Positions 1 to 56,854 of a stretch of 56,854 nucleotides of DNA are shown here, one piece after another. Under the pieces are notes generated by a model that did no database searches, was not told the DNA's origin, and saw only the letters and a program-made list of their open reading frames with translations. Source of the stretch: a virus. Its lineage: Duplodnaviria > Caudoviricetes. Each line of letters starts with the position of its first letter. The stretch's first letter is position 1. The stretch spans positions 1 through 56,854 of the IMG/VR virus record IMGVR_UViG_3300045284_000200; one strand, 5' to 3'. A program made the translations under genes and the position numbers.

Positions 1-127
1 AAGGCTTCGATGGCCCGCATCTGGGCTGCTGCTGCTGGACTGATTGCCTTGATGCCGGGGTCCATCGTGATTCGGCGCATGGCCATCCGGTTGAAGTTGC
101 GTCCGGCGACGACGAACGGTGAGAACC
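1..127. repeat. Terminal direct repeat, copy 1 (circular assembly overlap)
   Basis: 1-127 is identical to 56728-56854; 127 nt is a common assembler k-mer length, and the gene across the join stays in frame. Confidence 0.95.
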
Positions 128-3100
128 CGGCATCCTTGAAGAACCGCTGGAACTGGCCCATGAGCCTGCCGTTGTACTGACCCATCTGGTTAACCCACTC
201 ACGGCGCTCCGCTGGCGTATCATCAACCCATCCACGGCGAACTAGATTCTTGTACATGTCATCACGCACAAGGCGCATAGCTTTGTCCACGAACGAAATG
301 ACGTTGTGATTGAAGTTGGCAATAGACGCCAACCTGCCTTCTTTTGCCACGCCCTTGGCCCGCATAGCCCCGATGTCAGCCAGTTCGGCAATCTGCCGCT
401 GCACGTCAGGCGTCTTGGCCAGAACCTTGATGGAACTGGCAACGACGCGACCGATGGCATCAGGAAGGTTCACCCCCGGAAGCTTGCGAGCCATGTCCAC
501 TAGGACATTTTTGCCGCCCTGAGAACCAGCAATTGATCCTAACCCGTTGGCAACATGCCATACGGCATCGGTGGGGCCGGCCAACTGGATGCGATTTAGC
601 AGGGTGGCCGCGTTAACGATGGCGCTGCGCTGAACCGGTCCATCCACGTCAAGTGCCTGACGCACCTCCCCGGCCAAGTCCGCCCGAACCCACAGGTTCT
701 TGACGTAGGTCCGCACCTTGTTTTCACCCGCCGGGACACCTTTACGCTCAATTGTGAACTTCACGGCTGGTTTACCGCCAATCTCCGGCGTCGGTTCGCC
801 CGGGTCGAGCATCTCGGCCAACCCGTCTTTGACCAGTTGGTCGTACATCTGACGCTTGGTTGACTCCTCGAAGTTCCCTTCGATCATCCGTTGCGCGACT
901 GTTCGGTAGTCCGTCTCGTACTTCTCAGCGGTGCCGGCGGCTGTCTTGGAGAAGCGCGATGGGCGCCGCAGCGGGTTCATCAGGTTGCCGCGCCCGCCGC
1001 CTGACAGCAGCGCCTCCTCCCCGCCTTCAAAGATAGCCTTCAGGTTCACAAACGCGCCTGTATTCAATCCTGGGCCCGCCAAAGTGCCTCCTGCCTCTTC
1101 ATGGGCGGCTTCAGCTGTGGGTTGAACGCTTGTCTTGTGCCGGTCGATGGCGGCTTGAATCTCAGGATCGGCCAGGGCGGCTTGGAACTCCGCTTCCGTC
1201 TGGAACGGTGAATCCTGTTTTCCGATCAGGCTGTTGACCTTTCGGGCTGCTTTCGTATCCCCCGCCTTAGTGAAGGCGTCCTTGATTCCACGGAGACGGT
1301 CCTCGACGAGCAGAGCGCCAAGCTTCTTGCCAAAAGACAAGTCCTTGTAGTGCGAACCCAAGACATCGGTGGCCATGCTCTCGGCGACCAGCGGGGCTGC
1401 AATCTTTGATGAAGCGTAGCGGACGAGCGCGTTGCCGGACTCCACACTGGCGGTGCTGGTCTTTGGGGCTGATTTACCGGCAAGTTGAGCGCCAACAACC
1501 TTCATGGCTGTAGGCGCCGCCTTCACGAAATCGACGGCGGCTTTAGCCACCGGTGCCAATGGAGCGAGAGGCACAGACCCAGCCTCTCCACCCTTCAATG
1601 CCCCGGGCTCGCGGACGGAGGCGGCGATGCCGCGAGGTGCAGGTGATGCAGGTGTAACGGCAGCAGGTTCTTCGAGATTGTGAGTGGGCGGTTCGACCTT
1701 CTCGTTGATCTTCTTGCTACGGTTGATGTCCTCCGCTTCCAGGATGAAGTTGTCGCCACCAGAAAACGCGCTGGCCTTTGCCTTGGCGTAAGCCGCCTGA
1801 GCCTTCGAGGTGGGTAAATCTACCCAACTGATGTTCGGTCCAAACGTGGATGCCTTCGTGATGTTAGACGTATAGAACGCGCCTCCGGTGCCACCGCCCT
1901 GAGGGCCACCTTCGCCGTGGAACAGTCGAACATGCCCGGCAGGCACTGGGGGCAGTTGCTTCAGAACCGGCATGTGTTCGGGTGCCACTGCGGTCTGGAG
2001 TGATGCAATCTTAGCGTCAATCTGTGGTCGCAACTCAGGCTTACTGACTCGCAACCGCGCCAGTGAAGGAAGATCGGATGGCAAAACAGACTCGGCAGAT
2101 TTTGCCGTGGACTGAAGCTGATTTGGCTTCTGTCCACTGGATGGCGGCTCAGGAGGCATACCACCATACTTGTTCTTGATGGCTTCGTTCTCTTTGAAAA
2201 GCGCACCACCCTCTGCGCTATCCAAGCCAAGCCCCTTACCTTTCAATCCAGCAAGTTCCGCCTGTATGTCCTGATACCTTGCGTAATCTTCTGGAGTCGC
2301 CCGATAAGTTGTTCCCAGTGGATCGCCTTGTGGATTTTTGAATCGGGAGTTTCCCTGTTTCACCACTTCAGGTTTCGTTGGTTCCGCCGCTGGTTTCTCG
2401 TCCAAGTGACCAAGCATTCCAGCAGCACTCAAGTCCTCGCTCGTGAGATGATCTGGTTTGGTGGGCTTCTTACCGGTTTGCTTCTCGAAGATGTCAGCGG
2501 CTTCTTTACGGCTGACAAACCGCTCCTTGCCAGTGGTCGGGTCTGTGGCCGTGAAGCCCTGACTCTCCGGCTTGAACAGGTCTTCGATGGGAGCATCTGG
2601 AGCAAGACTCTTGGATGCTTCACCGATGGCCAACGGATGAGCCTTACCTTTGAAGGTCTGTTCACCTATCCTAACCGCCGGAGTCAGCAATGTGCGGTCG
2701 GTTAGTGGAACTTCGGTTCCCCCCGCCGCTTTTTCTCCTCGTGCGCCTTGCGCGTCTCCGGGTGGTACTCCGCTTGGTGGAACTCCTCCACTACCTTTTT
2801 GGGTGGACAGTTGCTCATTGACCCCGGGTTGTTCCGGCAACCCTCGAAGAATTTCCGCTGCTTGTCGCTCTTGTATGGCATTTGGTTCTCCTGTTGTTGT
2901 TGGTTCTTTGGCCAACTCACGCAGCGTTTCGGGTAACGCGACTCGCGGTCCAGCCGCATGAGTTCCGGCCATTGTTGTGAATGCGCCAGTTGCCGCCAAC
3001 TCGGTGGCTGCCCTGGCAATTGCTTCCGGGTCTTTGTTCGCTACGGCTTCACCCAAGTTCCGCGCCATCTCCGGCACTTGCCTAGCCATGTCCGCCGCAA

Positions 3101-3668
3101 AAGCGCCAGACGTGAGGCGCGCAGCGGCCGGAACCGCAGCTATTCCAGCAGTTCCAGCCAGCAGTCCCAGATTCATCGGGGAGGTGAACGATTCGGCCGT
3201 CCGATAGGCGCCCTGTGTTAATCCAGAGGTAGCTTTGGCCAACGGACTGGGCGTCAACGGAGTCTCCATCAAAGCCCATCGATCTCTCTCGGAAAGGAAC
3301 GGCGCTACCATCGCCTCCATCCCAGCTTCAGTTTCCTCCGGGGTAAGTGCTAATTTGGAAAGTGGCACCAGTGCCTTGCTGGGGTCGAATGGGATGTTTG
3401 TCTGGATCTGCCCCTTATCTGTCACCTGCATCCCGTATGGGCTCATGACGGGGAGCTTGGTCGGAGGTGGCGTTGCGCCATATTCATCCTGCCAGAACTG
3501 CGGTACTGAAACGGCTGCCTGCGGCACGTAAGCATTAGCTCCCCAATCTTGGGATGGCGGGATGATTGGCCGCGGCGGAGGTGCAACAGCGATAGCCGTA
3601 TCAGGCGTGAAGTCGATACTGCTGTCCGGCGAATCCTCTTCGTCAGCGGTGAAATCTATCGTTGGCAT
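1..3668 (-). CDS. Giant internal virion/ejection (polyvalent-like) protein, 5' part; continues across the junction to 55752 (~1547 aa total)
   Basis: Hand translation from ATG 3668 (MPTIDFTADEEDSPDSSIDFTPD...) shows no stop down to base 1, in frame with 55752..56813; A/P/E/K-rich; last gene of the virion module, after two smaller ejection-type genes; absent from the ORF track because it runs off the edge. Confidence 0.8.
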   Translation of the reverse strand, partial: MPTIDFTADEEDSPDSSIDFTPDTAIAVAPPPRPIIPPSQDWGANAYVPQAAVSVPQFWQDEYGATPPPTKLPVMSPYGMQVTDKGQIQTNIPFDPSKALVPLSKLALTPEETEAGMEAMVAPFLSERDRWALMETPLTPSPLAKATSGLTQGAYRTAESFTSPMNLGLLAGTAGIAAVPAAARLTSGAFAADMARQVPEMARNLGEAVANKDPEAIARAATELAATGAFTTMAGTHAAGPRVALPETLRELAKEPTTTGEPNAIQERQAAEILRGLPEQPGVNEQLSTQKGSGGVPPSGVPPGDAQGARGEKAAGGTEVPLTDRTLLTPAVRIGEQTFKGKAHPLAIGEASKSLAPDAPIEDLFKPESQGFTATDPTTGKERFVSRKEAADIFEKQTGKKPTKPDHLTSEDLSAAGMLGHLDEKPAAEPTKPEVVKQGNSRFKNPQGDPLGTTYRATPEDYARYQDIQAELAGLKGKGLGLDSAEGGALFKENEAIKNKYGGMPPEPPSSGQKPNQLQSTAKSAESVLPSDLPSLARLRVSKPELRPQIDAKIASLQTAVAPEHMPVLKQLPPVPAGHVRLFHGEGGPQGGGTGGAFYTSNITKASTFGPNISWVDLPTSKAQAAYAKAKASAFSGGDNFILEAEDINRSKKINEKVEPPTHNLEEPAAVTPASPAPRGIAASVREPGALKGGEAGSVPLAPLAPVAKAAVDFVKAAPTAMKVVGAQLAGKSAPKTSTASVESGNALVRYASSKIAAPLVAESMATDVLGSHYKDLSFGKKLGALLVEDRLRGIKDAFTKAGDTKAARKVNSLIGKQDSPFQTEAEFQAALADPEIQAAIDRHKTSVQPTAEAAHEEAGGTLAGPGLNTGAFVNLKAIFEGGEEALLSGGGRGNLMNPLRRPSRFSKTAAGTAEKYETDYRTVAQRMIEGNFEESTKRQMYDQLVKDGLAEMLDPGEPTPEIGGKPAVKFTIERKGVPAGENKVRTYVKNLWVRADLAGEVRQALDVDGPVQRSAIVNAATLLNRIQLAGPTDAVWHVANGLGSIAGSQGGKNVLVDMARKLPGVNLPDAIGRVVASSIKVLAKTPDVQRQIAELADIGAMRAKGVAKEGRLASIANFNHNVISFVDKAMRLVRDDMYKNLVRRGWVDDTPAERREWVNQMGQYNGRLMGQFQRFFKDAGFSPFVVAGRNFNRMAMRRITMDPGIKAISPAAAAQMRAIEA
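2702..2881 (-). CDS. Small basic protein (59 aa, MPYKSDKQRKFF...) nested in an alternative frame of the giant gene
   Basis: AGGAG Shine-Dalgarno (2888-2892) 6 nt before the ATG at 2881; N-terminus resembles the MP(F/Y)KSxxQRxF pattern of small phage proteins. Confidence 0.55.
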   Translation of the reverse strand: MPYKSDKQRKFFEGCRNNPGSMSNCPPKKVVEEFHQAEYHPETRKAHEEKKRRGEPKFH

Positions 3669-3679
3669 CAGACGCGAGT

Positions 3680-4102
3680 TTAGTTGTCGGTGTGTCGTAA
3701 GGCGCGATATGGCTGTGATCCGCTGCGGAGCGTTCCTTTTGAAAGCCATTCATCGTTTTCCTTTTGACGTTGTGCGACAGCTTTAAGAGAACATAGGTGG
3801 CAGTCCCCTCTTCTTACACGAGCCAGCTTCAGCATGTCTTTGCTGAGTGTCTTCTCAAGGTCTTTGACTACTGGTTTATTGAGTGAGTATGCGTATCGAG
3901 CATATTCAAAGTCCGCGAGATGCTCTGTATAGCACCAAGGACAAATGTAGAATAACTTATCTTCCCGTTCGTAAATCACTTGTATCGGAAGGAAGTCCCA
4001 ATCCGATTCAGCAACAGGACACGCCTTTGCTTTAGACTTAAAAGGAATGAACTTTGCCGCTATAGCGAGGGCTAGCGTTTTGAGAAACGATCTAGTGTTC
4101 AT
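3680..4102 (-). CDS. Hypothetical protein with Tat-like N-terminus and CxxC...CxxC zinc-binding motifs
   Basis: MNTRSFLKTLALAIAAKF start; CPWC and CHLC; lower GC than its neighbours. Confidence 0.55.
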   Translation of the reverse strand: MNTRSFLKTLALAIAAKFIPFKSKAKACPVAESDWDFLPIQVIYEREDKLFYICPWCYTEHLADFEYARYAYSLNKPVVKDLEKTLSKDMLKLARVRRGDCHLCSLKAVAQRQKENDEWLSKGTLRSGSQPYRALRHTDN

Positions 4103-4295
4103 TTGAAGATGAATTAAATTTGGCATTAGCAAGCTCCGGGAACTCTTTTTCCAATTCCGGGAACAGTCCGCTAGCTATAAGTCCTATCACGTCTTCTCTG
4201 CGTGCTTCCCATTCTGTTCCCTCGCAGCCCACAAACCATAGGGTAACTGGCCACTGCCTCCGAACCTTACTCTGGATTCCTTTTCTTGCTGTCAT
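4092..4295 (-). CDS. Hypothetical protein (67 aa)
   Basis: Start overlaps the upstream stop (TAATG coupling). Confidence 0.5.
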   Translation of the reverse strand: MTARKGIQSKVRRQWPVTLWFVGCEGTEWEARREDVIGLIASGLFPELEKEFPELANAKFNSSSNEH

Positions 4296-5338
4296 TAAAC
4301 CTGCGCTTCCCCTTCTGAATCGATCTCTTCGTATCCAGCTTCCAAAGCCGCGTCGAGTTGGTCTTCAGGAATCATCCCAGTTTTGCCATCAGGCGATGTT
4401 ACCCGAACCATATTGGCTGCTGCTTCTTCATCTGGTTCGACTGATGCCCCACCTTCGTCTGGGGCAACTGACGACGAACCACCTGGAGGAATGGACTGCG
4501 CCGCTGGGTTTGGAACCACGGCTGGTGCTCTTGGCGGCAATGGACCGGGAATCTGCTGGGTTCCGCGTCGCTCAATGTCCTTTTCGATACGATCACGTAA
4601 AGCAGTGAGCTTTTTCTGGAGCGCCGCTTCTTCTTCTCCTGTTGCCGTATCCAGTTGTTTCGAGTAGATGCCGGCGAGAATTTGGTCTTGCCTCATTCTT
4701 CCTTCTGGAGACATCTCGGTACGTGGCAACGGAACAATAGAACCTCCGGCCCCTCTTCGTACTTTCACTCCAGTAGGATTGCCTTGTTCGTCCATCAATT
4801 CGTGGGCAACAAAATCTTGTGGACCAGTGACTCCTTTCGGAACGGCAAAAGTCATTCGCTCTGGATGTTTCGCAAAGAGCATCGGCGCGTTCTCAGTGAT
4901 GAGCTTTTGCAACGATTCACCTCTCTGTAATCCTTCTTGCACAGCTTTTGCACCTTGCATCTGTTGCGCTGCCGTCTTGGCTTCCGCCTCGGCTGCCTGT
5001 TGTTTCATCCGCAAGGTCTGCTGGAATTGATCGGCTCTCTGAGCCTGATATTCCCGTCGCAACTGCATCTGGCCCGCGGCTTGAGCAAGTTCCCGATCAT
5101 TCGTCTGCTTGAGAACTTGATCACGACGCAGAGCGGCACGTTCTTGCGCGGCTTGTTTCTCCGAATCTTGTGCGGCCAGATTAGCCGCATTCTCACGACG
5201 GAACTGGAGTTCATCAGCCTGCGCTTGAGCCGCCCGTTCGCTGGCCGCTGCCTGATTGCGCTGCGCGTTGGCCGCAAGCCTGATTCGTGCGGGAGCAATC
5301 GGGTCGAGGTTTAACCAAGGAGGAATTTGGACAGCCAT
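4295..5338 (-). CDS. Internal virion/ejection protein
   Basis: Q/A-rich coiled coil; C-terminal VRVTSPDGKTGMIPEDQLDAALEAGY typical of podophage ejection proteins; likely start MAVQIPPW. Confidence 0.65.
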   Translation of the reverse strand: MAVQIPPWLNLDPIAPARIRLAANAQRNQAAASERAAQAQADELQFRRENAANLAAQDSEKQAAQERAALRRDQVLKQTNDRELAQAAGQMQLRREYQAQRADQFQQTLRMKQQAAEAEAKTAAQQMQGAKAVQEGLQRGESLQKLITENAPMLFAKHPERMTFAVPKGVTGPQDFVAHELMDEQGNPTGVKVRRGAGGSIVPLPRTEMSPEGRMRQDQILAGIYSKQLDTATGEEEAALQKKLTALRDRIEKDIERRGTQQIPGPLPPRAPAVVPNPAAQSIPPGGSSSVAPDEGGASVEPDEEAAANMVRVTSPDGKTGMIPEDQLDAALEAGYEEIDSEGEAQV

Positions 5339-5342
5339 AAAA

Positions 5343-6302
5343 TCAAGAATAGAGTGGATCGTAATAGTCAGCAGGACCGTAATCAGTGGACAACCAATCA
5401 CCGCTCAAATCCGCCCCGCCTGGACCGCCGAACAGATCCGTGTTGAGCCCCTCCCAAGGCATTCCACCGCCGTAATCAAGACTGCCACCGAAATCTTGGT
5501 TCCCAGAGGATTGGTCATTGAAAAGCCAACCGAAAGGATCTTGATCCCCTCCTCCCGCGCTCAAAGCGTTCGGGAAGCTTCCCCAAGGAGAGTACCCACC
5601 GCCTTGCGATGTATTCTGGTTGGTTCCATATCCTATGGTCGGTGCGCCATAGCCACGCATGATGCTATCGACCGGTCGCGCCGCGCCTCCCCCACCCAAA
5701 TCGTACCTCAGTCCTGGTGTGCCGCGACCACCACCTCCGCTATCAGCCGCACCCATCGCCCGACGATAAGCCTCTTCTGGCACGGGCGCCGAAGCGTACA
5801 GATCCGCCCGTTCTTGAGCGGCCAACTGGTCATTGATGATCGCGCTTGGATCGAATGGCCTGACCGTTGGTATCTCCGATTGGACAGTTCCAAGATCCTT
5901 GAGCGCCTGATTCTCGACTCCGTAACGGGTCAGCCCAAGATCGCGGAGCAGCTTTGTATTCTCCGCCTGGCTTCCGCTCATGCCACCGTACACCGCGTTC
6001 TCGGCGGAGCTTTGTTGAAGTTCTGGCAGCAAATCCGAGATGTCTCCCTTGGCCCGCCGGCCGGTGTTGCCAAGGAGCGTTCCGAGCGTTGAGAAATACT
6101 GATCAGGGTACTGCGACCTTAACGCCGAAGATTGAGATCCAGTAATCGAATTGATGATGCCGCTCAAGCCGCCCAGATTGCTGGTGATGGCGTCAATCGG
6201 AGAGGTGACTCCCGGGATGCCACCACTGGCAGGATTGTAACTCCGCGGTTGCGCACCAGTCACACCACTTGCACCACCACTTATGATTTGTCCGCCTGGC
6301 AT
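5343..6302 (-). CDS. Gly/Ser-rich DNA ejection (pilot-like) protein
   Basis: Low-complexity G/S-rich 319 aa, located between the adaptor gene and the larger ejection proteins. Confidence 0.6.
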   Translation of the reverse strand: MPGGQIISGGASGVTGAQPRSYNPASGGIPGVTSPIDAITSNLGGLSGIINSITGSQSSALRSQYPDQYFSTLGTLLGNTGRRAKGDISDLLPELQQSSAENAVYGGMSGSQAENTKLLRDLGLTRYGVENQALKDLGTVQSEIPTVRPFDPSAIINDQLAAQERADLYASAPVPEEAYRRAMGAADSGGGGRGTPGLRYDLGGGGAARPVDSIMRGYGAPTIGYGTNQNTSQGGGYSPWGSFPNALSAGGGDQDPFGWLFNDQSSGNQDFGGSLDYGGGMPWEGLNTDLFGGPGGADLSGDWLSTDYGPADYYDPLYS

Positions 6303-6314
6303 AAAATTATTGGG

Positions 6315-6938
6315 TTAGAGTGGAAGGAACTTCTGATCATGACGATCCCAGTCTTTCAATGATTTGTTCGACTTGCTGTGGTTGCACGTAGGACACGAAG
6401 CGCAGAGATTTTCGACTGCGTGGTTTCCAGACTTTGAAAGAGCGACGATGTGATCGACGTGAACGTCCATCCCTCGAATGACCTTCCCGCAGTAGTAACA
6501 GGGAATGGTCTTTTTGCTGCGAACGAACTTGTAGAACTCATTTACACCACGAGTATCAATGCTTGCGCCAAGTATTCTTGCCCGCCTCAGCTTGGCACGT
6601 AGCACGTTTTCAGGTTGGTGGGCGTCGCTGTATTTCTTCTTGGCTCTTCGGAGAGATTCGGGATTGTTTCGCTTCTGGTTTTCAACGCTCCTTTTAACCA
6701 CTTCTGGATGAGCGGCGTGATAAGCTTTATTTGCAGCAAGTATCCGCTCTTTGTTGGCTTCGTAGTGAGCCTTTCTTGTGGCCGCGTATCTCTCTTTATT
6801 GGCGTGATAACGGGACTTGTTTTCAGATCCACGACGGTCTTTGTGATCTAACCAGAACTGCTTTTGGTATTCGCGAAGTTTCTCCCTGTGTTTTTCGCGA
6901 TAAGCTTTCTGGTAGGCTCGTTTTTCCTCTGTGATCAT
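6315..6938 (-). CDS. HNH endonuclease
   Basis: CYYCG...HVDHIVALSKSGNHAVENLCASCPTCNHSK; basic helical N-terminal repeats. Confidence 0.92.
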   Translation of the reverse strand: MITEEKRAYQKAYREKHREKLREYQKQFWLDHKDRRGSENKSRYHANKERYAATRKAHYEANKERILAANKAYHAAHPEVVKRSVENQKRNNPESLRRAKKKYSDAHQPENVLRAKLRRARILGASIDTRGVNEFYKFVRSKKTIPCYYCGKVIRGMDVHVDHIVALSKSGNHAVENLCASCPTCNHSKSNKSLKDWDRHDQKFLPL

Positions 6939-7969
6939 CTCAATGAGCCTATACGTTGATGGGACAATTTAGCAGTACCAAATGGGGCAAAATTTATGGC
7001 TGGTCGTTCTTTTCCTAGCCAAAACGTAAGTTCTCCATTCAAAAGGTTTATAGCCTTTCGGTGATGCAGTGCTGATTGACCAGCGGAGGTGGAGTCATCC
7101 ATTTCCGAGAAGCGGACGGATTGGCACTCTTCTTTCAATGCCGTGATGTTAGAGATCAGGAGATAGTCACTGTCAACCTGTACCGGAATGAGCGCGAGTT
7201 TCGCCATCGCCGTTACCTGAGTCGTTGCAGGTGCGGGCAGGACCGATCCACAGCAGTTTGGTGGGAGCCCATTTAGGAAATAGCGTCGATACCCTGCCAC
7301 CTCTTCACTGGGTTCCATCGTGAGAATCAGTCGAGATACGCCCGTCACTGTGTCCACCTCGAACACCCGCACCTGACCGACAGTAAAGTCCTTCTGCAAT
7401 CCGGTTAGCGTTATGATGTCGAACGGAGTGTCCACGAACGGTTGTGCGAATGGAATGTAGATGCCCGTAACCTCATCAACTCCATCAAGGCTGTAAATCG
7501 TCGTGCCGTTCTGGTCGGTGCCCTGCACGAGAACCCGGCGCCCGACGTCGGCCGCGTCGGTGATGTAGAACCGAAGCCGTTTGTTCGGCGGAACTATGTC
7601 GGAGAAGGTTGGGAACATGCCGCGATCGTACGTCTCCAGCCCGTTGCATTCGCAACCCGGCTGCAACCCAACTCCAGCCTCAAGGAACTCGTAGAACTCG
7701 TTCTGGATTCGCACCGGGTTACGGCAGATGTCCATGTTGATTAGCCGGGCGATGCTCCTAGGCAGGGTGATGTAGGGATTGGTTGTTCCCGTTACGGTGA
7801 ACGCCGTTCTGGCCCAAGAACCCCACCAGCCAGTCTCGCCACCCGCAAAGACCAGCCGTTGCTGTGCTTCATTGATGATCTCGATAAGCCTGTTGTTGTC
7901 CGATGCGCAAGATCCGAGCGTCTCTGGGATTCGAGATTGGCGAACGTCTTTGAGTCTAAGAATTCTCAT
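6935..7969 (-). CDS. Head-tail adaptor / tail tubular protein A-like
   Basis: N-terminal LIEIINEAQQRL helix; position between fibre and ejection genes; likely start MRILRLKDV. Confidence 0.55.
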   Translation of the reverse strand: MRILRLKDVRQSRIPETLGSCASDNNRLIEIINEAQQRLVFAGGETGWWGSWARTAFTVTGTTNPYITLPRSIARLINMDICRNPVRIQNEFYEFLEAGVGLQPGCECNGLETYDRGMFPTFSDIVPPNKRLRFYITDAADVGRRVLVQGTDQNGTTIYSLDGVDEVTGIYIPFAQPFVDTPFDIITLTGLQKDFTVGQVRVFEVDTVTGVSRLILTMEPSEEVAGYRRYFLNGLPPNCCGSVLPAPATTQVTAMAKLALIPVQVDSDYLLISNITALKEECQSVRFSEMDDSTSAGQSALHHRKAINLLNGELTFWLGKERPAINFAPFGTAKLSHQRIGSLR

Positions 7970-7970
7970 A

Positions 7971-9509
7971 TCAGGTGTCGGACATGGTAATGGCCATTTC
8001 AAATTCAATGTGTGGACCGTTCACGATGCCACCAGCGATGCCCAGTATGTCTTCCAACGGGCCGGGACCAAATATATCCGCCCTGATTTCAATGAGCGAT
8101 CCGGGGGCTTCGACAAGACTTACACTGAATTCATTTACACCAAGAGCCAGCGTAGGTGAAAAAGGAAACGCGCCGTTGCCATGATGCTTGGAAAATATCT
8201 GGGCTCCATCCTGGAAGAGAGCGATTCCGAAGAAAATATCTCCAGTCCCCAATGGCACATTTTGTTGGATGACGTTAAGACGCAACTTGAAAGTGCACGC
8301 ATGAGCATCTGCAACTATAAAGCCGTGAGCATGGACGAAAGCTTCTCCGGCGTTTGTGGCAGTCGGATTGTCCTCCAAATCAAATTGCAGAAGACCGCCA
8401 ACCGCTGATCCTCCAGCACCGGCTGTCCCGGTGGAATTGGTTGAGAAGATGTCCCAAGTGATGGCATCCCAGTCCACTCCGCAGCCTACTTCGGCTACTT
8501 CCAAAGTGAATGTCTTCTGACAACTAACTGCGCTCCCGTTGCAAGTCGCATCGACCTTGATCGCGAATGTCGATGTACCGAGATCAGTTGGAATCCCTGT
8601 CAAAGATCCGTTTTCAGCAAGAAGTATCCCCGGTGGTAAGTTTCCACTTACCAAGGTCCAGATTTCAGACGAAACAGTCGCGGGTTGCTGCACAAGCGGC
8701 TGGGCATAAACAAGCCCTATCGTTGCATTCGGAAGCGCGGTTCCAGTGACGATCTCCATGACACAAATCGTCAAGACCTTTGTCTGCGACCGGCCAAGAG
8801 AATCCGTCACCTCTACGATAAAAGTGTAGGAACCTCCGACTGTCGGAGTTCCAGTGATGGTGGCGTCGAAAAAGTCAAAGGTAAGACCTGGCGGTAGATT
8901 ACCATCAATCGACCAGATCAAATCCTCTCCATTTGAGGTGCCCAACTGGTAAAAATAGCTGATTCCAACACACACAGATGGGGGCGTTTCTCCTGAGATG
9001 CAAAACAGGTTCCGTTGCGCCAGTCTACAGGCAAGACTCCTGGCCTTCTCATCTGCAAGCGCCTGACTCAACTCGACGATGGTTCCAGCAGCCACAGTTT
9101 CCGTAAATGGTGATCCATCCGCGCAAAGCACATCACAGGTCTGAACCGAGTTCCTAAATCTTCGGATGGGGAATCTTGGATTCTGCGGAGGTAAATTATG
9201 GCCACCTCCTTTCCCTCCAGTTTCGTTCGGTCCCGGTGGAACTGGAGGCGCGGGTGGCTTTCCTCCATCATAGGTGCATTCTTCGGCACTACGAAGGGCA
9301 CAAAGATTCGCATCTTGTTGAGACACCTCTGAGAAACAGATCGATTTGCAACTCAATTGAAAATAAGTGACTCCCAACGGCGGGTTCCATTTGAAATCCC
9401 TGAAGCCGATGAACACGTCCACATCTGGCGCTTCCGCCGTGATGTTACGAATCGGATCATCGTTACACGGAAGACACTGCTTTAAGGCAAGGGAACACGG
9501 AGCGATCAT
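7971..9509 (-). CDS. Cys-rich tail fibre/adhesin with DUF5977-like segment and two putative Ig (He_PIG) repeats
   Basis: GNLPPGLTF...ITGTPTVGGSYTFIVEVTDS and GNLPPGILL...LTGIPT; TVAAGT...SQALADEKA; about 17 Cys. Confidence 0.7.
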   Translation of the reverse strand: MIAPCSLALKQCLPCNDDPIRNITAEAPDVDVFIGFRDFKWNPPLGVTYFQLSCKSICFSEVSQQDANLCALRSAEECTYDGGKPPAPPVPPGPNETGGKGGGHNLPPQNPRFPIRRFRNSVQTCDVLCADGSPFTETVAAGTIVELSQALADEKARSLACRLAQRNLFCISGETPPSVCVGISYFYQLGTSNGEDLIWSIDGNLPPGLTFDFFDATITGTPTVGGSYTFIVEVTDSLGRSQTKVLTICVMEIVTGTALPNATIGLVYAQPLVQQPATVSSEIWTLVSGNLPPGILLAENGSLTGIPTDLGTSTFAIKVDATCNGSAVSCQKTFTLEVAEVGCGVDWDAITWDIFSTNSTGTAGAGGSAVGGLLQFDLEDNPTATNAGEAFVHAHGFIVADAHACTFKLRLNVIQQNVPLGTGDIFFGIALFQDGAQIFSKHHGNGAFPFSPTLALGVNEFSVSLVEAPGSLIEIRADIFGPGPLEDILGIAGGIVNGPHIEFEMAITMSDT

Positions 9510-9513
9510 GAGA

Positions 9514-10635
9514 TTAGTTTACTTTTCTGACCATAAGAGCCGCGATTTCAAAAGCATTGGCAAACGGCCATGAAATGTTAACCGAGTCGAACACGCCGGT
9601 AGATTCATCAAAGGCGTAGTTGTGAGTTGTCGCCGTAGCCCCAATCGCTGCCGACAGTGAAGTGTGATTTCCGACTGTCCCAGCCACCTCTCCAATCGCC
9701 AATTGAAACAGGCAGGATTTGGATTTTGAAAATTCCACATTTGCAGTCACATCAAACATGAAACCCTGGGTGTAAGTAATCGAAGACGCCGCATTGGCAT
9801 ACAGTGGGCGTGAAATATCCAGGAAGAAATAGGTAAGGTATCCTTCCTGCGCAACTATCGTTCGAGTTGAACCACCAGCGCCGCTCGTGTGATCGGTGGT
9901 TGTGACTCCTCGGCGGGTGGAAAACCTAGGCGTGGTTACTTGGTTGTAATACGCAGCCTTGGTGCCTGAGTTGAAGTTGAAATTATTCGGAGTGGTGTTT
10001 TCCCATCGAATCCCGAGGAAATTGGCTGTCGATACGCTCGCAACCATATTCGTCGTCCCTGAGCATATTCCAACGTAGCCATCACCAGTAAAAGTTGAGG
10101 TATTGTTAATCCGAATGGCACAGAAAATTTGAACTCGATTCCATTTATTACCCCATCCGAACTTGCGTCCCATTTGACCGTTAAGAATTGCCAGGGCTTG
10201 AAATGTCCGGCCATCCACCGCAGTTCTTGAAACGATGGCGCTCCCGCCGTCGGCTACACCAGGGGATGCATCCCACCCTGAACCTTTGTCCAGCGACGTA
10301 ATTGTGCCCAGGGCGTACTCCTCAAATGTATCAATCGCAAAACCATCCTTTGAATCGAACCCAGCAGCAATCGGACCCGTGGCGCCAGTCGCGCCGGTGG
10401 CACCGGTTGGTCCTGTTGGACCGGTGGCTCCGGTCGCACCAGTGGCGCCCGTAGCGCCCGTGGCCCCATTAGCTCCAGTCGGTCCCTGCGGACCTTGTGG
10501 CCCAGTGCCAATTGCGCTCTGGAGTTGTTCAACGGTTACTTTGCTGGTTGAACTGCTGCCATCCGAAACATCTATCGGAAGGACACTGGTTAATGGCGGC
10601 GGCGATGCTAAGGGAGGAAGGTCTGTGATTTTCAT
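9514..10635 (-). CDS. Collagen-like tail fibre protein
   Basis: MKITDLP fibre-attachment type N-terminus, 15 G-X-Y triplets, beta-rich C-terminal head. Confidence 0.8.
10369..10503 (-). repeat. Collagen (G-X-Y)15 repeat, 11 triplets with Thr at Y
   Basis: [45 protein letters not shown]. Confidence 0.95.
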
Positions 10636-12878
10636 TTGATTACAGTGATGCACTCACCAGACTGGGCAGTGATTGGTTCTCCTGCTTGAGTGGTTAGACA
10701 GTCAATAGCAATTGGCGGTGGAGGTGAAGGCGGGAGTGCGGGTGGAGTAATAAAAAACGTGTCGTCCGCACATACCAGATTCTGGTACGGCGCCTTTACT
10801 TTAGGTTGGGCGTAAATGCGTAGCCCTCGCAACCTGCACCAGCCCTTAATCGTCAGACGAATCTGGAATTGATAACCCTCCGTTGTAGGACGTGCGTTGT
10901 TCGCCTCACATTGGTTCGGAGGCGTAGGCATGGACACCGTGGCCTTGAACCCTTCGCAGTACGGTTGCACCGGATAATTGGGACACGTCACTGCTTCCGG
11001 GTCTTCACGGCAATCTTTGGCGACGCATTGTTTCCAGGCGTGCCAAGTTATCCAGCATGGGGAAGAATCCGGCCGGTATTCGACCATGAACTGGACGGTG
11101 CCAAGCATCTTGTCGAACCACAGTTCAAGACCGTCGAGCTTCTTGAGCAGGAATGGATCTCGCCACGTATAGGCGGGAGTCTCCAGATACCAAGTCACCC
11201 GGTCGCCGTCGTTTTCCACCTGACTATCCCATCGGTCCTGCGTCGTCATCTCCCAGATGTCGATGTTGCCCGTCAACTGACTGACCACGATGTCAAAGGC
11301 CCGCTGCAATCCGCCGAAGTCCGCTTCGAGCACTTGAAGATGAGACAGTCCCTCGTACATCCCTTCCCATGCAGGCGGAAGTTTGTTGTCGATGTTACCC
11401 AGAACATCGAAATCAAACGGGATGATCCCTTGATGTGCTACACCCTTGTCGGTCTGAAACGGACCCACTGATTGCCACAGTCGATTGTCGAAGTTGATAC
11501 CACTGACAAAGCGCATGAGCGCACGATTGTTGAACTTGAGCACTCTCTCTTCTGGGCTGCTTAGGGGAACGTTTCCCCACTGACCAAAGTTGCGAACGGA
11601 AATGGCAAGCGAGCGAATGCCATCCATCGCTTGATAGAACAAATCTCCATTGACATTGATAACACATCGATCACCAACCGAACCAAAGTTGATTTGAGCA
11701 ATTCGCTGCAACGGTTCGCTGAGTGCTGACCAGTCGGCACGTTTTGGTGGTACGGTGGTAGCGTAAATGTTCTTTCGAGTGAACACGTAGAGTTCACCTT
11801 CACCTAAAGCCGAGTTCAGGTTTGCACTATGCTTGAGCGCACGAATGTTCCCGGCATTGGTCGGGACAATGAAGGCATCTCCGGCCAGTGACACAGGGTT
11901 CTCAGTCGTCTTGAGGATGGAGTCCCGGTATCCGTATGGAGCAGTGCCTGAAGCTCTGCTTCCCACGATGTCACCAGCGCAGTACTGTCGCCCGAAGGCA
12001 TACCACAACCGCCCCATGTAGTAATCCATCGGACCGGCTGGCGGAAGTTCAGAGGCAATGCCGGTAGTTGTCACCGCAGATGATTTGGCCGTGATGTTCC
12101 AATTGTAGGTATGAGCCAAGAAAAATGGCTGGCTTGGACTTGGTCCAGGCACGAAAACACTAACCGTAGCCGGAGGAGTTCCAGGATAGGCGTCGGTAAG
12201 ATGCGCTGTCGCAGATCCGCCAATGGCTGGAATGGTAAACGGATCTCTTAGAGTGAAATTGCCTTGGCTGGAAGTGAACAGACTGCCCGCAGGTATCACC
12301 GTTCCAACCCGTGTGTCATCGATGTTTTGAATGGTGATGGTGAACGCATCACTTGTGGTAGTCTGACCTGCTCCAATGCCAAGAAACCCTCGGCTTCTAC
12401 GGAGCGTTACGCCATCCCAGAAGAGTGGAAGCGTAATCAGATCGCCTGATTGGATGACGAGAAACTCTTCTCCCTGCGCCATGAATCCTAGCGGCTCATT
12501 GGGTGGCATGGTCATACCAAACGCCGCCGACAAATCCACAACCGAGTTGTCCGTGTCCACGCGCACTTGGTAAATGCGTCCGCCGATCATGACTATGAGA
12601 TACGGATTGACGAAGGGCGGCTCATACATGTACGCCGCCTGAAAGATTCCCGGCCAGGGTATATTTTGCACCAGTGGCTTCCAACCGGTGCGCTGTGTGA
12701 CTCCTCCACCACGCACCGTTCCGTTAGTCAGCCACGCCAGTTGATTGAATTTCAGTCCTGTCTCGAACCCCGGAGAGTTCATCGTTGGAATACGGCCGCT
12801 ATCAATTCCGCCCTCGAACGATACCTGACCATCTACTATCCTTACGCCACCATTTCCGTTAGCCATGTCGCCTCCCAT
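10632..12878 (-). CDS. Tail nozzle / tail tubular protein B-like (beta-propeller type)
   Basis: 748 aa; FEGGIDS...[14 protein letters not shown]-terminus, [21 protein letters not shown] motifs typical of P22 gp10/T7 gp12-like proteins. Confidence 0.7.
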
Positions 12879-13683
12879 TTTTTGGACCGGGAGTTATTTT
12901 TTTACGGGCCGAAATCTCGTCTGTCTCTTTCGCTTCGGTAGCGTATCTCCAGACATAACCACAGGCTTGGCGTCGCTTGCCATTGCACACTGCATGGATG
13001 TTCGTTCTTCCCCCTAACTCTGCCTCCGCGTGCTGGACTTGTTCAAATCGACGAATGAATTTCCAATCAAGTGAGAACTGTAACACGGCACGTTGCTGCC
13101 AAGGATTGGCCCTGTGACCCTTTGAAATGTTCTCACGCCACTCCTCCGAATATTTCTTTCCAGTCATTCTACGGCTCTGCTCCGCTTTCTGTTCTGGAGT
13201 GAACTTCCTTCCTTTGTGTCCATTCATCGCTTTGCGATGAGTGGCCAAACGCTCTGGCGACATCTTTCTACCCTTTAGAGATGCCGATACACGAGCCACG
13301 TATTCAGGATCACGCTTGATGCCTTGGCACGAATTAGATTTCGGAGATATGTTGTATCCTGTATCCGGTCGATAGCTCTGATAAAAATCCATCCAAAATT
13401 GTTCCCGTGCGATTAGCGTGGATTTGTCAGCGCCGGGAAGCTCTTCGATCACCTGCACCTCGAACGCATCTGGATTCTTGTCGAACGCCCTTTGGAAATA
13501 GCGACTGTGATGCACTCTCTTTGCAAGATCGTGGCGATGCTCAGTCCATCTGTGATTCAGGCGAACTCCACTGCCAACGTAGATTTTAAGATTGTCCCGG
13601 TTGATGATGGCATAGATTCCAGACCCCTTAACTGAATACGGAGACGTAAGGTGTCGATGGAACGTGTAGGTGCCATTTGCCAT
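12859..13683 (-). CDS. GIY-YIG homing endonuclease with NUMOD3- and NUMOD1-like DNA-binding modules
   Basis: SGIYAIIN...IYVGSG..L..RW..H; REQFWMD; GYNI; C-terminal VLQFSLD...IHAVCNGKRRQACGYVWRY. Confidence 0.92.
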   Translation of the reverse strand: MANGTYTFHRHLTSPYSVKGSGIYAIINRDNLKIYVGSGVRLNHRWTEHRHDLAKRVHHSRYFQRAFDKNPDAFEVQVIEELPGADKSTLIAREQFWMDFYQSYRPDTGYNISPKSNSCQGIKRDPEYVARVSASLKGRKMSPERLATHRKAMNGHKGRKFTPEQKAEQSRRMTGKKYSEEWRENISKGHRANPWQQRAVLQFSLDWKFIRRFEQVQHAEAELGGRTNIHAVCNGKRRQACGYVWRYATEAKETDEISARKKITPGPKNGRRHG

Positions 13684-13726
13684 TACGCTGGACGCTGCGC
13701 GTCAAAAGGCACAAAGTCAACATGGC

Positions 13727-15508
13727 ATGGCCGGACGCCGCAACCTACCCAAGCAACGAAAATATGGACTCGATTGGGAACCGCTCATGGTGGACGCGGC
13801 AATCGAGATGCAGATGGTCCGGCAGGGAGGCACCTATCGAGGACACGGAAACGGACTCTTCTTCCATTTCAAGGCCTTCATAAGCCTGCTATGGCCTGAG
13901 CACATCTGGCATCGGTGGAATGAACTCGAACTGGAAAGTTACCTGAAGTACCGCATCATCGGTGAGATGGGGCCGGCGTCGAGCGGCAAGACTCACTCGG
14001 CCGCAATCAATGTCCTAGCTGATTATTACCCTTGGAGCGATTGCACCACCGTTCTTGTTTCCTCCACCGAACGCGAGATGCTCGAAATGCGCGTCTGGGG
14101 TGAAATCAAGAAGTACCACCGCATGGCTCAGGACAAGTACCCAAACTTGATTCCTGGAAACCTCATCGAATCCCGCCAGCGCATAATCACCGATAGCCGG
14201 TTCGAGAATGCCGACGGGCGCGACTTCCGAAACGGAATTTGCGGTGTGCCTTGCAAGAAGGGCGGTTCCTACGTTGGGCTAGGAAGCTTCGCCGGTATCA
14301 AAAACAAGCGGCTGCGGATGGTGGCCGATGAGTGTCATCTGATGAGCCGGGTCTTCGTTGATGCCATAGCCAACCTTAACAAGAACGCCGATTTCAAGTG
14401 CGTCGCCTTGGGCAACCCAAAGGACACCACCGACGCTCTTGGCGTAATCTGCGAACCCGCCGCACACCTTGGCGGTTGGGACGGCGGGATTGATCAGTCG
14501 CCCAATACCAAGACGTGGCTGACGCGCTTCGATCAGGGGACATGCGTTCAACTGGTGGGAAGCGACTCACCTAACCTCGACGGAAAGCTTGGTATTCCGA
14601 TCATCGACCAGAAGTCCATCGACGCAGACATCGCTTTCTACGGTCGTGATTCTCTGCAATTCACGATGATGGACGAAGGTAGGATGCCACGCGGCCAAGG
14701 ACTCCGCCGTGTCATCACCCGCCAGATGTGCCTCAAGTTCGGCGCGATGGAGGAGGCGATTTGGAAGAGCGACAAGCGCACCAAGATTGGTTTCCTGGAT
14801 GCCGCCTACGGGTCTGTCGGCGGAGATCGTTGCGTTTATGGAGAACTTCAATTCGGACTCGATCCCAATGATCGCCAAATACTCGAATTGATTCCAGGGC
14901 GAACCATGCTGGTTCCGGTGAGTGTCGATGTGAACGAACTACCAGAGGATCAGATTGCCAATTTCGTTAAGGCTCAGTGCGAACAGAGCGGAATCCCTCC
15001 ACAACAATTCGGGTTCGACTCGACCGGTCGAGGGACATTGATGGGAGCTTTCGGTCGCATTTGGAGCCCGCACGTCGTTCCAATCGAGTTCGGAGGCAAG
15101 CCCTCGGAGAGACAGGTAACTTGGATTCCCAATTCGGTAAAGATGACGTGCCGGGATTACTACTCGAAGTTCGTCAGCGAGCTCTGGTACTCCGTGGCTT
15201 TGACCATTCAGAGCCGCCAGTTCAGGGGGATGACTGAGGAGATGATGAACGAAGGCTGTATGCGCGAATGGGGCATTGTGGGTGCCAACAAGATCGAGGT
15301 AGAGCCGAAGGATAAGATGAAACTCAAGACCGGTCGTTCACCCGACTTGTTCGACGGGCTTGCGACCGGCGTAGAGATGGCCCGCAGGATGGGGTTCACC
15401 ATCTCTATGATCGTCGCCAACGGAGCGTTGAAAATAGACGACGGCTGGAAACAGAAGTTCAAGGACCGGATGAACCGTCTCGAAGTGAATCACCGGCTGA
15501 CTTACTGA
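13727..15508 (+). CDS. terL: Terminase large subunit
   Basis: Walker A GPASSGKT, Walker B MVADE, coupling motif LGNP, nuclease GFLDAAY..GGD and C-terminal RSPDLFDG; start uncertain (13670, 13727 or 13787). Confidence 0.9.
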   Translation: MAGRRNLPKQRKYGLDWEPLMVDAAIEMQMVRQGGTYRGHGNGLFFHFKAFISLLWPEHIWHRWNELELESYLKYRIIGEMGPASSGKTHSAAINVLADYYPWSDCTTVLVSSTEREMLEMRVWGEIKKYHRMAQDKYPNLIPGNLIESRQRIITDSRFENADGRDFRNGICGVPCKKGGSYVGLGSFAGIKNKRLRMVADECHLMSRVFVDAIANLNKNADFKCVALGNPKDTTDALGVICEPAAHLGGWDGGIDQSPNTKTWLTRFDQGTCVQLVGSDSPNLDGKLGIPIIDQKSIDADIAFYGRDSLQFTMMDEGRMPRGQGLRRVITRQMCLKFGAMEEAIWKSDKRTKIGFLDAAYGSVGGDRCVYGELQFGLDPNDRQILELIPGRTMLVPVSVDVNELPEDQIANFVKAQCEQSGIPPQQFGFDSTGRGTLMGAFGRIWSPHVVPIEFGGKPSERQVTWIPNSVKMTCRDYYSKFVSELWYSVALTIQSRQFRGMTEEMMNEGCMREWGIVGANKIEVEPKDKMKLKTGRSPDLFDGLATGVEMARRMGFTISMIVANGALKIDDGWKQKFKDRMNRLEVNHRLTY

Positions 15509-15520
15509 ACTGTCCGCTGT

Positions 15521-15667
15521 TTAAGGACGACCCTTGTTCAGTCCGCTGTATCCAACGATCAATCCGGTGATGACAGCGGCAATGGCTATGAACCATGCTG
15601 GTATCGGTGAGGTGACAAGATGGACTCCGAACAGGATCAGGAATATTGCGAGTGCGATGTTTGCCAT
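15521..15667 (-). CDS. Small two-TM membrane protein (holin-like), 48 aa
   Basis: Hand translation MANIALAIFLILFGVHLVTSPIPAWFIAIAAVITGLIVGYSGLNKGRP; below the track's size cutoff. Confidence 0.55.
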   Translation of the reverse strand: MANIALAIFLILFGVHLVTSPIPAWFIAIAAVITGLIVGYSGLNKGRP

Positions 15668-15671
15668 AATT

Positions 15672-15890
15672 TCAATCAGTTCCGGTTTGTTCACTGCCCT
15701 CCTTTATTCCCTCCGCTTTAGAGGCGGCATTGGAGGCTATTGTGGCTTCGGCTGTCTCCTTCTTCCACTGAGTCAGCCGACTGTTCAGTTCTTTGTGAAC
15801 CCCTCTCACCTTCCACCAAGCCAGAGCAGCCATCAAGGTTGGTGGCAACGCGACCAAGATGTCATGGATGAGCTGATTTTTGTCGATCAT
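15672..15890 (-). CDS. Small single-TM membrane protein (holin-like)
   Basis: ILVALPPTLMAALAWW followed by VHKELNSRL coiled segment. Confidence 0.5.
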   Translation of the reverse strand: MIDKNQLIHDILVALPPTLMAALAWWKVRGVHKELNSRLTQWKKETAEATIASNAASKAEGIKEGSEQTGTD

Positions 15891-15900
15891 GGTAAAACTC

Positions 15901-16425
15901 TCATTGGGGCAACGGAGGCAAGGTGCGGAACATCATGCGCTGCCTCATCAAGACTTGAACCGGATCATTTGTTACGGTCGCCAAATATATCCACGTCTGT
16001 CCATCCAATGTTCCTTCCAGCCTTACGCCAGTCGTGGTGTTGGTGCGAATACGCAACTGAAGTGGAGCAGCGGGATAATTGGTTGTTTTAACAGTATTGC
16101 TCGGATCGCTTTCGAGTCCGTCCGAAGTCCTGGCCACGACCTGAAAATAGAGAAAGCCGGACGTCAGGTTCGTAACCAAGGCTGTCAGGTTTGTTCCGAC
16201 GGATAGACTGAAGTCGGTTGCCCCCGGTTGCGGCCCCCACTTGAGAACGTAACTGATATTGGTCCCATGACTTGGCGCACGGTCCCACGAAAGAGTCAGT
16301 GACGTGAATGGAGGAACGACTCCAAACAGGTTGGTGGCTAAAATCACCAAGAACGCCAGCGCCGCGATGATCCAGATGGCCAGAGCCATCCGGGTCATCC
16401 AGATGTCTTTGATGACGGGATTCAC
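15901..16425 (-). CDS. Exported fibronectin type III protein
   Basis: Hydrophobic signal/anchor, then LTLSWD...YVLKWG...VTNL..YFQVVART.DGLESDPSN. Confidence 0.75.
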   Translation of the reverse strand: MNPVIKDIWMTRMALAIWIIAALAFLVILATNLFGVVPPFTSLTLSWDRAPSHGTNISYVLKWGPQPGATDFSLSVGTNLTALVTNLTSGFLYFQVVARTSDGLESDPSNTVKTTNYPAAPLQLRIRTNTTTGVRLEGTLDGQTWIYLATVTNDPVQVLMRQRMMFRTLPPLPQ

Positions 16426-16745
16426 GGATAGACAAAAATCTCGATGGGAGACTTGTTCAGTTCGCCGTCGATCTGTTCGCCGTCATTGTTGATAACAACC
16501 ACCTCTACAAAATCAGCATCAGAGGTTCGATGATGGACAAGCCCCAACCCCTGTTCATCAAAAACGCCATGAGGAGACACATAGGTTTTATCTAACGTGA
16601 AAGCGCCAGACAGAGTGCCACGAAACGATCCTTGGCTAGTCCTTGTCCAGTCGATTTCGCCCAACAGTGAGTTCTCCAAAACGATGGCAGTGATGCCGAA
16701 CGGGGACACAGTGGCTTGGGTTAGCAATGCTCGATAGGTTCTCAT
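16422..16745 (-). CDS. Hypothetical virion-associated protein
   Basis: YRALLTQ...VLENSL.GEIDWTR resembles fibre C-terminal domains; coupled to its neighbours. Confidence 0.5.
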   Translation of the reverse strand: MRTYRALLTQATVSPFGITAIVLENSLLGEIDWTRTSQGSFRGTLSGAFTLDKTYVSPHGVFDEQGLGLVHHRTSDADFVEVVVINNDGEQIDGELNKSPIEIFVYP

Positions 16746-16942
16746 AGATTTGTTGGGCTTTTTTCAGGTAACTGCTGTGTGGATTGTTGTTTGACTGCCA
16801 GTTGAATCTTTTGGAAAAGCACAGCAGCGTTGATTACTGCGGAAAGGCCCTGCGACTTGACTGCTGCATCAATGAGCCCGAGTAATGCCTGAACCTCTTG
16901 TTCTTTCAACGTCAGGGTAATGTCGTGGGCGGATAGGTTCAT
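16742..16942 (-). CDS. Small helical protein (possible fibre assembly chaperone)
   Basis: ITLTLKEQEVQALLGLIDAAVK; directly follows a fibre-like gene. Confidence 0.45.
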   Translation of the reverse strand: MNLSAHDITLTLKEQEVQALLGLIDAAVKSQGLSAVINAAVLFQKIQLAVKQQSTQQLPEKSPTNL

Positions 16943-16949
16943 ATTGGAT

Positions 16950-17588
16950 TCACGTAAGGAGTCCGTATGCCCGAAGCCCGTCGTTAATTTGTTTCACCTT
17001 TCGAGCAAGTTGGTAGATGTCGTTTCGGATGGCTGCTGCATCGGTGGCATAGACCGTCAGGCTGGTGAAATCTGCAATGGTGTCATTCACTCCACCAACA
17101 GTAACGTTGTTGGTAAGGTTTGCCCCTGACACCTGCTGGACAGCGGACACTCCGAAAAAACCACAAATGTTAGACACTGCACTAAACACAAATTTGAGCC
17201 CAACTTGGTTGATAGCATCAGTGAAAATATCCAATTCTTGAGCATTTATTGCCCCTTTTGCAGAACAGTTTCCACTCTGATCAACGATGAAAGCATCTGC
17301 TCCAACACTATCTTCGCAAAGGATGTAATTGTCGGTGAATCCAAGATTGTTCATTTCCAGTCTCAACACCGTGTCCAAAGGTGCGGCATTAGCACCAAGA
17401 TCGATCTGCAACTTGCCAGTCATCGTATCCCCTGCCTTCAATACGAATTGACTGCCGCCACCACCGCCACCGCCTGCATCCAAAATTTGGCAGAGCAAAG
17501 ACACTTGCACCGCCTGCAACATTTGAGCAGGAATGCACACCTCAAGGCATCGAGCGTCAGCTATAAGTGCATTTGGATCACATGACAT
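16950..17588 (-). CDS. Fibre/decoration protein with N-terminal CDP Cys module
   Basis: MSCDPNALIADARCLEVCIP...LLCQI, poly-Gly linker, FVLKAGDTMTG fibre motif, C-terminal QINDGLRAYGLL. Confidence 0.65.
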   Translation of the reverse strand: MSCDPNALIADARCLEVCIPAQMLQAVQVSLLCQILDAGGGGGGGSQFVLKAGDTMTGKLQIDLGANAAPLDTVLRLEMNNLGFTDNYILCEDSVGADAFIVDQSGNCSAKGAINAQELDIFTDAINQVGLKFVFSAVSNICGFFGVSAVQQVSGANLTNNVTVGGVNDTIADFTSLTVYATDAAAIRNDIYQLARKVKQINDGLRAYGLLT

Positions 17589-17600
17589 AATCAGAACTCC

Positions 17601-19934
17601 TCAAAACATCGCTCCCTTCTTCGCGTTGCCTGCCGAATATGCCCCTGGAGGATCGATGGCACCTCTGGGTGTGCCTTCCATGTCGAATGGCATAACCCAG
17701 TCGGTTTGGAACGCTGGCGAAGCCGTAGCTCCAAATAAGATCGAGGGTGTGAGCAATCGGTAATTTCCATCGCCGACACCGGTGCCAGAAGTGCCAGCAG
17801 CATTCCGGGTGTATCCGAGATAGTTGGTTGGGTTAACGATGCTCGAAAAATAAAGGTACCCATAGCTGTTGAGTCCGTTTTGCTCATTTCCGAAACCACT
17901 TGCTCCTACGTTCGTAATACAACCATCAATGTCGCCCGAGAACCCAACTCCGTTGATACACGACCAGTTTCCGATTCGAGCTCCGTTCGGGGATGAGAAA
18001 AAGGTGTCGGTCTTGCAATTAAAATCATCTACCACATTGTTTTTGTAAGAACACAAAATGCGATACATGGGACTGCTGCCACTGTCGTTGTAGAACATGT
18101 TTACCCGACAGCCTACAACGTTATTCTGCCAGACGATTACGTTCGTCACCTGACAGGTTGATGAGTCCGCCGCGATAAAAAAACCCTGCACCTGATCCGT
18201 TGCTATTTGTTCAATGATATTTTGAACCACAGCCCGGCCTCGCATCACATTAGTATTGAGCGCCAGTTGGAGGATCGCAGCGGAACTTGCCCGGCTCTTA
18301 ATGTAGTTGTGAGCGAAAACAAGATTTTCCTGCACCGGAGTCACCTGGCCACTTGTCTCATCTCTAAAGATCGCACCCGGCACATCGTTGGTCCCAGCGC
18401 GGTAGTTGCCAACAAATGTGTATGGCTGGCTGCTCGCTCCCAGTGTGTAAATAACGCAATCCATCACCAGTCCGAAGGTTGTATTGACGGATGATGCCGA
18501 ATAACTCGCCAGACCTTGTGGCATGTTGCTGACCACGCAAGAGGTCAAAACGACGTTGGTGCATTCATAAATCGCCGCAGCACCAGAGGCATCCAAAACA
18601 CAATTGTCCAACCAAACGCGCTCTACCAAATCCAATCCAATTGTCGTGCGAATGGCAAAGGTGAGATTTGTAAGGTGAATCTTTTGACCGATCTGACTGT
18701 CTCCGCTGGTGTTGGTCAGTTGGACGCCGTCCCGATTTACTCCCGGGTATCCAGCCACCGTTATGTAGGTGGTCGAATTGGTTCCGTATGAGGATGAGGC
18801 TCCAAAGACATTGTGCGTTCCATTGCTACACCAAATCGTGCTCCCACCCACGTCTTGACGTGTAAACCAAATCTTGTTGGACAACTGACAGGCATTCGCT
18901 GCCCTGGCCATCGTTGCGAATGGCGCAGGTGGAGTAGAGACATTCCAATTCGAGGTTACGACTCCAGTTGCATCGTTTCCGCCGCTCGTCAATACCACGG
19001 CAAAGGCCTGCCCATAAAGACTGTTGCGGTTGTTCTGAACCCTCAGCGGTGAGTAGAGAGGAGTCGGTTGAAGGTTCTTCCCGTCCGCCGTGATTAGACA
19101 GGTATTCACATCACCGATCCACGGGTAGGCAATGACATTATTGGTAATCACGTCCAGGTTGGAGAGGGAGGAGTAGTCCATTGCGATCTGATACTTGCTC
19201 ACTGCCAGTCCGGTCGCAGGGCCCCTGACCATTATTGGTTGAGTCACTATTTGGGTTACAAAGTTTCCGTGTTGGTCAGAACTCCAAAATCGGACGGCCC
19301 GCACCGGACGACCGGATTGCCCGTCTCTATGATATGCGACAAAACTCAGAAGCTTGATCGAAGATGGTGCGATGTCGCTGTCCACCGACAACCAGTTACC
19401 CAACACAGGCGCGTTACTATATTGGAGTGTGCTGTTGTTGGTTACGGACTTGGAAGCGAACGCCGCCGAGTTCGTGAAGGCTGATAAATTCGTAGATGCC
19501 ACCGCTCCGCTGATAGCCGTGGCTGTAACAGTCTCTCCGGCATAAATGAAATCTGAGAGCCAGATTCTGACGTTTACGTTGGTCGTGCTCTCGGCAATTA
19601 CATCGTTGGTATTTTGCAGTCCGTACGGTAAGCGAAGGATTTTCGTTCCATACACTGTTCTAGAAACAGTGATGGCCGCACCGGCATCATTGAACCCAGA
19701 AGATGAAACCGTGAGCACTAGCGCCGTGGTACTGCTGAGTGAATTGTTGGTACCAAACCCATTGAAGAAATTGAGATTGGTAACCGCCGCCGCAGAGCCC
19801 AGGTTTGGAGAAGTAGAGAGCTTTAGCTTATATACGGAGCCACTGGCTTCTACAGAGCCTCCAATGTATGGCCATTCGGTAGCACCAGACAAGAAGGGCA
19901 CAAAGACGCAGAGAAAACAAAGCAGCCATTTCAT
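17601..19934 (-). CDS. Exported parallel beta-helix protein (adhesin/depolymerase-like) with choice-of-anchor-Q-like C-terminus
   Basis: Signal peptide MKWLLCFLCVFVPFLSGA; repeated N-x-V/I beta-helix pattern; GNYRL...DMEGTPR...GAY tail. Confidence 0.65.
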   Translation of the reverse strand: MKWLLCFLCVFVPFLSGATEWPYIGGSVEASGSVYKLKLSTSPNLGSAAAVTNLNFFNGFGTNNSLSSTTALVLTVSSSGFNDAGAAITVSRTVYGTKILRLPYGLQNTNDVIAESTTNVNVRIWLSDFIYAGETVTATAISGAVASTNLSAFTNSAAFASKSVTNNSTLQYSNAPVLGNWLSVDSDIAPSSIKLLSFVAYHRDGQSGRPVRAVRFWSSDQHGNFVTQIVTQPIMVRGPATGLAVSKYQIAMDYSSLSNLDVITNNVIAYPWIGDVNTCLITADGKNLQPTPLYSPLRVQNNRNSLYGQAFAVVLTSGGNDATGVVTSNWNVSTPPAPFATMARAANACQLSNKIWFTRQDVGGSTIWCSNGTHNVFGASSSYGTNSTTYITVAGYPGVNRDGVQLTNTSGDSQIGQKIHLTNLTFAIRTTIGLDLVERVWLDNCVLDASGAAAIYECTNVVLTSCVVSNMPQGLASYSASSVNTTFGLVMDCVIYTLGASSQPYTFVGNYRAGTNDVPGAIFRDETSGQVTPVQENLVFAHNYIKSRASSAAILQLALNTNVMRGRAVVQNIIEQIATDQVQGFFIAADSSTCQVTNVIVWQNNVVGCRVNMFYNDSGSSPMYRILCSYKNNVVDDFNCKTDTFFSSPNGARIGNWSCINGVGFSGDIDGCITNVGASGFGNEQNGLNSYGYLYFSSIVNPTNYLGYTRNAAGTSGTGVGDGNYRLLTPSILFGATASPAFQTDWVMPFDMEGTPRGAIDPPGAYSAGNAKKGAMF

Positions 19935-20455
19935 GGCGCAAACCCCCTCAGATTTCCTGACACCTGTGCATTGGTAAACGAACCGTGGAACTTAAGCAAA
20001 TCCCTGTAGGTGGCATTTGTGCTCAAAGCGAAACCGGTGATCTCAATGCCGAATCGTGTATTTGGTGGATAAGCCGGATTGGTAGTAGCAGTTCGATTGC
20101 CTGTAGCATCCTGAATCGTTTCGACTGTGACGTTTTTGCCGTCGATTACATTGGTGTGAACGATGGCAAAGTTTGCCGTGGCAGTGATGCGAACCTCGTT
20201 GGTGGGTCCAAGGGCTATCCAGTCAATAATGAGATTCGTGTTACCGGTTCCGCCAAGTGAAGCGGTATATGGAGGTGCATTTGTCGTTGGCCCGCTGCTT
20301 CCTCCGGAACCAGTTATCACGATGGTTCCACTTGGGGGATTGCTAACAATCGTGACCGTTCCCGCACCAATGAATGACTGATAGCTCGGACTTGCAGCTT
20401 CGGCAGACAAGGCAAACCCAACCCAAAAACATAAGCAAAAAAAGAGATTTTTCAT
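19931..20455 (-). CDS. Exported Thr/Asn-rich protein
   Basis: Signal peptide MKNLFFCLCFWVGFALSAEA; IQDATGNRT motif seen in fibre domains. Confidence 0.6.
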   Translation of the reverse strand: MKNLFFCLCFWVGFALSAEAASPSYQSFIGAGTVTIVSNPPSGTIVITGSGGSSGPTTNAPPYTASLGGTGNTNLIIDWIALGPTNEVRITATANFAIVHTNVIDGKNVTVETIQDATGNRTATTNPAYPPNTRFGIEITGFALSTNATYRDLLKFHGSFTNAQVSGNLRGFAP

Positions 20456-20715
20456 ACCCATGATGCTGAAGCTACGTCCCATTGTTGAAGTGAACCTCCT
20501 CCAGCCGGATAACTCAGCGCAGGTAATGCCGGATTATCTGGAGCTGCTGGCGCCCGACCGATGTAAAGTTGAGATGACCCTGATCCACCCCCACCACCAC
20601 CTGTCGTCGAAATCTGGCACATCAGAGCAGTGTTCACCGCAGGCATCATCCCTGGAGGAATGCAGGTAATGATGCACTTGGCCTGTTCGAGTAGAAGTGT
20701 TGGATCGCAAGCCAT
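20452..20715 (-). CDS. Small CDP-module protein (87 aa)
   Basis: MACDPTLLLEQAKCIITCIPPGMMPAV..ALMCQI followed by a Gly linker. Confidence 0.65.
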   Translation of the reverse strand: MACDPTLLLEQAKCIITCIPPGMMPAVNTALMCQISTTGGGGGGSGSSQLYIGRAPAAPDNPALPALSYPAGGGSLQQWDVASASWV

Positions 20716-20720
20716 GAGGT

Positions 20721-21254
20721 CTAGTTGTTGATGATCGCCACGACCGTTATGGAAACCCAGGCTGAAACGCAAACTCCATTCACTGATCGCACTTGAATTT
20801 CGATGCTATCTCCGTTCGCGGCTCCCGTGATAACGATCACCGTTCCAGTGCTATTTACTGGCAAGGAAACCGGTGATGTAAACCCTCCGCCTTGAGTGAT
20901 GTTTTGATAGCGGATCTGGTACGCAGTCTCGTTCGTGGCATTGTCAGTCCAAGATACCGTGGTTTCTGGGGCCGGAGCGGTAGCCCCAAGTCCAGTTGGA
21001 GCGGCCGGGGTTGAACACCCTCCGCTTGCTATGTCGCAAAGGAGCGCTGCTTTAACCGCCGGCATCATTCCATACGGAATGCAGGATCGGATGCAACTGG
21101 CCTGAGCCACCAAGGTCTGAGGATCGCACGCCAACACCGTTCTGTCACGCCACGCACATAGCAGCACGATTTCCACCGCCGGGAACAAATCACCGGTCAG
21201 CAAACATTGATAGCACCTGGCTTGTGCAAGCAGAGTGTTTGGGTCACAGGCCAT
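20721..21254 (-). CDS. Tandem CDP-module plus FN3 protein (candidate capsid decoration)
   Basis: Two CDP modules, then PAAPTGL...VSWTDNATNETAYQI...QVRSVN FN3 domain. Confidence 0.7.
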   Translation of the reverse strand: MACDPNTLLAQARCYQCLLTGDLFPAVEIVLLCAWRDRTVLACDPQTLVAQASCIRSCIPYGMMPAVKAALLCDIASGGCSTPAAPTGLGATAPAPETTVSWTDNATNETAYQIRYQNITQGGGFTSPVSLPVNSTGTVIVITGAANGDSIEIQVRSVNGVCVSAWVSITVVAIINN

Positions 21255-21580
21255 TAAGCGTAGGCTTCATCCTCGGCTGGTGCCGATTCCGATTCGCTCT
21301 CGTTCTTGGACTCGGATTCCTCTTTACCATCCTTGTCGTCTTTGTCTCCGTAAACGCATTTGATGCTTACTTCCCCCTCGTAAACGGAAACAACTTCTAC
21401 CATCTCACGATCCCCTGGCTTTGGCTCATCCTTGAAGAAGTGCTTCGGAACGAGCGACAATTGATCCTCAGTTTCTTCGCTCTTGTTGTCGTCTTTGGTG
21501 TCGTTGCTGCCGTTAGCCACGGACGCATCCTCGGAAGTCGGAGGCGAAGCCTCGTCGTCATACATATTCTCGTCAGCCAT
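21254..21580 (-). CDS. Highly acidic hypothetical protein (108 aa)
   Basis: Likely start MADENMYDDE; D/E-rich; immediately downstream of the capsid gene. Confidence 0.65.
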   Translation of the reverse strand: MADENMYDDEASPPTSEDASVANGSNDTKDDNKSEETEDQLSLVPKHFFKDEPKPGDREMVEVVSVYEGEVSIKCVYGDKDDKDGKEESESKNESESESAPAEDEAYA

Positions 21581-21594
21581 AATGAGCCTTTCGA

Positions 21595-21632
21595 TAAGAA
21601 AGGGCTTGCCCGCCCCACGACAGGCAAGCCCT
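21595..21632 (-). terminator. Rho-independent terminator after the major capsid gene
   Basis: AGGGCTTGCC/GGCAAGCCCT 10-bp stem followed by a T-rich tract on the minus strand. Confidence 0.7.
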
Positions 21633-21657
21633 AACCATTGCCGCCAACCAAGAGTGA

Positions 21658-23010
21658 TTACGGGCAGAGCGGATTGCAACTGCCGTAAGTCTGAGTCGGA
21701 TACCCAGGATCAACACTGCAATTGCTGATTTCCGGCACACAGAACGGTTCGCCGCGGTGGAAGAACACGTTGATGAACTCGGTGTAGAGGGGTCGAATCG
21801 CGAGTTTGAAGTCCGCGATGAACTGACCTTTGTTGCGCCGCTTGTTCTCGACCACGCAGCCGTTCTCGCCAGCCCCGAGGTTGTCCATCACGAACTGCCA
21901 TTTGCCGCCGAAGTTGCGCGAGCTAAACGGCATCTCGGGATTCACCGGCTGGGCATCCATCACCAGAGCCTCAAGACCCTTCTTGTGCCAGATGTAGGTG
22001 ATGCGGAACTGGGCCCGGTCGAAGTCCGGGTTTTCCACAGAACCCAACCCGGGTGCGCCGCCCGCGCCGCTCGTGATCTGGTTCACGTAGGGCAACACCA
22101 CTTGGTAGCGGTAGCGATTCACGCCGACCCCTGCGCCAAGATCGCGCACGAAGTTGAACCGCAGCCCCATCGGGTCCGTTCGGACCATGAAGTTGCCGAT
22201 CTGGCCGGAGAACCCGTAGCGCCAGTAGGCATTGGCCGAATCCCACTGCGTAAAACGCCAGTTGCCGCTCACCGATGGAACGCCACCAACGCCGGTCGAA
22301 CCTCCGAGCTTGTCGAGTTCCCAGGCTGTCGAGATGTCCGTCACAAGCTCGATATACGGCGCCGTTTCCTTGAACGGGTTCTTTCCACCATACCCCCGGC
22401 GCATCAGGGGCTCGAAACGGCTCTGCAACATCTGCGGAACCAGTTTGAACACCGTCGCCGGATTGGCCGAGGTGTCGAAGAAGATTTCCTCGTCGCCCAC
22501 CACCGTCCAAACGAACGTGAACTCGGTCATCGTCCGGTTGGCGATGAACTTCTTGTCCGCGAACTGGAGCGCACGCTTGCGCAGGAAGTTCGACATGATG
22601 TCCGTTGTCGCCGGGCGAAGGATGTCCGAGATGATCTGGCGGAAATGTTCCTGTGCCTTGACGACGTGCATCTCCTGGTCGAAGCACAAAAGCGGCGTCT
22701 GCCAGCTTTGCTCTTCGAGGTAGTAGGTGATGCGCGTCGCACCCCACCCGATGCAGTGCTCGGTCTTGTCGCACGGCGTACCCACGCAATTCGCGTAGGT
22801 GGTGCGATTCCAGACCTTCGTGGTGTTCGGGAAGACGTGGCGGAACCGATCCAGCGTATGCTCGACCCCGGAGAACGCATCGAACGTGCCGGTGGCAACG
22901 TTGAGCACCCACGAGTCGGTGGGACGGATGTCGGAGAGGATTAATTTGTCGTATACAGGTTGTTGGTCTACAAGGTATTGCGCGAATTTCGTGCAGCTTA
23001 TCGTTGCCAT
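21658..23010 (-). CDS. Major capsid protein
   Basis: 450 aa; portal-scaffold-capsid order; strong GC3 codon bias; own promoter upstream and terminator downstream. Confidence 0.8.
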   Translation of the reverse strand: MATISCTKFAQYLVDQQPVYDKLILSDIRPTDSWVLNVATGTFDAFSGVEHTLDRFRHVFPNTTKVWNRTTYANCVGTPCDKTEHCIGWGATRITYYLEEQSWQTPLLCFDQEMHVVKAQEHFRQIISDILRPATTDIMSNFLRKRALQFADKKFIANRTMTEFTFVWTVVGDEEIFFDTSANPATVFKLVPQMLQSRFEPLMRRGYGGKNPFKETAPYIELVTDISTAWELDKLGGSTGVGGVPSVSGNWRFTQWDSANAYWRYGFSGQIGNFMVRTDPMGLRFNFVRDLGAGVGVNRYRYQVVLPYVNQITSGAGGAPGLGSVENPDFDRAQFRITYIWHKKGLEALVMDAQPVNPEMPFSSRNFGGKWQFVMDNLGAGENGCVVENKRRNKGQFIADFKLAIRPLYTEFINVFFHRGEPFCVPEISNCSVDPGYPTQTYGSCNPLCP

Positions 23011-23249
23011 AAAATCATCGTTTCAAGTTCCAGAAATCCTCGCAAACGGCAACATGCCTGAATGCAGTGTGACTGGGGTGATGTCTTGAAGCTGGCTATT
23101 GCTACGAGTTGATCGCCTCAACTCTCAGGTTTTTAAGCCCGTCGTCTGCGTATAGCAGACAGCCAATACCAAGCCGACTGGGAGATTATGTCAGACCAAC
23201 GGCTATGCTGACAATTCGATGAAGTAGTGTGCGGTGGGACTGCTGTCAA
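23011..23249 (-). promoter_or_regulatory. Capsid promoter (TTGACA at 23244-23249) and structured 5' leader
   Basis: Perfect -35 hexamer; several hairpins in a ~200-nt ORF-free leader. Confidence 0.55.
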
Positions 23250-23846
23250 CTAAAGATTTGTCCAAGTGCGACGATTGACTATGGAATTTATGGTGCTTGT
23301 GGACACTCCAAAGCGCGTAGCTAGATCAGAATACCTGCACTTCCAAGGAGTGAACGAACTCCGAATCTCGATGACATCTGACTCTGAAAGCTTCCTTCTG
23401 CCGTTCAGTTCTCCGACGTGAGAACCCGATCTGCCTTTCAAGTGACGGTCGCGATTGTTATCGCCCTTGGTTCCAAGGAATAAGTGGTCAGGCCGAACAC
23501 AGCGGGTGTTGTCGCATTTGTGAAGCGCAAACAGTCCATCTGGAATAGGCCCATTGTGAAGTTCCCACGATACTCGGTGCGCCGAACGGAACCTTCGGTT
23601 GCCGATTGAAATTCGACCGTAGCCTTCACGACACCAGCCAATCCACTCCCAGCATCCATCGCTCTTTGAAACCTTGTCCCAGAACCGATCAGCTAATGGA
23701 CGCACCTGAGCGGGAGACGGCTGATACGACCGTCTCCACCATTTTCGTTGCGTTGCACGTTGGCACTCCCGGCAATAACTTTTGTTGTAGGGAAGTCGTT
23801 CGTTTACGCCACACCGACTGCATAATATGGGATTTGGTTCGCTCAT
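23250..23846 (-). CDS. HNH homing endonuclease
   Basis: RFWDKV...CWEWIG...GYG...AHRVSW...LHKCDNTRCVRPDHL..GT..DN..D plus C-terminal HTH. Confidence 0.92.
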   Translation of the reverse strand: MSEPNPILCSRCGVNERLPYNKSYCRECQRATQRKWWRRSYQPSPAQVRPLADRFWDKVSKSDGCWEWIGWCREGYGRISIGNRRFRSAHRVSWELHNGPIPDGLFALHKCDNTRCVRPDHLFLGTKGDNNRDRHLKGRSGSHVGELNGRRKLSESDVIEIRSSFTPWKCRYSDLATRFGVSTSTINSIVNRRTWTNL

Positions 23847-23910
23847 TGTGGATGAGCGACATCATGGCAGTTCCTTAATTAAATACAAGCCTTTACGGTG
23901 AAATTGAGGC

Positions 23911-24228
23911 TCACTTGTTCCTTCCGCAAAGCCCCATTAAATAAGCAACAGCAATCTCCGCAGGAACGAGCATGTTAATTGTCCAGTCAGTGCCGTCTCG
24001 ATAGAAGTTCATGCACTGATACTCTAAGTGGTCTTCGCAAATAGGGTTCAGAATTTCGTACCGCCAAATCTGTTTAGTCCTGAACCATTTCGTCACGTAG
24101 AAAGCACGCTCTAAAACAACCCATTCAATTCCGGTAGCTTTACGGGCATTAGCCAGCCATTCGGCAACGTGCTTGTTTTGAATCGGTTGATTCTTCTCCG
24201 ACTCCCTTATCCAAGTGCAGCAGGACAT
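23911..24228 (-). CDS. Hypothetical protein (105 aa)
   Basis: ORF directly after the scaffold stop; lower GC. Confidence 0.5.
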   Translation of the reverse strand: MSCCTWIRESEKNQPIQNKHVAEWLANARKATGIEWVVLERAFYVTKWFRTKQIWRYEILNPICEDHLEYQCMNFYRDGTDWTINMLVPAEIAVAYLMGLCGRNK

Positions 24229-24230
24229 AT

Positions 24231-25595
24231 CTAGGTGACGTAGTTCGCACTCGCCAATCTTCCCATCGCGTTGGCCATCTCGTCACCGCCACCATGCTCT
24301 CCGTTTGACTCTGATTTCGGTCCTCCGCCAGTCGGTTCTGATGCCTGAAACTCGGCGATGGCCTTCTCCAGTTCAGCGACCTTTGAACGCAAAGCCGTAT
24401 TTTCGTGCTTCAACGTCGAGAAACCGATTGCCCTGTTTCTCAGTGCCGCGTGGGCTTTGATGATCTTGTCCCGCTCCTCGGCTGTCTTGGCCTGACCGAT
24501 GTTCGATTTGAGCGTTTCATCGACGAACTTCTGAGCCTTCTCCAGCTTCTCGTTGCGCTCCGTCTCACCTTCGACGGGTCGAAGATACTCATACTTCTCG
24601 ATAGCTTCGGCGTTAACCTGTGCCCAGACCTTGGCCGTCTCCTCAGAGCGTGCCTTCTGCTTGGTCTCCATCTCGGCGGTGCGCTGTTGGTCGCGTTCAC
24701 CTCCACGGGTCTTGGAATCTTCCAGCGCCTTGGTCTGTTTGTCGGACAAGTCCCGGATGGTGCGGCGATGAGCCATCACATCGTCAGCGGAGTCACCGAA
24801 CCACGCCTTGGCCGTCGCCCTGGCTTGGCCCAGCGGCATATTTGACAGGGCGATCAAATCCTGGGCAGTGGCAGCTCGGGAAGTTCCATCATCGTTGGTA
24901 ATGACGAGTTCCTTCAGATCGGCAATAGCGTTAATCCACGCCTCCTCGTAGGGCTTTTGGTACTGCTCTGCGAACTCCTTGGATTTGGAATAGTTGACGT
25001 GCCGGATCTCGTCTTCAAGTTCCTTGTTCCTGGCTTCGATTGCAGCGAACTTCTCCTGATGTTCCTTGGGCAGTTCGCCCGGCTTAATCGAGGAGCGCAA
25101 TTGAGCAATTTCCTGCTGCAACGCGGAGTTGGTCTTCTTGTAAGACTCGACGAGTTTCCACGGCGAAGTTTTGCCCGGCTTCTCTGCGGTGGGTTCAGCC
25201 GGTTTTCCGTCAGGCCCAAGTTTCTCTTCGGGCTTGGCTTCTTCGCCGGGCTTTGTATCGCCCTCCAAAGTGGCTTCTGGCTCTTCAGCGTCGCCGGGTT
25301 TGGGCTGTGTCTTGCCGGCTGGTTTTGGTGGAGATTTCGGAGCACCTGGCGGCTTTGGTTCTTCAGCGTCCGGGTCCGCGAATCGCTCCATGTCGGCGTT
25401 GGCCTGATCAAACGGGTTTACCACCTTGGCTGCTGGCACCGATGCAGCGGATGTTGGCTTACTTGGAGGTGTGGCCGGTTTGCTTGGAGATGTTGCCGCC
25501 TTAGTGGGAGGAGCGGCAGGTGCCTTTGCGGCTGGCGCGGCGTTTGGTGAGGGTGCGGGTGCGGTGGTTGGTGGGACGGCGGCTTCGGTTGGCAT
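24231..25595 (-). CDS. Capsid scaffolding protein
   Basis: P/A/K/E-rich disordered N-terminus plus coiled coil, between portal and capsid. Confidence 0.75.
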   Translation of the reverse strand: MPTEAAVPPTTAPAPSPNAAPAAKAPAAPPTKAATSPSKPATPPSKPTSAASVPAAKVVNPFDQANADMERFADPDAEEPKPPGAPKSPPKPAGKTQPKPGDAEEPEATLEGDTKPGEEAKPEEKLGPDGKPAEPTAEKPGKTSPWKLVESYKKTNSALQQEIAQLRSSIKPGELPKEHQEKFAAIEARNKELEDEIRHVNYSKSKEFAEQYQKPYEEAWINAIADLKELVITNDDGTSRAATAQDLIALSNMPLGQARATAKAWFGDSADDVMAHRRTIRDLSDKQTKALEDSKTRGGERDQQRTAEMETKQKARSEETAKVWAQVNAEAIEKYEYLRPVEGETERNEKLEKAQKFVDETLKSNIGQAKTAEERDKIIKAHAALRNRAIGFSTLKHENTALRSKVAELEKAIAEFQASEPTGGGPKSESNGEHGGGDEMANAMGRLASANYVT

Positions 25596-25598
25596 GGT

Positions 25599-25877
25599 CT
25601 ATTTGGCTCCGTGGTTGAGGTTGGTTGGCTGTGGCGTTGGTGGTGTTTTTGGCATCTCGGCTACGTTTAGAAGACGGTTTATGAAATCAATGGCACCTTC
25701 AATACGATGGCAATTGGCGGCGGCTATTTCTGGATCAGATACAGAAGTAAACGACGTTACATAATCGACCAGTGCAGCATGGAGAGCTTCCCGAAACGGC
25801 GTCGAAAGGACCAGATCGCGATGGGCACCAGCGAACTGCTTCTTTTCCTGAAAATCCTTCTTGGGTGTGAGGTTCAT
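25599..25877 (-). CDS. Small head-assembly protein
   Basis: Typical small helical gene between portal and scaffold; ATGA overlap with portal. Confidence 0.55.
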   Translation of the reverse strand: MNLTPKKDFQEKKQFAGAHRDLVLSTPFREALHAALVDYVTSFTSVSDPEIAAANCHRIEGAIDFINRLLNVAEMPKTPPTPQPTNLNHGAK

Positions 25878-28207
25878 TCAGTCGTGGTTTCCGATTCGTG
25901 TTTGGCCTTTGCGCGTCCACGACGAATCTCCGCAGCCGTCTTTACGTCTTGGGCTTGGATTTCAGCCTGAGTGAACTGCGCTTCCTGAGCCATCTCAAGC
26001 TGATGCTGTTCCTGCTTTCGTTTCTCTTCCATTTCCCACTGAACTTGGCGCTGTGACGTCCTCTGGGCGTGAGATTCGGTGGCGTTCTTGGCCTTCACGG
26101 CCGCGTTCATTTCGATGCCCTTGATCTTCGCGACATCCTCCGGGGTGGGACCACCGTTCCCGTTTTGCTGTGCCGCCGCCTTCATCTGCTGCTGCAACCT
26201 TTGGGCGAACGCCTTCACCAGATTCATGATCTGGCCAAGTGCATCGGAATACTTCCGAACCCGCTCCTGATTGCCCTTGTCCTGCGAGATGATCTGGATC
26301 TGTTCCCCGATGGTCTGGCCAACGGTCTGCAACCCGACCAATTGTTCCGGTTTGGCCATGCCGCCAGTCTTCTGAATGCGCCCGACAATCATCGCCATCT
26401 CGGCCAGCAACACCTCGGTCACTTCCACCCGGTTGTCGGTCACTCCGAACTTCACCGGCAGGCCAAGCATCAGCGACCCCATTGCCACCATCGCCTTTTG
26501 CTTCGAGTCAGTGAGCTTGTCTGGTTCCTCTGGGACAAGACTCTTCGTAAGCCCAGGATCGTCGGTAGCCGACAGGGTGCTGATGCGGAGAATCTCACGC
26601 TGACTCTGTGGGTCGTAGAGCGGACGCCATTCCATGAGTTGTTGGGCGATGGCCATCTCCATCGTCTTGTTGCCGCTGCCCATCACTCGTTCCGGCTCCA
26701 GTTCCCATGCCTCTGGCACCAGCAACTTCTCTGGCACCCCAGCCTTCAGACAGTTGATACGAAACGTCCGTACATCCACATCTCTGGAATTCTTAATGCA
26801 GAACCTTCGGAATATCTCTTCGTACTCGAAGGTCTGGTACTGATACGCCTGAAGAAGAGCCGACGAGATGAGCGCCGTGGTCGCGTTAAGTTCGGCCCGA
26901 ACTTGGAACGCGGTCTTTTCGACATCTGGATTGGTCTTCCCTTGGCTCTGAACATAGGAGGATGAATTCTGGTTGATGATTAGCTGATTTTGATTCAGTC
27001 CAAGCTCGGCGAGTTGAGCATTATACTGCATCCGCTCTGCTGCCGGAAGGAACTGTACTGTCTCGTCGATGATACCTCTGCTGATAAGATTGATCTTCAG
27101 CGCACGTTCCGCGTCGTCCATCGACTTCACCCGCATGAACATCATCAAACTCTCAAACACAGCCTCACTGAACTTACAGCGAAGACGATTTTGCAGGTGA
27201 CACACTGCGTAGAGTAGGAATCCCAAGGAACGAACAGAGTGGTAACGAAACGGAGCGACAGCGGACAAGTCAGCGAACTGGAAATTGATAATCTCCGACA
27301 TCTTAGACCCGTACTTTCGAGTGCCGGGGTCGTAGAGAAATCCATCAGTGACGCCAGTCGTTTTCTTCGTGGGCATCACTCCACCGACTCCAGGCTGTCC
27401 ATAGGCATCGACGATGATTCGACGGTTCCAGCCTGATACCTTCTTATCATCGTTGAACCAGTAGAAGTCATAAGTGTCGATTGTTGGAACGGCATCGGAG
27501 GCGAACAATCCGCTATCGTCCTTCATCCGGCTTTCCATCTTCTCAGGGGACCATACCTGTGGCCATGTCGTTCCTGATAATGCTGCGCTTTCCGTGTCGC
27601 ACCACTTCAAGAGCGATTCCACCACGGGCATGTTCCAAGCAGGATCAACCTTCGGGCCGTGTGTAAGTCGATGAAGCTCGTAGGCAGTGTAAGATCGAAA
27701 GATGGCGAAGAACGGCAGGTTCTTCATGGTCAACAAGGTGTTCGCCGGGATCATCACGTCCTCAATCCCAATCGCATCCGGGCACCACATCTGCGACGTT
27801 TCCCACGCTGAAGGACCAATCCCGTGCAAACAGAGCATCGCGAACTTCGAGCGCAACGTCTCGAAATAGAGCGGCGACTGCTTCATGATCTTGTTGATTT
27901 CTCGGCTGACAATGCTGCCGTACTTCTGCCGCTTGTGAACCGGCCCCATGTTAGTCCGGGCAGTGAAGAACGCGCCGGGTTTCTGAAACGCATTACTGAA
28001 TTGCGAACGAGCGTCGTGAGCCAGCTTGGTTCCTTCGAGCGAGTTTACGTTGATCGCGATGTTGTTCTCCGTCTCTTCTTGGTCACTGTAGGGAGGACTC
28101 CCGTTGAACAACGAATCGATCCGTGCGCGATTTAGTGAGCGAGGATAATCTGCCAAGCGCAATTGGTAGCAGAGACTTTCTATTACGGGGGCTGTCGAAA
28201 AATTCAT
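25874..28207 (-). CDS. Portal protein
   Basis: 777 aa; EKTAFQV motif; Q-rich C-terminal coiled coil (P22-like barrel); upstream of scaffold and capsid. Confidence 0.8.
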   Translation of the reverse strand: MNFSTAPVIESLCYQLRLADYPRSLNRARIDSLFNGSPPYSDQEETENNIAINVNSLEGTKLAHDARSQFSNAFQKPGAFFTARTNMGPVHKRQKYGSIVSREINKIMKQSPLYFETLRSKFAMLCLHGIGPSAWETSQMWCPDAIGIEDVMIPANTLLTMKNLPFFAIFRSYTAYELHRLTHGPKVDPAWNMPVVESLLKWCDTESAALSGTTWPQVWSPEKMESRMKDDSGLFASDAVPTIDTYDFYWFNDDKKVSGWNRRIIVDAYGQPGVGGVMPTKKTTGVTDGFLYDPGTRKYGSKMSEIINFQFADLSAVAPFRYHSVRSLGFLLYAVCHLQNRLRCKFSEAVFESLMMFMRVKSMDDAERALKINLISRGIIDETVQFLPAAERMQYNAQLAELGLNQNQLIINQNSSSYVQSQGKTNPDVEKTAFQVRAELNATTALISSALLQAYQYQTFEYEEIFRRFCIKNSRDVDVRTFRINCLKAGVPEKLLVPEAWELEPERVMGSGNKTMEMAIAQQLMEWRPLYDPQSQREILRISTLSATDDPGLTKSLVPEEPDKLTDSKQKAMVAMGSLMLGLPVKFGVTDNRVEVTEVLLAEMAMIVGRIQKTGGMAKPEQLVGLQTVGQTIGEQIQIISQDKGNQERVRKYSDALGQIMNLVKAFAQRLQQQMKAAAQQNGNGGPTPEDVAKIKGIEMNAAVKAKNATESHAQRTSQRQVQWEMEEKRKQEQHQLEMAQEAQFTQAEIQAQDVKTAAEIRRGRAKAKHESETTTE

Positions 28208-28220
28208 TCCACTTCGGAGG

Positions 28221-29006
28221 CTATGCCTGTGTTTGGGCTACGTCAACGCTGCTCGGAATGTCGTCATCGCCGTCCCATGCGTCTTTTCCACCAAAACATG
28301 AGCACTGCTGCTTGCGGTCTAGCGCTGCCATGAAATCGTCTTGGAGCGCACGATTCTCGATTGCTTCTGCACTGATACTCAGTATGGAGTGGCCTTTCCG
28401 TTTTTCTATGGCCTTCCATTCCGCCCATTGCGCTGGGTAATGGGCCATGACCTTTTCAGCTTGTGCGATTCTTTGATTCGGGCAGAAGAAGCAGTCGAAT
28501 CGCCCCATCTTCCGATACATTTCTATCAAGATTTTGAATCCAGCCTTCTCGCAAACCTTTACGCTCTCTGCCCTATCCACGTTGAGTGATTGCAGCGGAA
28601 AGATGTATTTTCGGTCTGGCTTGTCGTTGCGCTCGCAGAAATCATGGCCTCGCTGTTCCTCATCAGCGTTGTATCCAAGGGCGATACGTTGAGGCTTGGG
28701 TTGGCTGTTTGCGTAATCACGCAGAGCCTTTCGTTTCATACGGCGCGAGCAGTCGGTGTATCCTTGGCGGAGCATTCCACCTCTCTCGAAAAGGAACTCG
28801 TCGAACGTCATGCTTGGCTGGAGTCTAATTACAGTCAATCCGCAGATGGTTTCGATTTGCGAGATTGAGTCATACATTTCCGGGAATTGCTTCCCAGTAT
28901 CAGCCCAGATGACGTGCGCCGATGTGCTACGGATTTCTTCACGACAAAGGTAGATCATCGCTGCGCTCTCCATTCCACCTGAAAAGCTGTAAATGTCGGT
29001 TGTCAT
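28221..29006 (-). CDS. PAPS reductase / adenine nucleotide alpha-hydrolase family protein
   Basis: PP-loop SFSGGMES, ADTG..FPE, CSRRMK, GYNADE..R, FPL, RFDCFFCP. Confidence 0.85.
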   Translation of the reverse strand: MTTDIYSFSGGMESAAMIYLCREEIRSTSAHVIWADTGKQFPEMYDSISQIETICGLTVIRLQPSMTFDEFLFERGGMLRQGYTDCSRRMKRKALRDYANSQPKPQRIALGYNADEEQRGHDFCERNDKPDRKYIFPLQSLNVDRAESVKVCEKAGFKILIEMYRKMGRFDCFFCPNQRIAQAEKVMAHYPAQWAEWKAIEKRKGHSILSISAEAIENRALQDDFMAALDRKQQCSCFGGKDAWDGDDDIPSSVDVAQTQA

Positions 29007-29842
29007 AACGCTGGCGGGAAGCCGATCTGCTGGTAGAAGTTCACCCCTGTAACATCAATGTGGTGCGGCATCTTTCGGCCTTCGTGCTTAGGATGGAAGA
29101 TTGGCCCCAACGTCGTGATGTCCACAAACCGGCGACGATAGGTGTGCCAAAGGAAGTTCAGCATCCATTGATCCCAGCGTTGGTGGCCTATACGAAACTG
29201 CTGTGGGATCGCCTTGTAAACCTGCTTCCACACATCGGGTTTCGCGCAGAAGAAGTCGCAGCCGTAGTCAACCACCCGCGCCCGGAAGTAGTCCTCGGTC
29301 TTCGGGTCGAACTCCAACCGTTGACTCGTCATCGCCACCGCTCCCTTGGCCCATGCTTTGTTGACCATCACCTTGAGGTCTGGTGCCACAACGATGTCGG
29401 CGTTGAGCAAGCAGACTGGAACGAAATGAGCCGAAGCAACGAGTGCCATTGATGCGATGTTAGGGAAATCTAGGCTCGGGATGAAATCAGTGGTTGGAGA
29501 TGCAAGTCGTTCATCGCGCTTTCCGAATAGAAGAATACGGTCGAACACCAAGTCCCATGAGCGTTTGGCGCGTAACTGATTCTCGGCAACCTCGGCGGAA
29601 TCGTCGAGAGCGCGGAATGATGAGACAGCGGTCAGCCCTGAGATGTACGGCTCGAACATGGCGGTTGTTGTCCCAGGAAATCCGACAGGATGAGGCTTGG
29701 TCTGTTCCAACTCGTCGTTGAGGTAGACTTCTCGAATGTGCCTTTGGAGATGTAAGGTAAGATTACCATTTACTCCGCCAATCATCTCGCCACACAAAAA
29801 GCAGCGATCCTCGAAGGTAAACCATGAATTTACGGTTCTCAC
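29003..29842 (-). CDS. Glycosyltransferase-like protein with N-terminal C2H2-like finger
   Basis: CFLC...HLQRH; LLNADIVV, GCDFF, FRIG..RWD; GTG start overlapping the upstream stop. Confidence 0.55.
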   Translation of the reverse strand: MRTVNSWFTFEDRCFLCGEMIGGVNGNLTLHLQRHIREVYLNDELEQTKPHPVGFPGTTTAMFEPYISGLTAVSSFRALDDSAEVAENQLRAKRSWDLVFDRILLFGKRDERLASPTTDFIPSLDFPNIASMALVASAHFVPVCLLNADIVVAPDLKVMVNKAWAKGAVAMTSQRLEFDPKTEDYFRARVVDYGCDFFCAKPDVWKQVYKAIPQQFRIGHQRWDQWMLNFLWHTYRRRFVDITTLGPIFHPKHEGRKMPHHIDVTGVNFYQQIGFPPAL

Positions 29843-30036
29843 GTTGATTCCTCCGACATGCGACGTTCCTCTTCTGGTGTAGGCACCCACTGCTTTACGA
29901 CGACAGCTTTGGTCAATTCCGGCGCGATGAACTCCACAAGGCAACGACGGGAACAGAACGCATGACGCTCATCGTTACGGGTTACGTGATACCACGGCAG
30001 TTCATCACTTGGTTTTCCGCATTTGTCGCAGTTCAT
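29839..30036 (-). CDS. Small zinc-binding (TRASH-like) protein
   Basis: CDKC...FCSRRCL. Confidence 0.6.
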   Translation of the reverse strand: MNCDKCGKPSDELPWYHVTRNDERHAFCSRRCLVEFIAPELTKAVVVKQWVPTPEEERRMSEEST

Positions 30037-30230
30037 ACGATTAGTGGTCCTTCCTCGTGTTGTCTGCACATACGAATGATGAAATCACCGATTACCATAT
30101 CAGCATCTCCGAATTTCGCCTTGAAGGCACACTTCTCGTCTTTCGTCATGGTTTTGAGTCCTCCGAATTCACTCATCTCGATTGCTACGTCGATGTGAGA
30201 ACGAAGGCGTTTAAGATCATCGACTGTCAT
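30033..30230 (-). CDS. Hypothetical protein
   Basis: ATGA coupling on both sides. Confidence 0.5.
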   Translation of the reverse strand: MTVDDLKRLRSHIDVAIEMSEFGGLKTMTKDEKCAFKAKFGDADMVIGDFIIRMCRQHEEGPLIV

Positions 30231-30973
30231 AGTGTCACCACGTTGAACGCTTTCTTCTTCGCTTCCTCGGCCCACGTCGGAGAGTGCTCCTTGTCGGCAC
30301 CATCGTAACCCGGTGAGCAACTCCAGGCCGCGCCCTTGTCACCAGAGATTAGGCCGCATCGGCCGTAGTTCTTCGCATTCTTGGATCGCGTGTAGTCGGC
30401 TCCAAAGTAACGGGCGTGCAGCAGCTTCATCCCTGTCTCGCGTCCGACGATTGGATTGCAGTTCTCAAGATCATGCTTCCCTCGAATCCAGTTGATCCTG
30501 ATGTCTGGCTGGAAAACCACGGGCTTAGAATAAACCGGCGCCGCAACTCCCATCGGATTCAGTTCGTAAATCTGGCTTTTACCGTCGTCCTTCGGGAACC
30601 CGTCTCCCAGCAAGTTGTAACCGGACGGCTTGATCACCTGTATCCCGACCGACTTCGCCAGACTCAGGGTGCCCAGCATGTCCGGCGAATAGATGAACTC
30701 GTCACTGTCAGGGATCATCACCCAATCGAACTTTCCACGAGCCTTCGGATACCACTCCTGCCAGTGCGCAAGGAACAGGTCTTCGTTGATCCCGCTCTCG
30801 TGTGGCCACTCGCGTACGAGCACCTTTGGATGGGCGTTGAGCATCTCGCGAGTGCCGTCGGTACTGTGATCGTCGAAAGCGGAAATCTCATCGGCGAACG
30901 TCTCGTAGTGGCGTAAAAAATACGGAAGGACATCGCGGCAATTGTAGGTCAGGACGAAAATTAGGATCTTCAT
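30227..30973 (-). CDS. Glycosyltransferase family 2-like
   Basis: LPYFLRHY...DDHSTDGT...DWVMIPDSDEFI...LLHARY. Confidence 0.88.
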   Translation of the reverse strand: MKILIFVLTYNCRDVLPYFLRHYETFADEISAFDDHSTDGTREMLNAHPKVLVREWPHESGINEDLFLAHWQEWYPKARGKFDWVMIPDSDEFIYSPDMLGTLSLAKSVGIQVIKPSGYNLLGDGFPKDDGKSQIYELNPMGVAAPVYSKPVVFQPDIRINWIRGKHDLENCNPIVGRETGMKLLHARYFGADYTRSKNAKNYGRCGLISGDKGAAWSCSPGYDGADKEHSPTWAEEAKKKAFNVVTL

Positions 30974-31653
30974 GGTGCGATGTGTCGGATGACTTCCAGT
31001 AATGGGGAAGCTCCGTTCGCGTGAAATAGGCACGGATACTCGCTTGTGTCCTTCGCTTTCGGTCTTGGCTCACTGAAGTCCAAAAGCTTGTCCGATCCCA
31101 TATTCATGCAGAAACACAGCGAGCAGGTGCGATCCAGTTCGATGGGGTGTTTCCCCGATAGGAACATGTCCACGACGATCTGTTGATCGTCCTTCTCCCG
31201 CTTCGAGGCGATGGCCGCAAGTTCCTCCGTGAACGGAAGAGCCGCTTCAGTCGTCGCGATCCACATCCCGGCGTTGAGATATTTGCAACGGTGAATCGTC
31301 GGCGGGTAGAGCGCCGCCTGTTCCTGCTTTGGCCAGCAGTAGCACTCGGAGGCAAACACGATGGGCGAGTTGAGCTTCTCGAACTTCGCCATGATTTCGC
31401 CCATGCCGGCCGCGAACACCACGTCGTAGGAATCGGTGAAAACGAAGTGCGTGTATTTGTCGGCGTTCTCGCGGACGAACCGCGCCTGCCCTTCGCTCTT
31501 GCGATACCACGGAATCGTCGTCCAGTCGGCGCCGGGCCAGTCCTCCGAGTCGAAGTTCTGCGGGTCGAGTCCCTGACGCTTCGCGGTGTCGAGGAAGGCG
31601 CCCAGATACTTCTTCGGTGTCGGTCCCCATGTGCTTACGAGTACTGGTTTCAT
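30970..31653 (-). CDS. PLOD/LH3-type glycosyltransferase domain protein
   Basis: FTDSYDV, IVFASE..CWP, YLNAG, DDQ, IELD, LFHANG match the glycosyltransferase domain of procollagen lysyl hydroxylases. Confidence 0.85.
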   Translation of the reverse strand: MKPVLVSTWGPTPKKYLGAFLDTAKRQGLDPQNFDSEDWPGADWTTIPWYRKSEGQARFVRENADKYTHFVFTDSYDVVFAAGMGEIMAKFEKLNSPIVFASECYCWPKQEQAALYPPTIHRCKYLNAGMWIATTEAALPFTEELAAIASKREKDDQQIVVDMFLSGKHPIELDRTCSLCFCMNMGSDKLLDFSEPRPKAKDTSEYPCLFHANGASPLLEVIRHIAP

Positions 31654-31656
31654 AAT

Positions 31657-31842
31657 TCAACCGCCGTGAATTGTTACAATCGCTTCGTTGATAGCAGTCT
31701 GGATGTGGATGGCCAATTGAGCCGTTCGATCTGGCCAGTCGCCTACTGGCTTACGCATCAATTCTTCGTGCTCCTGAACTTCGTGGAGCCACTCTAAAGC
31801 AGCCTTCTTGGCGATGTCACCGATGCCGATGCTTGTGCTCAT
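31657..31842 (-). CDS. Hypothetical protein
   Basis: GGAGG Shine-Dalgarno upstream; ATGA coupling. Confidence 0.5.
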   Translation of the reverse strand: MSTSIGIGDIAKKAALEWLHEVQEHEELMRKPVGDWPDRTAQLAIHIQTAINEAIVTIHGG

Positions 31843-32576
31843 ATCACCTCCGGCCATTCCTTACCAATTGCCTCATCGAACCATGCGACGCTGTGATGCC
31901 CGGTGTACTCAGGGCTCGTGTTGGTTCCAAGATTCAACGCCCTACACCTTTCCGGCACTCGTGCCCAGTTGCGGGCATGTCGCCATCTCACGTAATCCGC
32001 ACCGAGAGCGCGGTAGTGGAGCAGTTTGATCTCGGCGGTGGGTGTACTTCGAGGGTTGAACTGAGCGTAGTCCGGCCCGTGCCGACCAACCGTCCACCAC
32101 ATGTGCTTCCTAAATACGGCCGGCTTGCTCCAGATGCCGTCAGGGAATCCCGTGCGAACCTCATCGTAAATCTGGCCCTCAGTCGTCGGGAACGACTTCG
32201 ATACCATCGTGTAGCCTTGGATCTGTGGCACTTCAACGTCATCGGCGAGATACCGCCGCAACACGTCCTTGATGGCAGGATGGTAAAGGAACTCATCGGC
32301 ATCGACGAATACGATCCAATCCGCTTTGCCGCGGGCTTCCTTCCACGCTTCATTGGCGAACTCCAGAAACTTGTCATCCTGGATGCCGCTCTCGTGTGGC
32401 CACTCGCGCAACTCCGCAGTGTGACAAGACCGGATGATGTCCCGTGTTCCGTCAACGCTCATATCGTCGTAGAACACGAACTTTGTAACCCACGGTGCGT
32501 AGTGCCTGAGAAAATAAGGCATCAGCCGAGACTCATCACGGCAGATGCAAAATAGCCAGATGGAGAGTTCCTTCAC
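31839..32576 (-). CDS. Glycosyltransferase family 2-like (paralog of 30227..30973)
   Basis: MPYFLRHY...DDMSVDGT...DWIVFVDADEFL...KLLHYR. Confidence 0.88.
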   Translation of the reverse strand: MKELSIWLFCICRDESRLMPYFLRHYAPWVTKFVFYDDMSVDGTRDIIRSCHTAELREWPHESGIQDDKFLEFANEAWKEARGKADWIVFVDADEFLYHPAIKDVLRRYLADDVEVPQIQGYTMVSKSFPTTEGQIYDEVRTGFPDGIWSKPAVFRKHMWWTVGRHGPDYAQFNPRSTPTAEIKLLHYRALGADYVRWRHARNWARVPERCRALNLGTNTSPEYTGHHSVAWFDEAIGKEWPEVI

Positions 32577-33103
32577 GCGATTTCTCTCTGCGCTGAAATG
32601 GGGTTATCGGTAGTTGGGAAGTTCAATCTGGCGAATCGTCCAAACAGTTTCACCGCTTCAGCATCGTATGCACGGGCCGCATCTTCTCGCTTCCCGAACG
32701 AACCCAAGTACCGCTGCTTTCCAGACAGATAGATCGCTGCGGACCACCTGCCTTTTGTTTTTATGGTGGGATAGACACCCTTGAACCCAGACTTGTTATT
32801 GGAGCCTGCGGGCTTGTTCCTTGTGTTCTCCAGCGGAGTACATGGACGGAGGTTTTGGTTCGTGTTGTTAAGGCCGTTGCCGTCTCTGTGATCTACCATC
32901 TGCTGTGTATCCAGAATGAACTGAGCCATCTGCTGAATTACCCTCTTCCCGTTCACTCTCACCACTCGCAATGTCCGTTGGGCGTAGAAGCCTCCATTCG
33001 ATCTTTTTGTAGCGTGCCATTTGTGCTGTGTGACGCGATCAAAGTCGCACTCATCGACGATGGCGAATTGTCCCTGTGTCAATGGCACCAGCTTCGTGTT
33101 CAT
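32573..33103 (-). CDS. HNH-AP2 homing endonuclease
   Basis: VDHRDGNGLNN...NLR..T..EN; SGFKGV...WSAAI...YLGSF...AARAYD.EA..LFG.FA.LNF. Confidence 0.92.
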   Translation of the reverse strand: MNTKLVPLTQGQFAIVDECDFDRVTQHKWHATKRSNGGFYAQRTLRVVRVNGKRVIQQMAQFILDTQQMVDHRDGNGLNNTNQNLRPCTPLENTRNKPAGSNNKSGFKGVYPTIKTKGRWSAAIYLSGKQRYLGSFGKREDAARAYDAEAVKLFGRFARLNFPTTDNPISAQREIA

Positions 33104-33888
33104 GCTAACGCTTCCTGAACCCCAGCCTCTTTTTCCCATTCTTCCTTATTCTTGTTCTGATGATGCGGAACGTCTGGGCCTCGGCCACCGGAACAGATCT
33201 TGCACGACTCTAACGGATGTCTTCGGTTCAGGAATTCCTGCAATTTCTCATCGGTCATTCCGGGAATAGGTATTCCATCTACGTGTGGGTCGATGTCCTT
33301 CCAGCGTTCAGCACGTTTCATGTATTGCTTAGGCCAGAAGGCGGAAAGCGGACACAGATAAAAATAGCCGGAATGAATCGTTAAACAGCGATTCCACCCG
33401 CAACCATGATACGTGCTTCCGTCTGGCACGGACGCAAACACTGGCTTGAAGCTGTTGATTTCCTGCGGGCGCACGAAAAATCCCCACTCATCAGCCTTCC
33501 TCTGAATCCAAGGAACAATGTCAGGATCTAGTCCGGGATAACAACTCATGCGAAGTTCACAATGCCCATCTCGAAGCAACGCCCACAGATCGTCGCCCAT
33601 CCGCTTCAAAAGTTTTCCGTTTGTCAGAAGACCAGATTGCTTCGCGATTCCGCTTTCAATGCAAAGCCGAAGAAGTTCAACAACGTCTGGGTGAATCAAA
33701 GGATCTCCACCTTGAACCAGGAGAAGTTTCGTTCTGAGATGATTTTTCATCACCTGCAAATCCTCTTTAAGAACTTCCACCGGCATGTAGTAAACATCAG
33801 CAAAGGCGGAGCCGTGATTGCATTGGGCGCACCTTAAATTGCAGTGTCGAGTCGCGTTGATTTCACAGCCGTAGTCCGTGTTCACCAT
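33100..33888 (-). CDS. Radical SAM protein
   Basis: CNLRCAQC [4Fe-4S] motif, GGDPL, LTNG, extra C-terminal Cys (C...C...CKIC). Confidence 0.9.
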   Translation of the reverse strand: MVNTDYGCEINATRHCNLRCAQCNHGSAFADVYYMPVEVLKEDLQVMKNHLRTKLLLVQGGDPLIHPDVVELLRLCIESGIAKQSGLLTNGKLLKRMGDDLWALLRDGHCELRMSCYPGLDPDIVPWIQRKADEWGFFVRPQEINSFKPVFASVPDGSTYHGCGWNRCLTIHSGYFYLCPLSAFWPKQYMKRAERWKDIDPHVDGIPIPGMTDEKLQEFLNRRHPLESCKICSGGRGPDVPHHQNKNKEEWEKEAGVQEALA

Positions 33889-33910
33889 AGATGCCTCCAA
33901 GTTTTGTTGT

Positions 33911-34528
33911 TCACACCTTCAGGATACCAATCCCACCATGCGGAATCACCCCTTTGTATTTTGAGTGTTCTTCAGTAGCGATAATCTCCCTCTTATCGCC
34001 TTTGAGTTCATTCCAGAATCTCGTCACCTGCAACTCCGGTGGCTGGACGCCATGCGGTCCGATGTTCGCAAGCGGGTTGATGTCGTGGAACACGATCCAG
34101 CCGCCGGGCCGGACGTGCGGCGCCCAAAGCTCGAACTCCTTGGCGATGGTTTCGTAGTAATGCCCGTCGTCGATGAACAGCAGATCGATTGGGCAACCGA
34201 AGGAGTCCTCCATTACCCGTTTTACGCACGCTTCCGTAGTGGCGTCGTCCAGAATAAGTTGAAGATTGTGGCCGTAAGGACGGCTGACGTATGTGTTGTG
34301 ATCCTCGATGTCGATGGAGACGGTCTTCTTAGAGGTAACGAGACTCAGCAGGGCTCCGGTAAATCCTCGGAACGTGCCAAGCTCTACGGTGCATTCTGGC
34401 TTCAATTCGTCGAGCACCAGCGCGAGGAACGTCCGCATCTCCCATTCGTGTTGCTGGATGTTGATGAGGTTGTGATCGGCGAAGATGGCGGTCAACGCGC
34501 TCTCAACGTAGGTTGGTAGTGGGTTCAT
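33911..34528 (-). CDS. Class I SAM methyltransferase (Methyltransf_24 / sugar O-methyltransferase-like)
   Basis: VELGTFRG, IDLLFIDDGHYY, GGWIVFHDI. Confidence 0.88.
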   Translation of the reverse strand: MNPLPTYVESALTAIFADHNLINIQQHEWEMRTFLALVLDELKPECTVELGTFRGFTGALLSLVTSKKTVSIDIEDHNTYVSRPYGHNLQLILDDATTEACVKRVMEDSFGCPIDLLFIDDGHYYETIAKEFELWAPHVRPGGWIVFHDINPLANIGPHGVQPPELQVTRFWNELKGDKREIIATEEHSKYKGVIPHGGIGILKV

Positions 34529-34749
34529 GTAACTTGTGGCTGATCATGGTACGCAGTTGTTAGCGGAATCAGCTTAATCAGTAGATTATTTGGAATAATT
34601 GGACATCCGAATCGATCAACCTCAGTACACCAACACAGACCTTCAAAACAAAGTTCACCACGAATCTTGTCAGGAAACGGCTCCCACCGAACGCCATGAA
34701 AGCACATCGCCTGAAGCAGAATCGAATGGCTATTGTGTTTTCGTTTCAT
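34525..34749 (-). CDS. Hypothetical protein
   Basis: Coupled small ORF. Confidence 0.45.
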   Translation of the reverse strand: MKRKHNSHSILLQAMCFHGVRWEPFPDKIRGELCFEGLCWCTEVDRFGCPIIPNNLLIKLIPLTTAYHDQPQVT

Positions 34750-34931
34750 ATCAGGAACTTCTTTCCGCAACGTTTACACTCAATCGGAATCATGTGCCAC
34801 GGATGACCATCATGGCCATCTGGATAATCATGGAAATCGATCAGCCCTTTGTTTGCGGACTCTTCGCAAACGATTCTCATATTGAGACGGAATCTAGCCA
34901 GAAACCAACGAATGAACTTAGGTAGTTTCAT
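34746..34931 (-). CDS. Hypothetical protein with C-terminal CxxC
   Basis: Coupled ORF; CKRCGKKF. Confidence 0.5.
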   Translation of the reverse strand: MKLPKFIRWFLARFRLNMRIVCEESANKGLIDFHDYPDGHDGHPWHMIPIECKRCGKKFLI

Positions 34932-35131
34932 GCTTTCTGATAGACCGTCATTTCTTTGCCAGCGCGACCTTCGCGCACCCGCTTGAGTTCACCAGTGCTC
35001 ACCATCCTCGATAACATCCGACGATACTGGACTGAGTTTTCAAAATCGCAGACGCAGAACTCCCTTCCGGTTCCGGCCACGTCGCGGATCGACTTGACCA
35101 TTGCGCCGTAAACTCGGTCGGTCTTTCTCAT
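34928..35131 (-). CDS. Small winged-helix-like protein
   Basis: LSRMVSTGELKRV wing pattern. Confidence 0.4.
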   Translation of the reverse strand: MRKTDRVYGAMVKSIRDVAGTGREFCVCDFENSVQYRRMLSRMVSTGELKRVREGRAGKEMTVYQKA

Positions 35132-35781
35132 GGCTTCACGACGAGCGCCTTCTCGCCTTCGGTGAGAACGGGAAGAAGACCATGCTCCGCGGTGAACTCT
35201 GTCCAGTCGGCTACTACGCCCGGGAACCAGCCCGTAAGGTCATCCACGAGCATCCCGCCGCCGCTTGGCAGCAAGTCCCAGTATGCCTCGTAGTCCCTCC
35301 GAACATCTCCTCTTTCATGCGACGCATCTACATAAATTAGCCCCGGAACAAGACCGAGCCATTTAATCACACGCGCTCCGTTGATGCTGTCGATTGCGAA
35401 CGGAACGATCACGTCCTGACACCCGTTGGCGATGACGTTGGCCATGAAGCGATAGAAAAGGTCCGGCCTGCCGAAGTGCGGCCGTATCTTCTCGCGAGCG
35501 CCGAGGAAATGGTCGTAACCGAAGGCCCAAGTATCCACACAGAGGATCGCGCAATCTCGCTTCTGAGCCTTGATGAGCTTGGCCATGTGGATTGCCGATT
35601 CGCCGCAGAAACTACCGACTTCGATGATGATCGATGGGTTCAGACGACCGATACACTGGCCGAATATCTCGCGCTGTGCTCCACCGTCGTTGTACCAGAC
35701 GCCTTCCCAACCGTGGGGAAATCCGACGTAGGGATTTACGCCTTGGTGGATCTTGTCGAGTAACAGGCTGAATGGAGTCAT
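35128..35781 (-). CDS. Class I SAM methyltransferase (Methyltransf_24-like)
   Basis: IEVGSFCGES, CVDTW, LIYVDASH, GGMLVDD. Confidence 0.88.
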   Translation of the reverse strand: MTPFSLLLDKIHQGVNPYVGFPHGWEGVWYNDGGAQREIFGQCIGRLNPSIIIEVGSFCGESAIHMAKLIKAQKRDCAILCVDTWAFGYDHFLGAREKIRPHFGRPDLFYRFMANVIANGCQDVIVPFAIDSINGARVIKWLGLVPGLIYVDASHERGDVRRDYEAYWDLLPSGGGMLVDDLTGWFPGVVADWTEFTAEHGLLPVLTEGEKALVVKP

Positions 35782-36014
35782 ACCGGTGTGCCGTCCTCTC
35801 GTTCGTAGGTGGCGGCGAAAATGTCAGGCTTGCAGGGATAACGCTCTCCTTTTACGCCAGTGATTATCCAATCTCCATCTGATACGCGAAGTGGTCCTTC
35901 AAGGGTTTTGATGATGGCGTTGCCCTTACTATCGTATTCGACACCTTCAGGGAGCGGCGCAATGGCCGAGAACTGCACAGCTTCGATGACGACGGGTTTC
36001 TTTCGGTATTTCAT
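35778..36014 (-). CDS. Conserved small phage protein (PGDYG-like)
   Basis: KYRKKPVVIEAVQ...TLEG...GDWII.GVKGE.YPCKPDIF..TY. Confidence 0.85.
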   Translation of the reverse strand: MKYRKKPVVIEAVQFSAIAPLPEGVEYDSKGNAIIKTLEGPLRVSDGDWIITGVKGERYPCKPDIFAATYEREDGTPV

Positions 36015-36805
36015 AGCATTTTCAAAAGGCTCTCGGGAGTGCATTCAAACGGCTGGTCTTTGTAGTACGGCTTTTGCGGTTGTTCTGGCGAGGCATGACT
36101 CCAGAACTGAACGACCTTGTGCGGCTTCGGGAACTGACCGAGTGCTTGGTCTGGCCAGTTGTATTCGTCTCGGAAATGGCGCCACGCGACTTCACCCAAC
36201 GTGTTGAACTCGCAGAACGTCTGTGGAAAGGCGTTCTCGCAAGACTTGATGTAGTCTTCACAACTCTTGCCGGTGTGCGCTTCGATGCACTCGCGAGCCT
36301 TTGCGTAAGTCTTGCGGTAATGAACCGCCTGCGGCCGACGCATGAACTCGTGGTCTGACGTTCCACCCAAGGCTTTCTCCACCCCATCCTTCCACATTCC
36401 AAGGTTCGCCTGTTGTTCCGTGACGAGCCAGTGATAGGTGGCATGGAGCAGGACCGGTTTGCCATCGTTGATGTAATCCTCCGGTGTCGTCGGCTCGACG
36501 AACATCACGTCGGAATCCATGTGAAAGATGTAGTCCGCGTCGGTGAACTGGTCGGAGCACATGATGACGTGCTCGTGGCGCAGGAACCCTTTCCCCGGCC
36601 AGTCCTCGTAGCACTGCACCTTGGACCCAATGCCTTCGATCTGGGACAGTTCAGTGAGTAGCGGTGTGATCGCGGACAGATCCTCCTCCGGCACGAGTAC
36701 CTTCACTTGCCGAAATCCGGTGGCAAATTTCTTGCACGAAAGGAGTGCGTAGCGGAGCCACGGGTAATGTTTGGCGCACGAGACGATCAGGATGTCAGTG
36801 GTCAT
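36011..36805 (-). CDS. GT-A fold glycosyltransferase-like (DUF6492-like) protein
   Basis: DADYIFHMDSD DxD motif; FCEFNTLG; QFWSH. Confidence 0.65.
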   Translation of the reverse strand: MTTDILIVSCAKHYPWLRYALLSCKKFATGFRQVKVLVPEEDLSAITPLLTELSQIEGIGSKVQCYEDWPGKGFLRHEHVIMCSDQFTDADYIFHMDSDVMFVEPTTPEDYINDGKPVLLHATYHWLVTEQQANLGMWKDGVEKALGGTSDHEFMRRPQAVHYRKTYAKARECIEAHTGKSCEDYIKSCENAFPQTFCEFNTLGEVAWRHFRDEYNWPDQALGQFPKPHKVVQFWSHASPEQPQKPYYKDQPFECTPESLLKML

Positions 36806-36814
36806 GTTGGCCAA

Positions 36815-37027
36815 TCATCGACGCTTGCCGGATGCTGGAAGGCTGTGTGTGGATGCGATGACTTTTGTTTCGACCGTCAGGACTTCATGCAGCACATAGC
36901 GACCTACGCGCTTCTTTTCTCCAATACTGGCGGTTTCATCGGCGGTCTTGTTCACTTGCAGCCATTCGTCTGGAGTTCCTTTTTCCTCTTGGCTGACGAA
37001 TATTTGGTCTGGGAATATTTTGTTCAT
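36815..37027 (-). CDS. Hypothetical protein
   Basis: Coupled small ORF. Confidence 0.5.
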   Translation of the reverse strand: MNKIFPDQIFVSQEEKGTPDEWLQVNKTADETASIGEKKRVGRYVLHEVLTVETKVIASTHSLPASGKRR

Positions 37028-38442
37028 ATTGTTAGTCGGTCGATTAACGAACCGCTTTTGTCCCGATGGAAGACGACGGCGGTTTTTGGGATTTGGTTGA
37101 TGAGATGGTTGCTACCGGGAGGGAAATTTGGAGCCTCGCCTTCGAGTGCGTTGAGATAGCCGTTCTTGATCCCCCAGTAAGCGACGGCGATGTGACCAAT
37201 GTCCTTCACCTTGCCTTCCATTTCGTCTTTCCACTCTACGTCAAACGCGTTCGCGCAATGAGACATTGTGCGTGGCAAGAGATCGGGTGTATTCGGTGGA
37301 TGAATTGTCGGAGTCCCATTGCAATGCATCCCCTTCCCGACAATCGGCCCGGCGAAAGGCATTCGGCAGTTGTCGTAAACGTTCTGGAGCACGGTGAGCC
37401 ATTGTTTCTTCAGCGGGATCGCATCGGCTTCCAACCACAGCCACGAACGATCAAGCTTCTGCATCACCCTGGCCGCGTGTTGCCATGCGTAGGTCTGCGG
37501 AAAACCTGTTCCCGGTGGGATTCGATACGAGGTCTGCTGCACGTTTCCGAACACCTCTCTGGCCAGATGGAGTGATTCTCTCACAACTTGACCATTGGTG
37601 GTGAGGTCGAAGGAGAGCAGGCAATCGTGCGTCTTGTCCGCGCCGAGCGTCTTCATCCACTTCAGGTTCTTGATGAGTTGCAGCACGTCCATCATGCAGA
37701 ACGGCAGAACCACCACGAAGTTGTCGGAGGTGACAATGTTGAACTTTTTCTTCAGCAACCCCATCAGCGTGCCGTCCTTGTTCCGGTGATAGATGACAGC
37801 TTCCGGAGGGAGTTGATCCAATGTGAAAGCGTTTCGAGGTGTTTCGGCCGTTCGATTCTCGACGAAGGTCGGGGCCAAGTCCTTCTCACCGTAGAAATGG
37901 TGGATGAGCTTGGTGTGGGTGGCCAATGGCACTATAGCTTCCGCACTGGACACGTCCCATGCCTTGGCGGGTTGCGCTTCGATGCAAGGTCCGATCAGGT
38001 CGAATGCGTCAGGCGGATAAACGGCGATGCCAGACATGACCTTCATCACCTGCTCACGGTACATGTAGAGTTGTCCAAAGTAGCGGCTTCCCTTGCGCAT
38101 CTTGTCGACGGCCACCAGCCAGCCTCGCTTCACCGGGATTGCATCGGGCTCCAGCCAAAGCCAATCCACACCCTTCTCCTTGCAGTGCTTGGCGGCTACA
38201 AGCCAGAGCGCATTGGCTCCGGCTGGCCAGCCGGTGACTGGTTCGGCAGTGGTGATGAATGAAGCGCCTCTGAATGCTAGATTGGCCAAAGTGAGTGCGT
38301 CCACGGCTTTACCCCAATCGACCGCAGCATCGACGACGAGAAGGCAGTTGAATTCCTGACAGCCGCCGAGTTGGCCGATGAACTCAAGGAGCGCGAGCGC
38401 CTGATCGGCGTCGTCGGGGCAGAATGGAACGACGACGATCAT
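37024..38442 (-). CDS. Tandem two-domain glycosyltransferase-like protein
   Basis: Two homologous halves, each with VV.PFC..D, WLWLE.DAIP.K..WL and AV..HR.K.G.L. Confidence 0.6.
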   Translation of the reverse strand: MIVVVPFCPDDADQALALLEFIGQLGGCQEFNCLLVVDAAVDWGKAVDALTLANLAFRGASFITTAEPVTGWPAGANALWLVAAKHCKEKGVDWLWLEPDAIPVKRGWLVAVDKMRKGSRYFGQLYMYREQVMKVMSGIAVYPPDAFDLIGPCIEAQPAKAWDVSSAEAIVPLATHTKLIHHFYGEKDLAPTFVENRTAETPRNAFTLDQLPPEAVIYHRNKDGTLMGLLKKKFNIVTSDNFVVVLPFCMMDVLQLIKNLKWMKTLGADKTHDCLLSFDLTTNGQVVRESLHLAREVFGNVQQTSYRIPPGTGFPQTYAWQHAARVMQKLDRSWLWLEADAIPLKKQWLTVLQNVYDNCRMPFAGPIVGKGMHCNGTPTIHPPNTPDLLPRTMSHCANAFDVEWKDEMEGKVKDIGHIAVAYWGIKNGYLNALEGEAPNFPPGSNHLINQIPKTAVVFHRDKSGSLIDRLTI

Positions 38443-38666
38443 TCGCCGGGCACCTCGATAATCGGCGGTGGATATTCCGCTTGATCGGCGTGGGTAAGAA
38501 GCGATACGGCTAGAGCCCTCGCTTCCCTAGGCTTCAATTTCATCCGTGCTATTGGCGGATTGAACACAATCCTGACGGTGCCCTCGGCATGACCAAGTTG
38601 AATGTTCACCGGCTGTTCAGACTCAGGCTGCCTGCCAGGAACGTGGATTCGATTGTTGTCAGACAT
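38439..38666 (-). CDS. Hypothetical protein
   Basis: Start MSDNNRI; coupled. Confidence 0.45.
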   Translation of the reverse strand: MSDNNRIHVPGRQPESEQPVNIQLGHAEGTVRIVFNPPIARMKLKPREARALAVSLLTHADQAEYPPPIIEVPGE

Positions 38667-38919
38667 TGGGTTTTCCTTTCGCTTCGATGCCCTCGAACTC
38701 GGCGACGCGCTCGACGATGCGTAGAACGGCAGATGTAAACTTAACATCTAGTTGGTTCCCATGAAAATCATCGCGGTTGATTACGAACCGTATCAACCGA
38801 TTCAAGTCGCTGGCCACTTCGTTAGCCCATCCCTTATCGTGCTCCTCAGAGAACTCGTAGATCGCATTGAGTCTTTCAAGAACCTCTTCGGCGGTGAGTT
38901 GTTTGGTTTCAGTTGGCAT
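38659..38919 (-). CDS. Hypothetical protein
   Basis: Start MPTETKQL. Confidence 0.45.
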   Translation of the reverse strand: MPTETKQLTAEEVLERLNAIYEFSEEHDKGWANEVASDLNRLIRFVINRDDFHGNQLDVKFTSAVLRIVERVAEFEGIEAKGKPNV

Positions 38920-39226
38920 TGGTAAATTTGTTCGCTGGCCCTTCGTAAAAGGCATCATTACCGTTCTTGGACACTTCCACCCACTCTTCACCAAACATTT
39001 TCGCAAGCCACTCTGGCAATGGAAGCGCATCGCCATCGCACCATGCGTCGTGAATCAGCCCGCCACTCAAAACGACCATGTGGTAGCGCCACTGAATTCC
39101 AGCGCCCTCAACCCAAATCATGTCATCCCCATGTTCCTGAATCTTATCAGCAAGCGAACCGCAATTGCCTTCCCAGTCGGCAACTGTTTCGCCGTGTCGC
39201 TTCAGGTATTCAGTCGCACGATTCAT
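38909..39226 (-). CDS. Small papain/transglutaminase-fold-like protein
   Basis: GNCGSLA...YHMVV...IHDAW gives Cys-His-Asp order. Confidence 0.45.
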   Translation of the reverse strand: MNRATEYLKRHGETVADWEGNCGSLADKIQEHGDDMIWVEGAGIQWRYHMVVLSGGLIHDAWCDGDALPLPEWLAKMFGEEWVEVSKNGNDAFYEGPANKFTNAN

Positions 39227-39227
39227 A

Positions 39228-39551
39228 TCAGCCTTCGAGTTGTAGCGTCGGATGTTCCTTTCGTATTTCCGCCAACCTGTTCTGAGCACGCTGAAGCTCC
39301 GTTTGAAGACCGCGCATCTCGGCGTGTCGGGCTGTGAGTTGGTAAAGCTCCTCGATGCTCGTAAGCAGCCCGCGCTTATGATCCTCGACGAGTCCCTCCG
39401 CACGCGACTGAAGCTCCTTGGTTGCCGTCGCCGCATCTTCTCCTTCATCCAGTGTGGCCGTCATGGACACTTCCGGTCGGAGATTCGAGTATTGTTCGTG
39501 GGGATGGTTGAACGTACGACCGGCAGTGACGGTGATGGTGTTAATTTTCAT
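39228..39551 (-). CDS. Hypothetical coiled-coil protein
   Basis: Start MKINTITV; coupled. Confidence 0.55.
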   Translation of the reverse strand: MKINTITVTAGRTFNHPHEQYSNLRPEVSMTATLDEGEDAATATKELQSRAEGLVEDHKRGLLTSIEELYQLTARHAEMRGLQTELQRAQNRLAEIRKEHPTLQLEG

Positions 39552-40240
39552 GTGTCTTTTAGGATCCAGCAGCGAGGATCGAGTTTGGTTTTGGTGTCTT
39601 CTGATGTGTGGGCGAGGACGTGATCCATCGGCACCCATACCTTGAGCTTGAGCGGGCAGTCACAGACGGAACAGACGGTGAGTTTATCGTCGTGCGGAGT
39701 GCGCAGTTGAAGATCTCCGCGGATCTCCAGTTGCGTGTGAATCTTGTCCGCGATTGGTTTCGTGAAATAGTCGAGGATGCTTCCGCCGTTGTTCTTCGGG
39801 CAGCCCGCACAAATCGACGCCCGGGCGTCCGCGAGCGATTGCTGGACAGCCTTGCCACCACTCCCGAGCCAATCGAGGAGCACGCCAACTCCAGCCGCCA
39901 CGTTTCTAACTGCTCCCACAACACTTGTTTTTTTTTGAGCCGGTGGTGGCATCACATAGGTCGGAGCGGCCGGCGTCGCGTCGTCCTGGATGATGAAGTT
40001 CAACCAGCCGCCAGCGATGCAACGAGCCGTGTTGTACTGATCTACCTCGTGCTCCACACCCTCACGATCCAGACGCCAGCCATGTCTCTCCGCCAGGAAC
40101 GAGTTGGCCTGACGCAGCATCATCACCTGCTCAACGACGTGGTTAAAGGAGCCGACGATGGGTGAAGACTGCCCGGTTTCAGGCTGGAGAAACTGAAACG
40201 AGTAAGGCGGATGTTCGGTGCGTGACTTCAGATGTGCCAT
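39548..40240 (-). CDS. Cys-rich hypothetical protein
   Basis: ICAGCPKN...CSVCDCPL..K...CW. Confidence 0.65.
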   Translation of the reverse strand: MAHLKSRTEHPPYSFQFLQPETGQSSPIVGSFNHVVEQVMMLRQANSFLAERHGWRLDREGVEHEVDQYNTARCIAGGWLNFIIQDDATPAAPTYVMPPPAQKKTSVVGAVRNVAAGVGVLLDWLGSGGKAVQQSLADARASICAGCPKNNGGSILDYFTKPIADKIHTQLEIRGDLQLRTPHDDKLTVCSVCDCPLKLKVWVPMDHVLAHTSEDTKTKLDPRCWILKDT

Positions 40241-40283
40241 AAGCGGCTATTCGTCACGGTTTCCAGCGTTTTCGCAAGCATCC

Positions 40284-40538
40284 TCATTCTGCGTGCGAGT
40301 GTTGATGCTTGGTTTCGGTCGAGTGTCTGCGGTTAAGAACGCGGATCATGTGGCAGAAGTCCTTCGGCTTCCTGCCCAGCGCCCAGAGAATGGCGTCGCG
40401 TTGAGAGAGGTAAAGCGCCACTTCCATTCGGCACACCATACACAGACACGGCAAGTACGAATCAATCCTCCACTCGATCAACTCCAGCAGTTCCTCCAAT
40501 TGCTGTTTGGTCTTTGGCTTTGGGTTCTTCAGAGGCAT
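40284..40538 (-). CDS. Hypothetical protein
   Basis: 84-aa ORF with CLCMVC. Confidence 0.4.
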   Translation of the reverse strand: MPLKNPKPKTKQQLEELLELIEWRIDSYLPCLCMVCRMEVALYLSQRDAILWALGRKPKDFCHMIRVLNRRHSTETKHQHSHAE

Positions 40539-40903
40539 GGGGCTATTTCGACGACTGTGCCTTCTTCGGTTTTGTGCGCAACCTTCTGCTGTCGGACTTC
40601 GAGGATGATGTGTTCTGGTGAGTCGTCGGTAATAAGATGCTGGTATCGCAGGGCGTCGATGAGGAACTTTGGGCAGAGGTTGTCCGCATCAAGTAGGCGG
40701 CATCGGTAGCTCGTAATCGTAACGCGAAGTCGAGGGCCAACTGGGCTTCGTTCTTGGCTCTCATTCTGAATCGAAGTGGACTTCCGAACAGACGGTTCAG
40801 GGACGGTATTCTGTAATCCACCCACAGCAGCAGGCGTGGCGTTGGCTCGCAGGAAACTTTCTGAGGCGTTCGGGTATCTGGCTTTGAGTTCTTCACGGGT
40901 CAC
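40529..40903 (-). CDS. rusA: RusA-like Holliday junction resolvase
   Basis: RVTITSYR..LLDADNL..KFLIDAL....ITDDS. Confidence 0.75.
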   Translation of the reverse strand: MTREELKARYPNASESFLRANATPAAVGGLQNTVPEPSVRKSTSIQNESQERSPVGPRLRVTITSYRCRLLDADNLCPKFLIDALRYQHLITDDSPEHIILEVRQQKVAHKTEEGTVVEIAPCL

Positions 40904-41649
40904 AAGTCGCGCACGTTGAGATGCCACGCGATGATGAATGTCACGCGCCGCATATGCACCGGATTCTTGTGATTATTTCGAGGATCAACGATTTCTCCGG
41001 TGATAATCGGATCGCCTGTGCCCGGTGCGAACAACCCGAACTGGTCGAAGATTTTCAACGCCATTGCCTGACTGGTGGCTTCCATGATCTTCGGTTTGGC
41101 CATCTGGATCGGGAATGTGACATCATCGAAATCTGTGGCGTGTTCGGCGTAAGACTTCTTCGTGGCGCCATCCTTCACCTCGGTATCCACGTCAGTTTGC
41201 ACCAAAGGATGCACCGATTTATACTCACCTTCACCAACCGGAAGTTGAGCGGCTGTCTGCATGAAATGCCAAGATCCGGCTTCGTAGGTTCCGAAATGCC
41301 ACTTCTTATTTGGCTTCTTGCGATTAGTTCGTATGGCGAACAGGTCGATTGGAAAATTCGGAACGATGCAGTAACCCGCTTCCAACGCCGCTTTTATTTT
41401 CTCGTAGAACGTCACGCGATTTGTCGCGAGAACGGAATGGCGCCGGAGCGTGTCCGTCTTCCATTTATTCTTGATCGCGATGGCGAGGTTTTCAGCAAGT
41501 TCGACCGCCTCGTGCTTCATCACTTCAATCTTGTGATTGCACCAAGCGATTAGCTTGTCCTGAGCTTGTGACATTTCCAATGGAGTGGTGGCGGATACCT
41601 CCAGTTCCATTCCGGTGGTGGGGACGAGTTCTTGCGTCATGCGAGCCAT
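40900..41649 (-). CDS. Hypothetical protein; first gene of the leftward transcription unit
   Basis: 249-aa ORF starting at the divergent control region. Confidence 0.65.
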   Translation of the reverse strand: MARMTQELVPTTGMELEVSATTPLEMSQAQDKLIAWCNHKIEVMKHEAVELAENLAIAIKNKWKTDTLRRHSVLATNRVTFYEKIKAALEAGYCIVPNFPIDLFAIRTNRKKPNKKWHFGTYEAGSWHFMQTAAQLPVGEGEYKSVHPLVQTDVDTEVKDGATKKSYAEHATDFDDVTFPIQMAKPKIMEATSQAMALKIFDQFGLFAPGTGDPIITGEIVDPRNNHKNPVHMRRVTFIIAWHLNVRDL

Positions 41650-41700
41650 GTTTAATTAAGCCTTGCCAAATGGCAAGCCTTATTTTAATTAAGGTGAAGC
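41650..41700. promoter_or_regulatory. Divergent control region
   Basis: TTAATTAA at 41652 and 41685 flanking the inverted repeat CTTGCCA-aa-TGGCAAG, between divergent start codons. Confidence 0.7.
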
Positions 41701-41943
41701 ATGAGCATCAAGATCACGAACAGCCATCCGATTCCAAAGGGACACGAGCAGAGGAAACATCGCCTGCGAAAGAGCGAACGGCAGGAAGCTATGGGTCAAC
41801 TCGAAGTCGGTCATTCATTCCCACTGAAAACGTCGATGAGTTCGGTTAGCACATTGATCTGGTGGGCAAATGCGCGATGGCCAGAAAGGGAGTTCACCGC
41901 AGAGGCAGAGAAGGACGTGGTGAGAATTTGGAGAACGCAATGA
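41701..41943 (+). CDS. Small putative DNA-binding protein
   Basis: IPK...LEVGHSF...VRIWRT pattern of a common small phage family. Confidence 0.55.
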   Translation: MSIKITNSHPIPKGHEQRKHRLRKSERQEAMGQLEVGHSFPLKTSMSSVSTLIWWANARWPEREFTAEAEKDVVRIWRTQ

Positions 41944-42079
41944 AAGACTGCAACCCACTGTTGAAAAGCTGGAACCAGTACCTGAAGGACGCGGCGACGT
42001 TCGTCGTGCTTCGTCGTTACGGCGTGGGGCGACTCGACAGCGAGCGCAGCGGGCGCCGGACCAAGCGGAAGGCGCGTCG

Positions 42080-42289
42080 ATGATCTTTGGTCGAAACTTC
42101 GTCAACGGGCATCACTTCATTCTGGTCGGGTTATCCGGCGAAAACCTGGACAAGATTCGAGCCAAGCATCCGCTGTCGATTGGTCCGGTGAAGAACGATC
42201 CACTGCTGGAGAACGCGACGATTACCATCATGGCCGCTGAGACGGAGGCTGACATCATCGAGGAACTCAAGAAGAAGGGGCTGATGTGA
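42080..42289 (+). CDS. Hypothetical protein
   Basis: ILVGLSGENL..I; coupled. Confidence 0.5.
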   Translation: MIFGRNFVNGHHFILVGLSGENLDKIRAKHPLSIGPVKNDPLLENATITIMAAETEADIIEELKKKGLM

Positions 42290-42374
42290 CCGCTACCGCC
42301 AACAATCTAAAACCAAAGTGCGGTAAGAGGTATCGAATTCTTCTTTACGGCTGGAGGCTGTCAGGGACTCGACA

Positions 42375-42620
42375 TTGCAAAAAGCCAAAAGGCCACAAAG
42401 GAAGGTGTGGTGCATTGTAACCGCCACTGACGACAAGCCCAAGGCCATCCGCCGCCATGTCAACCTCTCGAAGGTCGTCGTCGAGGTTGATGGCAAACGG
42501 TATCGGTTCAGCCTGACTCGAAAGGGGCTCGTGGTGCGCCGCTGGCACTCGCAGAAGACAACGACTCTCACCTTCGACGAACTGCTTCGGGTTACGGCCA
42601 TCCAAAGGCAACTGCTGTGA
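42375..42620 (+). CDS. Hypothetical basic protein
   Basis: ORF coupled to the next gene; start uncertain. Confidence 0.4.
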   Translation: MQKAKRPQRKVWCIVTATDDKPKAIRRHVNLSKVVVEVDGKRYRFSLTRKGLVVRRWHSQKTTTLTFDELLRVTAIQRQLL

Positions 42621-42997
42621 ACAACACCGCGAAACTCGCCGCGCTCGAAGCCCTTTACGCGATGCTCCCTAAGATCGAGTGCCAGCGGAAGTGCCAGGAG
42701 TGCTGCGGGCCGATCATGATGACGCGCCTCGAAGCCAAGAGGCTGCCGGAACTGGTCTGCGACAAGATTCCACTTAAGTTCGGCGTAGGATTTCACACCC
42801 GCACACCCAGCGCGACACTCATCTGTCCGCTGCTCAAGGACGGCGCGTGTTCCGTGTACGATCGTCGCCCGGCCATCTGCCGACTGTGGGGGATTACCGA
42901 AGAACTCCGCTGTCCATTCGGCTGTGAGCCGACGGAGCGTTGGACGGACCAACGGGCCAAGGAATGGCTGGATGCCGTACAGCGAATTGGAGTATGA
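42617..42997 (+). CDS. YkgJ-family CxxCxxCC Zn/Fe-chelating protein
   Basis: CQRKCQECCG...CPLL..GACSVY..RPAICR. Confidence 0.85.
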   Translation: MNNTAKLAALEALYAMLPKIECQRKCQECCGPIMMTRLEAKRLPELVCDKIPLKFGVGFHTRTPSATLICPLLKDGACSVYDRRPAICRLWGITEELRCPFGCEPTERWTDQRAKEWLDAVQRIGV

Positions 42998-43383
42998 GTA
43001 ACTGGGAGTTAATCAACCGCGGACGAGTGCGCACTGGCATGTTCGCATCGGACGACAATCTAGGATTCAATGGTGCCTTCTGTTTGTGGATCTGCGGTGC
43101 CAGAGTTAAGGTCATCGCCAGCGATGGCGAAGGATGGCAGCACGTCTCAGTGAGTTTGCAGGATCATCCGACAACACCTCCCAAATGGGATTTGATGTGC
43201 GAAGTGAAGCGGTTGTTCTGGGAACCCGAAGATTGTGTCGTTCAATTTCACCCGCCGGAATCAGAATACGTCAACAACCACGCTGGATGCTTGCATCTTT
43301 GGCGCTGCATTGACGGGCGACAGCAACCTTTACCGCCGTCCATACTGGTCGGCATCTTAACCAAACCACCAAAACCAAAATGA
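42994..43383 (+). CDS. Conserved phage protein
   Basis: GWQHVSVS...P.WD.MC.VK.LFW...VVQFHP...YVNNH..CLHLWR. Confidence 0.75.
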   Translation: MSNWELINRGRVRTGMFASDDNLGFNGAFCLWICGARVKVIASDGEGWQHVSVSLQDHPTTPPKWDLMCEVKRLFWEPEDCVVQFHPPESEYVNNHAGCLHLWRCIDGRQQPLPPSILVGILTKPPKPK

Positions 43384-43985
43384 GCACCTATAGCAAAGCA
43401 CCACCTGAAGTCCGTGACATGGCCGAGGCCATCCTCGAAGAGTTCATCTCCTACAAACCCATCGTAGAAGCCAAGGTGAAGATCGACTTCCTATTCGCCT
43501 TTGCTGAAGTCGGGGAGGACGGAGAATCCAAAGGGCACGCCCTGACCAAGCATGGCATTCGCGCCCTTGGCATCACCCGAAAGCTGGGCATCAAGGATCG
43601 AGTCATGGGCCGCGGCGACGCCGAGGTATGTCTCGACGGCGACTGGTGGGAGGACGCCACGCCAGCCCGGCGGCGGGCACTGCTAGACCACGAGATGCAT
43701 CACCTAGAAGTGAAGACCGATGAGGATGGAGTCGTGATTCGGGATGACCTGAAGCGGCCGAAGTTGAAACTGCGCAAGCATGACGTCGAAGTGGGCTGGT
43801 TCGCGCTGGTCGCCGGCCGGCACGGTAGTAATTCGCTGGAGATCGAGCAGGCCAAGCTGGTGATGGATTCCTACGGGCAACTGTTCTGGCCCTGCATCGA
43901 CGCCGTGGAGCCGCTGCAACTGACCGATGGTGAGGTCGAACAAATCACCCCACGCAAACGCGGCAGGAAGAAGGCAGCAAAGTGA
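43380..43985 (+). CDS. Putative phage metallopeptidase
   Basis: ALLDHEMHH (HExxH), KHDVE. Confidence 0.8.
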   Translation: MSTYSKAPPEVRDMAEAILEEFISYKPIVEAKVKIDFLFAFAEVGEDGESKGHALTKHGIRALGITRKLGIKDRVMGRGDAEVCLDGDWWEDATPARRRALLDHEMHHLEVKTDEDGVVIRDDLKRPKLKLRKHDVEVGWFALVAGRHGSNSLEIEQAKLVMDSYGQLFWPCIDAVEPLQLTDGEVEQITPRKRGRKKAAK

Positions 43986-44290
43986 GCGCACAAGATGGAG
44001 GGCCGGCGTTTCCACGATCCTCGATGGGACCGGCGGGTGATCTGGACATGGCTTTCGGCATGTCATTGCGCGACTACTTCGCTGCGGCTCCGATGAGCGA
44101 CACGGAGCTGGAGACGTTGCGGGAAGCGTACGGTGCGAAGTTCCCCGGCCAGCCGCTTTCCATCAGCCGCCTGCGCTACTGGCGAGCGGACACGATGCTG
44201 GAAGCCCGGGCGCAGTGGTATGCCGAGAATCAGAAGCCCGATCCTGTGGTGGCACCGGTCGTCATTCCGGCGCAAGCGGGAGAGGAATAG
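43982..44290 (+). CDS. Conserved phage protein
   Basis: DGGPAFP...GMSLRDYFAA...ADTML.AR. Confidence 0.75.
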   Translation: MSAQDGGPAFPRSSMGPAGDLDMAFGMSLRDYFAAAPMSDTELETLREAYGAKFPGQPLSISRLRYWRADTMLEARAQWYAENQKPDPVVAPVVIPAQAGEE

Positions 44291-44514
44291 TGAACTCCAC
44301 ACTGCACCACAATTCGCCGATCAAGAACTGCCAGACGTGCGCTCATTGCGTCAGGGACACTGCCGGGCCGGAGTACAATCACTGTTCGAGATTCGGTTTC
44401 TATTGCGTGATTGCCATAAGGAGACTCTGCCAGACCAACTACTGGCAACCCAAGCCGCCGAAGCCGAAACGTCGCAGTCTGCGCCAATGGCTGCGCGATT
44501 TGCTGTGGGCATAA
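44290..44514 (+). CDS. Small Cys-rich protein
   Basis: CQTCAHC...C...C; GTG overlaps the upstream stop. Confidence 0.45.
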   Translation: MNSTLHHNSPIKNCQTCAHCVRDTAGPEYNHCSRFGFYCVIAIRRLCQTNYWQPKPPKPKRRSLRQWLRDLLWA

Positions 44515-44560
44515 AAGCAAAACGGGCGCCCTTCTCCTAATGAGGGGCGCCCGTCGCGTT
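44513..44560. terminator. Terminator hairpin between convergent genes
   Basis: ACGGGCGCCC/GGGCGCCCGT stem; TTTTGCTTTT tail on the minus strand. Confidence 0.7.
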
Positions 44561-44582
44561 TGGAAACGGTTCGGAGGATTGC

Positions 44583-44966
44583 TTACACCGTCGGCGGAGT
44601 GACCACCGGAGGCGTCACGGCCTTGTTCAGCACGTCAGCCAGCGTCTTGGCGTTGGCCGTGTTCGCGTCGATGGCAGCGGCCAGGGTGAGCAACTGGGCA
44701 TCGGTCGGCGTATCGGCGCCGAGTTCAACCACAGCCGCGTTGACGGCGGTGGTCAGTTCAGTCAGTTCAGTGGTAGCCGCCATGACGGAGGCGGTAAGTG
44801 TTTCGAGTGCGGTCATAATTTGGTCGTGTCGATGTTGTGATTGATGCTCCAGACGCCCAAGGCGCTCCGCCAGGTGTTCCACCCTGGAAGACAAGCCCTG
44901 GACAGCGGCCAGTTGATCACTCAACAGTTTGATGAGGGCCAACTCGGTCGATGCATTATCTGGCAT
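44583..44966 (-). CDS. Ala/Thr-rich coiled-coil hypothetical protein
   Basis: 127 aa, followed by a terminator. Confidence 0.6.
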   Translation of the reverse strand: MPDNASTELALIKLLSDQLAAVQGLSSRVEHLAERLGRLEHQSQHRHDQIMTALETLTASVMAATTELTELTTAVNAAVVELGADTPTDAQLLTLAAAIDANTANAKTLADVLNKAVTPPVVTPPTV

Positions 44967-45084
44967 ACACCACCTTACTCCAACGCATCAACCCAAGACA
45001 AGCGGGGGATTTCCCCACCGGTCAAAACGATGGTTCTCGAAAATAGTTCTTGCGTCGGAACAGCGGAAGGAGCAAAAGACAGCC

Positions 45085-45445
45085 GTGAAGCAAGACGACC
45101 GTTGCAAAGACCAACTTTGCCAGACAGGAACAACTCGACCGGCCCGAGCCTGTCCTCACTTGCTTCACACCTTGTGCGACGAATGGCGGCCGTTTCCTTT
45201 ACCGGGCAGGCACGTTGGCCTAACCGCTGTGAGCGGAACTGGGCCAGTGCAGCGAGGGCCGTCTCACAGACGTGGCTATCCGCCCGGTTTCCTTTCCCCC
45301 CACCGTTACAGGCAAGGTGGGTATTCTGCTGATGGTTTGCACAACAGCCATCGGACGAAGACAAACAAAATGCGAGAGACTAACCCCGGCACCATGAATC
45401 AGGTATCGGGGGAGAGGGTAGAGGTGCCGCAAGGTTCCCTCCTAA
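45085..45445 (+). ncRNA. Candidate structured non-coding RNA region
   Basis: Starts at the predicted TSS of TTGCGT-17-CAAAAG; dense nested stems; no convincing ORF. Confidence 0.45.
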
Positions 45446-45987
45446 CTGCACTAGCGCGGTGAAAACCATTCACTCAACTACGCGCCGGCTTCAGCCCTGT
45501 CAGTGGCCCACAGGCAAAGGTTCATCCTGCAACAAACCGTCCCGTTTCCACGCCTTTCTCGGCGAGGTATGGGCCGGCTCCGTTTGCCATGAACATGCCG
45601 TGGACGCTGCCAAAGACCTGAGGCTGGTTATCGCTAGCAAGTCGGACCCGACAGCCGGTGGCCTAATGCGGCACGCACATTCGCCCCGCAAACAAAGCCA
45701 GAGCGTTTCCAGCACATAGGGATTACAGCCGTTCGCCCCCTGCGCCACAGCCCGCGCCACGCTGGTTCTGCTCCATCCTAGGGTAGGGGTGGAGTGTATC
45801 TACTCATCCAACCCAATTCCACGTAACTTCAGTCTATATCCCCTACTTACATCGAATCTGTGTCCGAAATACTACCCAGTTTTTCTGACAAGATTACCAT
45901 GTAATGTTCTCGTAAGAGAAGGACGGAACCTTAACTCGACCACCGCCTCAATCTCCAGCCTCTCCCACTGCCACCCCGCCGGGACGG

Positions 45988-46302
45988 TCAGCCTTGGGAA
46001 AGAGATTCCTTCGGAACTTCTGGCAATGGCAGGACGGAAGGCGCCTTGCGTGCTCGTTCCTTCGGCAGTGGCATCTCGCGCAGGATCGGAGGCAATGATC
46101 GCCCGGAGATAATGCGAAGCCGTTCCTCCAAGACGTCGTATGCTCTGGCGCACTGAGCGCGGATATGAGGTTCCGTCTTTGGGTTTCTGATGTCTTTAAG
46201 GAGCAATTGTTGCATCTCAAGCAATTCGGAGCGGGCGGAGCGTCCGCCCGGGCGGATGCGTTTTGCGGCCAGTTCGCGGGCTTGTTGCGAGGTGAGCGCC
46301 AT
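45988..46302 (-). CDS. Basic helical protein; candidate terminase small subunit
   Basis: 104 aa, ARELAAKR N-terminus, basic tail, at the early/late boundary; function inferred only. Confidence 0.4.
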   Translation of the reverse strand: MALTSQQARELAAKRIRPGGRSARSELLEMQQLLLKDIRNPKTEPHIRAQCARAYDVLEERLRIISGRSLPPILREMPLPKERARKAPSVLPLPEVPKESLSQG

Positions 46303-46329
46303 TTGATGGGAACCGTAACGCGAAGGAAC

Positions 46330-46392
46330 GATTGACGCCAGAAAGATTAATTAAATACGGCTTGCATATTTAATTAACGTGTGAGACATTGG
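46330..46392. promoter_or_regulatory. Early promoter region with two TTAATTAA sites
   Basis: TTGCAT-17-GACATT with a TG extension; TTAATTAA at 46347 and 46370. Confidence 0.6.
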
Positions 46393-46446
46393 CTTCAGTC
46401 AGTAGTAATAACATTACTGACAGTAACTTAGGAAAAAACAGAGACG

Positions 46447-46656
46447 ATGAAAGCAATATCACTTCACAGAAGTTCAAAGGGTTGGACTGCCACGACTACG
46501 ATCAACGGAGAGCCCGATCCAGAGCAAATCGACTTGTTCGGGACCGCCACAATTCCGACGGCGTTTACGGCGGCAGCATTGCCGGCCGTGGTGATGCGCG
46601 AGATTGCGCGGCTCAATCCTGACGCGGACGTAACGATCAACTCCAATTGCCTGTAA
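46447..46656 (+). CDS. Early hypothetical protein
   Basis: LFGTATIPTAFT...V..EI.RLNP; first gene after the promoter. Confidence 0.6.
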   Translation: MKAISLHRSSKGWTATTTINGEPDPEQIDLFGTATIPTAFTAAALPAVVMREIARLNPDADVTINSNCL

Positions 46657-46679
46657 CCCTCCAACCCTTAGGAAAAGAC

Positions 46680-46859
46680 ATGACGAAACAAATTACAACG
46701 GTAGGGCTGGACTTCATTGCAGCGGATGGCAGGCGATACACGACTTGCCAGTTGCTCAAGGATGGCAAGGCCTGTTCTGGACTGCTGGCCAATTCGATAC
46801 CGCAACAGTTCAGCGTGGCGCCGCGAGGCTGGGCGAGCATTGAAGGGGGTGCGCGATGA
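46680..46859 (+). CDS. Early hypothetical protein
   Basis: TTAGGAAAAGAC leader; coupled to the next gene. Confidence 0.45.
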   Translation: MTKQITTVGLDFIAADGRRYTTCQLLKDGKACSGLLANSIPQQFSVAPRGWASIEGGAR

Positions 46860-47104
46860 AGACCATGACTGCGAAATATCCTTGGGATTGGTGTGAACAT
46901 TTATCGCCAACTTGGGAGGAGATTGCAGGCAAGGCTCATCTCTACAAGACCGCGTATCGGCGCAGTGATGGCAAATGCCTTGCCTTGCTTGGCGTCAGTC
47001 GCTTTGCCGATGGTTTGGAACTGGCGGAACCCGTGTTCATGGTCCGCGATGAATTCGGACTGGTCAGAATGACAACCGATCAACTGTGCGGCTTCTGCCT
47101 CTAA
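46856..47104 (+). CDS. Early hypothetical protein
   Basis: ATGA coupling. Confidence 0.5.
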   Translation: MKTMTAKYPWDWCEHLSPTWEEIAGKAHLYKTAYRRSDGKCLALLGVSRFADGLELAEPVFMVRDEFGLVRMTTDQLCGFCL

Positions 47105-47111
47105 TCACACC

Positions 47112-47585
47112 ATGAACACCGAAACCAAACACACTGGCGGCGAAGTTCCGCACGCCACGATATACGAAACCGCAATGCAATTGGTTCACGGCAGCTTGTG
47201 GCCAAACGATGTTAAAAAGCCGAACGTTTTTGAGGTTGCAGAGTTAATCACAAAGCAACTCAAGCCGCTGTTGGATGAATTGCGAATAGGCCGCACGGCT
47301 ATTTCACAATCGGACAGTCTGATCGCGGCCATTGATGGCAACCGCGAAGGCATGTCGCACTCCGATCTGGTTCTAACCTGTAACATGCTGGAACGTGGCC
47401 GGGCGCAATGGCGAAAGGAGGCCGAAGACATGGCCGCAGAACTCGCCACGCTTCGGGCGGACAAGGCGGAGTTGTTAGAAGCCCTAAAGGGTTGCGTTCC
47501 TGCCTTAGAGGACGCTGGGCTTGTAGCTGGTCCACTGGTTAAAGCCCGCGCACTCATCGCCAAACACTCCAAAGCCACCACCTAA
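47112..47585 (+). CDS. Early hypothetical protein
   Basis: MNTETKHT...ELLEALK...ARALIAK pattern common in phage early genes. Confidence 0.6.
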   Translation: MNTETKHTGGEVPHATIYETAMQLVHGSLWPNDVKKPNVFEVAELITKQLKPLLDELRIGRTAISQSDSLIAAIDGNREGMSHSDLVLTCNMLERGRAQWRKEAEDMAAELATLRADKAELLEALKGCVPALEDAGLVAGPLVKARALIAKHSKATT

Positions 47586-47605
47586 CCCACCATAGAAAAA
47601 GACAC

Positions 47606-47878
47606 ATGAAAACGACGACACCGCCGATCACACAGATCGAAATGACCGAAGCTGACATCGAATTCGCGGAGAAGATCGCGAAGTCCTTGGGCTTCACGCA
47701 AACCGCTTACACGTCCACAAGCCAGTTGTGGGGCCTGTTTTGCCTGCCTGACCACGCGAAGCACAAACATGGCTGCATCATCAAGACTCAGGAACTAGGC
47801 TTCCTGTTCGTATCTGACCTTGAGGACATGCAACTGCACAAGCTGGCGGAGCAGGAACGCCAAATAGAGGTTGCATGA
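47606..47878 (+). CDS. Early hypothetical protein
   Basis: A-rich leader; 90 aa. Confidence 0.55.
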   Translation: MKTTTPPITQIEMTEADIEFAEKIAKSLGFTQTAYTSTSQLWGLFCLPDHAKHKHGCIIKTQELGFLFVSDLEDMQLHKLAEQERQIEVA

Positions 47879-48237
47879 ACGCAGAAGAACAACTCAAGGC
47901 GCTTATCCCAGCAGCCAGGTCCGCACTTTCGGCGCTTCGATATGTCGAAAAGGAATTGCACGATTTACGCGATGTCCTGCCGGAGCTTCAACCGGCCAAT
48001 AGATGCCTTTATGCACTAGCTGGCGAAGCGGAGAAACTGTCCGCTGCATTGCCGCCAGTTGCACAGTCTGTAAATGGAGCACAGCGGACCTTCATTGGGG
48101 CCATTGATAAAGCGATTGCTTTCCACACTCAGAATCAGAACGACCCGCATGGCATTGGGAACGCGGTCATTGCCGCTCTGAATGAAGTCAAAACCGCTTC
48201 AATGGAAGCCTATAAGGTTGATCAGAATGAAGCCTGA
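47875..48237 (+). CDS. Early hypothetical protein
   Basis: ATGA coupling; 120 aa. Confidence 0.55.
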   Translation: MNAEEQLKALIPAARSALSALRYVEKELHDLRDVLPELQPANRCLYALAGEAEKLSAALPPVAQSVNGAQRTFIGAIDKAIAFHTQNQNDPHGIGNAVIAALNEVKTASMEAYKVDQNEA

Positions 48238-48415
48238 AGAATTAACACCCAAACAGGAAATGTACTTCGAGGATGACGCTGGAAATCTGCATACCATGAT
48301 CGTTGATCGTATGGATCAAGACAACCGAACCGTTCTGGGCTGGACAACTGTCCGCACCAAAGCTGGTCGAAAGAGAGTCTACGTAGCCATACCAGAACAC
48401 AGAATCAGGCAATAA
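48227..48415 (+). CDS. Early hypothetical protein
   Basis: Start MKPEEL. Confidence 0.45.
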   Translation: MKPEELTPKQEMYFEDDAGNLHTMIVDRMDQDNRTVLGWTTVRTKAGRKRVYVAIPEHRIRQ

Positions 48416-48465
48416 CTAAGATAATTTCCTTGCAACTCAACTCTTAATTAAATACAAACCATATA

Positions 48466-48544
48466 GGCACGGTTGAGGGTAGCGGCAACGCCCCTGGGTT
48501 CTTGAGCGATTCGTCTCGCTCTCTTCACCTCTAACAACCGTGCC
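48466..48544 (+). ncRNA. Three-way-junction small RNA / structured leader
   Basis: 10-bp closing stem GGCACGGTTG/CAACCGTGCC; GCG-GCAA-CGC GNRA hairpin; GAGCGA/TCGCTC hairpin; begins at the predicted TSS. Confidence 0.55.
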
Positions 48545-48566
48545 GACTTTAGAAAAACGACAGATC

Positions 48567-48824
48567 ATGAAACTCCAAACACTCGAAATCGAACTACAGC
48601 CCTCGTACGCCCTGAATGCCGGACAATACATTGTCACCATCAAGTACGAAGACGGCCACAAGAACGGCGTGAAACTCGTCCTTGATCCCGGCATCTCAGA
48701 GCAAATACTTGGCTTTATAGGCCCAGTCATCACCGCGGCGGCGGGCAAAGCTGCCCGTGAACTCGAAGCAAACATCATCGGCTCGCTGGCGGAGATGAAA
48801 CAGCCTTTGGAGATCACGGTATGA
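48567..48824 (+). CDS. Hypothetical protein
   Basis: Start MKLQTLEI after an A-rich leader. Confidence 0.55.
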   Translation: MKLQTLEIELQPSYALNAGQYIVTIKYEDGHKNGVKLVLDPGISEQILGFIGPVITAAAGKAARELEANIIGSLAEMKQPLEITV

Positions 48825-49126
48825 GACACTCGCCGGGTAAGTTGTTGGTTGAGGAAGCTCTGGACTCTGCTGGGAGAGTCAAGCTTGAGCTAAACATCCC
48901 ACCACACTTAGCGATGGCCGATATATGCGGTCGGGAGGCATCTCTAACAGCAGATGAATGGGAAACAGTCAAAGCCAACGCCGCCCGCCTCGCGCACTGC
49001 TGGAATACTCACGACGAATTGGTCAGGGCATGTAAGGCGGCATTGACTAAACTCGAATCATTGAATGAAGAACACAACCGTACGGGGGTGATGCTTGAGG
49101 AAGTTCTCGCGAAGGAGGCGCTATGA
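48821..49126 (+). CDS. Hypothetical phage protein
   Basis: MRHSPG...ANAARLA.CWN.HDELV. Confidence 0.6.
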   Translation: MRHSPGKLLVEEALDSAGRVKLELNIPPHLAMADICGREASLTADEWETVKANAARLAHCWNTHDELVRACKAALTKLESLNEEHNRTGVMLEEVLAKEAL

Positions 49127-49407
49127 CCATCACCGAACTCTATCGGGCGCTTGCGTGTCACGACTGGTTCTACGCGATGAGCGATGATCCGAAAGTGTAC
49201 CATCGCGGCCAAGAGAACTGGGATCGGCTGCAACGCGAAATGATGACGGTCGAAGGTGGACCAGAATTGGTTCGCGAGTACACCAAGCACATCTTTAGCG
49301 GGCCAGCATTCGGGACGCCGAAGCATCCCAAGCCGGCTAGGCCGGTGGATGAAGAGGTGCCACGTCAAGAAGACGAGTGGTGGACCCCTGCGGAGGACAC
49401 ACAATGA
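49123..49407 (+). CDS. Hypothetical phage protein
   Basis: HDWFYAMSDD..VY.RG motif. Confidence 0.6.
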   Translation: MTITELYRALACHDWFYAMSDDPKVYHRGQENWDRLQREMMTVEGGPELVREYTKHIFSGPAFGTPKHPKPARPVDEEVPRQEDEWWTPAEDTQ

Positions 49408-49523
49408 ACGACCAAATACTCGACGTGGCCACCGTGCCGCAGCAGGATCAGTCGGCTTCCGAATGTGAAACTCGGCAGGTTAATGCCTCAATTGCATAGC
49501 ATAAACCTTTAGAAGTCAAAACA

Positions 49524-50951
49524 ATGAGCACAGAACTACAAGTTATCGACCAAGTGCAATCCGCTGCATTGGTATCCGCAAACCCAATGGATTTGGAGCC
49601 TGCTGCCTTCGCTGCTGGACTTGATCGCCGAAAAGCTAATCGTGCTTTGCTAATGGCGTGGATTCGATCCGCCCTTGTCGAAGGCACGGACTACGGCTCG
49701 ATACCTACCAAGCGCGGTCCCAGCAAGCCGAGCCTTTGGAAGCCTGGCGCCGAGAAGATTTGCGGTATGCTCAATGTCACGGTGACTTTCCCAACCCTTT
49801 CCGACTACGAGGCGGCTGCCTTGGCTGGCAAGAAACTTGAAACACTCATCATCCGCTGCGAACTCATCAGCCCGGCCGGTGCCATCGTTGCCGCTGGGGT
49901 AGGTAGTCGAAGCGTGGAACATGATTACGGGGATTTGAACAAGGCCCTGAAAATGGCCTGTAAGTCAGCCCATATCGACGCGACGCTGCGTATGGGTGGG
50001 CTTTCAGAGGTGTTTACGCAAGATTTGGAGAATGGAACTCCCGAACAGACTCCTAAAACGCCGCAGGACGCGCCGCGGACGGCTCCGCCCCGAACACCCG
50101 CCCCAGCCAAGAAAGCGGCTGCTACCCCCCAAGGCGCTACAGCGGCGCCTGCTGCCGTGAAGAATGGGACTGACGCCAAATTCGACTCCGCCACCTTTCT
50201 GAAGAACTGCAAGACGAGGCTGCTGGCCTTGGTTGACCCTGAAACCGAATGGGCATGGTGGAAATACGCCGTGGACAAAGGTTGGATTCTGCCAAGCGGC
50301 GACAGCCAACATGGGTGCGAAAGCTTCGCCGACGCCACGGCGGAGAAGATGTTCGAGGGCTACAACCCAAATGCCATCCGGGCCAGCGTAGCAGAGCTTT
50401 TCGATGCCCATTGCACGGCGGTCAAGGCGATGGCAGCGAATTGCCCGCCAGAGTTCGAGGAGGAGATTAAGCGCGGGTTTGTCCCGATGCCGCGCACCCC
50501 GGACCCGGAGCCAGCTAAGACCGCTGCGGCCACACCAAAGACCGGCAATACTTGCCCATCCTGCTCGAGTACCGCAATCAAGACTCACGACGATTTGATT
50601 GGGGCTCGTTGGTGCCAGAAGTGCGGCACGCAATGGCAGGAGGATGACCCAAAGAAAGAGGCGTACGAGGAGCACGAGTGGATGTTCGCCAAGCTGCCGT
50701 TCGCCCCGAAGGACAAGGCGAAGCCTTACAAGGGACTCACTTTGGGGCAAATCGCCCGGCTCGATAACCGCTACTGGTTTGGCATTGTTTCCAACTTCAA
50801 AGCGGAGCCGTTCAAAGGACGGCCCCCGTCGGAGGAGTCGGTGAAGTTTGGGGAAGCCTGCGAGGAGGCGAGGAAGCATCTGGAGGAAGCCGACACCAGA
50901 CCGAAGCATAATCAGGATGGTGGCGACGAAGAGTCTCAAATTCCGTTCTGA
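49524..50951 (+). CDS. Single-strand annealing protein (Rad52/Sak-like) with long C-terminal extension
   Basis: DYG.IP....KPSLWKPGAEK; NKALKMA.KSA.IDA; FTQDLE; zinc ribbon; acidic ...ESQIPF tail; near an exonuclease gene. Confidence 0.65.
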   Translation: MSTELQVIDQVQSAALVSANPMDLEPAAFAAGLDRRKANRALLMAWIRSALVEGTDYGSIPTKRGPSKPSLWKPGAEKICGMLNVTVTFPTLSDYEAAALAGKKLETLIIRCELISPAGAIVAAGVGSRSVEHDYGDLNKALKMACKSAHIDATLRMGGLSEVFTQDLENGTPEQTPKTPQDAPRTAPPRTPAPAKKAAATPQGATAAPAAVKNGTDAKFDSATFLKNCKTRLLALVDPETEWAWWKYAVDKGWILPSGDSQHGCESFADATAEKMFEGYNPNAIRASVAELFDAHCTAVKAMAANCPPEFEEEIKRGFVPMPRTPDPEPAKTAAATPKTGNTCPSCSSTAIKTHDDLIGARWCQKCGTQWQEDDPKKEAYEEHEWMFAKLPFAPKDKAKPYKGLTLGQIARLDNRYWFGIVSNFKAEPFKGRPPSEESVKFGEACEEARKHLEEADTRPKHNQDGGDEESQIPF

Positions 50952-51421
50952 TGAAACGCTGCTTCAAATGCGGTCAAGAGAAAGAGCGAAGCGAGTTCTA
51001 TCGACACCCACGAATGGGTGATGGTCTTCTTGGAAAGTGCAAGGATTGCGCCAAAAAGGACATCGCCGATCACACTGCCAGAAAGAAATTAGATCCGGTT
51101 TGGATGGCAAAGGAACGAGCGAGAGGTCGCGCAAAGATGAACAGGGCCAGATTGGCCGGAACAGTCAAAAAGAGTTCCGATTCAACCAGAACAAACTGGC
51201 GAAAGCGCAACCGCATAAAGAGCCGCGCTCACTCCGCTGCCGCAAGAGCACAGAAAAATGGCATCCTTAAAAAGCCAGAAAACTGCGAAAGATGCGGACA
51301 GAAAGGACGGTTGCACAAACACCATCCCGATTATTCGCGTCCACTGCATGTGCTTTGGTTATGTCCCAAATGCCACGGACAGGCACACTGGAAAGATCAA
51401 CCTGTCCTTACTGACCTATGA
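50951..51421 (+). CDS. HNH-type endonuclease with N-terminal zinc finger
   Basis: CFKC...EFY...CKDC; CERCG...HHPDYSRPL.V.WLC..CH. Confidence 0.8.
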   Translation: MKRCFKCGQEKERSEFYRHPRMGDGLLGKCKDCAKKDIADHTARKKLDPVWMAKERARGRAKMNRARLAGTVKKSSDSTRTNWRKRNRIKSRAHSAAARAQKNGILKKPENCERCGQKGRLHKHHPDYSRPLHVLWLCPKCHGQAHWKDQPVLTDL

Positions 51422-51696
51422 CCAGCGAACACGAAAAGGAGATGCGGCGGTTGACTGGAGTGATCTTGGCCTACAAGCGGATGCACCCACTGGATTTCCA
51501 AGTCTTCCTTGGTGCGCTGCTGGCCAACGTCGTTGGTGCGCTGCCCGATGACTACTGGGCACGGATGATGGTGACAAATCCCTGTGAAGTCCCTGGCTGC
51601 GATTGTCACGTCATCGCCGGTCAAGTTATGGCCGCACTGAACATCCTCCGAAACGATCACGACAAGACACTTTCCAACCGAGCAGGAAACAACTGA
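51418..51696 (+). CDS. Hypothetical protein
   Basis: Coupled; PCEVPGCDCH. Confidence 0.5.
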   Translation: MTSEHEKEMRRLTGVILAYKRMHPLDFQVFLGALLANVVGALPDDYWARMMVTNPCEVPGCDCHVIAGQVMAALNILRNDHDKTLSNRAGNN

Positions 51697-51699
51697 CCT

Positions 51700-52443
51700 A
51701 TGGCCGGATCGCATTACTACACCAAAGACGGGGAACTCATCGACGGCGATTTACGCCAGTGTCGGAAGCTTGGAGGGCTGCCGAGTCCGACGACGGTGCT
51801 CAACATTCTCGGATCGCCCGGGTTGAAGTACTACTTCCGTCGGCAGATGTGGGAGGCCGCTTGCACGACGCCGCGGCACATCGGGATGTCCGACGAGGCG
51901 CATTGGGAAGCCTGTCAGAAGTTCGCTGATGAACATGGCCAAGCGGCTCGCGACAAGGGCGGCGACTTCCATTCGCTGGTGCAACAGTTCCATTATCACC
52001 CTGATCGCGCTCCAGCATTTGGCTATGACGCTCAAGCAATGGGGATGCGTCCACAGTTTGAGGCTTACGTTGACTGGTACTCCAAGAACGTCCGCCGCTC
52101 GCTGATGGTGGAGCAAGCCGTCATCGGGCAGGGCTACGCCGGGCGAGTCGATCATGTCGCCGAGATGATGGACGGGAAAGTGTTGTGCTTGGACGTGAAG
52201 ACTCAGGACACGACAAAGAAGAAAGGGAAGTTCACTTACTACGACCAGTGGCCCATACAACTTGGCGCTTACGCCGGTGCCTGCAAAATACCTATCGACG
52301 GACTGATGAGCGTAGCGGTTAGTAGCAACTTACCAGCGGTGGTAGAAACGAAACTCTGGGAACATACGATTGATTACTACCACGACATTTTCATTGGCTT
52401 GCTGAAGTTTTGGAAACATTCCAACGACTATTACCCGCAGTAA
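51700..52443 (+). CDS. PD-(D/E)XK exonuclease
   Basis: LPSPTTVL, G.DFH, E, YAGRVD, DVKT, QLGAY. Confidence 0.85.
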   Translation: MAGSHYYTKDGELIDGDLRQCRKLGGLPSPTTVLNILGSPGLKYYFRRQMWEAACTTPRHIGMSDEAHWEACQKFADEHGQAARDKGGDFHSLVQQFHYHPDRAPAFGYDAQAMGMRPQFEAYVDWYSKNVRRSLMVEQAVIGQGYAGRVDHVAEMMDGKVLCLDVKTQDTTKKKGKFTYYDQWPIQLGAYAGACKIPIDGLMSVAVSSNLPAVVETKLWEHTIDYYHDIFIGLLKFWKHSNDYYPQ

Positions 52444-52475
52444 CGAAACCAAAAACATCAACTCAAAATGATCAA

Positions 52476-53381
52476 ATGAAACCAAAACTCGCTGGCTTGC
52501 TAAGACGAGCCAATGCACATCCCGTAATCACGATCCTGTTGGCCCTACTACTCTTCGGATCAATTCCGTTCATCATCATTAACTCGCCCCTGATAGAAAA
52601 CCCTTATGCATGGGCAATTGGCGGCGGTATTACTTTCGCCCTGGGAATACCGCTGTGTATTGGATTATGGAAAAACACAGCCACTGTGATCGTCATTGCT
52701 GCTTTGTTGGCCAGCACGTCGCAATCACGCGCCGAAGAACAAAAGTCGGCCGTAGCTGTTGGAGTTGGAGTGGTTGTCATCTGTGTCGGGGCAGTCTGCG
52801 GTTACAAAGTGTACAAATTTTGCCAAAAGAAGTTTCCGCCAAAGTCCACTAATGCTCCACCGGATGAGTTCACGGCTGCTGGCGGTGAATACGGGGGATC
52901 TTGCGAGTACAGTTCCATCGGTTCCTGTTACACTCCGCCATCGCTCAACGCTTCTCCGTACGAGAACCTGTTGATCAATCCAACCACGTTCTCTCTTGGC
53001 GTTCTAGTTGAACCGATAGGAGCATCAGTTTCGATGAACGTGAACAACGATGAAGGCACCGCTCAAGACTGGACAGCCTTTCAAGCTGATATGGCCAGCC
53101 ACGGGCTATTCGTCACCGGTCATCCTTCCTCGCCACAGTTTGAACTCGGCGGTGTGCCTTGTGATCCGTCGATGGTTCCATTGCAGTTTGACCAAGAGAC
53201 TGGACGTGTCACGCATCGCACCGGTGGCGAGATGAGACGGGTTACAGTAGAGCGAAGCCCGAATCTGACTGACTGGTCCCCCCTGCTTGTAACGGACACC
53301 GGAGTTGGCAGCGGCTTCAAAGTAGTCGACACCACCCGAGAAGGTCAGATGTTCTATCGAGTAGGAGTGAGCCAGCCATGA
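52476..53381 (+). CDS. Multi-TM membrane/exported protein with Verrucomicrobia-type C-terminal motif
   Basis: Several hydrophobic segments; ends VERSPNLTDWSPL...GQMFYRVGV. Confidence 0.65.
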   Translation: MKPKLAGLLRRANAHPVITILLALLLFGSIPFIIINSPLIENPYAWAIGGGITFALGIPLCIGLWKNTATVIVIAALLASTSQSRAEEQKSAVAVGVGVVVICVGAVCGYKVYKFCQKKFPPKSTNAPPDEFTAAGGEYGGSCEYSSIGSCYTPPSLNASPYENLLINPTTFSLGVLVEPIGASVSMNVNNDEGTAQDWTAFQADMASHGLFVTGHPSSPQFELGGVPCDPSMVPLQFDQETGRVTHRTGGEMRRVTVERSPNLTDWSPLLVTDTGVGSGFKVVDTTREGQMFYRVGVSQP

Positions 53382-53386
53382 CTTTT

Positions 53387-53548
53387 GCCGTCCCTGTTTC
53401 GGAATGTGGCGTCTCCCAATGCCACCCGGTACCTCCCCGGTCGCACCGGAACAGGGCGGCTCCCAATTTGCGGTCCTCCGACACGGAGTCACCAGCTATG
53501 CACAGTCGGCCTGCCGTTTGGCAGTGAGAGGAAAGGCCGGGACCGCAA
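53387..53548 (+). ncRNA. Two tandem multi-branch RNA structures
   Basis: Closing stems 53387-53402/53446-53460 (15 bp) and 53468-53477/53539-53548, each enclosing hairpins. Confidence 0.5.
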
Positions 53549-53557
53549 TCTTTATTT

Positions 53558-53683
53558 ATGAACAACGACGAAGATTCCATCTGGGCGTGGTGCTTGGCCA
53601 TTTTGCTAGGGATAACCTTCGCCTGTGGCTTCATCGCGTTCCCCGTCTTCGCATGGTGGCTTATCAGGAGCGTGTTCAAGTGA
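53558..53683 (+). CDS. 41-aa membrane peptide
   Basis: Hand translation MNNDEDSIWAWCLAILLGITFACGFIAFPVFAWWLIRSVFK; GTGA overlap with the next gene. Confidence 0.5.
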   Translation: MNNDEDSIWAWCLAILLGITFACGFIAFPVFAWWLIRSVFK

Positions 53684-53871
53684 AGTATCCGCCGTTGAGT
53701 GCCAAGGCACGCGAGCGCCGCCAGATTGGGCGCCGCATAGCCAACCAACTCCCCGTGATCCTACCTGAACGGACTGTGGCCGACATGATGGGCCTGAGCC
53801 AGACGATGGTGGCCATCATTGCCAACGAGGCTCTCTACAAAATCGCCATGAGGATGAAATGTTCCACATAG
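53680..53871 (+). CDS. Small HTH (sigma-region-4-like) regulator
   Basis: AGGAG upstream; TVADMMGLSQTMVAIIANEALYKI. Confidence 0.5.
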   Translation: MKYPPLSAKARERRQIGRRIANQLPVILPERTVADMMGLSQTMVAIIANEALYKIAMRMKCST

Positions 53872-53908
53872 AACATTTTTCCACCCCATGTGAATAACTT
53901 GTGAGCAA
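53860..53908. promoter_or_regulatory. DnaA-box cluster, candidate replication origin
   Basis: TGTGAATAA (53889-53897) is a perfect TTATNCACA; three near matches within 50 bp. Confidence 0.5.
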
Positions 53909-54022
53909 CTCGCAGAAAATTTCCTTGCAGCATTTGCCCGAAAGGCGCAAAAAGCCGTTGTCAGTCAAGAACGCTGTGAAAAGCGTTGGACGCGGCAACG
54001 ACGGCAAAGTAATTTCGACTCT

Positions 54023-54088
54023 GACCGCCGGCACTCGAAAGAGTGAGTCCTCCCCGTCCAGGATTTTTCACCCGGCGGTCTTTTCTTT
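54023..54088 (+). ncRNA. C4/CI-type antisense RNA
   Basis: GACCGCCGG/CCGGCGGTC stem plus U-tract; CACTC-GAAA-GAGTG hairpin; exposed CGTCCA and TTTTCAC complementary to upstream TGGACG and GTGAAAA. Confidence 0.65.
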
Positions 54089-54327
54089 GATCGGTTCTGC
54101 ATCAGCGGGCTCTGTCCTCGACAGCGACAACCCGGACAATCCCTCGAAAGAGGATGGAGTAGCAGACCGCGCCCCGTAACCAGGCTGCAAGCTACCTGAC
54201 AGCCATGAAGGGTGATGCGCGGAGGGAGCAAACGCTATGCGCTTGGCTCCGAAGGAACGAAGGCAGACCCGTGCAGGGAAAGCTGTCGCTTTCACCAAAG
54301 GAACAAAGGTTCCTGAAGTACAACAGT

Positions 54328-54708
54328 ATGAGATTTACAGTACCAACATCTGAAGAATTGAAATTGCAGGCAGCAAAAATTGGGCTGCCCGAAATTGAGG
54401 CGCAAAAGTTCTTTTGCTACTACGGGAGTAATGGCTGGCGAGTAGGCAAAAACAAGATGCGGTTTTGGAAGGTCGCTTTGAGCGGTTGGAAGCTCCGGTG
54501 GGAAGAACGTCGTGGGCTTGCTACTGTAAGTCCAACTACACTGGCCATCTTACATCAAAAGGAACTGGACGAGGTAACAGCCAAGATGCGGTCTATTCGC
54601 GGCTCCTATTCGGAGCACCAAAACTGGTCGGAGGAGGACAAGGCCCGCTGGTACAAGCTCAAGGCCAGGAGGGACGAATTGAAGAAACTCTTGGGGATGC
54701 AGGTATGA
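54328..54708 (+). CDS. Replication-initiator C-terminal-domain-like protein
   Basis: RFTVPT.EE...AQKFF.YY.SNGW.VGK.KM..WK.A...W; start could be as early as 54205. Confidence 0.6.
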   Translation: MRFTVPTSEELKLQAAKIGLPEIEAQKFFCYYGSNGWRVGKNKMRFWKVALSGWKLRWEERRGLATVSPTTLAILHQKELDEVTAKMRSIRGSYSEHQNWSEEDKARWYKLKARRDELKKLLGMQV

Positions 54709-55040
54709 ATCTGACCATTGAAAAGATAAAAACGCACCCAGAGTTATCTGGCCTTTGGAAAGAAGCCTGTCACAACAGCGATGACGCTAAGAATTTAGAC
54801 CGAGCGATCTTGCGAGTTTATCCGGGGCTCAAGGAATTCACTCGACCGCTAATGAATTTGGAAATCCTATCATTCACAGATCCGAAAGAACTCATCAAAG
54901 GGAACAAGGAGGACATTCGCAAAATCCGAAACGAACTGAGCCGTTGTAACGCTGTCAAAGTCACCTCGATAAGCATAAGCAACGGAATGCGGTTTCGTGA
55001 GTTTTTTTTCTTACCTGAATTCACCCTTCACACTCAATGA
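54705..55040 (+). CDS. Hypothetical protein
   Basis: Start MNLTIEK; ATGA coupling. Confidence 0.5.
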   Translation: MNLTIEKIKTHPELSGLWKEACHNSDDAKNLDRAILRVYPGLKEFTRPLMNLEILSFTDPKELIKGNKEDIRKIRNELSRCNAVKVTSISISNGMRFREFFFLPEFTLHTQ

Positions 55041-55261
55041 ACCGAATGACATGCAAAGGCTGGTCTTTGAGCCAGTTGATCGAGGAATGGAACTACCACC
55101 GGGACGAGCGGCTGGGGATGCTGTGCGGGAGCGCCGAGCCTGAGCCCTGGATGATCCGAATGGCGGAATCGGATGCCAATGAAGCGGTGAAACGACTGGT
55201 GGGATCGCAAAGGCCAGAGAAGCCAGTTCCGCTGGGTGGGTGTCCGAATGATGATCACTAA
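55037..55261 (+). CDS. Hypothetical protein
   Basis: ERLGML...AE..A motif; coupled. Confidence 0.5.
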   Translation: MNRMTCKGWSLSQLIEEWNYHRDERLGMLCGSAEPEPWMIRMAESDANEAVKRLVGSQRPEKPVPLGGCPNDDH

Positions 55262-55655
55262 CCACCCAATCCCGACGCCGAGACACGACAAGCTTCTCGT
55301 TGATGAAGCCTGCAACTACGACGTGCCTTGGTCTGAAGAGTTCCAGAAACTAGAGCGCGAGAACATCGCGTTGCGAGAGGCATTCAAGGCTCTCCATTAT
55401 GCCGTTGCCAAGGAACACGACTCTATAAGAGAGCCGGGTTGCGAATTCTGCGATGCAATTATTGCTTCTGAACAAGCCCTCTCCCTCACCCCATCCGAAA
55501 TATCTGAGAAGTGGGTCAAGCGGGAGGTTTTGGAGAGAGTGAGATTTCTTCTGGAAGAAAGCAGACCATTTGCCGGATGCACTGCAACTCAAATTCGATA
55601 CATTGAGGAAGCTACTAATCTCGCCCGCACCGAGCTTGGAAAGGGGGAGAAGTGA
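55248..55655 (+). CDS. Hypothetical phage protein
   Basis: PTPRHD...KLEREN..LRE pattern. Confidence 0.5.
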   Translation: MMITNHPIPTPRHDKLLVDEACNYDVPWSEEFQKLERENIALREAFKALHYAVAKEHDSIREPGCEFCDAIIASEQALSLTPSEISEKWVKREVLERVRFLLEESRPFAGCTATQIRYIEEATNLARTELGKGEK

Positions 55656-55751
55656 GCGACAACGACAATAATGATCCGTGGCCACCATCAGACGCCAAGC
55701 CCGGAGATACTTGGGGCGCTTATATCCTATGCGATGATGGTTGGTGGAGAC

Positions 55752-56854
55752 TCACTGCCCTACATCCGGCACGAAATCAATCGCCGGCGCCGTCTTCGGA
55801 GCAGCAGTGCCCCTCTTGCGCCATGCCTTCAGGAACTCCTGATATGTCGCCTTCCGTTCCGCCAACGCCTTCTGATACTCCGCCCGTTGCTCCGCGTTGA
55901 GGCTGTTCTTGAATGCCGTCTCCAATTTGTGCGACTCGTGGAACAGCGGCTTGGTCCGCGAGTTGACCCCTTCTCCAACGAACGGACGCATCCGGTGAAG
56001 GATGTCCCTGTTCTTCTGGCCTTCGGCTTTCAAATCGGCAATGGCCGATATGGCTCCAGCCTCATCCCGCTTCGCGAGCGCATCGTCGAGCGCCTTGTAC
56101 TTGCTCACCGGGAACGTCGCCGTCTGCATCTGCTCGTAATCCGCCTTCACCTTCGGGTCTGGATTGTTCTCCATCCACGACTGATGCAAGACACCCATCT
56201 TGTTGATCGCCGTGAACGGTTTCACCGTTTTCAATCCAGCCGCTCCGCCAAGTGACATCCCGATTTCTTTGAGCCCGCTCGTTCCCTTTTCCTTGCTCTT
56301 GAGCAAAGCCTCGGCAGCGGGGTTCAACTGCTTCAGAGCCGCCACGATGTTCTTGCCGTAGTCCTTCGGATTCTCCGACTCCTTGTAGCCGGTCGGAGAG
56401 TAGCCGGTGTAGCCGACGGATGCCGCATTGACCGCCGGCCCTGCCCACGGATGGATCACTCCACCCATGACATCGCGGATCACGTTCTGCGTGATTCGTC
56501 CACGGGTTTCCCCGCGCTGCGCTCCCTCAACGATGGCCTGGATGCCTGAGATGCGAAGCCCTCGGCGATGCCCCGTCCACTGTGCCGGGTCAATGACGAT
56601 GTGCTTCCCTTGGTCATCCTTGCCGGTATCGATTTGACCCATCTTCGTGCCCGGGCGCCCGCCGGGGGTGCCGGTAAGCAGGTAGTTGGCAAGTGCCGGG
56701 ATGGCAAATACGGTGGCGATCGTACCAAAGGCTTCGATGGCCCGCATCTGGGCTGCTGCTGCTGGACTGATTGCCTTGATGCCGGGGTCCATCGTGATTC
56801 GGCGCATGGCCATCCGGTTGAAGTTGCGTCCGGCGACGACGAACGGTGAGAACC
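55752..56854 (-). CDS. Giant internal virion/ejection protein, 3' part
   Basis: The track's 353-aa ORF is the C-terminal continuation of the frame starting at 3668; ends ...APAIDFVPDVGQ. Confidence 0.8.
   Translation of the reverse strand, partial: FSPFVVAGRNFNRMAMRRITMDPGIKAISPAAAAQMRAIEAFGTIATVFAIPALANYLLTGTPGGRPGTKMGQIDTGKDDQGKHIVIDPAQWTGHRRGLRISGIQAIVEGAQRGETRGRITQNVIRDVMGGVIHPWAGPAVNAASVGYTGYSPTGYKESENPKDYGKNIVAALKQLNPAAEALLKSKEKGTSGLKEIGMSLGGAAGLKTVKPFTAINKMGVLHQSWMENNPDPKVKADYEQMQTATFPVSKYKALDDALAKRDEAGAISAIADLKAEGQKNRDILHRMRPFVGEGVNSRTKPLFHESHKLETAFKNSLNAEQRAEYQKALAERKATYQEFLKAWRKRGTAAPKTAPAIDFVPDVGQ
56728..56854. repeat. Terminal direct repeat, copy 2
   Basis: Exact copy of 1-127 (aaggcttcgatgg...ggtgagaacc). 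Confidence 0.95.

Follow-up and report, generated by a model that had tools for sequence, protein, structure and literature searches.

A 180-nt stretch on the minus strand of a complete phage record (56,854 nucleotides as analysed; this whole stretch of DNA is referred to below as the window) can be regarded with good confidence as true dual-coding DNA, in which both readings are kept and a small gene would be translated from an internal start within a giant open reading frame. The entire layout of the small gene is carried by the minus strand: a Shine-Dalgarno (SD)-like AGGAG is followed by a 6-nt spacer (AACCAA), an ATG, and a 59-codon frame that translates as MPYKSDKQRKFFEGC... and ends at a TAA (2704-2702). 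In the long ORF (3749..3), the same bases translate as ...GEPNAIQERQAAE.... The small frame is +1 relative to the giant ORF and lies wholly nested within it on the same strand, an architecture of the embedded type. The CA-rich surroundings of the AGGAG are mostly unpaired in the predicted fold; no significant RNA structure was found round the small-gene start (fold z-score -0.42), and no internal sigma-70-like promoter was found in 2400-4300. A small gene with its own ribosome-binding site in a shifted frame had been put forward in the original prediction, and its presence is confirmed here, on the minus strand. The comparisons described below support this ORF as a genuine gene that carries start signals of its own. 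Its product, P0001, was modelled by AlphaFold2 with a mean pLDDT of 81.3 as a protein of three helices with a basic C-terminal tail, and two invariant cysteines, Cys15 and Cys25, flank the first loop of the predicted protein. As read from the translation, the N-terminus is charged and non-hydrophobic, with no hydrophobic signal and no lipobox before the first Cys; once Met is removed, the N-terminal residue would probably be Pro. The coordinates of all features are collected in Table 1.

Table 1. Positions in the window of the small gene, its start signals, and the parts of the giant ORF.
Feature	Position	Strand	Basis or remark
SD-like AGGAG of the small gene	2888..2892	-	sequence; 6 nt before ATG
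ATG start codon of the small gene	2879..2881	-	position kept across 33 loci
Small gene P0001, 59 codons + TAA	2702..2881	-	translation, homologues, small-frame purifying selection, AlphaFold2, hhalign
Giant ORF, first 1249 codons (P0002), runs off window start	1..3749	-	no Pfam, PHROG or PDB relative
Giant ORF, last 325 codons after wrap	55752..56727	-	frame followed round ends; ORF 55752..56852
Direct terminal repeat, 127-bp copy of window 1-127, inside giant ORF	56728..56854	.	
N-terminal domain of giant protein, from second Met, residues 28-289	2883..3668	-	ordinary host-frame selection
Likely dual-coding stretch, G/P/E/Q-rich linker, about residues 290-350 (NAIQERQAAE...TEVPL)	2702..2882	-	

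The record represents a complete 56.7-kb phage, and the giant ORF wraps its ends. When the 127-bp repeat was removed and the frame was followed round to 55752, the ORF was found to encode a total of 1574 aa. Searches of the giant protein against Pfam and PHROGs yielded nothing significant (best Phage_Mu_Gp27, E 0.034, below the cut-off), and a sequence search of the PDB returned 0 matches at E <= 1. With no relative in any of these databases, the earlier description of this ORF as a giant ejection gene is not established. When 19 further ORFs of the window were annotated with PHROGs, all that emerged were HNH and homing endonucleases, one collagen-like tail fibre, one PAPS-reductase-like protein and a single unknown family; no head and tail genes were placed by this annotation of those 19 ORFs. 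Upstream genes on the same strand were tail-fibre-like or unknown, and none was a lysis gene. The host stretch that shares its bases with the small gene had been described as a low-complexity linker, and it is indeed G/P/E/Q/A-rich and poorly conserved: across homologues its residues are not conserved, while stop codons are excluded from it.

Conservation of the small ORF was assessed in 33 loci, corresponding to 24 distinct versions (including that of the window), of which 19 are nested in long ORFs and 5 are free-standing. Both the frame and the place of the start were kept in all 33 fetched loci matching the small protein (L004-L036); the start codon was ATG in 30, GTG in 2, and an ATG one codon earlier in 1. 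An SD-like motif was present in 15 of the 19 distinct nested loci and absent from the other 4, compared with a background of 0.20-0.24 (binomial P 6e-7 to 7e-8). Conservation of the SD, the ATG and the open alternative frame in homologous loci, proposed originally as a check on the small gene, is thus observed.

Selection was then compared between the two frames. In the overlap, the mean pairwise difference at small-frame codon positions 1, 2 and 3 was 0.31, 0.20 and 0.43, respectively, and amino acid identity was highest, at 0.63, in the small frame, compared with 0.40 for the host frame and 0.44 for the unused one. The host-frame value does not exceed that of the unused frame: as proposed, the NAIQE-like stretch of the giant protein is an out-of-frame shadow of the small gene. 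When codon pairs with a single difference were considered, the synonymous share in the overlap was 64% for the small frame, compared with 13% for the host frame and 21% for the unused one, although these pairwise counts are not independent events because the loci are related. Over the upstream 110 codons (6 loci), the host frame had a synonymous share of 69%, and the small frame one of 21%; over the downstream 70 codons (3 sequences), the shares were 94% and 7%, respectively. The selection signature switches frame at both borders of the small ORF, and host-frame selection resumes straight after the small-gene stop. Judged from these substitution patterns, it is the residues of the small protein that are under selection, and the giant frame is merely kept stop-free in the overlap.

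The small protein had also been expected to belong to a widespread phage family beginning MP(F/Y)KSxxQR, and a search of the peptide against phage proteins bore this out, with MP(Y/F/S)KSxxQ as the start that marks the family. Seven called proteins of 58-65 aa matched it at E 2e-28 to 9e-7, and an exhaustive search returned 31 cluster representatives at E <= 1e-3, 30 of them 40-73 aa long and one of 126 aa; nearly all of the 31 align from residue 1, that is, from the Met-Pro start at the extreme N-terminus. One scan of IMG/VR gave 286 confirmed relatives, of which the best 80 were examined, and 149 cultured-phage records match the family, including phiKZ-like and 121Q-like jumbo phages. Cultured-phage homologues that are annotated as genes include that of Pseudomonas phage fnug, which carries the note PHIKZ165.1, gp074 of Serratia phage Moabite, a 46-aa gene of a Rhizobium phage, and a 52-aa gene of a Stenotrophomonas phage. 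Among the distinct versions of the wider family, 62 of 68 were not flagged as nested, and the free-standing homologues occupy varied contexts. When the neighbours of free-standing copies were examined by PHROG annotation and blastp, they were unrelated to giant proteins with one exception, a 131-aa stretch common to a Rhizobium phage giant protein and the L092 host.

P0001 itself matched 0 Pfam or PHROG models at E <= 1. However, hhalign comparison of 23 proteins of its Cys-type clade with 17 Ala-type proteins gave a probability of 97% (E 9.4e-11, 46 columns), and the Ala-type proteins match phrog_16759 at 1e-10 to 1e-21. Two members of the Cys-type clade also match phrog_16759 directly, L036 (8e-6) and L029 (0.006). 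Since there is no direct PHROG match, membership of P0001 rests on profile comparison and intermediates; on this basis, P0001 is assigned to the MPxKSxKQ (MPSKSKKQ/phrog_16759) superfamily of small phage proteins as a Cys-type member, with the Met-Pro N-terminus, the basic tail and, for free-standing members, the length of 40-75 aa that characterise the family. The distant Ala-type branch shows the same architecture: host ORFs of 1178-1596 codons enclose L079, L092 and L108, for L049 and L075 the overlap is with the 3' end of the preceding gene, and the probability of an open frame was 0.02-0.07 for these five. Moreover, the matches of family members include residues 1-45 of two PHROGs labelled 'virion structural protein', namely phrog_22033 (845 positions) and phrog_25121 (263 positions); 121Q gp51 (263 aa) carries the same annotation.

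Several other searches gave no relatives. Searching P0001 by tblastn against INPHARED phages returned E = 8 noise only, and a PDB profile search with the small protein returned E 1.1 noise only. Foldseek comparison of P0001 gave 0 matches in the PDB and none significant in BFVD, where the best (E 0.14) was an uncharacterised 53-aa phage protein; two 'DUF6321' proteins were also listed in BFVD at a non-significant E 0.47-1.7. A profile scan of cellular genome contigs produced 43 pattern matches, 0 of which were confirmed, and no sign of a Cys-type gene. Longer fused forms of P0001 were not found in a word-index-limited search, which constitutes weak evidence. In the published literature searched, no description of the small family or of its nesting was found, nor were papers on DUF3008 or PHIKZ165.1.

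Against this background, it was considered whether the small frame might be a chance 'shadow' ORF, open only by virtue of the G/P/E/Q/A-rich codons of the host linker, with a peptide that is never made. Besides the small frame, the window's part of the giant gene contains 17 alternative frames of 45 or more codons on the same strand. Moreover, when the host residues were held fixed and synonymous codons were redrawn, the small frame remained open in 40% of recodings for the window, and the geometric mean over the 19 loci was 56%. Because the small frame is so often open anyway given the host residues, its openness alone proves little, and we regard the comparison with relatives, rather than the open frame alone, as decisive for the reality of the small gene. 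That comparison makes a chance ORF extremely improbable: the purifying-selection signature is found in the small frame, is absent from the host frame and switches at the borders, the ATG and SD are conserved whereas many aligned matches to the other alternative frames have stops in homologues, and free-standing homologues exist, some of them as annotated genes in cultured phages. A programmed frameshift, by which the small frame would form part of a fusion through a -1 slip to the giant body or a +1 slip from the N-terminal domain, also has observations in its favour. The domain forms the N-terminus of long 'virion structural' proteins elsewhere (compare the in-frame fusions of phrog_22033), near-slippery N-AAA-AAG runs occur at small-frame codons 27 and 49 in the window, and, given that the small frame lies one base forward of the host frame, a -1 slip from it would lead into the latter. 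However, no slippery heptamer keeps a conserved position, such heptamers are missing altogether from 6 of the 19 nested loci, and the most frequent one (codon 27-28, 8 of 19 loci) follows from a conserved Lys-Lys. The stop position of the small protein is conserved together with a C-terminal K(Y/F)H motif, and in 11 of the 19 nested loci an in-frame stop located 3-14 codons before the ATG, with no start between, leaves no room for +1 entry. In addition, a slip close to the end of the small ORF would need no open host frame over the rest of it, yet that frame is kept open along its full length. A frameshift is accordingly judged to be quite improbable.

Another explanation would be that the N-terminal domain, the small protein and the body are encoded by separate genes, and that the long frame just happens to contain no stop where it crosses the small gene. 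The small gene is free-standing in 5 of the 24 distinct loci, and L004 has a separate 378-aa N-domain gene, still overlapping the small ORF, and a 1367-aa body gene five genes downstream. Yet when the small protein was held fixed and synonymous codons were redrawn, the probability of an open host frame was only 0.00-0.04 per locus, whereas the frame is in fact open in all 19 nested loci and in none of the 5 free-standing ones. The same was seen when avoidance of T at the third position before AA, AG or GA codons was measured: T3 occurred at 0 of 376 such at-risk junctions in nested loci, compared with 60 of 688 other junctions in nested loci and 10 of 90 at-risk junctions in free loci (P = 1.4e-15). 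Host-frame selection also resumes directly past the small stop, and because there is no stop between the domains, ribosomes starting upstream must read through. Accidental openness is thus very improbable, and these comparisons show that selection maintains both frames of the overlap and that the SD and the start are conserved. As to the role of the nested gene, the original suggestion was an antidote or chaperone that would be inherited along with the ejected effector domains of the giant protein. Nesting does guarantee co-transcription and co-inheritance, and the arrangement persists while the flanking domains swap: in L018 and L031, the overlap is the sole part of the giant protein matching that of the window, and in L024, L028 and L034, the one matching region hardly reaches beyond it. 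On the other hand, the giant protein is without a family or structure match, nothing indicates ejection or toxicity, and most members of the wider small-protein family stand alone in unrelated contexts, the fnug and Moabite genes among them. L002 and L003 carry the N-terminal domain without the small ORF. Moreover, G001, the complete genome of L001, encodes a giant-protein body 85% identical to that of the window (residues 687-1249) but has no small gene at E <= 0.01, and giant proteins of this kind can therefore occur without the small gene. The suggested role as antidote or chaperone thus finds no support and is considered unlikely.

Under the dual-coding reading, ribosomes from the giant-ORF start would read through the stretch in the host frame, and their product there would be a flexible G/P/E/Q-rich linker between the N-terminal domain (about 28-290) and a 1200-residue body. 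On the same late mRNA, free 30S subunits would bind the internal AGGAG in the unstructured CA-rich stretch, and initiation at ATG 2881 in the +1 frame would yield the separate 59-residue protein. This protein may be virion- or assembly-associated and made with the giant protein, a weak suggestion prompted solely by the domain's occurrence as the N-terminus of proteins annotated 'virion structural' in some jumbo phages. Those annotations are database labels of long fused jumbo-phage forms. A complex prediction for the giant N-terminal domain (residues 95-262) with the small protein gave no answer (score 0.00) and speaks neither for nor against binding.

The small gene had been portrayed as overprinted inside the giant gene, a polarity that is probably backwards, because the small-protein family is far wider and mostly free-standing. 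It is probably the linker of the giant gene that is the overprint, and the small gene that is older; this polarity is based on family breadth and on a 60-column midpoint-rooted tree that is poorly resolved, with 16 of 32 inner branches open. A free-standing small gene would then have come first, the giant gene or N-domain gene would later have extended its reading frame through it, and the -1 frame of the small gene would thereby have become a linker. More tentatively, and with considerable doubt, a mostly soil-type phage lineage might have built giant multi-domain proteins by fusing neighbour genes through a still-functional small gene, whose -1 frame served as the linker. The arrangement would have been gained, lost and moved between non-homologous flanks, and would persist by fixing co-production of the small protein with the giant protein as its virion or assembly partner.

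For fully nested same-strand genes in large dsDNA phages, selection in two frames has rarely been shown, and such genes are dropped by standard gene callers. The present pair is comparatively well supported, and its architecture was found in both branches of the small-protein family. Its polarity is also unusual, in that the constrained gene is the short, widespread one and the long gene appears to borrow the out-of-frame reading as a linker; a linker borrowed in this way would mean a route of gene fusion that spares the gene in between. In addition, a large uncharacterised family of small phage proteins is now tied to a Cys-bearing branch, and avoidance of T3 before AA/AG/GA codons provides a simple synonymous-site screen that can be used for hidden nested phage genes.

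Within the superfamily, phrog_16759/MPSKSKKQ proteins such as the fnug PHIKZ165.1 gene product, Moabite gp074 and the 46-aa protein of Rhizobium phage RHph_TM3_14A share with P0001 the N-terminal motif, the length and the predicted helical layout, while the likeness of Escherichia phage 121Q gp51 is limited to its N-terminal 40-45 residues. At the positions of the two invariant cysteines of the window's clade, the common phrog_16759 branch has Ala/Gly, and most phrog_16759-type members are free-standing whereas P0001 is nested. A language-model search also ranked at position 18 (score 0.91) a cluster with 37% DUF3008 (PF11450) members, which we take to have a similar Lys/Ser/Gln-rich N-terminal start. 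Identity with DUF3008 was rejected: P0001 and 32 family members gave no HMM match at E <= 1 (gathering score 24 bits), 16 Ala-type proteins gave none either, and a six-frame search of the whole record with PF11450 found nothing at E <= 10.

Among known nested genes, the closest parallel is the two-component spanin pair of phage lambda, in which Rz1 is nested in the +1 frame of Rz. Here, too, a larger gene fully encloses a small one that has start signals of its own, on the same strand and in the +1 frame, and the family of the small gene is also overlapped or separated in other phages. Unlike Rz1, which is an outer-membrane lipoprotein, P0001 has neither a hydrophobic signal nor a lipobox, and there are no lysis genes upstream on the same strand; the sole spanin PHROG match was obtained with family member L039 (E 0.16), and a spanin identity was rejected. 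Unlike Rz, a 150-aa membrane protein, the host here is a 1574-aa ORF without a detectable family, and, in a further difference from Rz/Rz1, only the small frame of the present overlap is constrained at the residue level. The Rz/Rz1 genes are described as an embedded architecture in PMC5295617 and PMC6139136, and overprinted genes of small viruses (phiX174-type overlaps) are treated in a review (PMC8227390). As in phiX174-type overlaps, one stretch is read in two frames under asymmetric constraint, but unlike in small viruses, the overlap resides in a 57-kb dsDNA phage genome with no obvious shortage of space. In classic overprinting, the overprint is a younger, narrowly distributed gene on an older one; in the present locus, by contrast, the nested short gene is widespread and residue-constrained, and it is the linker of the long gene that looks overprinted.

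All elements of the original prediction, namely an AGGAG motif at a suitable distance from an ATG and a shifted 59-aa frame inside the giant ORF, were found in the window, on the minus strand (see the table). The host frame lies one base earlier over the same DNA, where the window's part of the giant protein (P0002) reads ...TTGEPNAIQERQAAEILRGLPEQPG.... The record is complete (56,854 bases) and carries a 127-bp direct terminal repeat; once this repeat is removed, the giant ORF continues across the record ends to 55752 and encodes 1574 aa. Because the repeat lies within that ORF, the more likely reading is that the assembly was circular or circularly permuted and its ends overlap, rather than that the genome physically ends there. 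Upstream of the small ATG, the small frame remains open for 53 codons with three in-frame alternative starts; given that stops break this extension in most relatives, it looks accidental.

Coordinates of features in the window and in two related loci
Feature	Position	Strand	Remarks
AGGAG motif	2892-2888	minus	
Spacer AACCAA		minus	6 nt, between AGGAG and ATG
ATG of small ORF	2881-2879	minus	
Small protein P0001		minus	59 codons, begins MPYKSDKQRKFFEGC
Stop TAA of small ORF	2704-2702	minus	
Long ORF P0002	3749..3	minus	contains whole small ORF
Small frame with upstream extension	2702-3019	minus	5120-5299 in reverse-strand view
Direct repeat	1-127 and 56728-56854		inside the 1574-aa ORF
HNH endonuclease gene	6315-6938	minus	phrog_2118, E 1e-17
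Collagen-like tail-fibre repeat region, 379-aa protein	9514-10653	minus	phrog_5073, E 2e-12
Homing-endonuclease-type gene	12859-13683	minus	phrog_314, E 8e-28
Phosphoadenosine phosphosulfate reductase family, 261-aa protein	28221-29006	minus	phrog_424, E 4e-28
L004, N-domain gene	3004-4140		
L004, body gene	6895-10998		
L029, giant protein	1650-6041	plus	

An open frame of this length is not by itself beyond chance. G+C is 0.50-0.60, and the window's part of the giant gene contains 17 alternative same-strand frames of at least 45 codons. Random synonymous recoding, with host residues fixed and codons drawn according to their usage in the host ORF, left the small frame open with a probability of 40% in the window and 15-94% over 19 loci (geometric mean 0.56). 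It is comparison with relatives that carries the case for a small gene. P0001 matched no Pfam or PHROG model and no INPHARED phage. A word-indexed protein search returned 7 called proteins of 58-65 aa (E 2e-28 to 9e-7), and an exhaustive HMMER search returned 31 cluster representatives at E <= 1e-3, 30 of them 40-73 aa long and one 126 aa, with the alignment beginning at residue 1 in nearly all. Conservation among these representatives was complete at Cys15, Cys25 and Pro26 and almost complete at Met1, Pro2 and Gln8. Scans with a small-protein alignment (A1) yielded 7 viral and 25 metagenome loci and none in cellular genomes; the small ORF was also present in L004, one of four loci fetched with the giant protein. 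The frame was intact from the same start in 33/33 loci; the start codon is ATG in 30 and GTG in 2, and in the remaining one an ATG lies one codon further upstream. Removal of identical copies left 24 distinct versions, including that of the window.

The small gene was nested in 19 of these 24 versions, where a long ORF one base back spans it entirely. Host ORFs ranged from 382 to >1700 codons, many being cut at the locus end and two being short because of the contig end. The host frame of L012, a short contig, stops 43 codons after the small stop. L004, a complete 56.9-kb relative, has the window's giant gene split into an N-domain gene (the N-domain being giant-protein residues ~28-290) and a body gene (the C-terminal ~1200 residues). 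There the small ORF sits near the 3' end of the N-domain gene, a 378-aa host whose stop lies 44 codons past that of the small ORF. The body is encoded on its own, as 1367 aa, five genes further downstream, and residues 352-456 of the window's giant protein match inside it at 82% identity. In the hosts of L018 and L031, the match to the window's giant protein was limited to the stretch overlapping the small ORF, and in those of L024, L028 and L034 the single match scarcely exceeded it. The remaining 5 versions were free-standing: behind a 972-aa gene after a 94-nt gap (L008, L009 and L021), abutting the upstream gene (L033), or packed between 165-aa and 329-aa genes (L036).

Selection on the two frames was compared across the overlap in the 19 nested versions. 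Amino-acid identity was 0.63 in the small frame, 0.40 in the host frame and 0.44 in the unused frame, and among codon pairs with a single difference the synonymous share was 64%, 13% and 21%, respectively. Mean pairwise nucleotide difference at small-frame positions 1/2/3 was 0.31/0.20/0.43, as is typical when the small frame is coding; for the host frame the same figures put the lowest variability at the third position, where coding sequence normally has the highest. In both flanks the signature was the opposite. Over 110 codons upstream (6 loci), the synonymous share was 69% for the host frame and 21% for the small frame, with the host third position the most variable (0.58); over 70 codons downstream (window, L015 and L004), it was 94% and 7%. 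The signature of residue selection thus switches to the small frame where the nested ORF begins and returns to the host frame exactly where it ends. These pairwise counts come from related sequences and so do not count as independent; even so, the contrast is large, and the controls were taken from the same loci.

The reverse test, in which small-protein residues were fixed and synonymous codons redrawn, gave a probability of 0-4% per locus that the host frame would be open; it was in fact open in 19/19 nested and 0/5 free loci. The low probability arises because a T-ending codon before one starting with AA, AG or GA creates a host-frame stop, and Lys, Glu, Asn and Asp are abundant in the small protein. 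T occurred at 0/376 of these at-risk junctions in nested loci versus 10/90 in free-standing copies, and at 60/688 other junctions of the same nested ORFs (P = 1.4e-15 for 0/376 at the 8.7% background). The maintained host frame and the avoidance of T argue that read-through of the small ORF is selected and that the giant ORF is one gene in phages with nested copies. Taken together, the comparative evidence supports well a real nested gene.

The start signals were likewise conserved. An SD-like tetramer lay 4-11 nt before the start in 15/19 nested loci, against a background rate of 0.20 for randomly chosen host positions and 0.24 for other ATGs out of frame (binomial probability 7e-8 to 6e-7), and in 1/5 free copies. 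In 11/19 nested loci an in-frame stop precedes the ATG by 3-14 codons with no start between, which places the beginning of the protein at Met-Pro-Tyr-Lys-Ser. The leader is CA-rich, with no significant RNA structure, and no sigma-70-like promoter was found within the giant gene. Synthesis of the small protein as a frameshift fusion is unlikely, since no slippery heptamer was conserved in place.

A wider scan of IMG/VR with a distant small-protein representative (P0023) confirmed 286 relatives; the best 80, together with two loci from another scan, gave 68 distinct versions. The majority were Ala-type (MPSKSKKQ..., with Ala/Gly replacing both Cys). Alignments of the window's Cys-type clade (A5, 23 rows) and of the Ala-type (A6, 17 rows) matched over 46 columns in hhalign (97% probability, E 9.4e-11), and membership of the family is thus supported at profile level. 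Ala-type sequences matched phrog_16759, annotated as of unknown function (E 1e-10 to 1e-21), as did Cys-type L036 and L029 (E 8e-6 and 0.006). The Ala-type sequences further matched positions 1-45 of two families labelled 'virion structural protein', phrog_22033 (845 positions) and phrog_25121 (263 positions). DUF3008, proposed by a language-model search (rank 18, score 0.91), failed every HMM test. Most versions (62/68) were not flagged as nested; many were short genes, and some formed the N-terminus of 100-300-aa Gly/Lys-rich proteins (L056, L067, L077, L083, L099, L109 and others). These longer proteins have long, basic, Gly/Lys/Met-rich low-complexity tails, recurring GGKVKK-like units and a conserved C-terminal motif that includes Cys; six searched against Pfam matched no family. 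Six of 68 were flagged as nested, one of which (L073), an edge case at a contig end, was left out of the count. L079, L092 and L108 lie deep in ORFs of 1178-1596 codons, in the one-base-back arrangement and preceded by AGGAG-like motifs; the overlap in L049 and L075 is with the 3' end of an upstream gene. For these five the probability of an open host frame was 0.02-0.07, and T occurred at 0/87 at-risk junctions. C-terminal homology links the hosts of L079 and L108 to those of L032, L011, L029 and L005, so the nested architecture occurs in both branches, among giant genes that form a single related, mosaic set.

Ala-type homologues occurred in 149 cultured-phage records. They include a 58-aa gene in phiKZ-like phages (noted as PHIKZ165.1 in Pseudomonas phage fnug), gp074 (52 aa) of Serratia phage Moabite, and the N-terminus of gp51 of Escherichia phage 121Q, a 263-aa 'virion structural protein' adjoining gp50 of the same annotation. 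In Rhizobium phage RHph_TM3_14A (60.9 kb) the homologue is a 46-aa gene that lies two genes beyond one of 2307 aa, and Stenotrophomonas phage BUCT555 has a 52-aa gene between the capsid genes and a 687-aa gene that follows the large terminase. A literature search, with supplementary tables outside its scope, returned no account of the family or of its nesting.

The original prediction had the small gene overprinted inside the giant one; the direction was probably the reverse. On a midpoint-rooted, poorly resolved tree (60 columns, 16/32 inner branches open), 23 Cys-type rows, all 19 nested versions among them, formed a clade (support 96/84) that excludes free-standing L036 and L038, and free-standing L008/L009/L021 fell within this clade, beside nested L010 (81/91). 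At least 2 changes between nested and free states were forced, and the most parsimonious number was 5. Given this tree, the wide occurrence of free-standing members and the constraint on residues in one frame only, the most probable history is one in which the upstream neighbour of a free small gene began to read through it, the linker being the overprint. Nor is the small gene essential to every such giant protein: G001, a relative with a complete record of 58.4 kb, encodes a giant-protein body with 85% identity over residues 687-1249 but no small gene at E <= 0.01, and L002 and L003 (records 80-89% complete) have a diverged N-domain without it.

The giant gene is the final gene of a minus-strand block, with the collagen-like tail-fibre gene and several unknowns upstream. 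Of the 19 ORFs scanned, which comprised neighbours and other large ORFs, none but the tail-fibre gene could be recognised as structural; the HNH and homing-endonuclease-type genes also lie among the tail-side genes. Since the giant protein has no Pfam, PHROG or PDB relative, its 'ejection' label is a guess. Residues 573-833 of the L029 giant protein matched RNA polymerase sigma-factor PHROGs (phrog_1740, E 1.8e-8; phrog_351, E 1.8e-6), which hints that some related giant proteins carry a transcription-related module.

AlphaFold2 on a small-protein alignment (A2) predicted helices at 6-17, 28-38 and 41-53 (mean pLDDT 81.3, pTM 0.54), with Cys15 at the end of helix 1 and Cys25 just before helix 2; Foldseek gave no match in the PDB and nothing significant among predicted viral structures. 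The antidote or chaperone role once proposed is without support. Our best guess, a tentative one, is that the protein may be small, basic and helical, associated with the virion or its assembly, and produced along with the giant protein. The pair has the same kind of genetic architecture as Rz/Rz1, but differs from it in cargo and in its unusual asymmetry.

Follow-up and report, generated by a model that had tools for sequence, protein, structure and literature searches.

A fixed, variable slot lies between the gene for the conserved protein p230 and that for a putative portal protein in a large family of about 55-kb DTR phages known from metagenomes only. In the uncultured phage analyzed here, whose complete 57-kb genome makes up the window (the whole stretch analyzed, 56,854 nt), the slot is filled on the minus strand from 38442 to 28221, ahead of putative head genes, by six glycosyltransferase (GT) genes encoding seven domains, two Methyltransf_24 enzymes, one radical SAM enzyme, and one PAPS-reductase-like protein (Table 1). 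It is quite possible, though short of probable, that this block represents, in its local form, a variable glycan-synthesis island making a methylated glycan, virion proteins being the most likely acceptor. All ten enzyme-like ORFs of the original prediction are present on one strand, and by their ORF coordinates the junctions are mainly overlaps of 4 nt or spacings of at most 13 nt, as the described stop/start coupling of most genes implies. The enzyme set of that prediction stood, whereas its zinc-finger fusion and threonine-rich fibres did not; its portal was not confirmed, and it overlooked an HNH gene that sits inside the block. The same long minus-strand operon carries the block, the putative head genes, and the fibre genes, which include a collagen-like tail fibre (9514-10653) and a He_PIG protein; the island is at the very start of the operon, preceded by a few small ORFs.

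Table 1. Features of the variable slot and its borders, by descending coordinate. Pfam matches were scored against curated cut-offs, and bits are given beside the cut-off.
Feature	Coordinates	Strand	Remarks
p230, conserved Cys-rich protein	39548..40240	-	upstream border of variable slot across phage family
Tandem double GT-A glycosyltransferase, 472 aa	37024..38442	-	first gene of island
DUF6492-like protein, 267 aa, start probably residue 4	36011..36814	-	invariant H98-x-D100-x-D102
Methyltransf_24 class I SAM methyltransferase, 217 aa, CmcI / rhamnosyl-O-methyltransferase type	35128..35781	-	Pfam 2.2e-12, 48.2 vs 26.3 bits
Second Methyltransf_24 methyltransferase, 205 aa	33911..34528	-	Pfam 1e-15, 58.9 vs 26.3 bits; RMNT_CmcI 6.9e-9
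Radical SAM enzyme, 266 aa, CxxxCxxC	33100..33900	-	Pfam Radical_SAM 1.3e-11, 45.4 vs 29.5 bits
HNH/AP2 homing endonuclease, 188 aa	32573..33139	-	phrog_99 5.4e-33; weak Pfam HNH_3 and AP2
GT2-type glycosyltransferase b, 245 aa	31839..32576	-	Glyco_tranf_2_4 2.1e-14, 54.2 vs 27.5 bits; Glycos_transf_2 3.1e-6
PLOD-type GT domain protein, 227 aa, without hydroxylase domain	30970..31653	-	GT_PLOD 3.2e-23, 82.6 vs 27 bits
GT2-type glycosyltransferase a, 248 aa from ATG 30973	30227..30973	-	Glyco_tranf_2_4 1.3e-15, 58.1 vs 27.5 bits
Small zinc-ribbon ORF, 76 aa, CxxC...CxxxC	29839..30069	-	separate gene upstream of 218-aa GT
GT-A fold glycosyltransferase, about 218 aa	29003..29659	-	last conserved gene of island
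PAPS-reductase-like PP-loop protein, 261 aa	28221..29006	-	PAPS_reduct 3e-11, 44.1 vs 22.5 bits; phrog_424 4e-28
777-aa protein, putative portal	25874..28207	-	downstream border of slot

GT-A folds or GT families support all six of the GT-like genes that had been predicted. The tandem double domain is supported by an internal duplication, the halves being 28% identical (E 1.4e-22), and by dual GT-A fold matches; each half has an ExD motif (E98/D100 and E338/D340) whose residues are invariant across 36 sequences. The AlphaFold model of this enzyme has a pLDDT of 92.6, its top Foldseek matches in the PDB are LH3, LARGE1, COLGALT1, mimivirus R699, and K4CP (probability 1.00), and its BFVD matches are multi-domain GT-A proteins from giant viruses and uncultured phages. 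The 267-aa protein is a putative GT-A-type transferase: its own Pfam E-value for DUF6492 is only 0.11, and its likeness to that family, noted before, is borne out by two homologues (P0139 and P0234) that exceed the cut-off and by DUF6492 on 28 of its 30 named Atlas matches. Weak matches to GT6 and Stealth_CR2 were also found, and hhalign comparisons with the other GTs of the block were not significant. The two GT2 genes are paralogues, as predicted, with Pfam matches in both and 35% mutual identity (E 1e-48). The GT2a ORF as listed reaches 31033, and the match in the relative L002 begins only at residue 21; with the shorter start, GT2a and the PLOD gene overlap by 4 nt. GT_PLOD is well above its cut-off in the predicted PLOD-type GT, which aligns to phrog_61 only across the GT part of that profile. 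The supposed 313-aa zinc-finger fusion is instead a gene of about 218 aa with an ORF over-extended upstream: homologues are mostly 218-220 aa and span only its last 70%, and the N-terminal C2H2-like stretch is unmatched in L002 and L003. The AlphaFold model of the 218-aa GT (pLDDT 93.7, pTM 0.90) matched AvpGT best and also WrtF, ArnC, and K4CP in Foldseek (TMq up to 0.59). The 76-aa zinc-ribbon ORF is kept in close relatives, at 51-66% identity in L002-L005 and L015 (tblastn).

Both predicted Methyltransf_24 enzymes exceed the Pfam cut-off and have COMT-like O-methyltransferase motifs, but only distant kinship connects them (BLASTP E 0.02); the 217-aa enzyme also matches RMNT_CmcI (1.5e-5) and, under its cut-off, the NCBIfam rhamnosyl O-methyltransferase (1.6e-4). 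The radical SAM protein is likewise confirmed by Pfam. Its invariant cysteines are C20, C24, C27, C167, C172, C183, C233, and C236, and the five beyond the CxxxCxxC motif suggest an auxiliary Fe-S cluster; it matches PDB 7wzv ('4Fe-4S cluster-binding domain-containing protein') over its full length (E 1.9e-24). Full-length bacterial homologues are few, and four such loci share no other cassette gene; in one that was scanned, the neighbours encode an AdoMet decarboxylase, a spermidine-synthase-like protein, and a PP-binding protein, not glycan enzymes.

The HNH gene is a mobile insertion outside the pathway and is not at the corresponding position in L002 or L003. The PP-loop enzyme was correctly assigned to the PAPS-reductase family, and it also matches PDB 21fy ('PptA', 2e-7). 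Its gene was found neither in the nearest relatives, L002 and L003, nor in the slot of L002-L005, and only 4 of 158 related loci gave PAPS-reductase matches, weak ones of 21-25% identity; because it is missing from all close relatives, we regard it as a lineage-specific local insertion. Given this insertion, the mobile element, and the modular gain and loss that makes the other genes separable among relatives, the block is not the single ten-enzyme pathway originally proposed.

At the upstream border, p230 gave tblastn matches in most related loci but no Pfam or PHROG match. The cluster had been placed directly upstream of a portal gene, but the portal identity of the 777-aa protein drew no support from Pfam, PHROG, PDB profiles, or SU10-portal, and the protein has no Walker A motif; the sole lead is from Atlas, where one neighbouring cluster (score 0.96) has SU10_portal on 11% of its members. 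Conservation in related phages, a check suggested earlier, held for nearly the whole set: L002-L005 keep all of it at 53-90% identity, except for the PAPS-reductase and HNH genes. Among 55 GT-anchored loci with the GT and the putative portal in order, 13 have the GT gene stopping 9-276 nt short of the portal, and the other 42 hold 0.8-8.9 kb; these filled loci contain Methyltransf_24 (29 loci), DUF6492 (26), the 218-aa GT (25), GT2 (13), the radical SAM enzyme (12), and the PLOD GT (6). The interval from p230 to the putative portal, measured in 58 portal-anchored loci, ranges from 725 to 8598 nt. A recognized GT, methyltransferase, or radical SAM family occurs in 41 of these slots, in shuffled combinations, and only unknown families in 17. 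Relatives also carry FkbM methyltransferases and an NDP-hexose-type C-methyltransferase (Methyltransf_13/14, 1.2e-31) in the same slot. A variable methylated glycan is a probable product because relatives fill the same slot with different enzyme mixes.

The earlier reading of a glycan-building and tailoring block is thus upheld by the GT-A folds and families, the COMT-like motifs, and the sugar methyltransferases in the slots of relatives. Nucleotide-sugar synthesis and hydroxymethylase genes had been reported lacking, and six-frame searches of the complete genome agreed, finding no NAD-epimerase, NTP-transferase, or thymidylate-synthase-type hydroxymethylase. We infer the sugar chemistry, step order, and acceptor as follows. 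Soluble cytoplasmic GT-A enzymes (the tandem 472-aa GT, the DUF6492-like protein, the two GT2 paralogues, the PLOD-type GT, and the 218-aa GT-A) would assemble an oligosaccharide from host nucleotide sugars, the two COMT-like enzymes would O-methylate the sugars, and the radical SAM enzyme may contribute an additional tailoring step. One or more virion proteins from the same operon would be the most likely acceptor, as gene position and analogy suggest. No acceptor was identified: apart from the collagen-like fibre stretch, the only obvious candidate, strong Ser/Thr tracts are absent from the virion ORFs, and that stretch fails the co-occurrence test described below. Several observations count against this reading: the neighbours are only putative portal and head genes, a candidate large terminase is elsewhere in the genome on the other strand, and a tandem GT homologue is not universal, being detectable in only 22 among the 48 portal-anchored loci that extend at least 9 kb upstream. 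The unrelated surroundings of the bacterial radical SAM genes and the slots with only unknown families also count against it.

It is unlikely, though the likeliest of the rivals, that the enzymes modify a host envelope precursor, receptor, protein, or free oligosaccharide during infection rather than the virion, so as to prevent superinfection, help release, or counteract a defence. The acceptor cannot be read from the presence of GT-A enzymes and O-methyltransferases, rapid modular turnover would also suit an arms race over the host surface, and expression of the island, being at the operon start, could precede that of the virion genes. However, no membrane-spanning protein, flippase, polymerase, or GtrA-like partner was found within the block, and all the enzymes look soluble: the maximum 19-residue Kyte-Doolittle window mean is 1.84, and the two most hydrophobic windows are core beta-strands of confident predicted models. 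Classical lysogenic serotype conversion is unlikely because the genome has no integrase or recombinase: Phage_integrase and Resolvase were each found in 0/1 when the complete genome was searched in six frames, and both passed their cut-offs in at least nine control genomes.

That the GTs and methyltransferases decorate phage bases against restriction, with the radical SAM or PP-loop enzyme making the attachment point, is improbable. Radical SAM and PP-loop enzymes do occur in 7-deazaguanine and phosphorothioate pathways, phrog_2675, matched by both methyltransferases, is labelled 'DNA methyltransferase' in PHROG, and the best fold match of the 218-aa GT, AvpGT, is a nucleoside glycosyltransferase. 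Whole-genome marker searches weaken this alternative: the complete genome, searched in six frames, has no thymidylate-synthase-like hydroxymethylase, TET/JBP, C5 DNA methylase, or TGT/DpdA, with Thymidylat_synt, Tet_JBP, DNA_methylase, and TGT each found in 0/1 (all of them except Tet_JBP passed their cut-offs in at least nine control genomes). Moreover, the methyltransferases match CmcI / rhamnosyl-O-methyltransferase rather than DNA methylase families, the PP-loop gene is absent from all close relatives, the radical SAM match to QueE is weak (TIGR04349, 1.8e-4, far under cut-off), and the island groups with structural genes, not with the early and replication genes of the plus strand.

It is more doubtful still that the PLOD-type and tandem GTs act as collagen glycosyltransferases on the G-X-T stretch of the tail fibre. 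The GT_PLOD domain, the tandem GT-A architecture, and the best structural matches recall LH3/PLOD3, COLGALT1, and mimivirus L230/R699, of which LH3, COLGALT1, and R699 glycosylate collagen, and this phage also encodes a collagen-like protein; mimivirus L230, described as joining a GT to a hydroxylase and as modifying the collagen-like proteins of that virus (PMC4691112), offers an analogy. The threonine-rich fibres of the original prediction nevertheless reduce to this one stretch of ~15 G-X-Y triplets, in which Y is often Thr and Lys does not occur, and no lysyl hydroxylase or other 2OG oxygenase is encoded anywhere in the genome. Co-occurrence also fails: the fibre C-domain is present in three of the four full-cassette relatives searched, all three homologues lack the repeat, and the fourth relative has no fibre altogether, whereas collagen-like stretches occur in distant relatives (G020, G023, and G027) where the proteins of the window, as queries, picked up only the GT472-type GT. 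The likeness to LH3 is largely the shared tandem GT-A layout (TM about 0.3), and, as a further difference from the collagen enzymes, both tandem-GT halves keep a metal-binding-type ExD motif. Least credible is a RiPP-like product, in which the radical SAM enzyme would mature a peptide from one of seven short ORFs (61-88 aa) interleaved with the enzyme genes, and the GTs and methyltransferases would decorate it or a small molecule: the enzyme weakly matches SPASM/twitch peptide maturases and some relatives have a second radical SAM/SPASM gene in the slot, but every maturase match is far under its family cut-off, most of the short ORFs lack conservation even among the closest relatives, and neither a leader-peptide recognition domain nor a protease or exporter is present.

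Returning to the island as a source of virion glycans, the 472-aa enzyme resembles LARGE1, K4CP chondroitin polymerase, and PmHS2 heparosan synthase in having two GT-A domains per chain, each with an acidic motif; these features and the strong fold matches to polymerases leave open that it would make a repeating disaccharide. Identity to those polymerases is about 10%, however, and here the halves are mutual paralogues with a single-domain version in distant relatives of this phage. Chlorovirus PBCV-1 a64r is described as a GT-A domain with a C-terminal O-methyltransferase domain (PMC4691112), and it likewise combines virus-encoded soluble GT-A activity with sugar O-methylation, independent of host secretory machinery. 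PBCV-1, however, is a eukaryotic giant virus with the domains fused in one protein, rather than in separate genes, and with a known acceptor, the major capsid protein Vp54; that account describes no radical SAM partner.

Also among the nearest described counterparts are the mycobacteriophage virion glycosylation cassettes of cluster F Che8 and the cluster O Corndog-like phages (Freeman et al. 2023, cited in PMC11600133), the latter described as three tandem GTs adjoining an O-methyltransferase (PMC11600133). They share with this block phage-encoded tandem GTs with an O-methyltransferase, a cytoplasmic route, and a proposed virion-protein coat, and this block brings no nucleotide-sugar synthesis genes of its own. 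This block is much larger than the cassettes in that description, with six GT genes, two methyltransferases, and a radical SAM enzyme, and throughout an entire uncultured family it sits in a fixed, highly variable slot beside the putative portal. The tandem GT, as sole tblastn query, had no match in 50,697 GenBank phage records, a set that should include these mycobacteriophages. Glycosylation is here predicted from the genes; if virion proteins are indeed the acceptor, the particle would carry a lineage-specific sugar coat.

The virus record is complete at 56,854 bp, has direct terminal repeats, and contains no tRNA genes in the window. No nucleotide match to the region was found by megablast among 50,697 GenBank phage records, and tblastn searches of the same records with the tandem glycosyltransferase (GT) and the putative portal were likewise negative. 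Minus-strand genes occupy the region between ~42,950 and position 3, a collagen-like tail fiber and an Ig-domain protein among them, and the plus-strand right arm carries a metallopeptidase and a PD-(D/E)XK nuclease. The island genes, from 38442 down to 28221 on the minus strand, are closely spaced, with 4-nt overlaps at most junctions; counts from promoter and terminator scans did not exceed those from shuffled sequences.

Coordinates of the island, its borders, and other features discussed in the text (positions are those of the window unless a locus is named)
Feature	Position	Strand	Remarks
ORF of at least 1249 aa	3-3749	-	Ala/Pro-rich stretches; continues beyond the start of the window (terminal-repeat end); no family match
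Tail-fiber-like protein	9514-10653	-	~15 collagen-type G-X-Y triplets (GPQ, GPT, GAT)
Homing endonuclease	12859-13683	-	phrog_314
Candidate large terminase, 612 aa	13670-15508	+	Walker A GPASSGKT, then an acidic motif
450-aa protein	21658-23010	-	Highest conservation among relatives
Homing endonuclease	23250-23846	-	phrog_1872/59
Putative portal, 777 aa	25874-28207	-	Downstream border of the slot
218-aa GT	29003-29659	-	
GT2a	30227-30973	-	
PLOD GT	30970-31653	-	
GT2b	31839-32576	-	
Homing endonuclease HNH/AP2	32573-33139	-	Inside the island; phrog_99
DUF6492-like protein, 267 aa	36011-36814	-	
Tandem GT, 472 aa	37024-38442	-	
p230	39548-40240	-	Upstream border of the slot
Nearest bacterial radical SAM homolog	L083 7977-8762 (Nitrospiraceae MAG contig)		33% identity, full length

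Seven of the island genes exceed curated Pfam cut-offs: two with Glyco_tranf_2_4, one with GT_PLOD, two with Methyltransf_24, the radical SAM gene, and the PAPS-reductase-like gene. The tandem GT has hundreds of metagenomic homologs, mostly near its own length of 472 aa, and its predicted structure (pLDDT 92.6) consists of two GT-A domains with the Rossmann-like alpha/beta/alpha fold. The two halves are paralogs of each other (28% identity, E = 1.4e-22), and each appears in the alignment to carry one invariant acidic motif (E98-x-D100 and E338-x-D340). The best matches to the model were the dual GT-A enzymes LH3, LARGE1, COLGALT1, mimivirus R699, and the chondroitin and heparosan polymerases; it also resembles GT-A proteins with several domains from giant viruses and uncultured phages. 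A GT-A fold is predicted for the 218-aa GT as well (pLDDT 93.7), where N87-A88-D89, D132, and D136 are invariant in the alignment. This gene had been described as a 313-aa fusion to a zinc finger, but homologs are mostly 218-220 aa long and align to the last 70% of that ORF, its C2H2-like N-terminus is not conserved in relatives, and a separate 76-aa zinc-ribbon ORF lies directly upstream of the 218-aa core; the longer ORF had simply been over-extended. GT2a, GT2b, and the PLOD GT are probably also of GT-A type, judging by their Pfam matches above cut-off, which for the GT_PLOD domain of the last reached 82.6 bits (3.2e-23). The 267-aa protein itself scores 12.1 bits against DUF6492 (PF20102; cut-off 22.9), whereas homologs at 71% and 37% identity to it score 24.2 and 24.0 bits, and 28 of its 30 named Atlas matches carry the domain. 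It would thus belong to DUF6492 through its homologs. An H-x-D-x-D motif is invariant in these proteins, hhalign comparisons of the family with other GT families were not significant, and a literature search on DUF6492 found no paper. The originally predicted tally of six GT-type genes with seven domains therefore seems sound from sequences and structural models, the DUF6492-like member being the less certain one.

Both Methyltransf_24 enzymes also match CmcI/rhamnosyl O-methyltransferase in Pfam, and their translations contain an acidic FIDxxH-type motif, which is typical of O-methyltransferases of the COMT/CmcI type. The radical SAM enzyme (Pfam 45.4 bits against a cut-off of 29.5) has a CxxxCxxC motif in which C20, C24, and C27 are invariant, together with five further invariant cysteines. 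It aligns end to end with PDB 7wzv (E = 1.9e-24), an entry without a functional name, and full-text searches turned up no paper mentioning 7WZV, 7WZX, or 7X0B; all the NCBIfam matches listed (25 of 41) fell far under the cut-offs for characterized radical SAM subfamilies. Few full-length homologs were detected in bacterial genomes, and other cassette genes accompanied them in none of the four loci examined. The nearest one is flanked by genes for an AdoMet decarboxylase, a spermidine-synthase-like protein, and a PP-binding protein, a polyamine-type and not a glycan setting, which gave no help in naming the enzyme. The PAPS-reductase-like protein scores well against its families (Pfam 44.1 bits against a cut-off of 22.5; phrog_424, 4e-28), and literature searches on "PptA", the PDB match of this PP-loop protein, gave no relevant result. 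Its gene is missing from the slot in the relatives L002-L005, and matches in related loci were confined to 4 of 158, at only 21-25% identity; as it is not conserved with the glycan cassette, it was rejected as a functional member of it. An HNH/AP2 homing endonuclease gene within the block had been overlooked altogether. Three such endonuclease genes are dispersed in the structural operon of the window and other HNH genes occur in the slot of relatives; mobile endonucleases are thus abundant in this family.

The block is one allele of a variable island found throughout the family at a fixed slot, the interval between p230 and the putative portal. The Cys-rich p230 protein (CxxC...CxxCxC) is encoded upstream of the slot in nearly every family member. 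Retrieval with the tandem GT gave 78 related loci, mostly on contigs of ~55 kb. Conservation of the cluster was checked in related phages: L002-L005 and L015 keep the whole set, minus the PAPS-reductase and HNH genes, at 53-90% identity, and in L002 the space beside the portal is filled by other genes, including a different HNH. The GT and the 777-aa gene were both present in order in 55 loci: 13 of these have 9-276 nt between the end of the GT and the 777-aa gene, and the remaining 42 have 0.8-8.9 kb there. The families occupying those 42 intervals were Methyltransf_24 (29 loci), DUF6492 (26), the 218-aa GT (25), GT2 (13), radical SAM (12), and PLOD GT (6), along with FkbM methyltransferases, a second radical SAM/SPASM gene, and HNH genes.

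Because a sample retrieved with the GT is biased by its query, the analysis was repeated with loci retrieved by the 777-aa protein. A tandem GT homolog was detectable in 22 of the 48 portal-anchored loci with at least 9 kb of upstream sequence; the gene is thus common in the family but not universal, and the idea that it is a core gene invariably found beside the portal was dropped. The interval between p230 and the 777-aa gene was occupied in every one of the 58 loci having both, over lengths of 725-8598 nt, and 41 of the 58 contained at least one recognized GT, methyltransferase, or radical SAM family. Among the slot families of relatives were also an NDP-hexose-type C-methyltransferase (Methyltransf_13/14, 1.2e-31) and a third type of radical SAM protein. 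The place of the tandem GT is taken in 27 of the 58 portal-anchored loci (L139, L161, L201, and others) by a pair of proteins, H1 of ~215 aa and H2 of ~230 aa, the latter with a conserved FYHC...YFHxKG motif. Compared by profile with the tandem GT, H1 matched only weakly (probability 18%) and H2 not at all, and neither matches any Pfam or PDB entry. Given the content of the slot in both samples, the picture of a unique ten-enzyme pathway gives way to an island whose modules are swapped among relatives.

The 777-aa gene had been called a portal gene, and it is kept here as a putative one. The protein has no match in Pfam or PHROG, sequence and profile searches against the PDB were both negative, the SU10 portal family (PF23899) was not detected in its own genome or in 20 related genomes, and hhalign with the SU10 portal returned a probability of 0.4%; against seven negative tests, the sole positive is an Atlas lead. 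A consensus Q/K/A-rich C-terminal tail and the lack of a Walker A motif would nevertheless be compatible with a portal. The 450-aa protein has no Pfam or PHROG match either, and its identity among relatives, 86-97% compared with 68-90% for the 777-aa protein, fits what might be expected of a major capsid protein. From its motifs, the 612-aa ORF is likely the large terminase. It lies on the strand opposite to the neighboring structural genes, far from the putative portal, and adjoins a homing endonuclease gene. The ORF at the left end of the window may encode an internal virion or ejection protein.

The glycan-synthesis island is real, elaborate, and well conserved. In this, the original prediction was mostly right, although four corrections were needed, and its interpretation, a methylated glycan that would be built on the virion or on exported proteins, is plausible. 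The island enzymes have no hydrophobic segments long enough to span a membrane, the block contains no flippase, polymerase, or GtrA-like gene, and the genome itself encodes neither an epimerase/dehydratase nor a nucleotidyltransferase. Together with the FIDxxH motif, these features point to a glycan that would be assembled in the cytoplasm by the island enzymes from nucleotide sugars of the host. The most plausible acceptors are virion proteins, a suggestion that rests on the position within the structural operon, on modular turnover of the kind typical of surface traits, and on precedents for virion glycosylation by virus-encoded enzymes in mycobacteriophages and chloroviruses (PMC11600133; PMC4691112).

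The GTs and methyltransferases might instead modify phage DNA, but this is unlikely because the enzyme families that provide a hydroxymethyl handle were not found in the complete genome: six-frame searches for PF00303 (thymidylate-synthase-like), PF12851 (Tet_JBP), and PF00145 (C5-methylase) were each negative (0/1), and so was the search for TGT (0/1). Between 9 and 14 of the 14 control genomes passed the cut-offs for PF00303, PF00145, and TGT, whereas none passed that for Tet_JBP, making the Tet_JBP negative the weaker one. The earlier statement that neither base-hydroxymethylase nor nucleotide-sugar synthesis genes are present was thus upheld by whole-genome searches. Serotype conversion of a lysogenized host is also unlikely, as neither an integrase nor a serine recombinase was found when the complete genome was searched in six frames. 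Glycosylation of the collagen-like G-X-T fiber is suggested by the co-occurrence in one genome of that fiber, a PLOD-type GT, and an LH3-like tandem GT, but the repeat contains no Lys, lysyl hydroxylase/2OG-Fe(II) oxygenase domains (PF13640 and PF03171) were each 0/1 in the complete genome, and, when fiber homologs sought in 30 related genomes were read, the repeat was missing in 3/3 full-cassette relatives examined; as it does not travel with the cassette, the fiber was rejected as a general target. The three homologs retain the C-terminal domain of the fiber. Strong Ser/Thr tracts are absent from the virion ORFs of the window, and the argument from Thr-rich fibers falls with the repeat.

The closest comparison is with systems of the Che8/Corndog type, which likewise combine phage-encoded GTs and an O-methyltransferase near virion genes (PMC11600133); the window differs in its 472-aa GT, the one GT searched by tblastn, which has no match in GenBank phages. 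With LH3 and L230 the window shares the GT_PLOD domain, but its genome lacks a lysyl hydroxylase and a collagen-like acceptor does not travel with the enzymes. Within virus-encoded glycosylation, the interest of the island lies in its fixed slot, its module swapping, and its uncharacterized radical SAM, DUF6492, and H1/H2 families. We tentatively raise the possibility, though we think it rather doubtful, that the slot between p230 and the portal serves this whole uncultured phage family much as an O-antigen locus serves bacteria, with shuffled modules yielding a lineage-specific virion glycan "serotype" that is methylated and tailored by radical SAM enzymes. The modules would be single and tandem GT-A, DUF6492, GT2, PLOD-GT, COMT-like, FkbM, and NDP-hexose C-methyltransferase genes and at least three radical SAM types, and the alternative H1/H2 chassis would also be included.

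If the island does coat virions, glycan coats would be widespread among environmental phages, each made by a modular set of enzymes encoded at one dedicated site. Their evolution by module swapping would matter for host recognition, for evasion of recognition by hosts or predators, and for phage engineering, and the uncharacterized radical SAM family, DUF6492, and the H1/H2 families would be leads to new enzymology. In the literature found, virus-encoded protein glycosylation in phages has been demonstrated for mycobacteriophages only. Were the likeness to an O-antigen locus to prove true, virion glycosylation would be a family-wide diversifying trait and not a mycobacteriophage curiosity.
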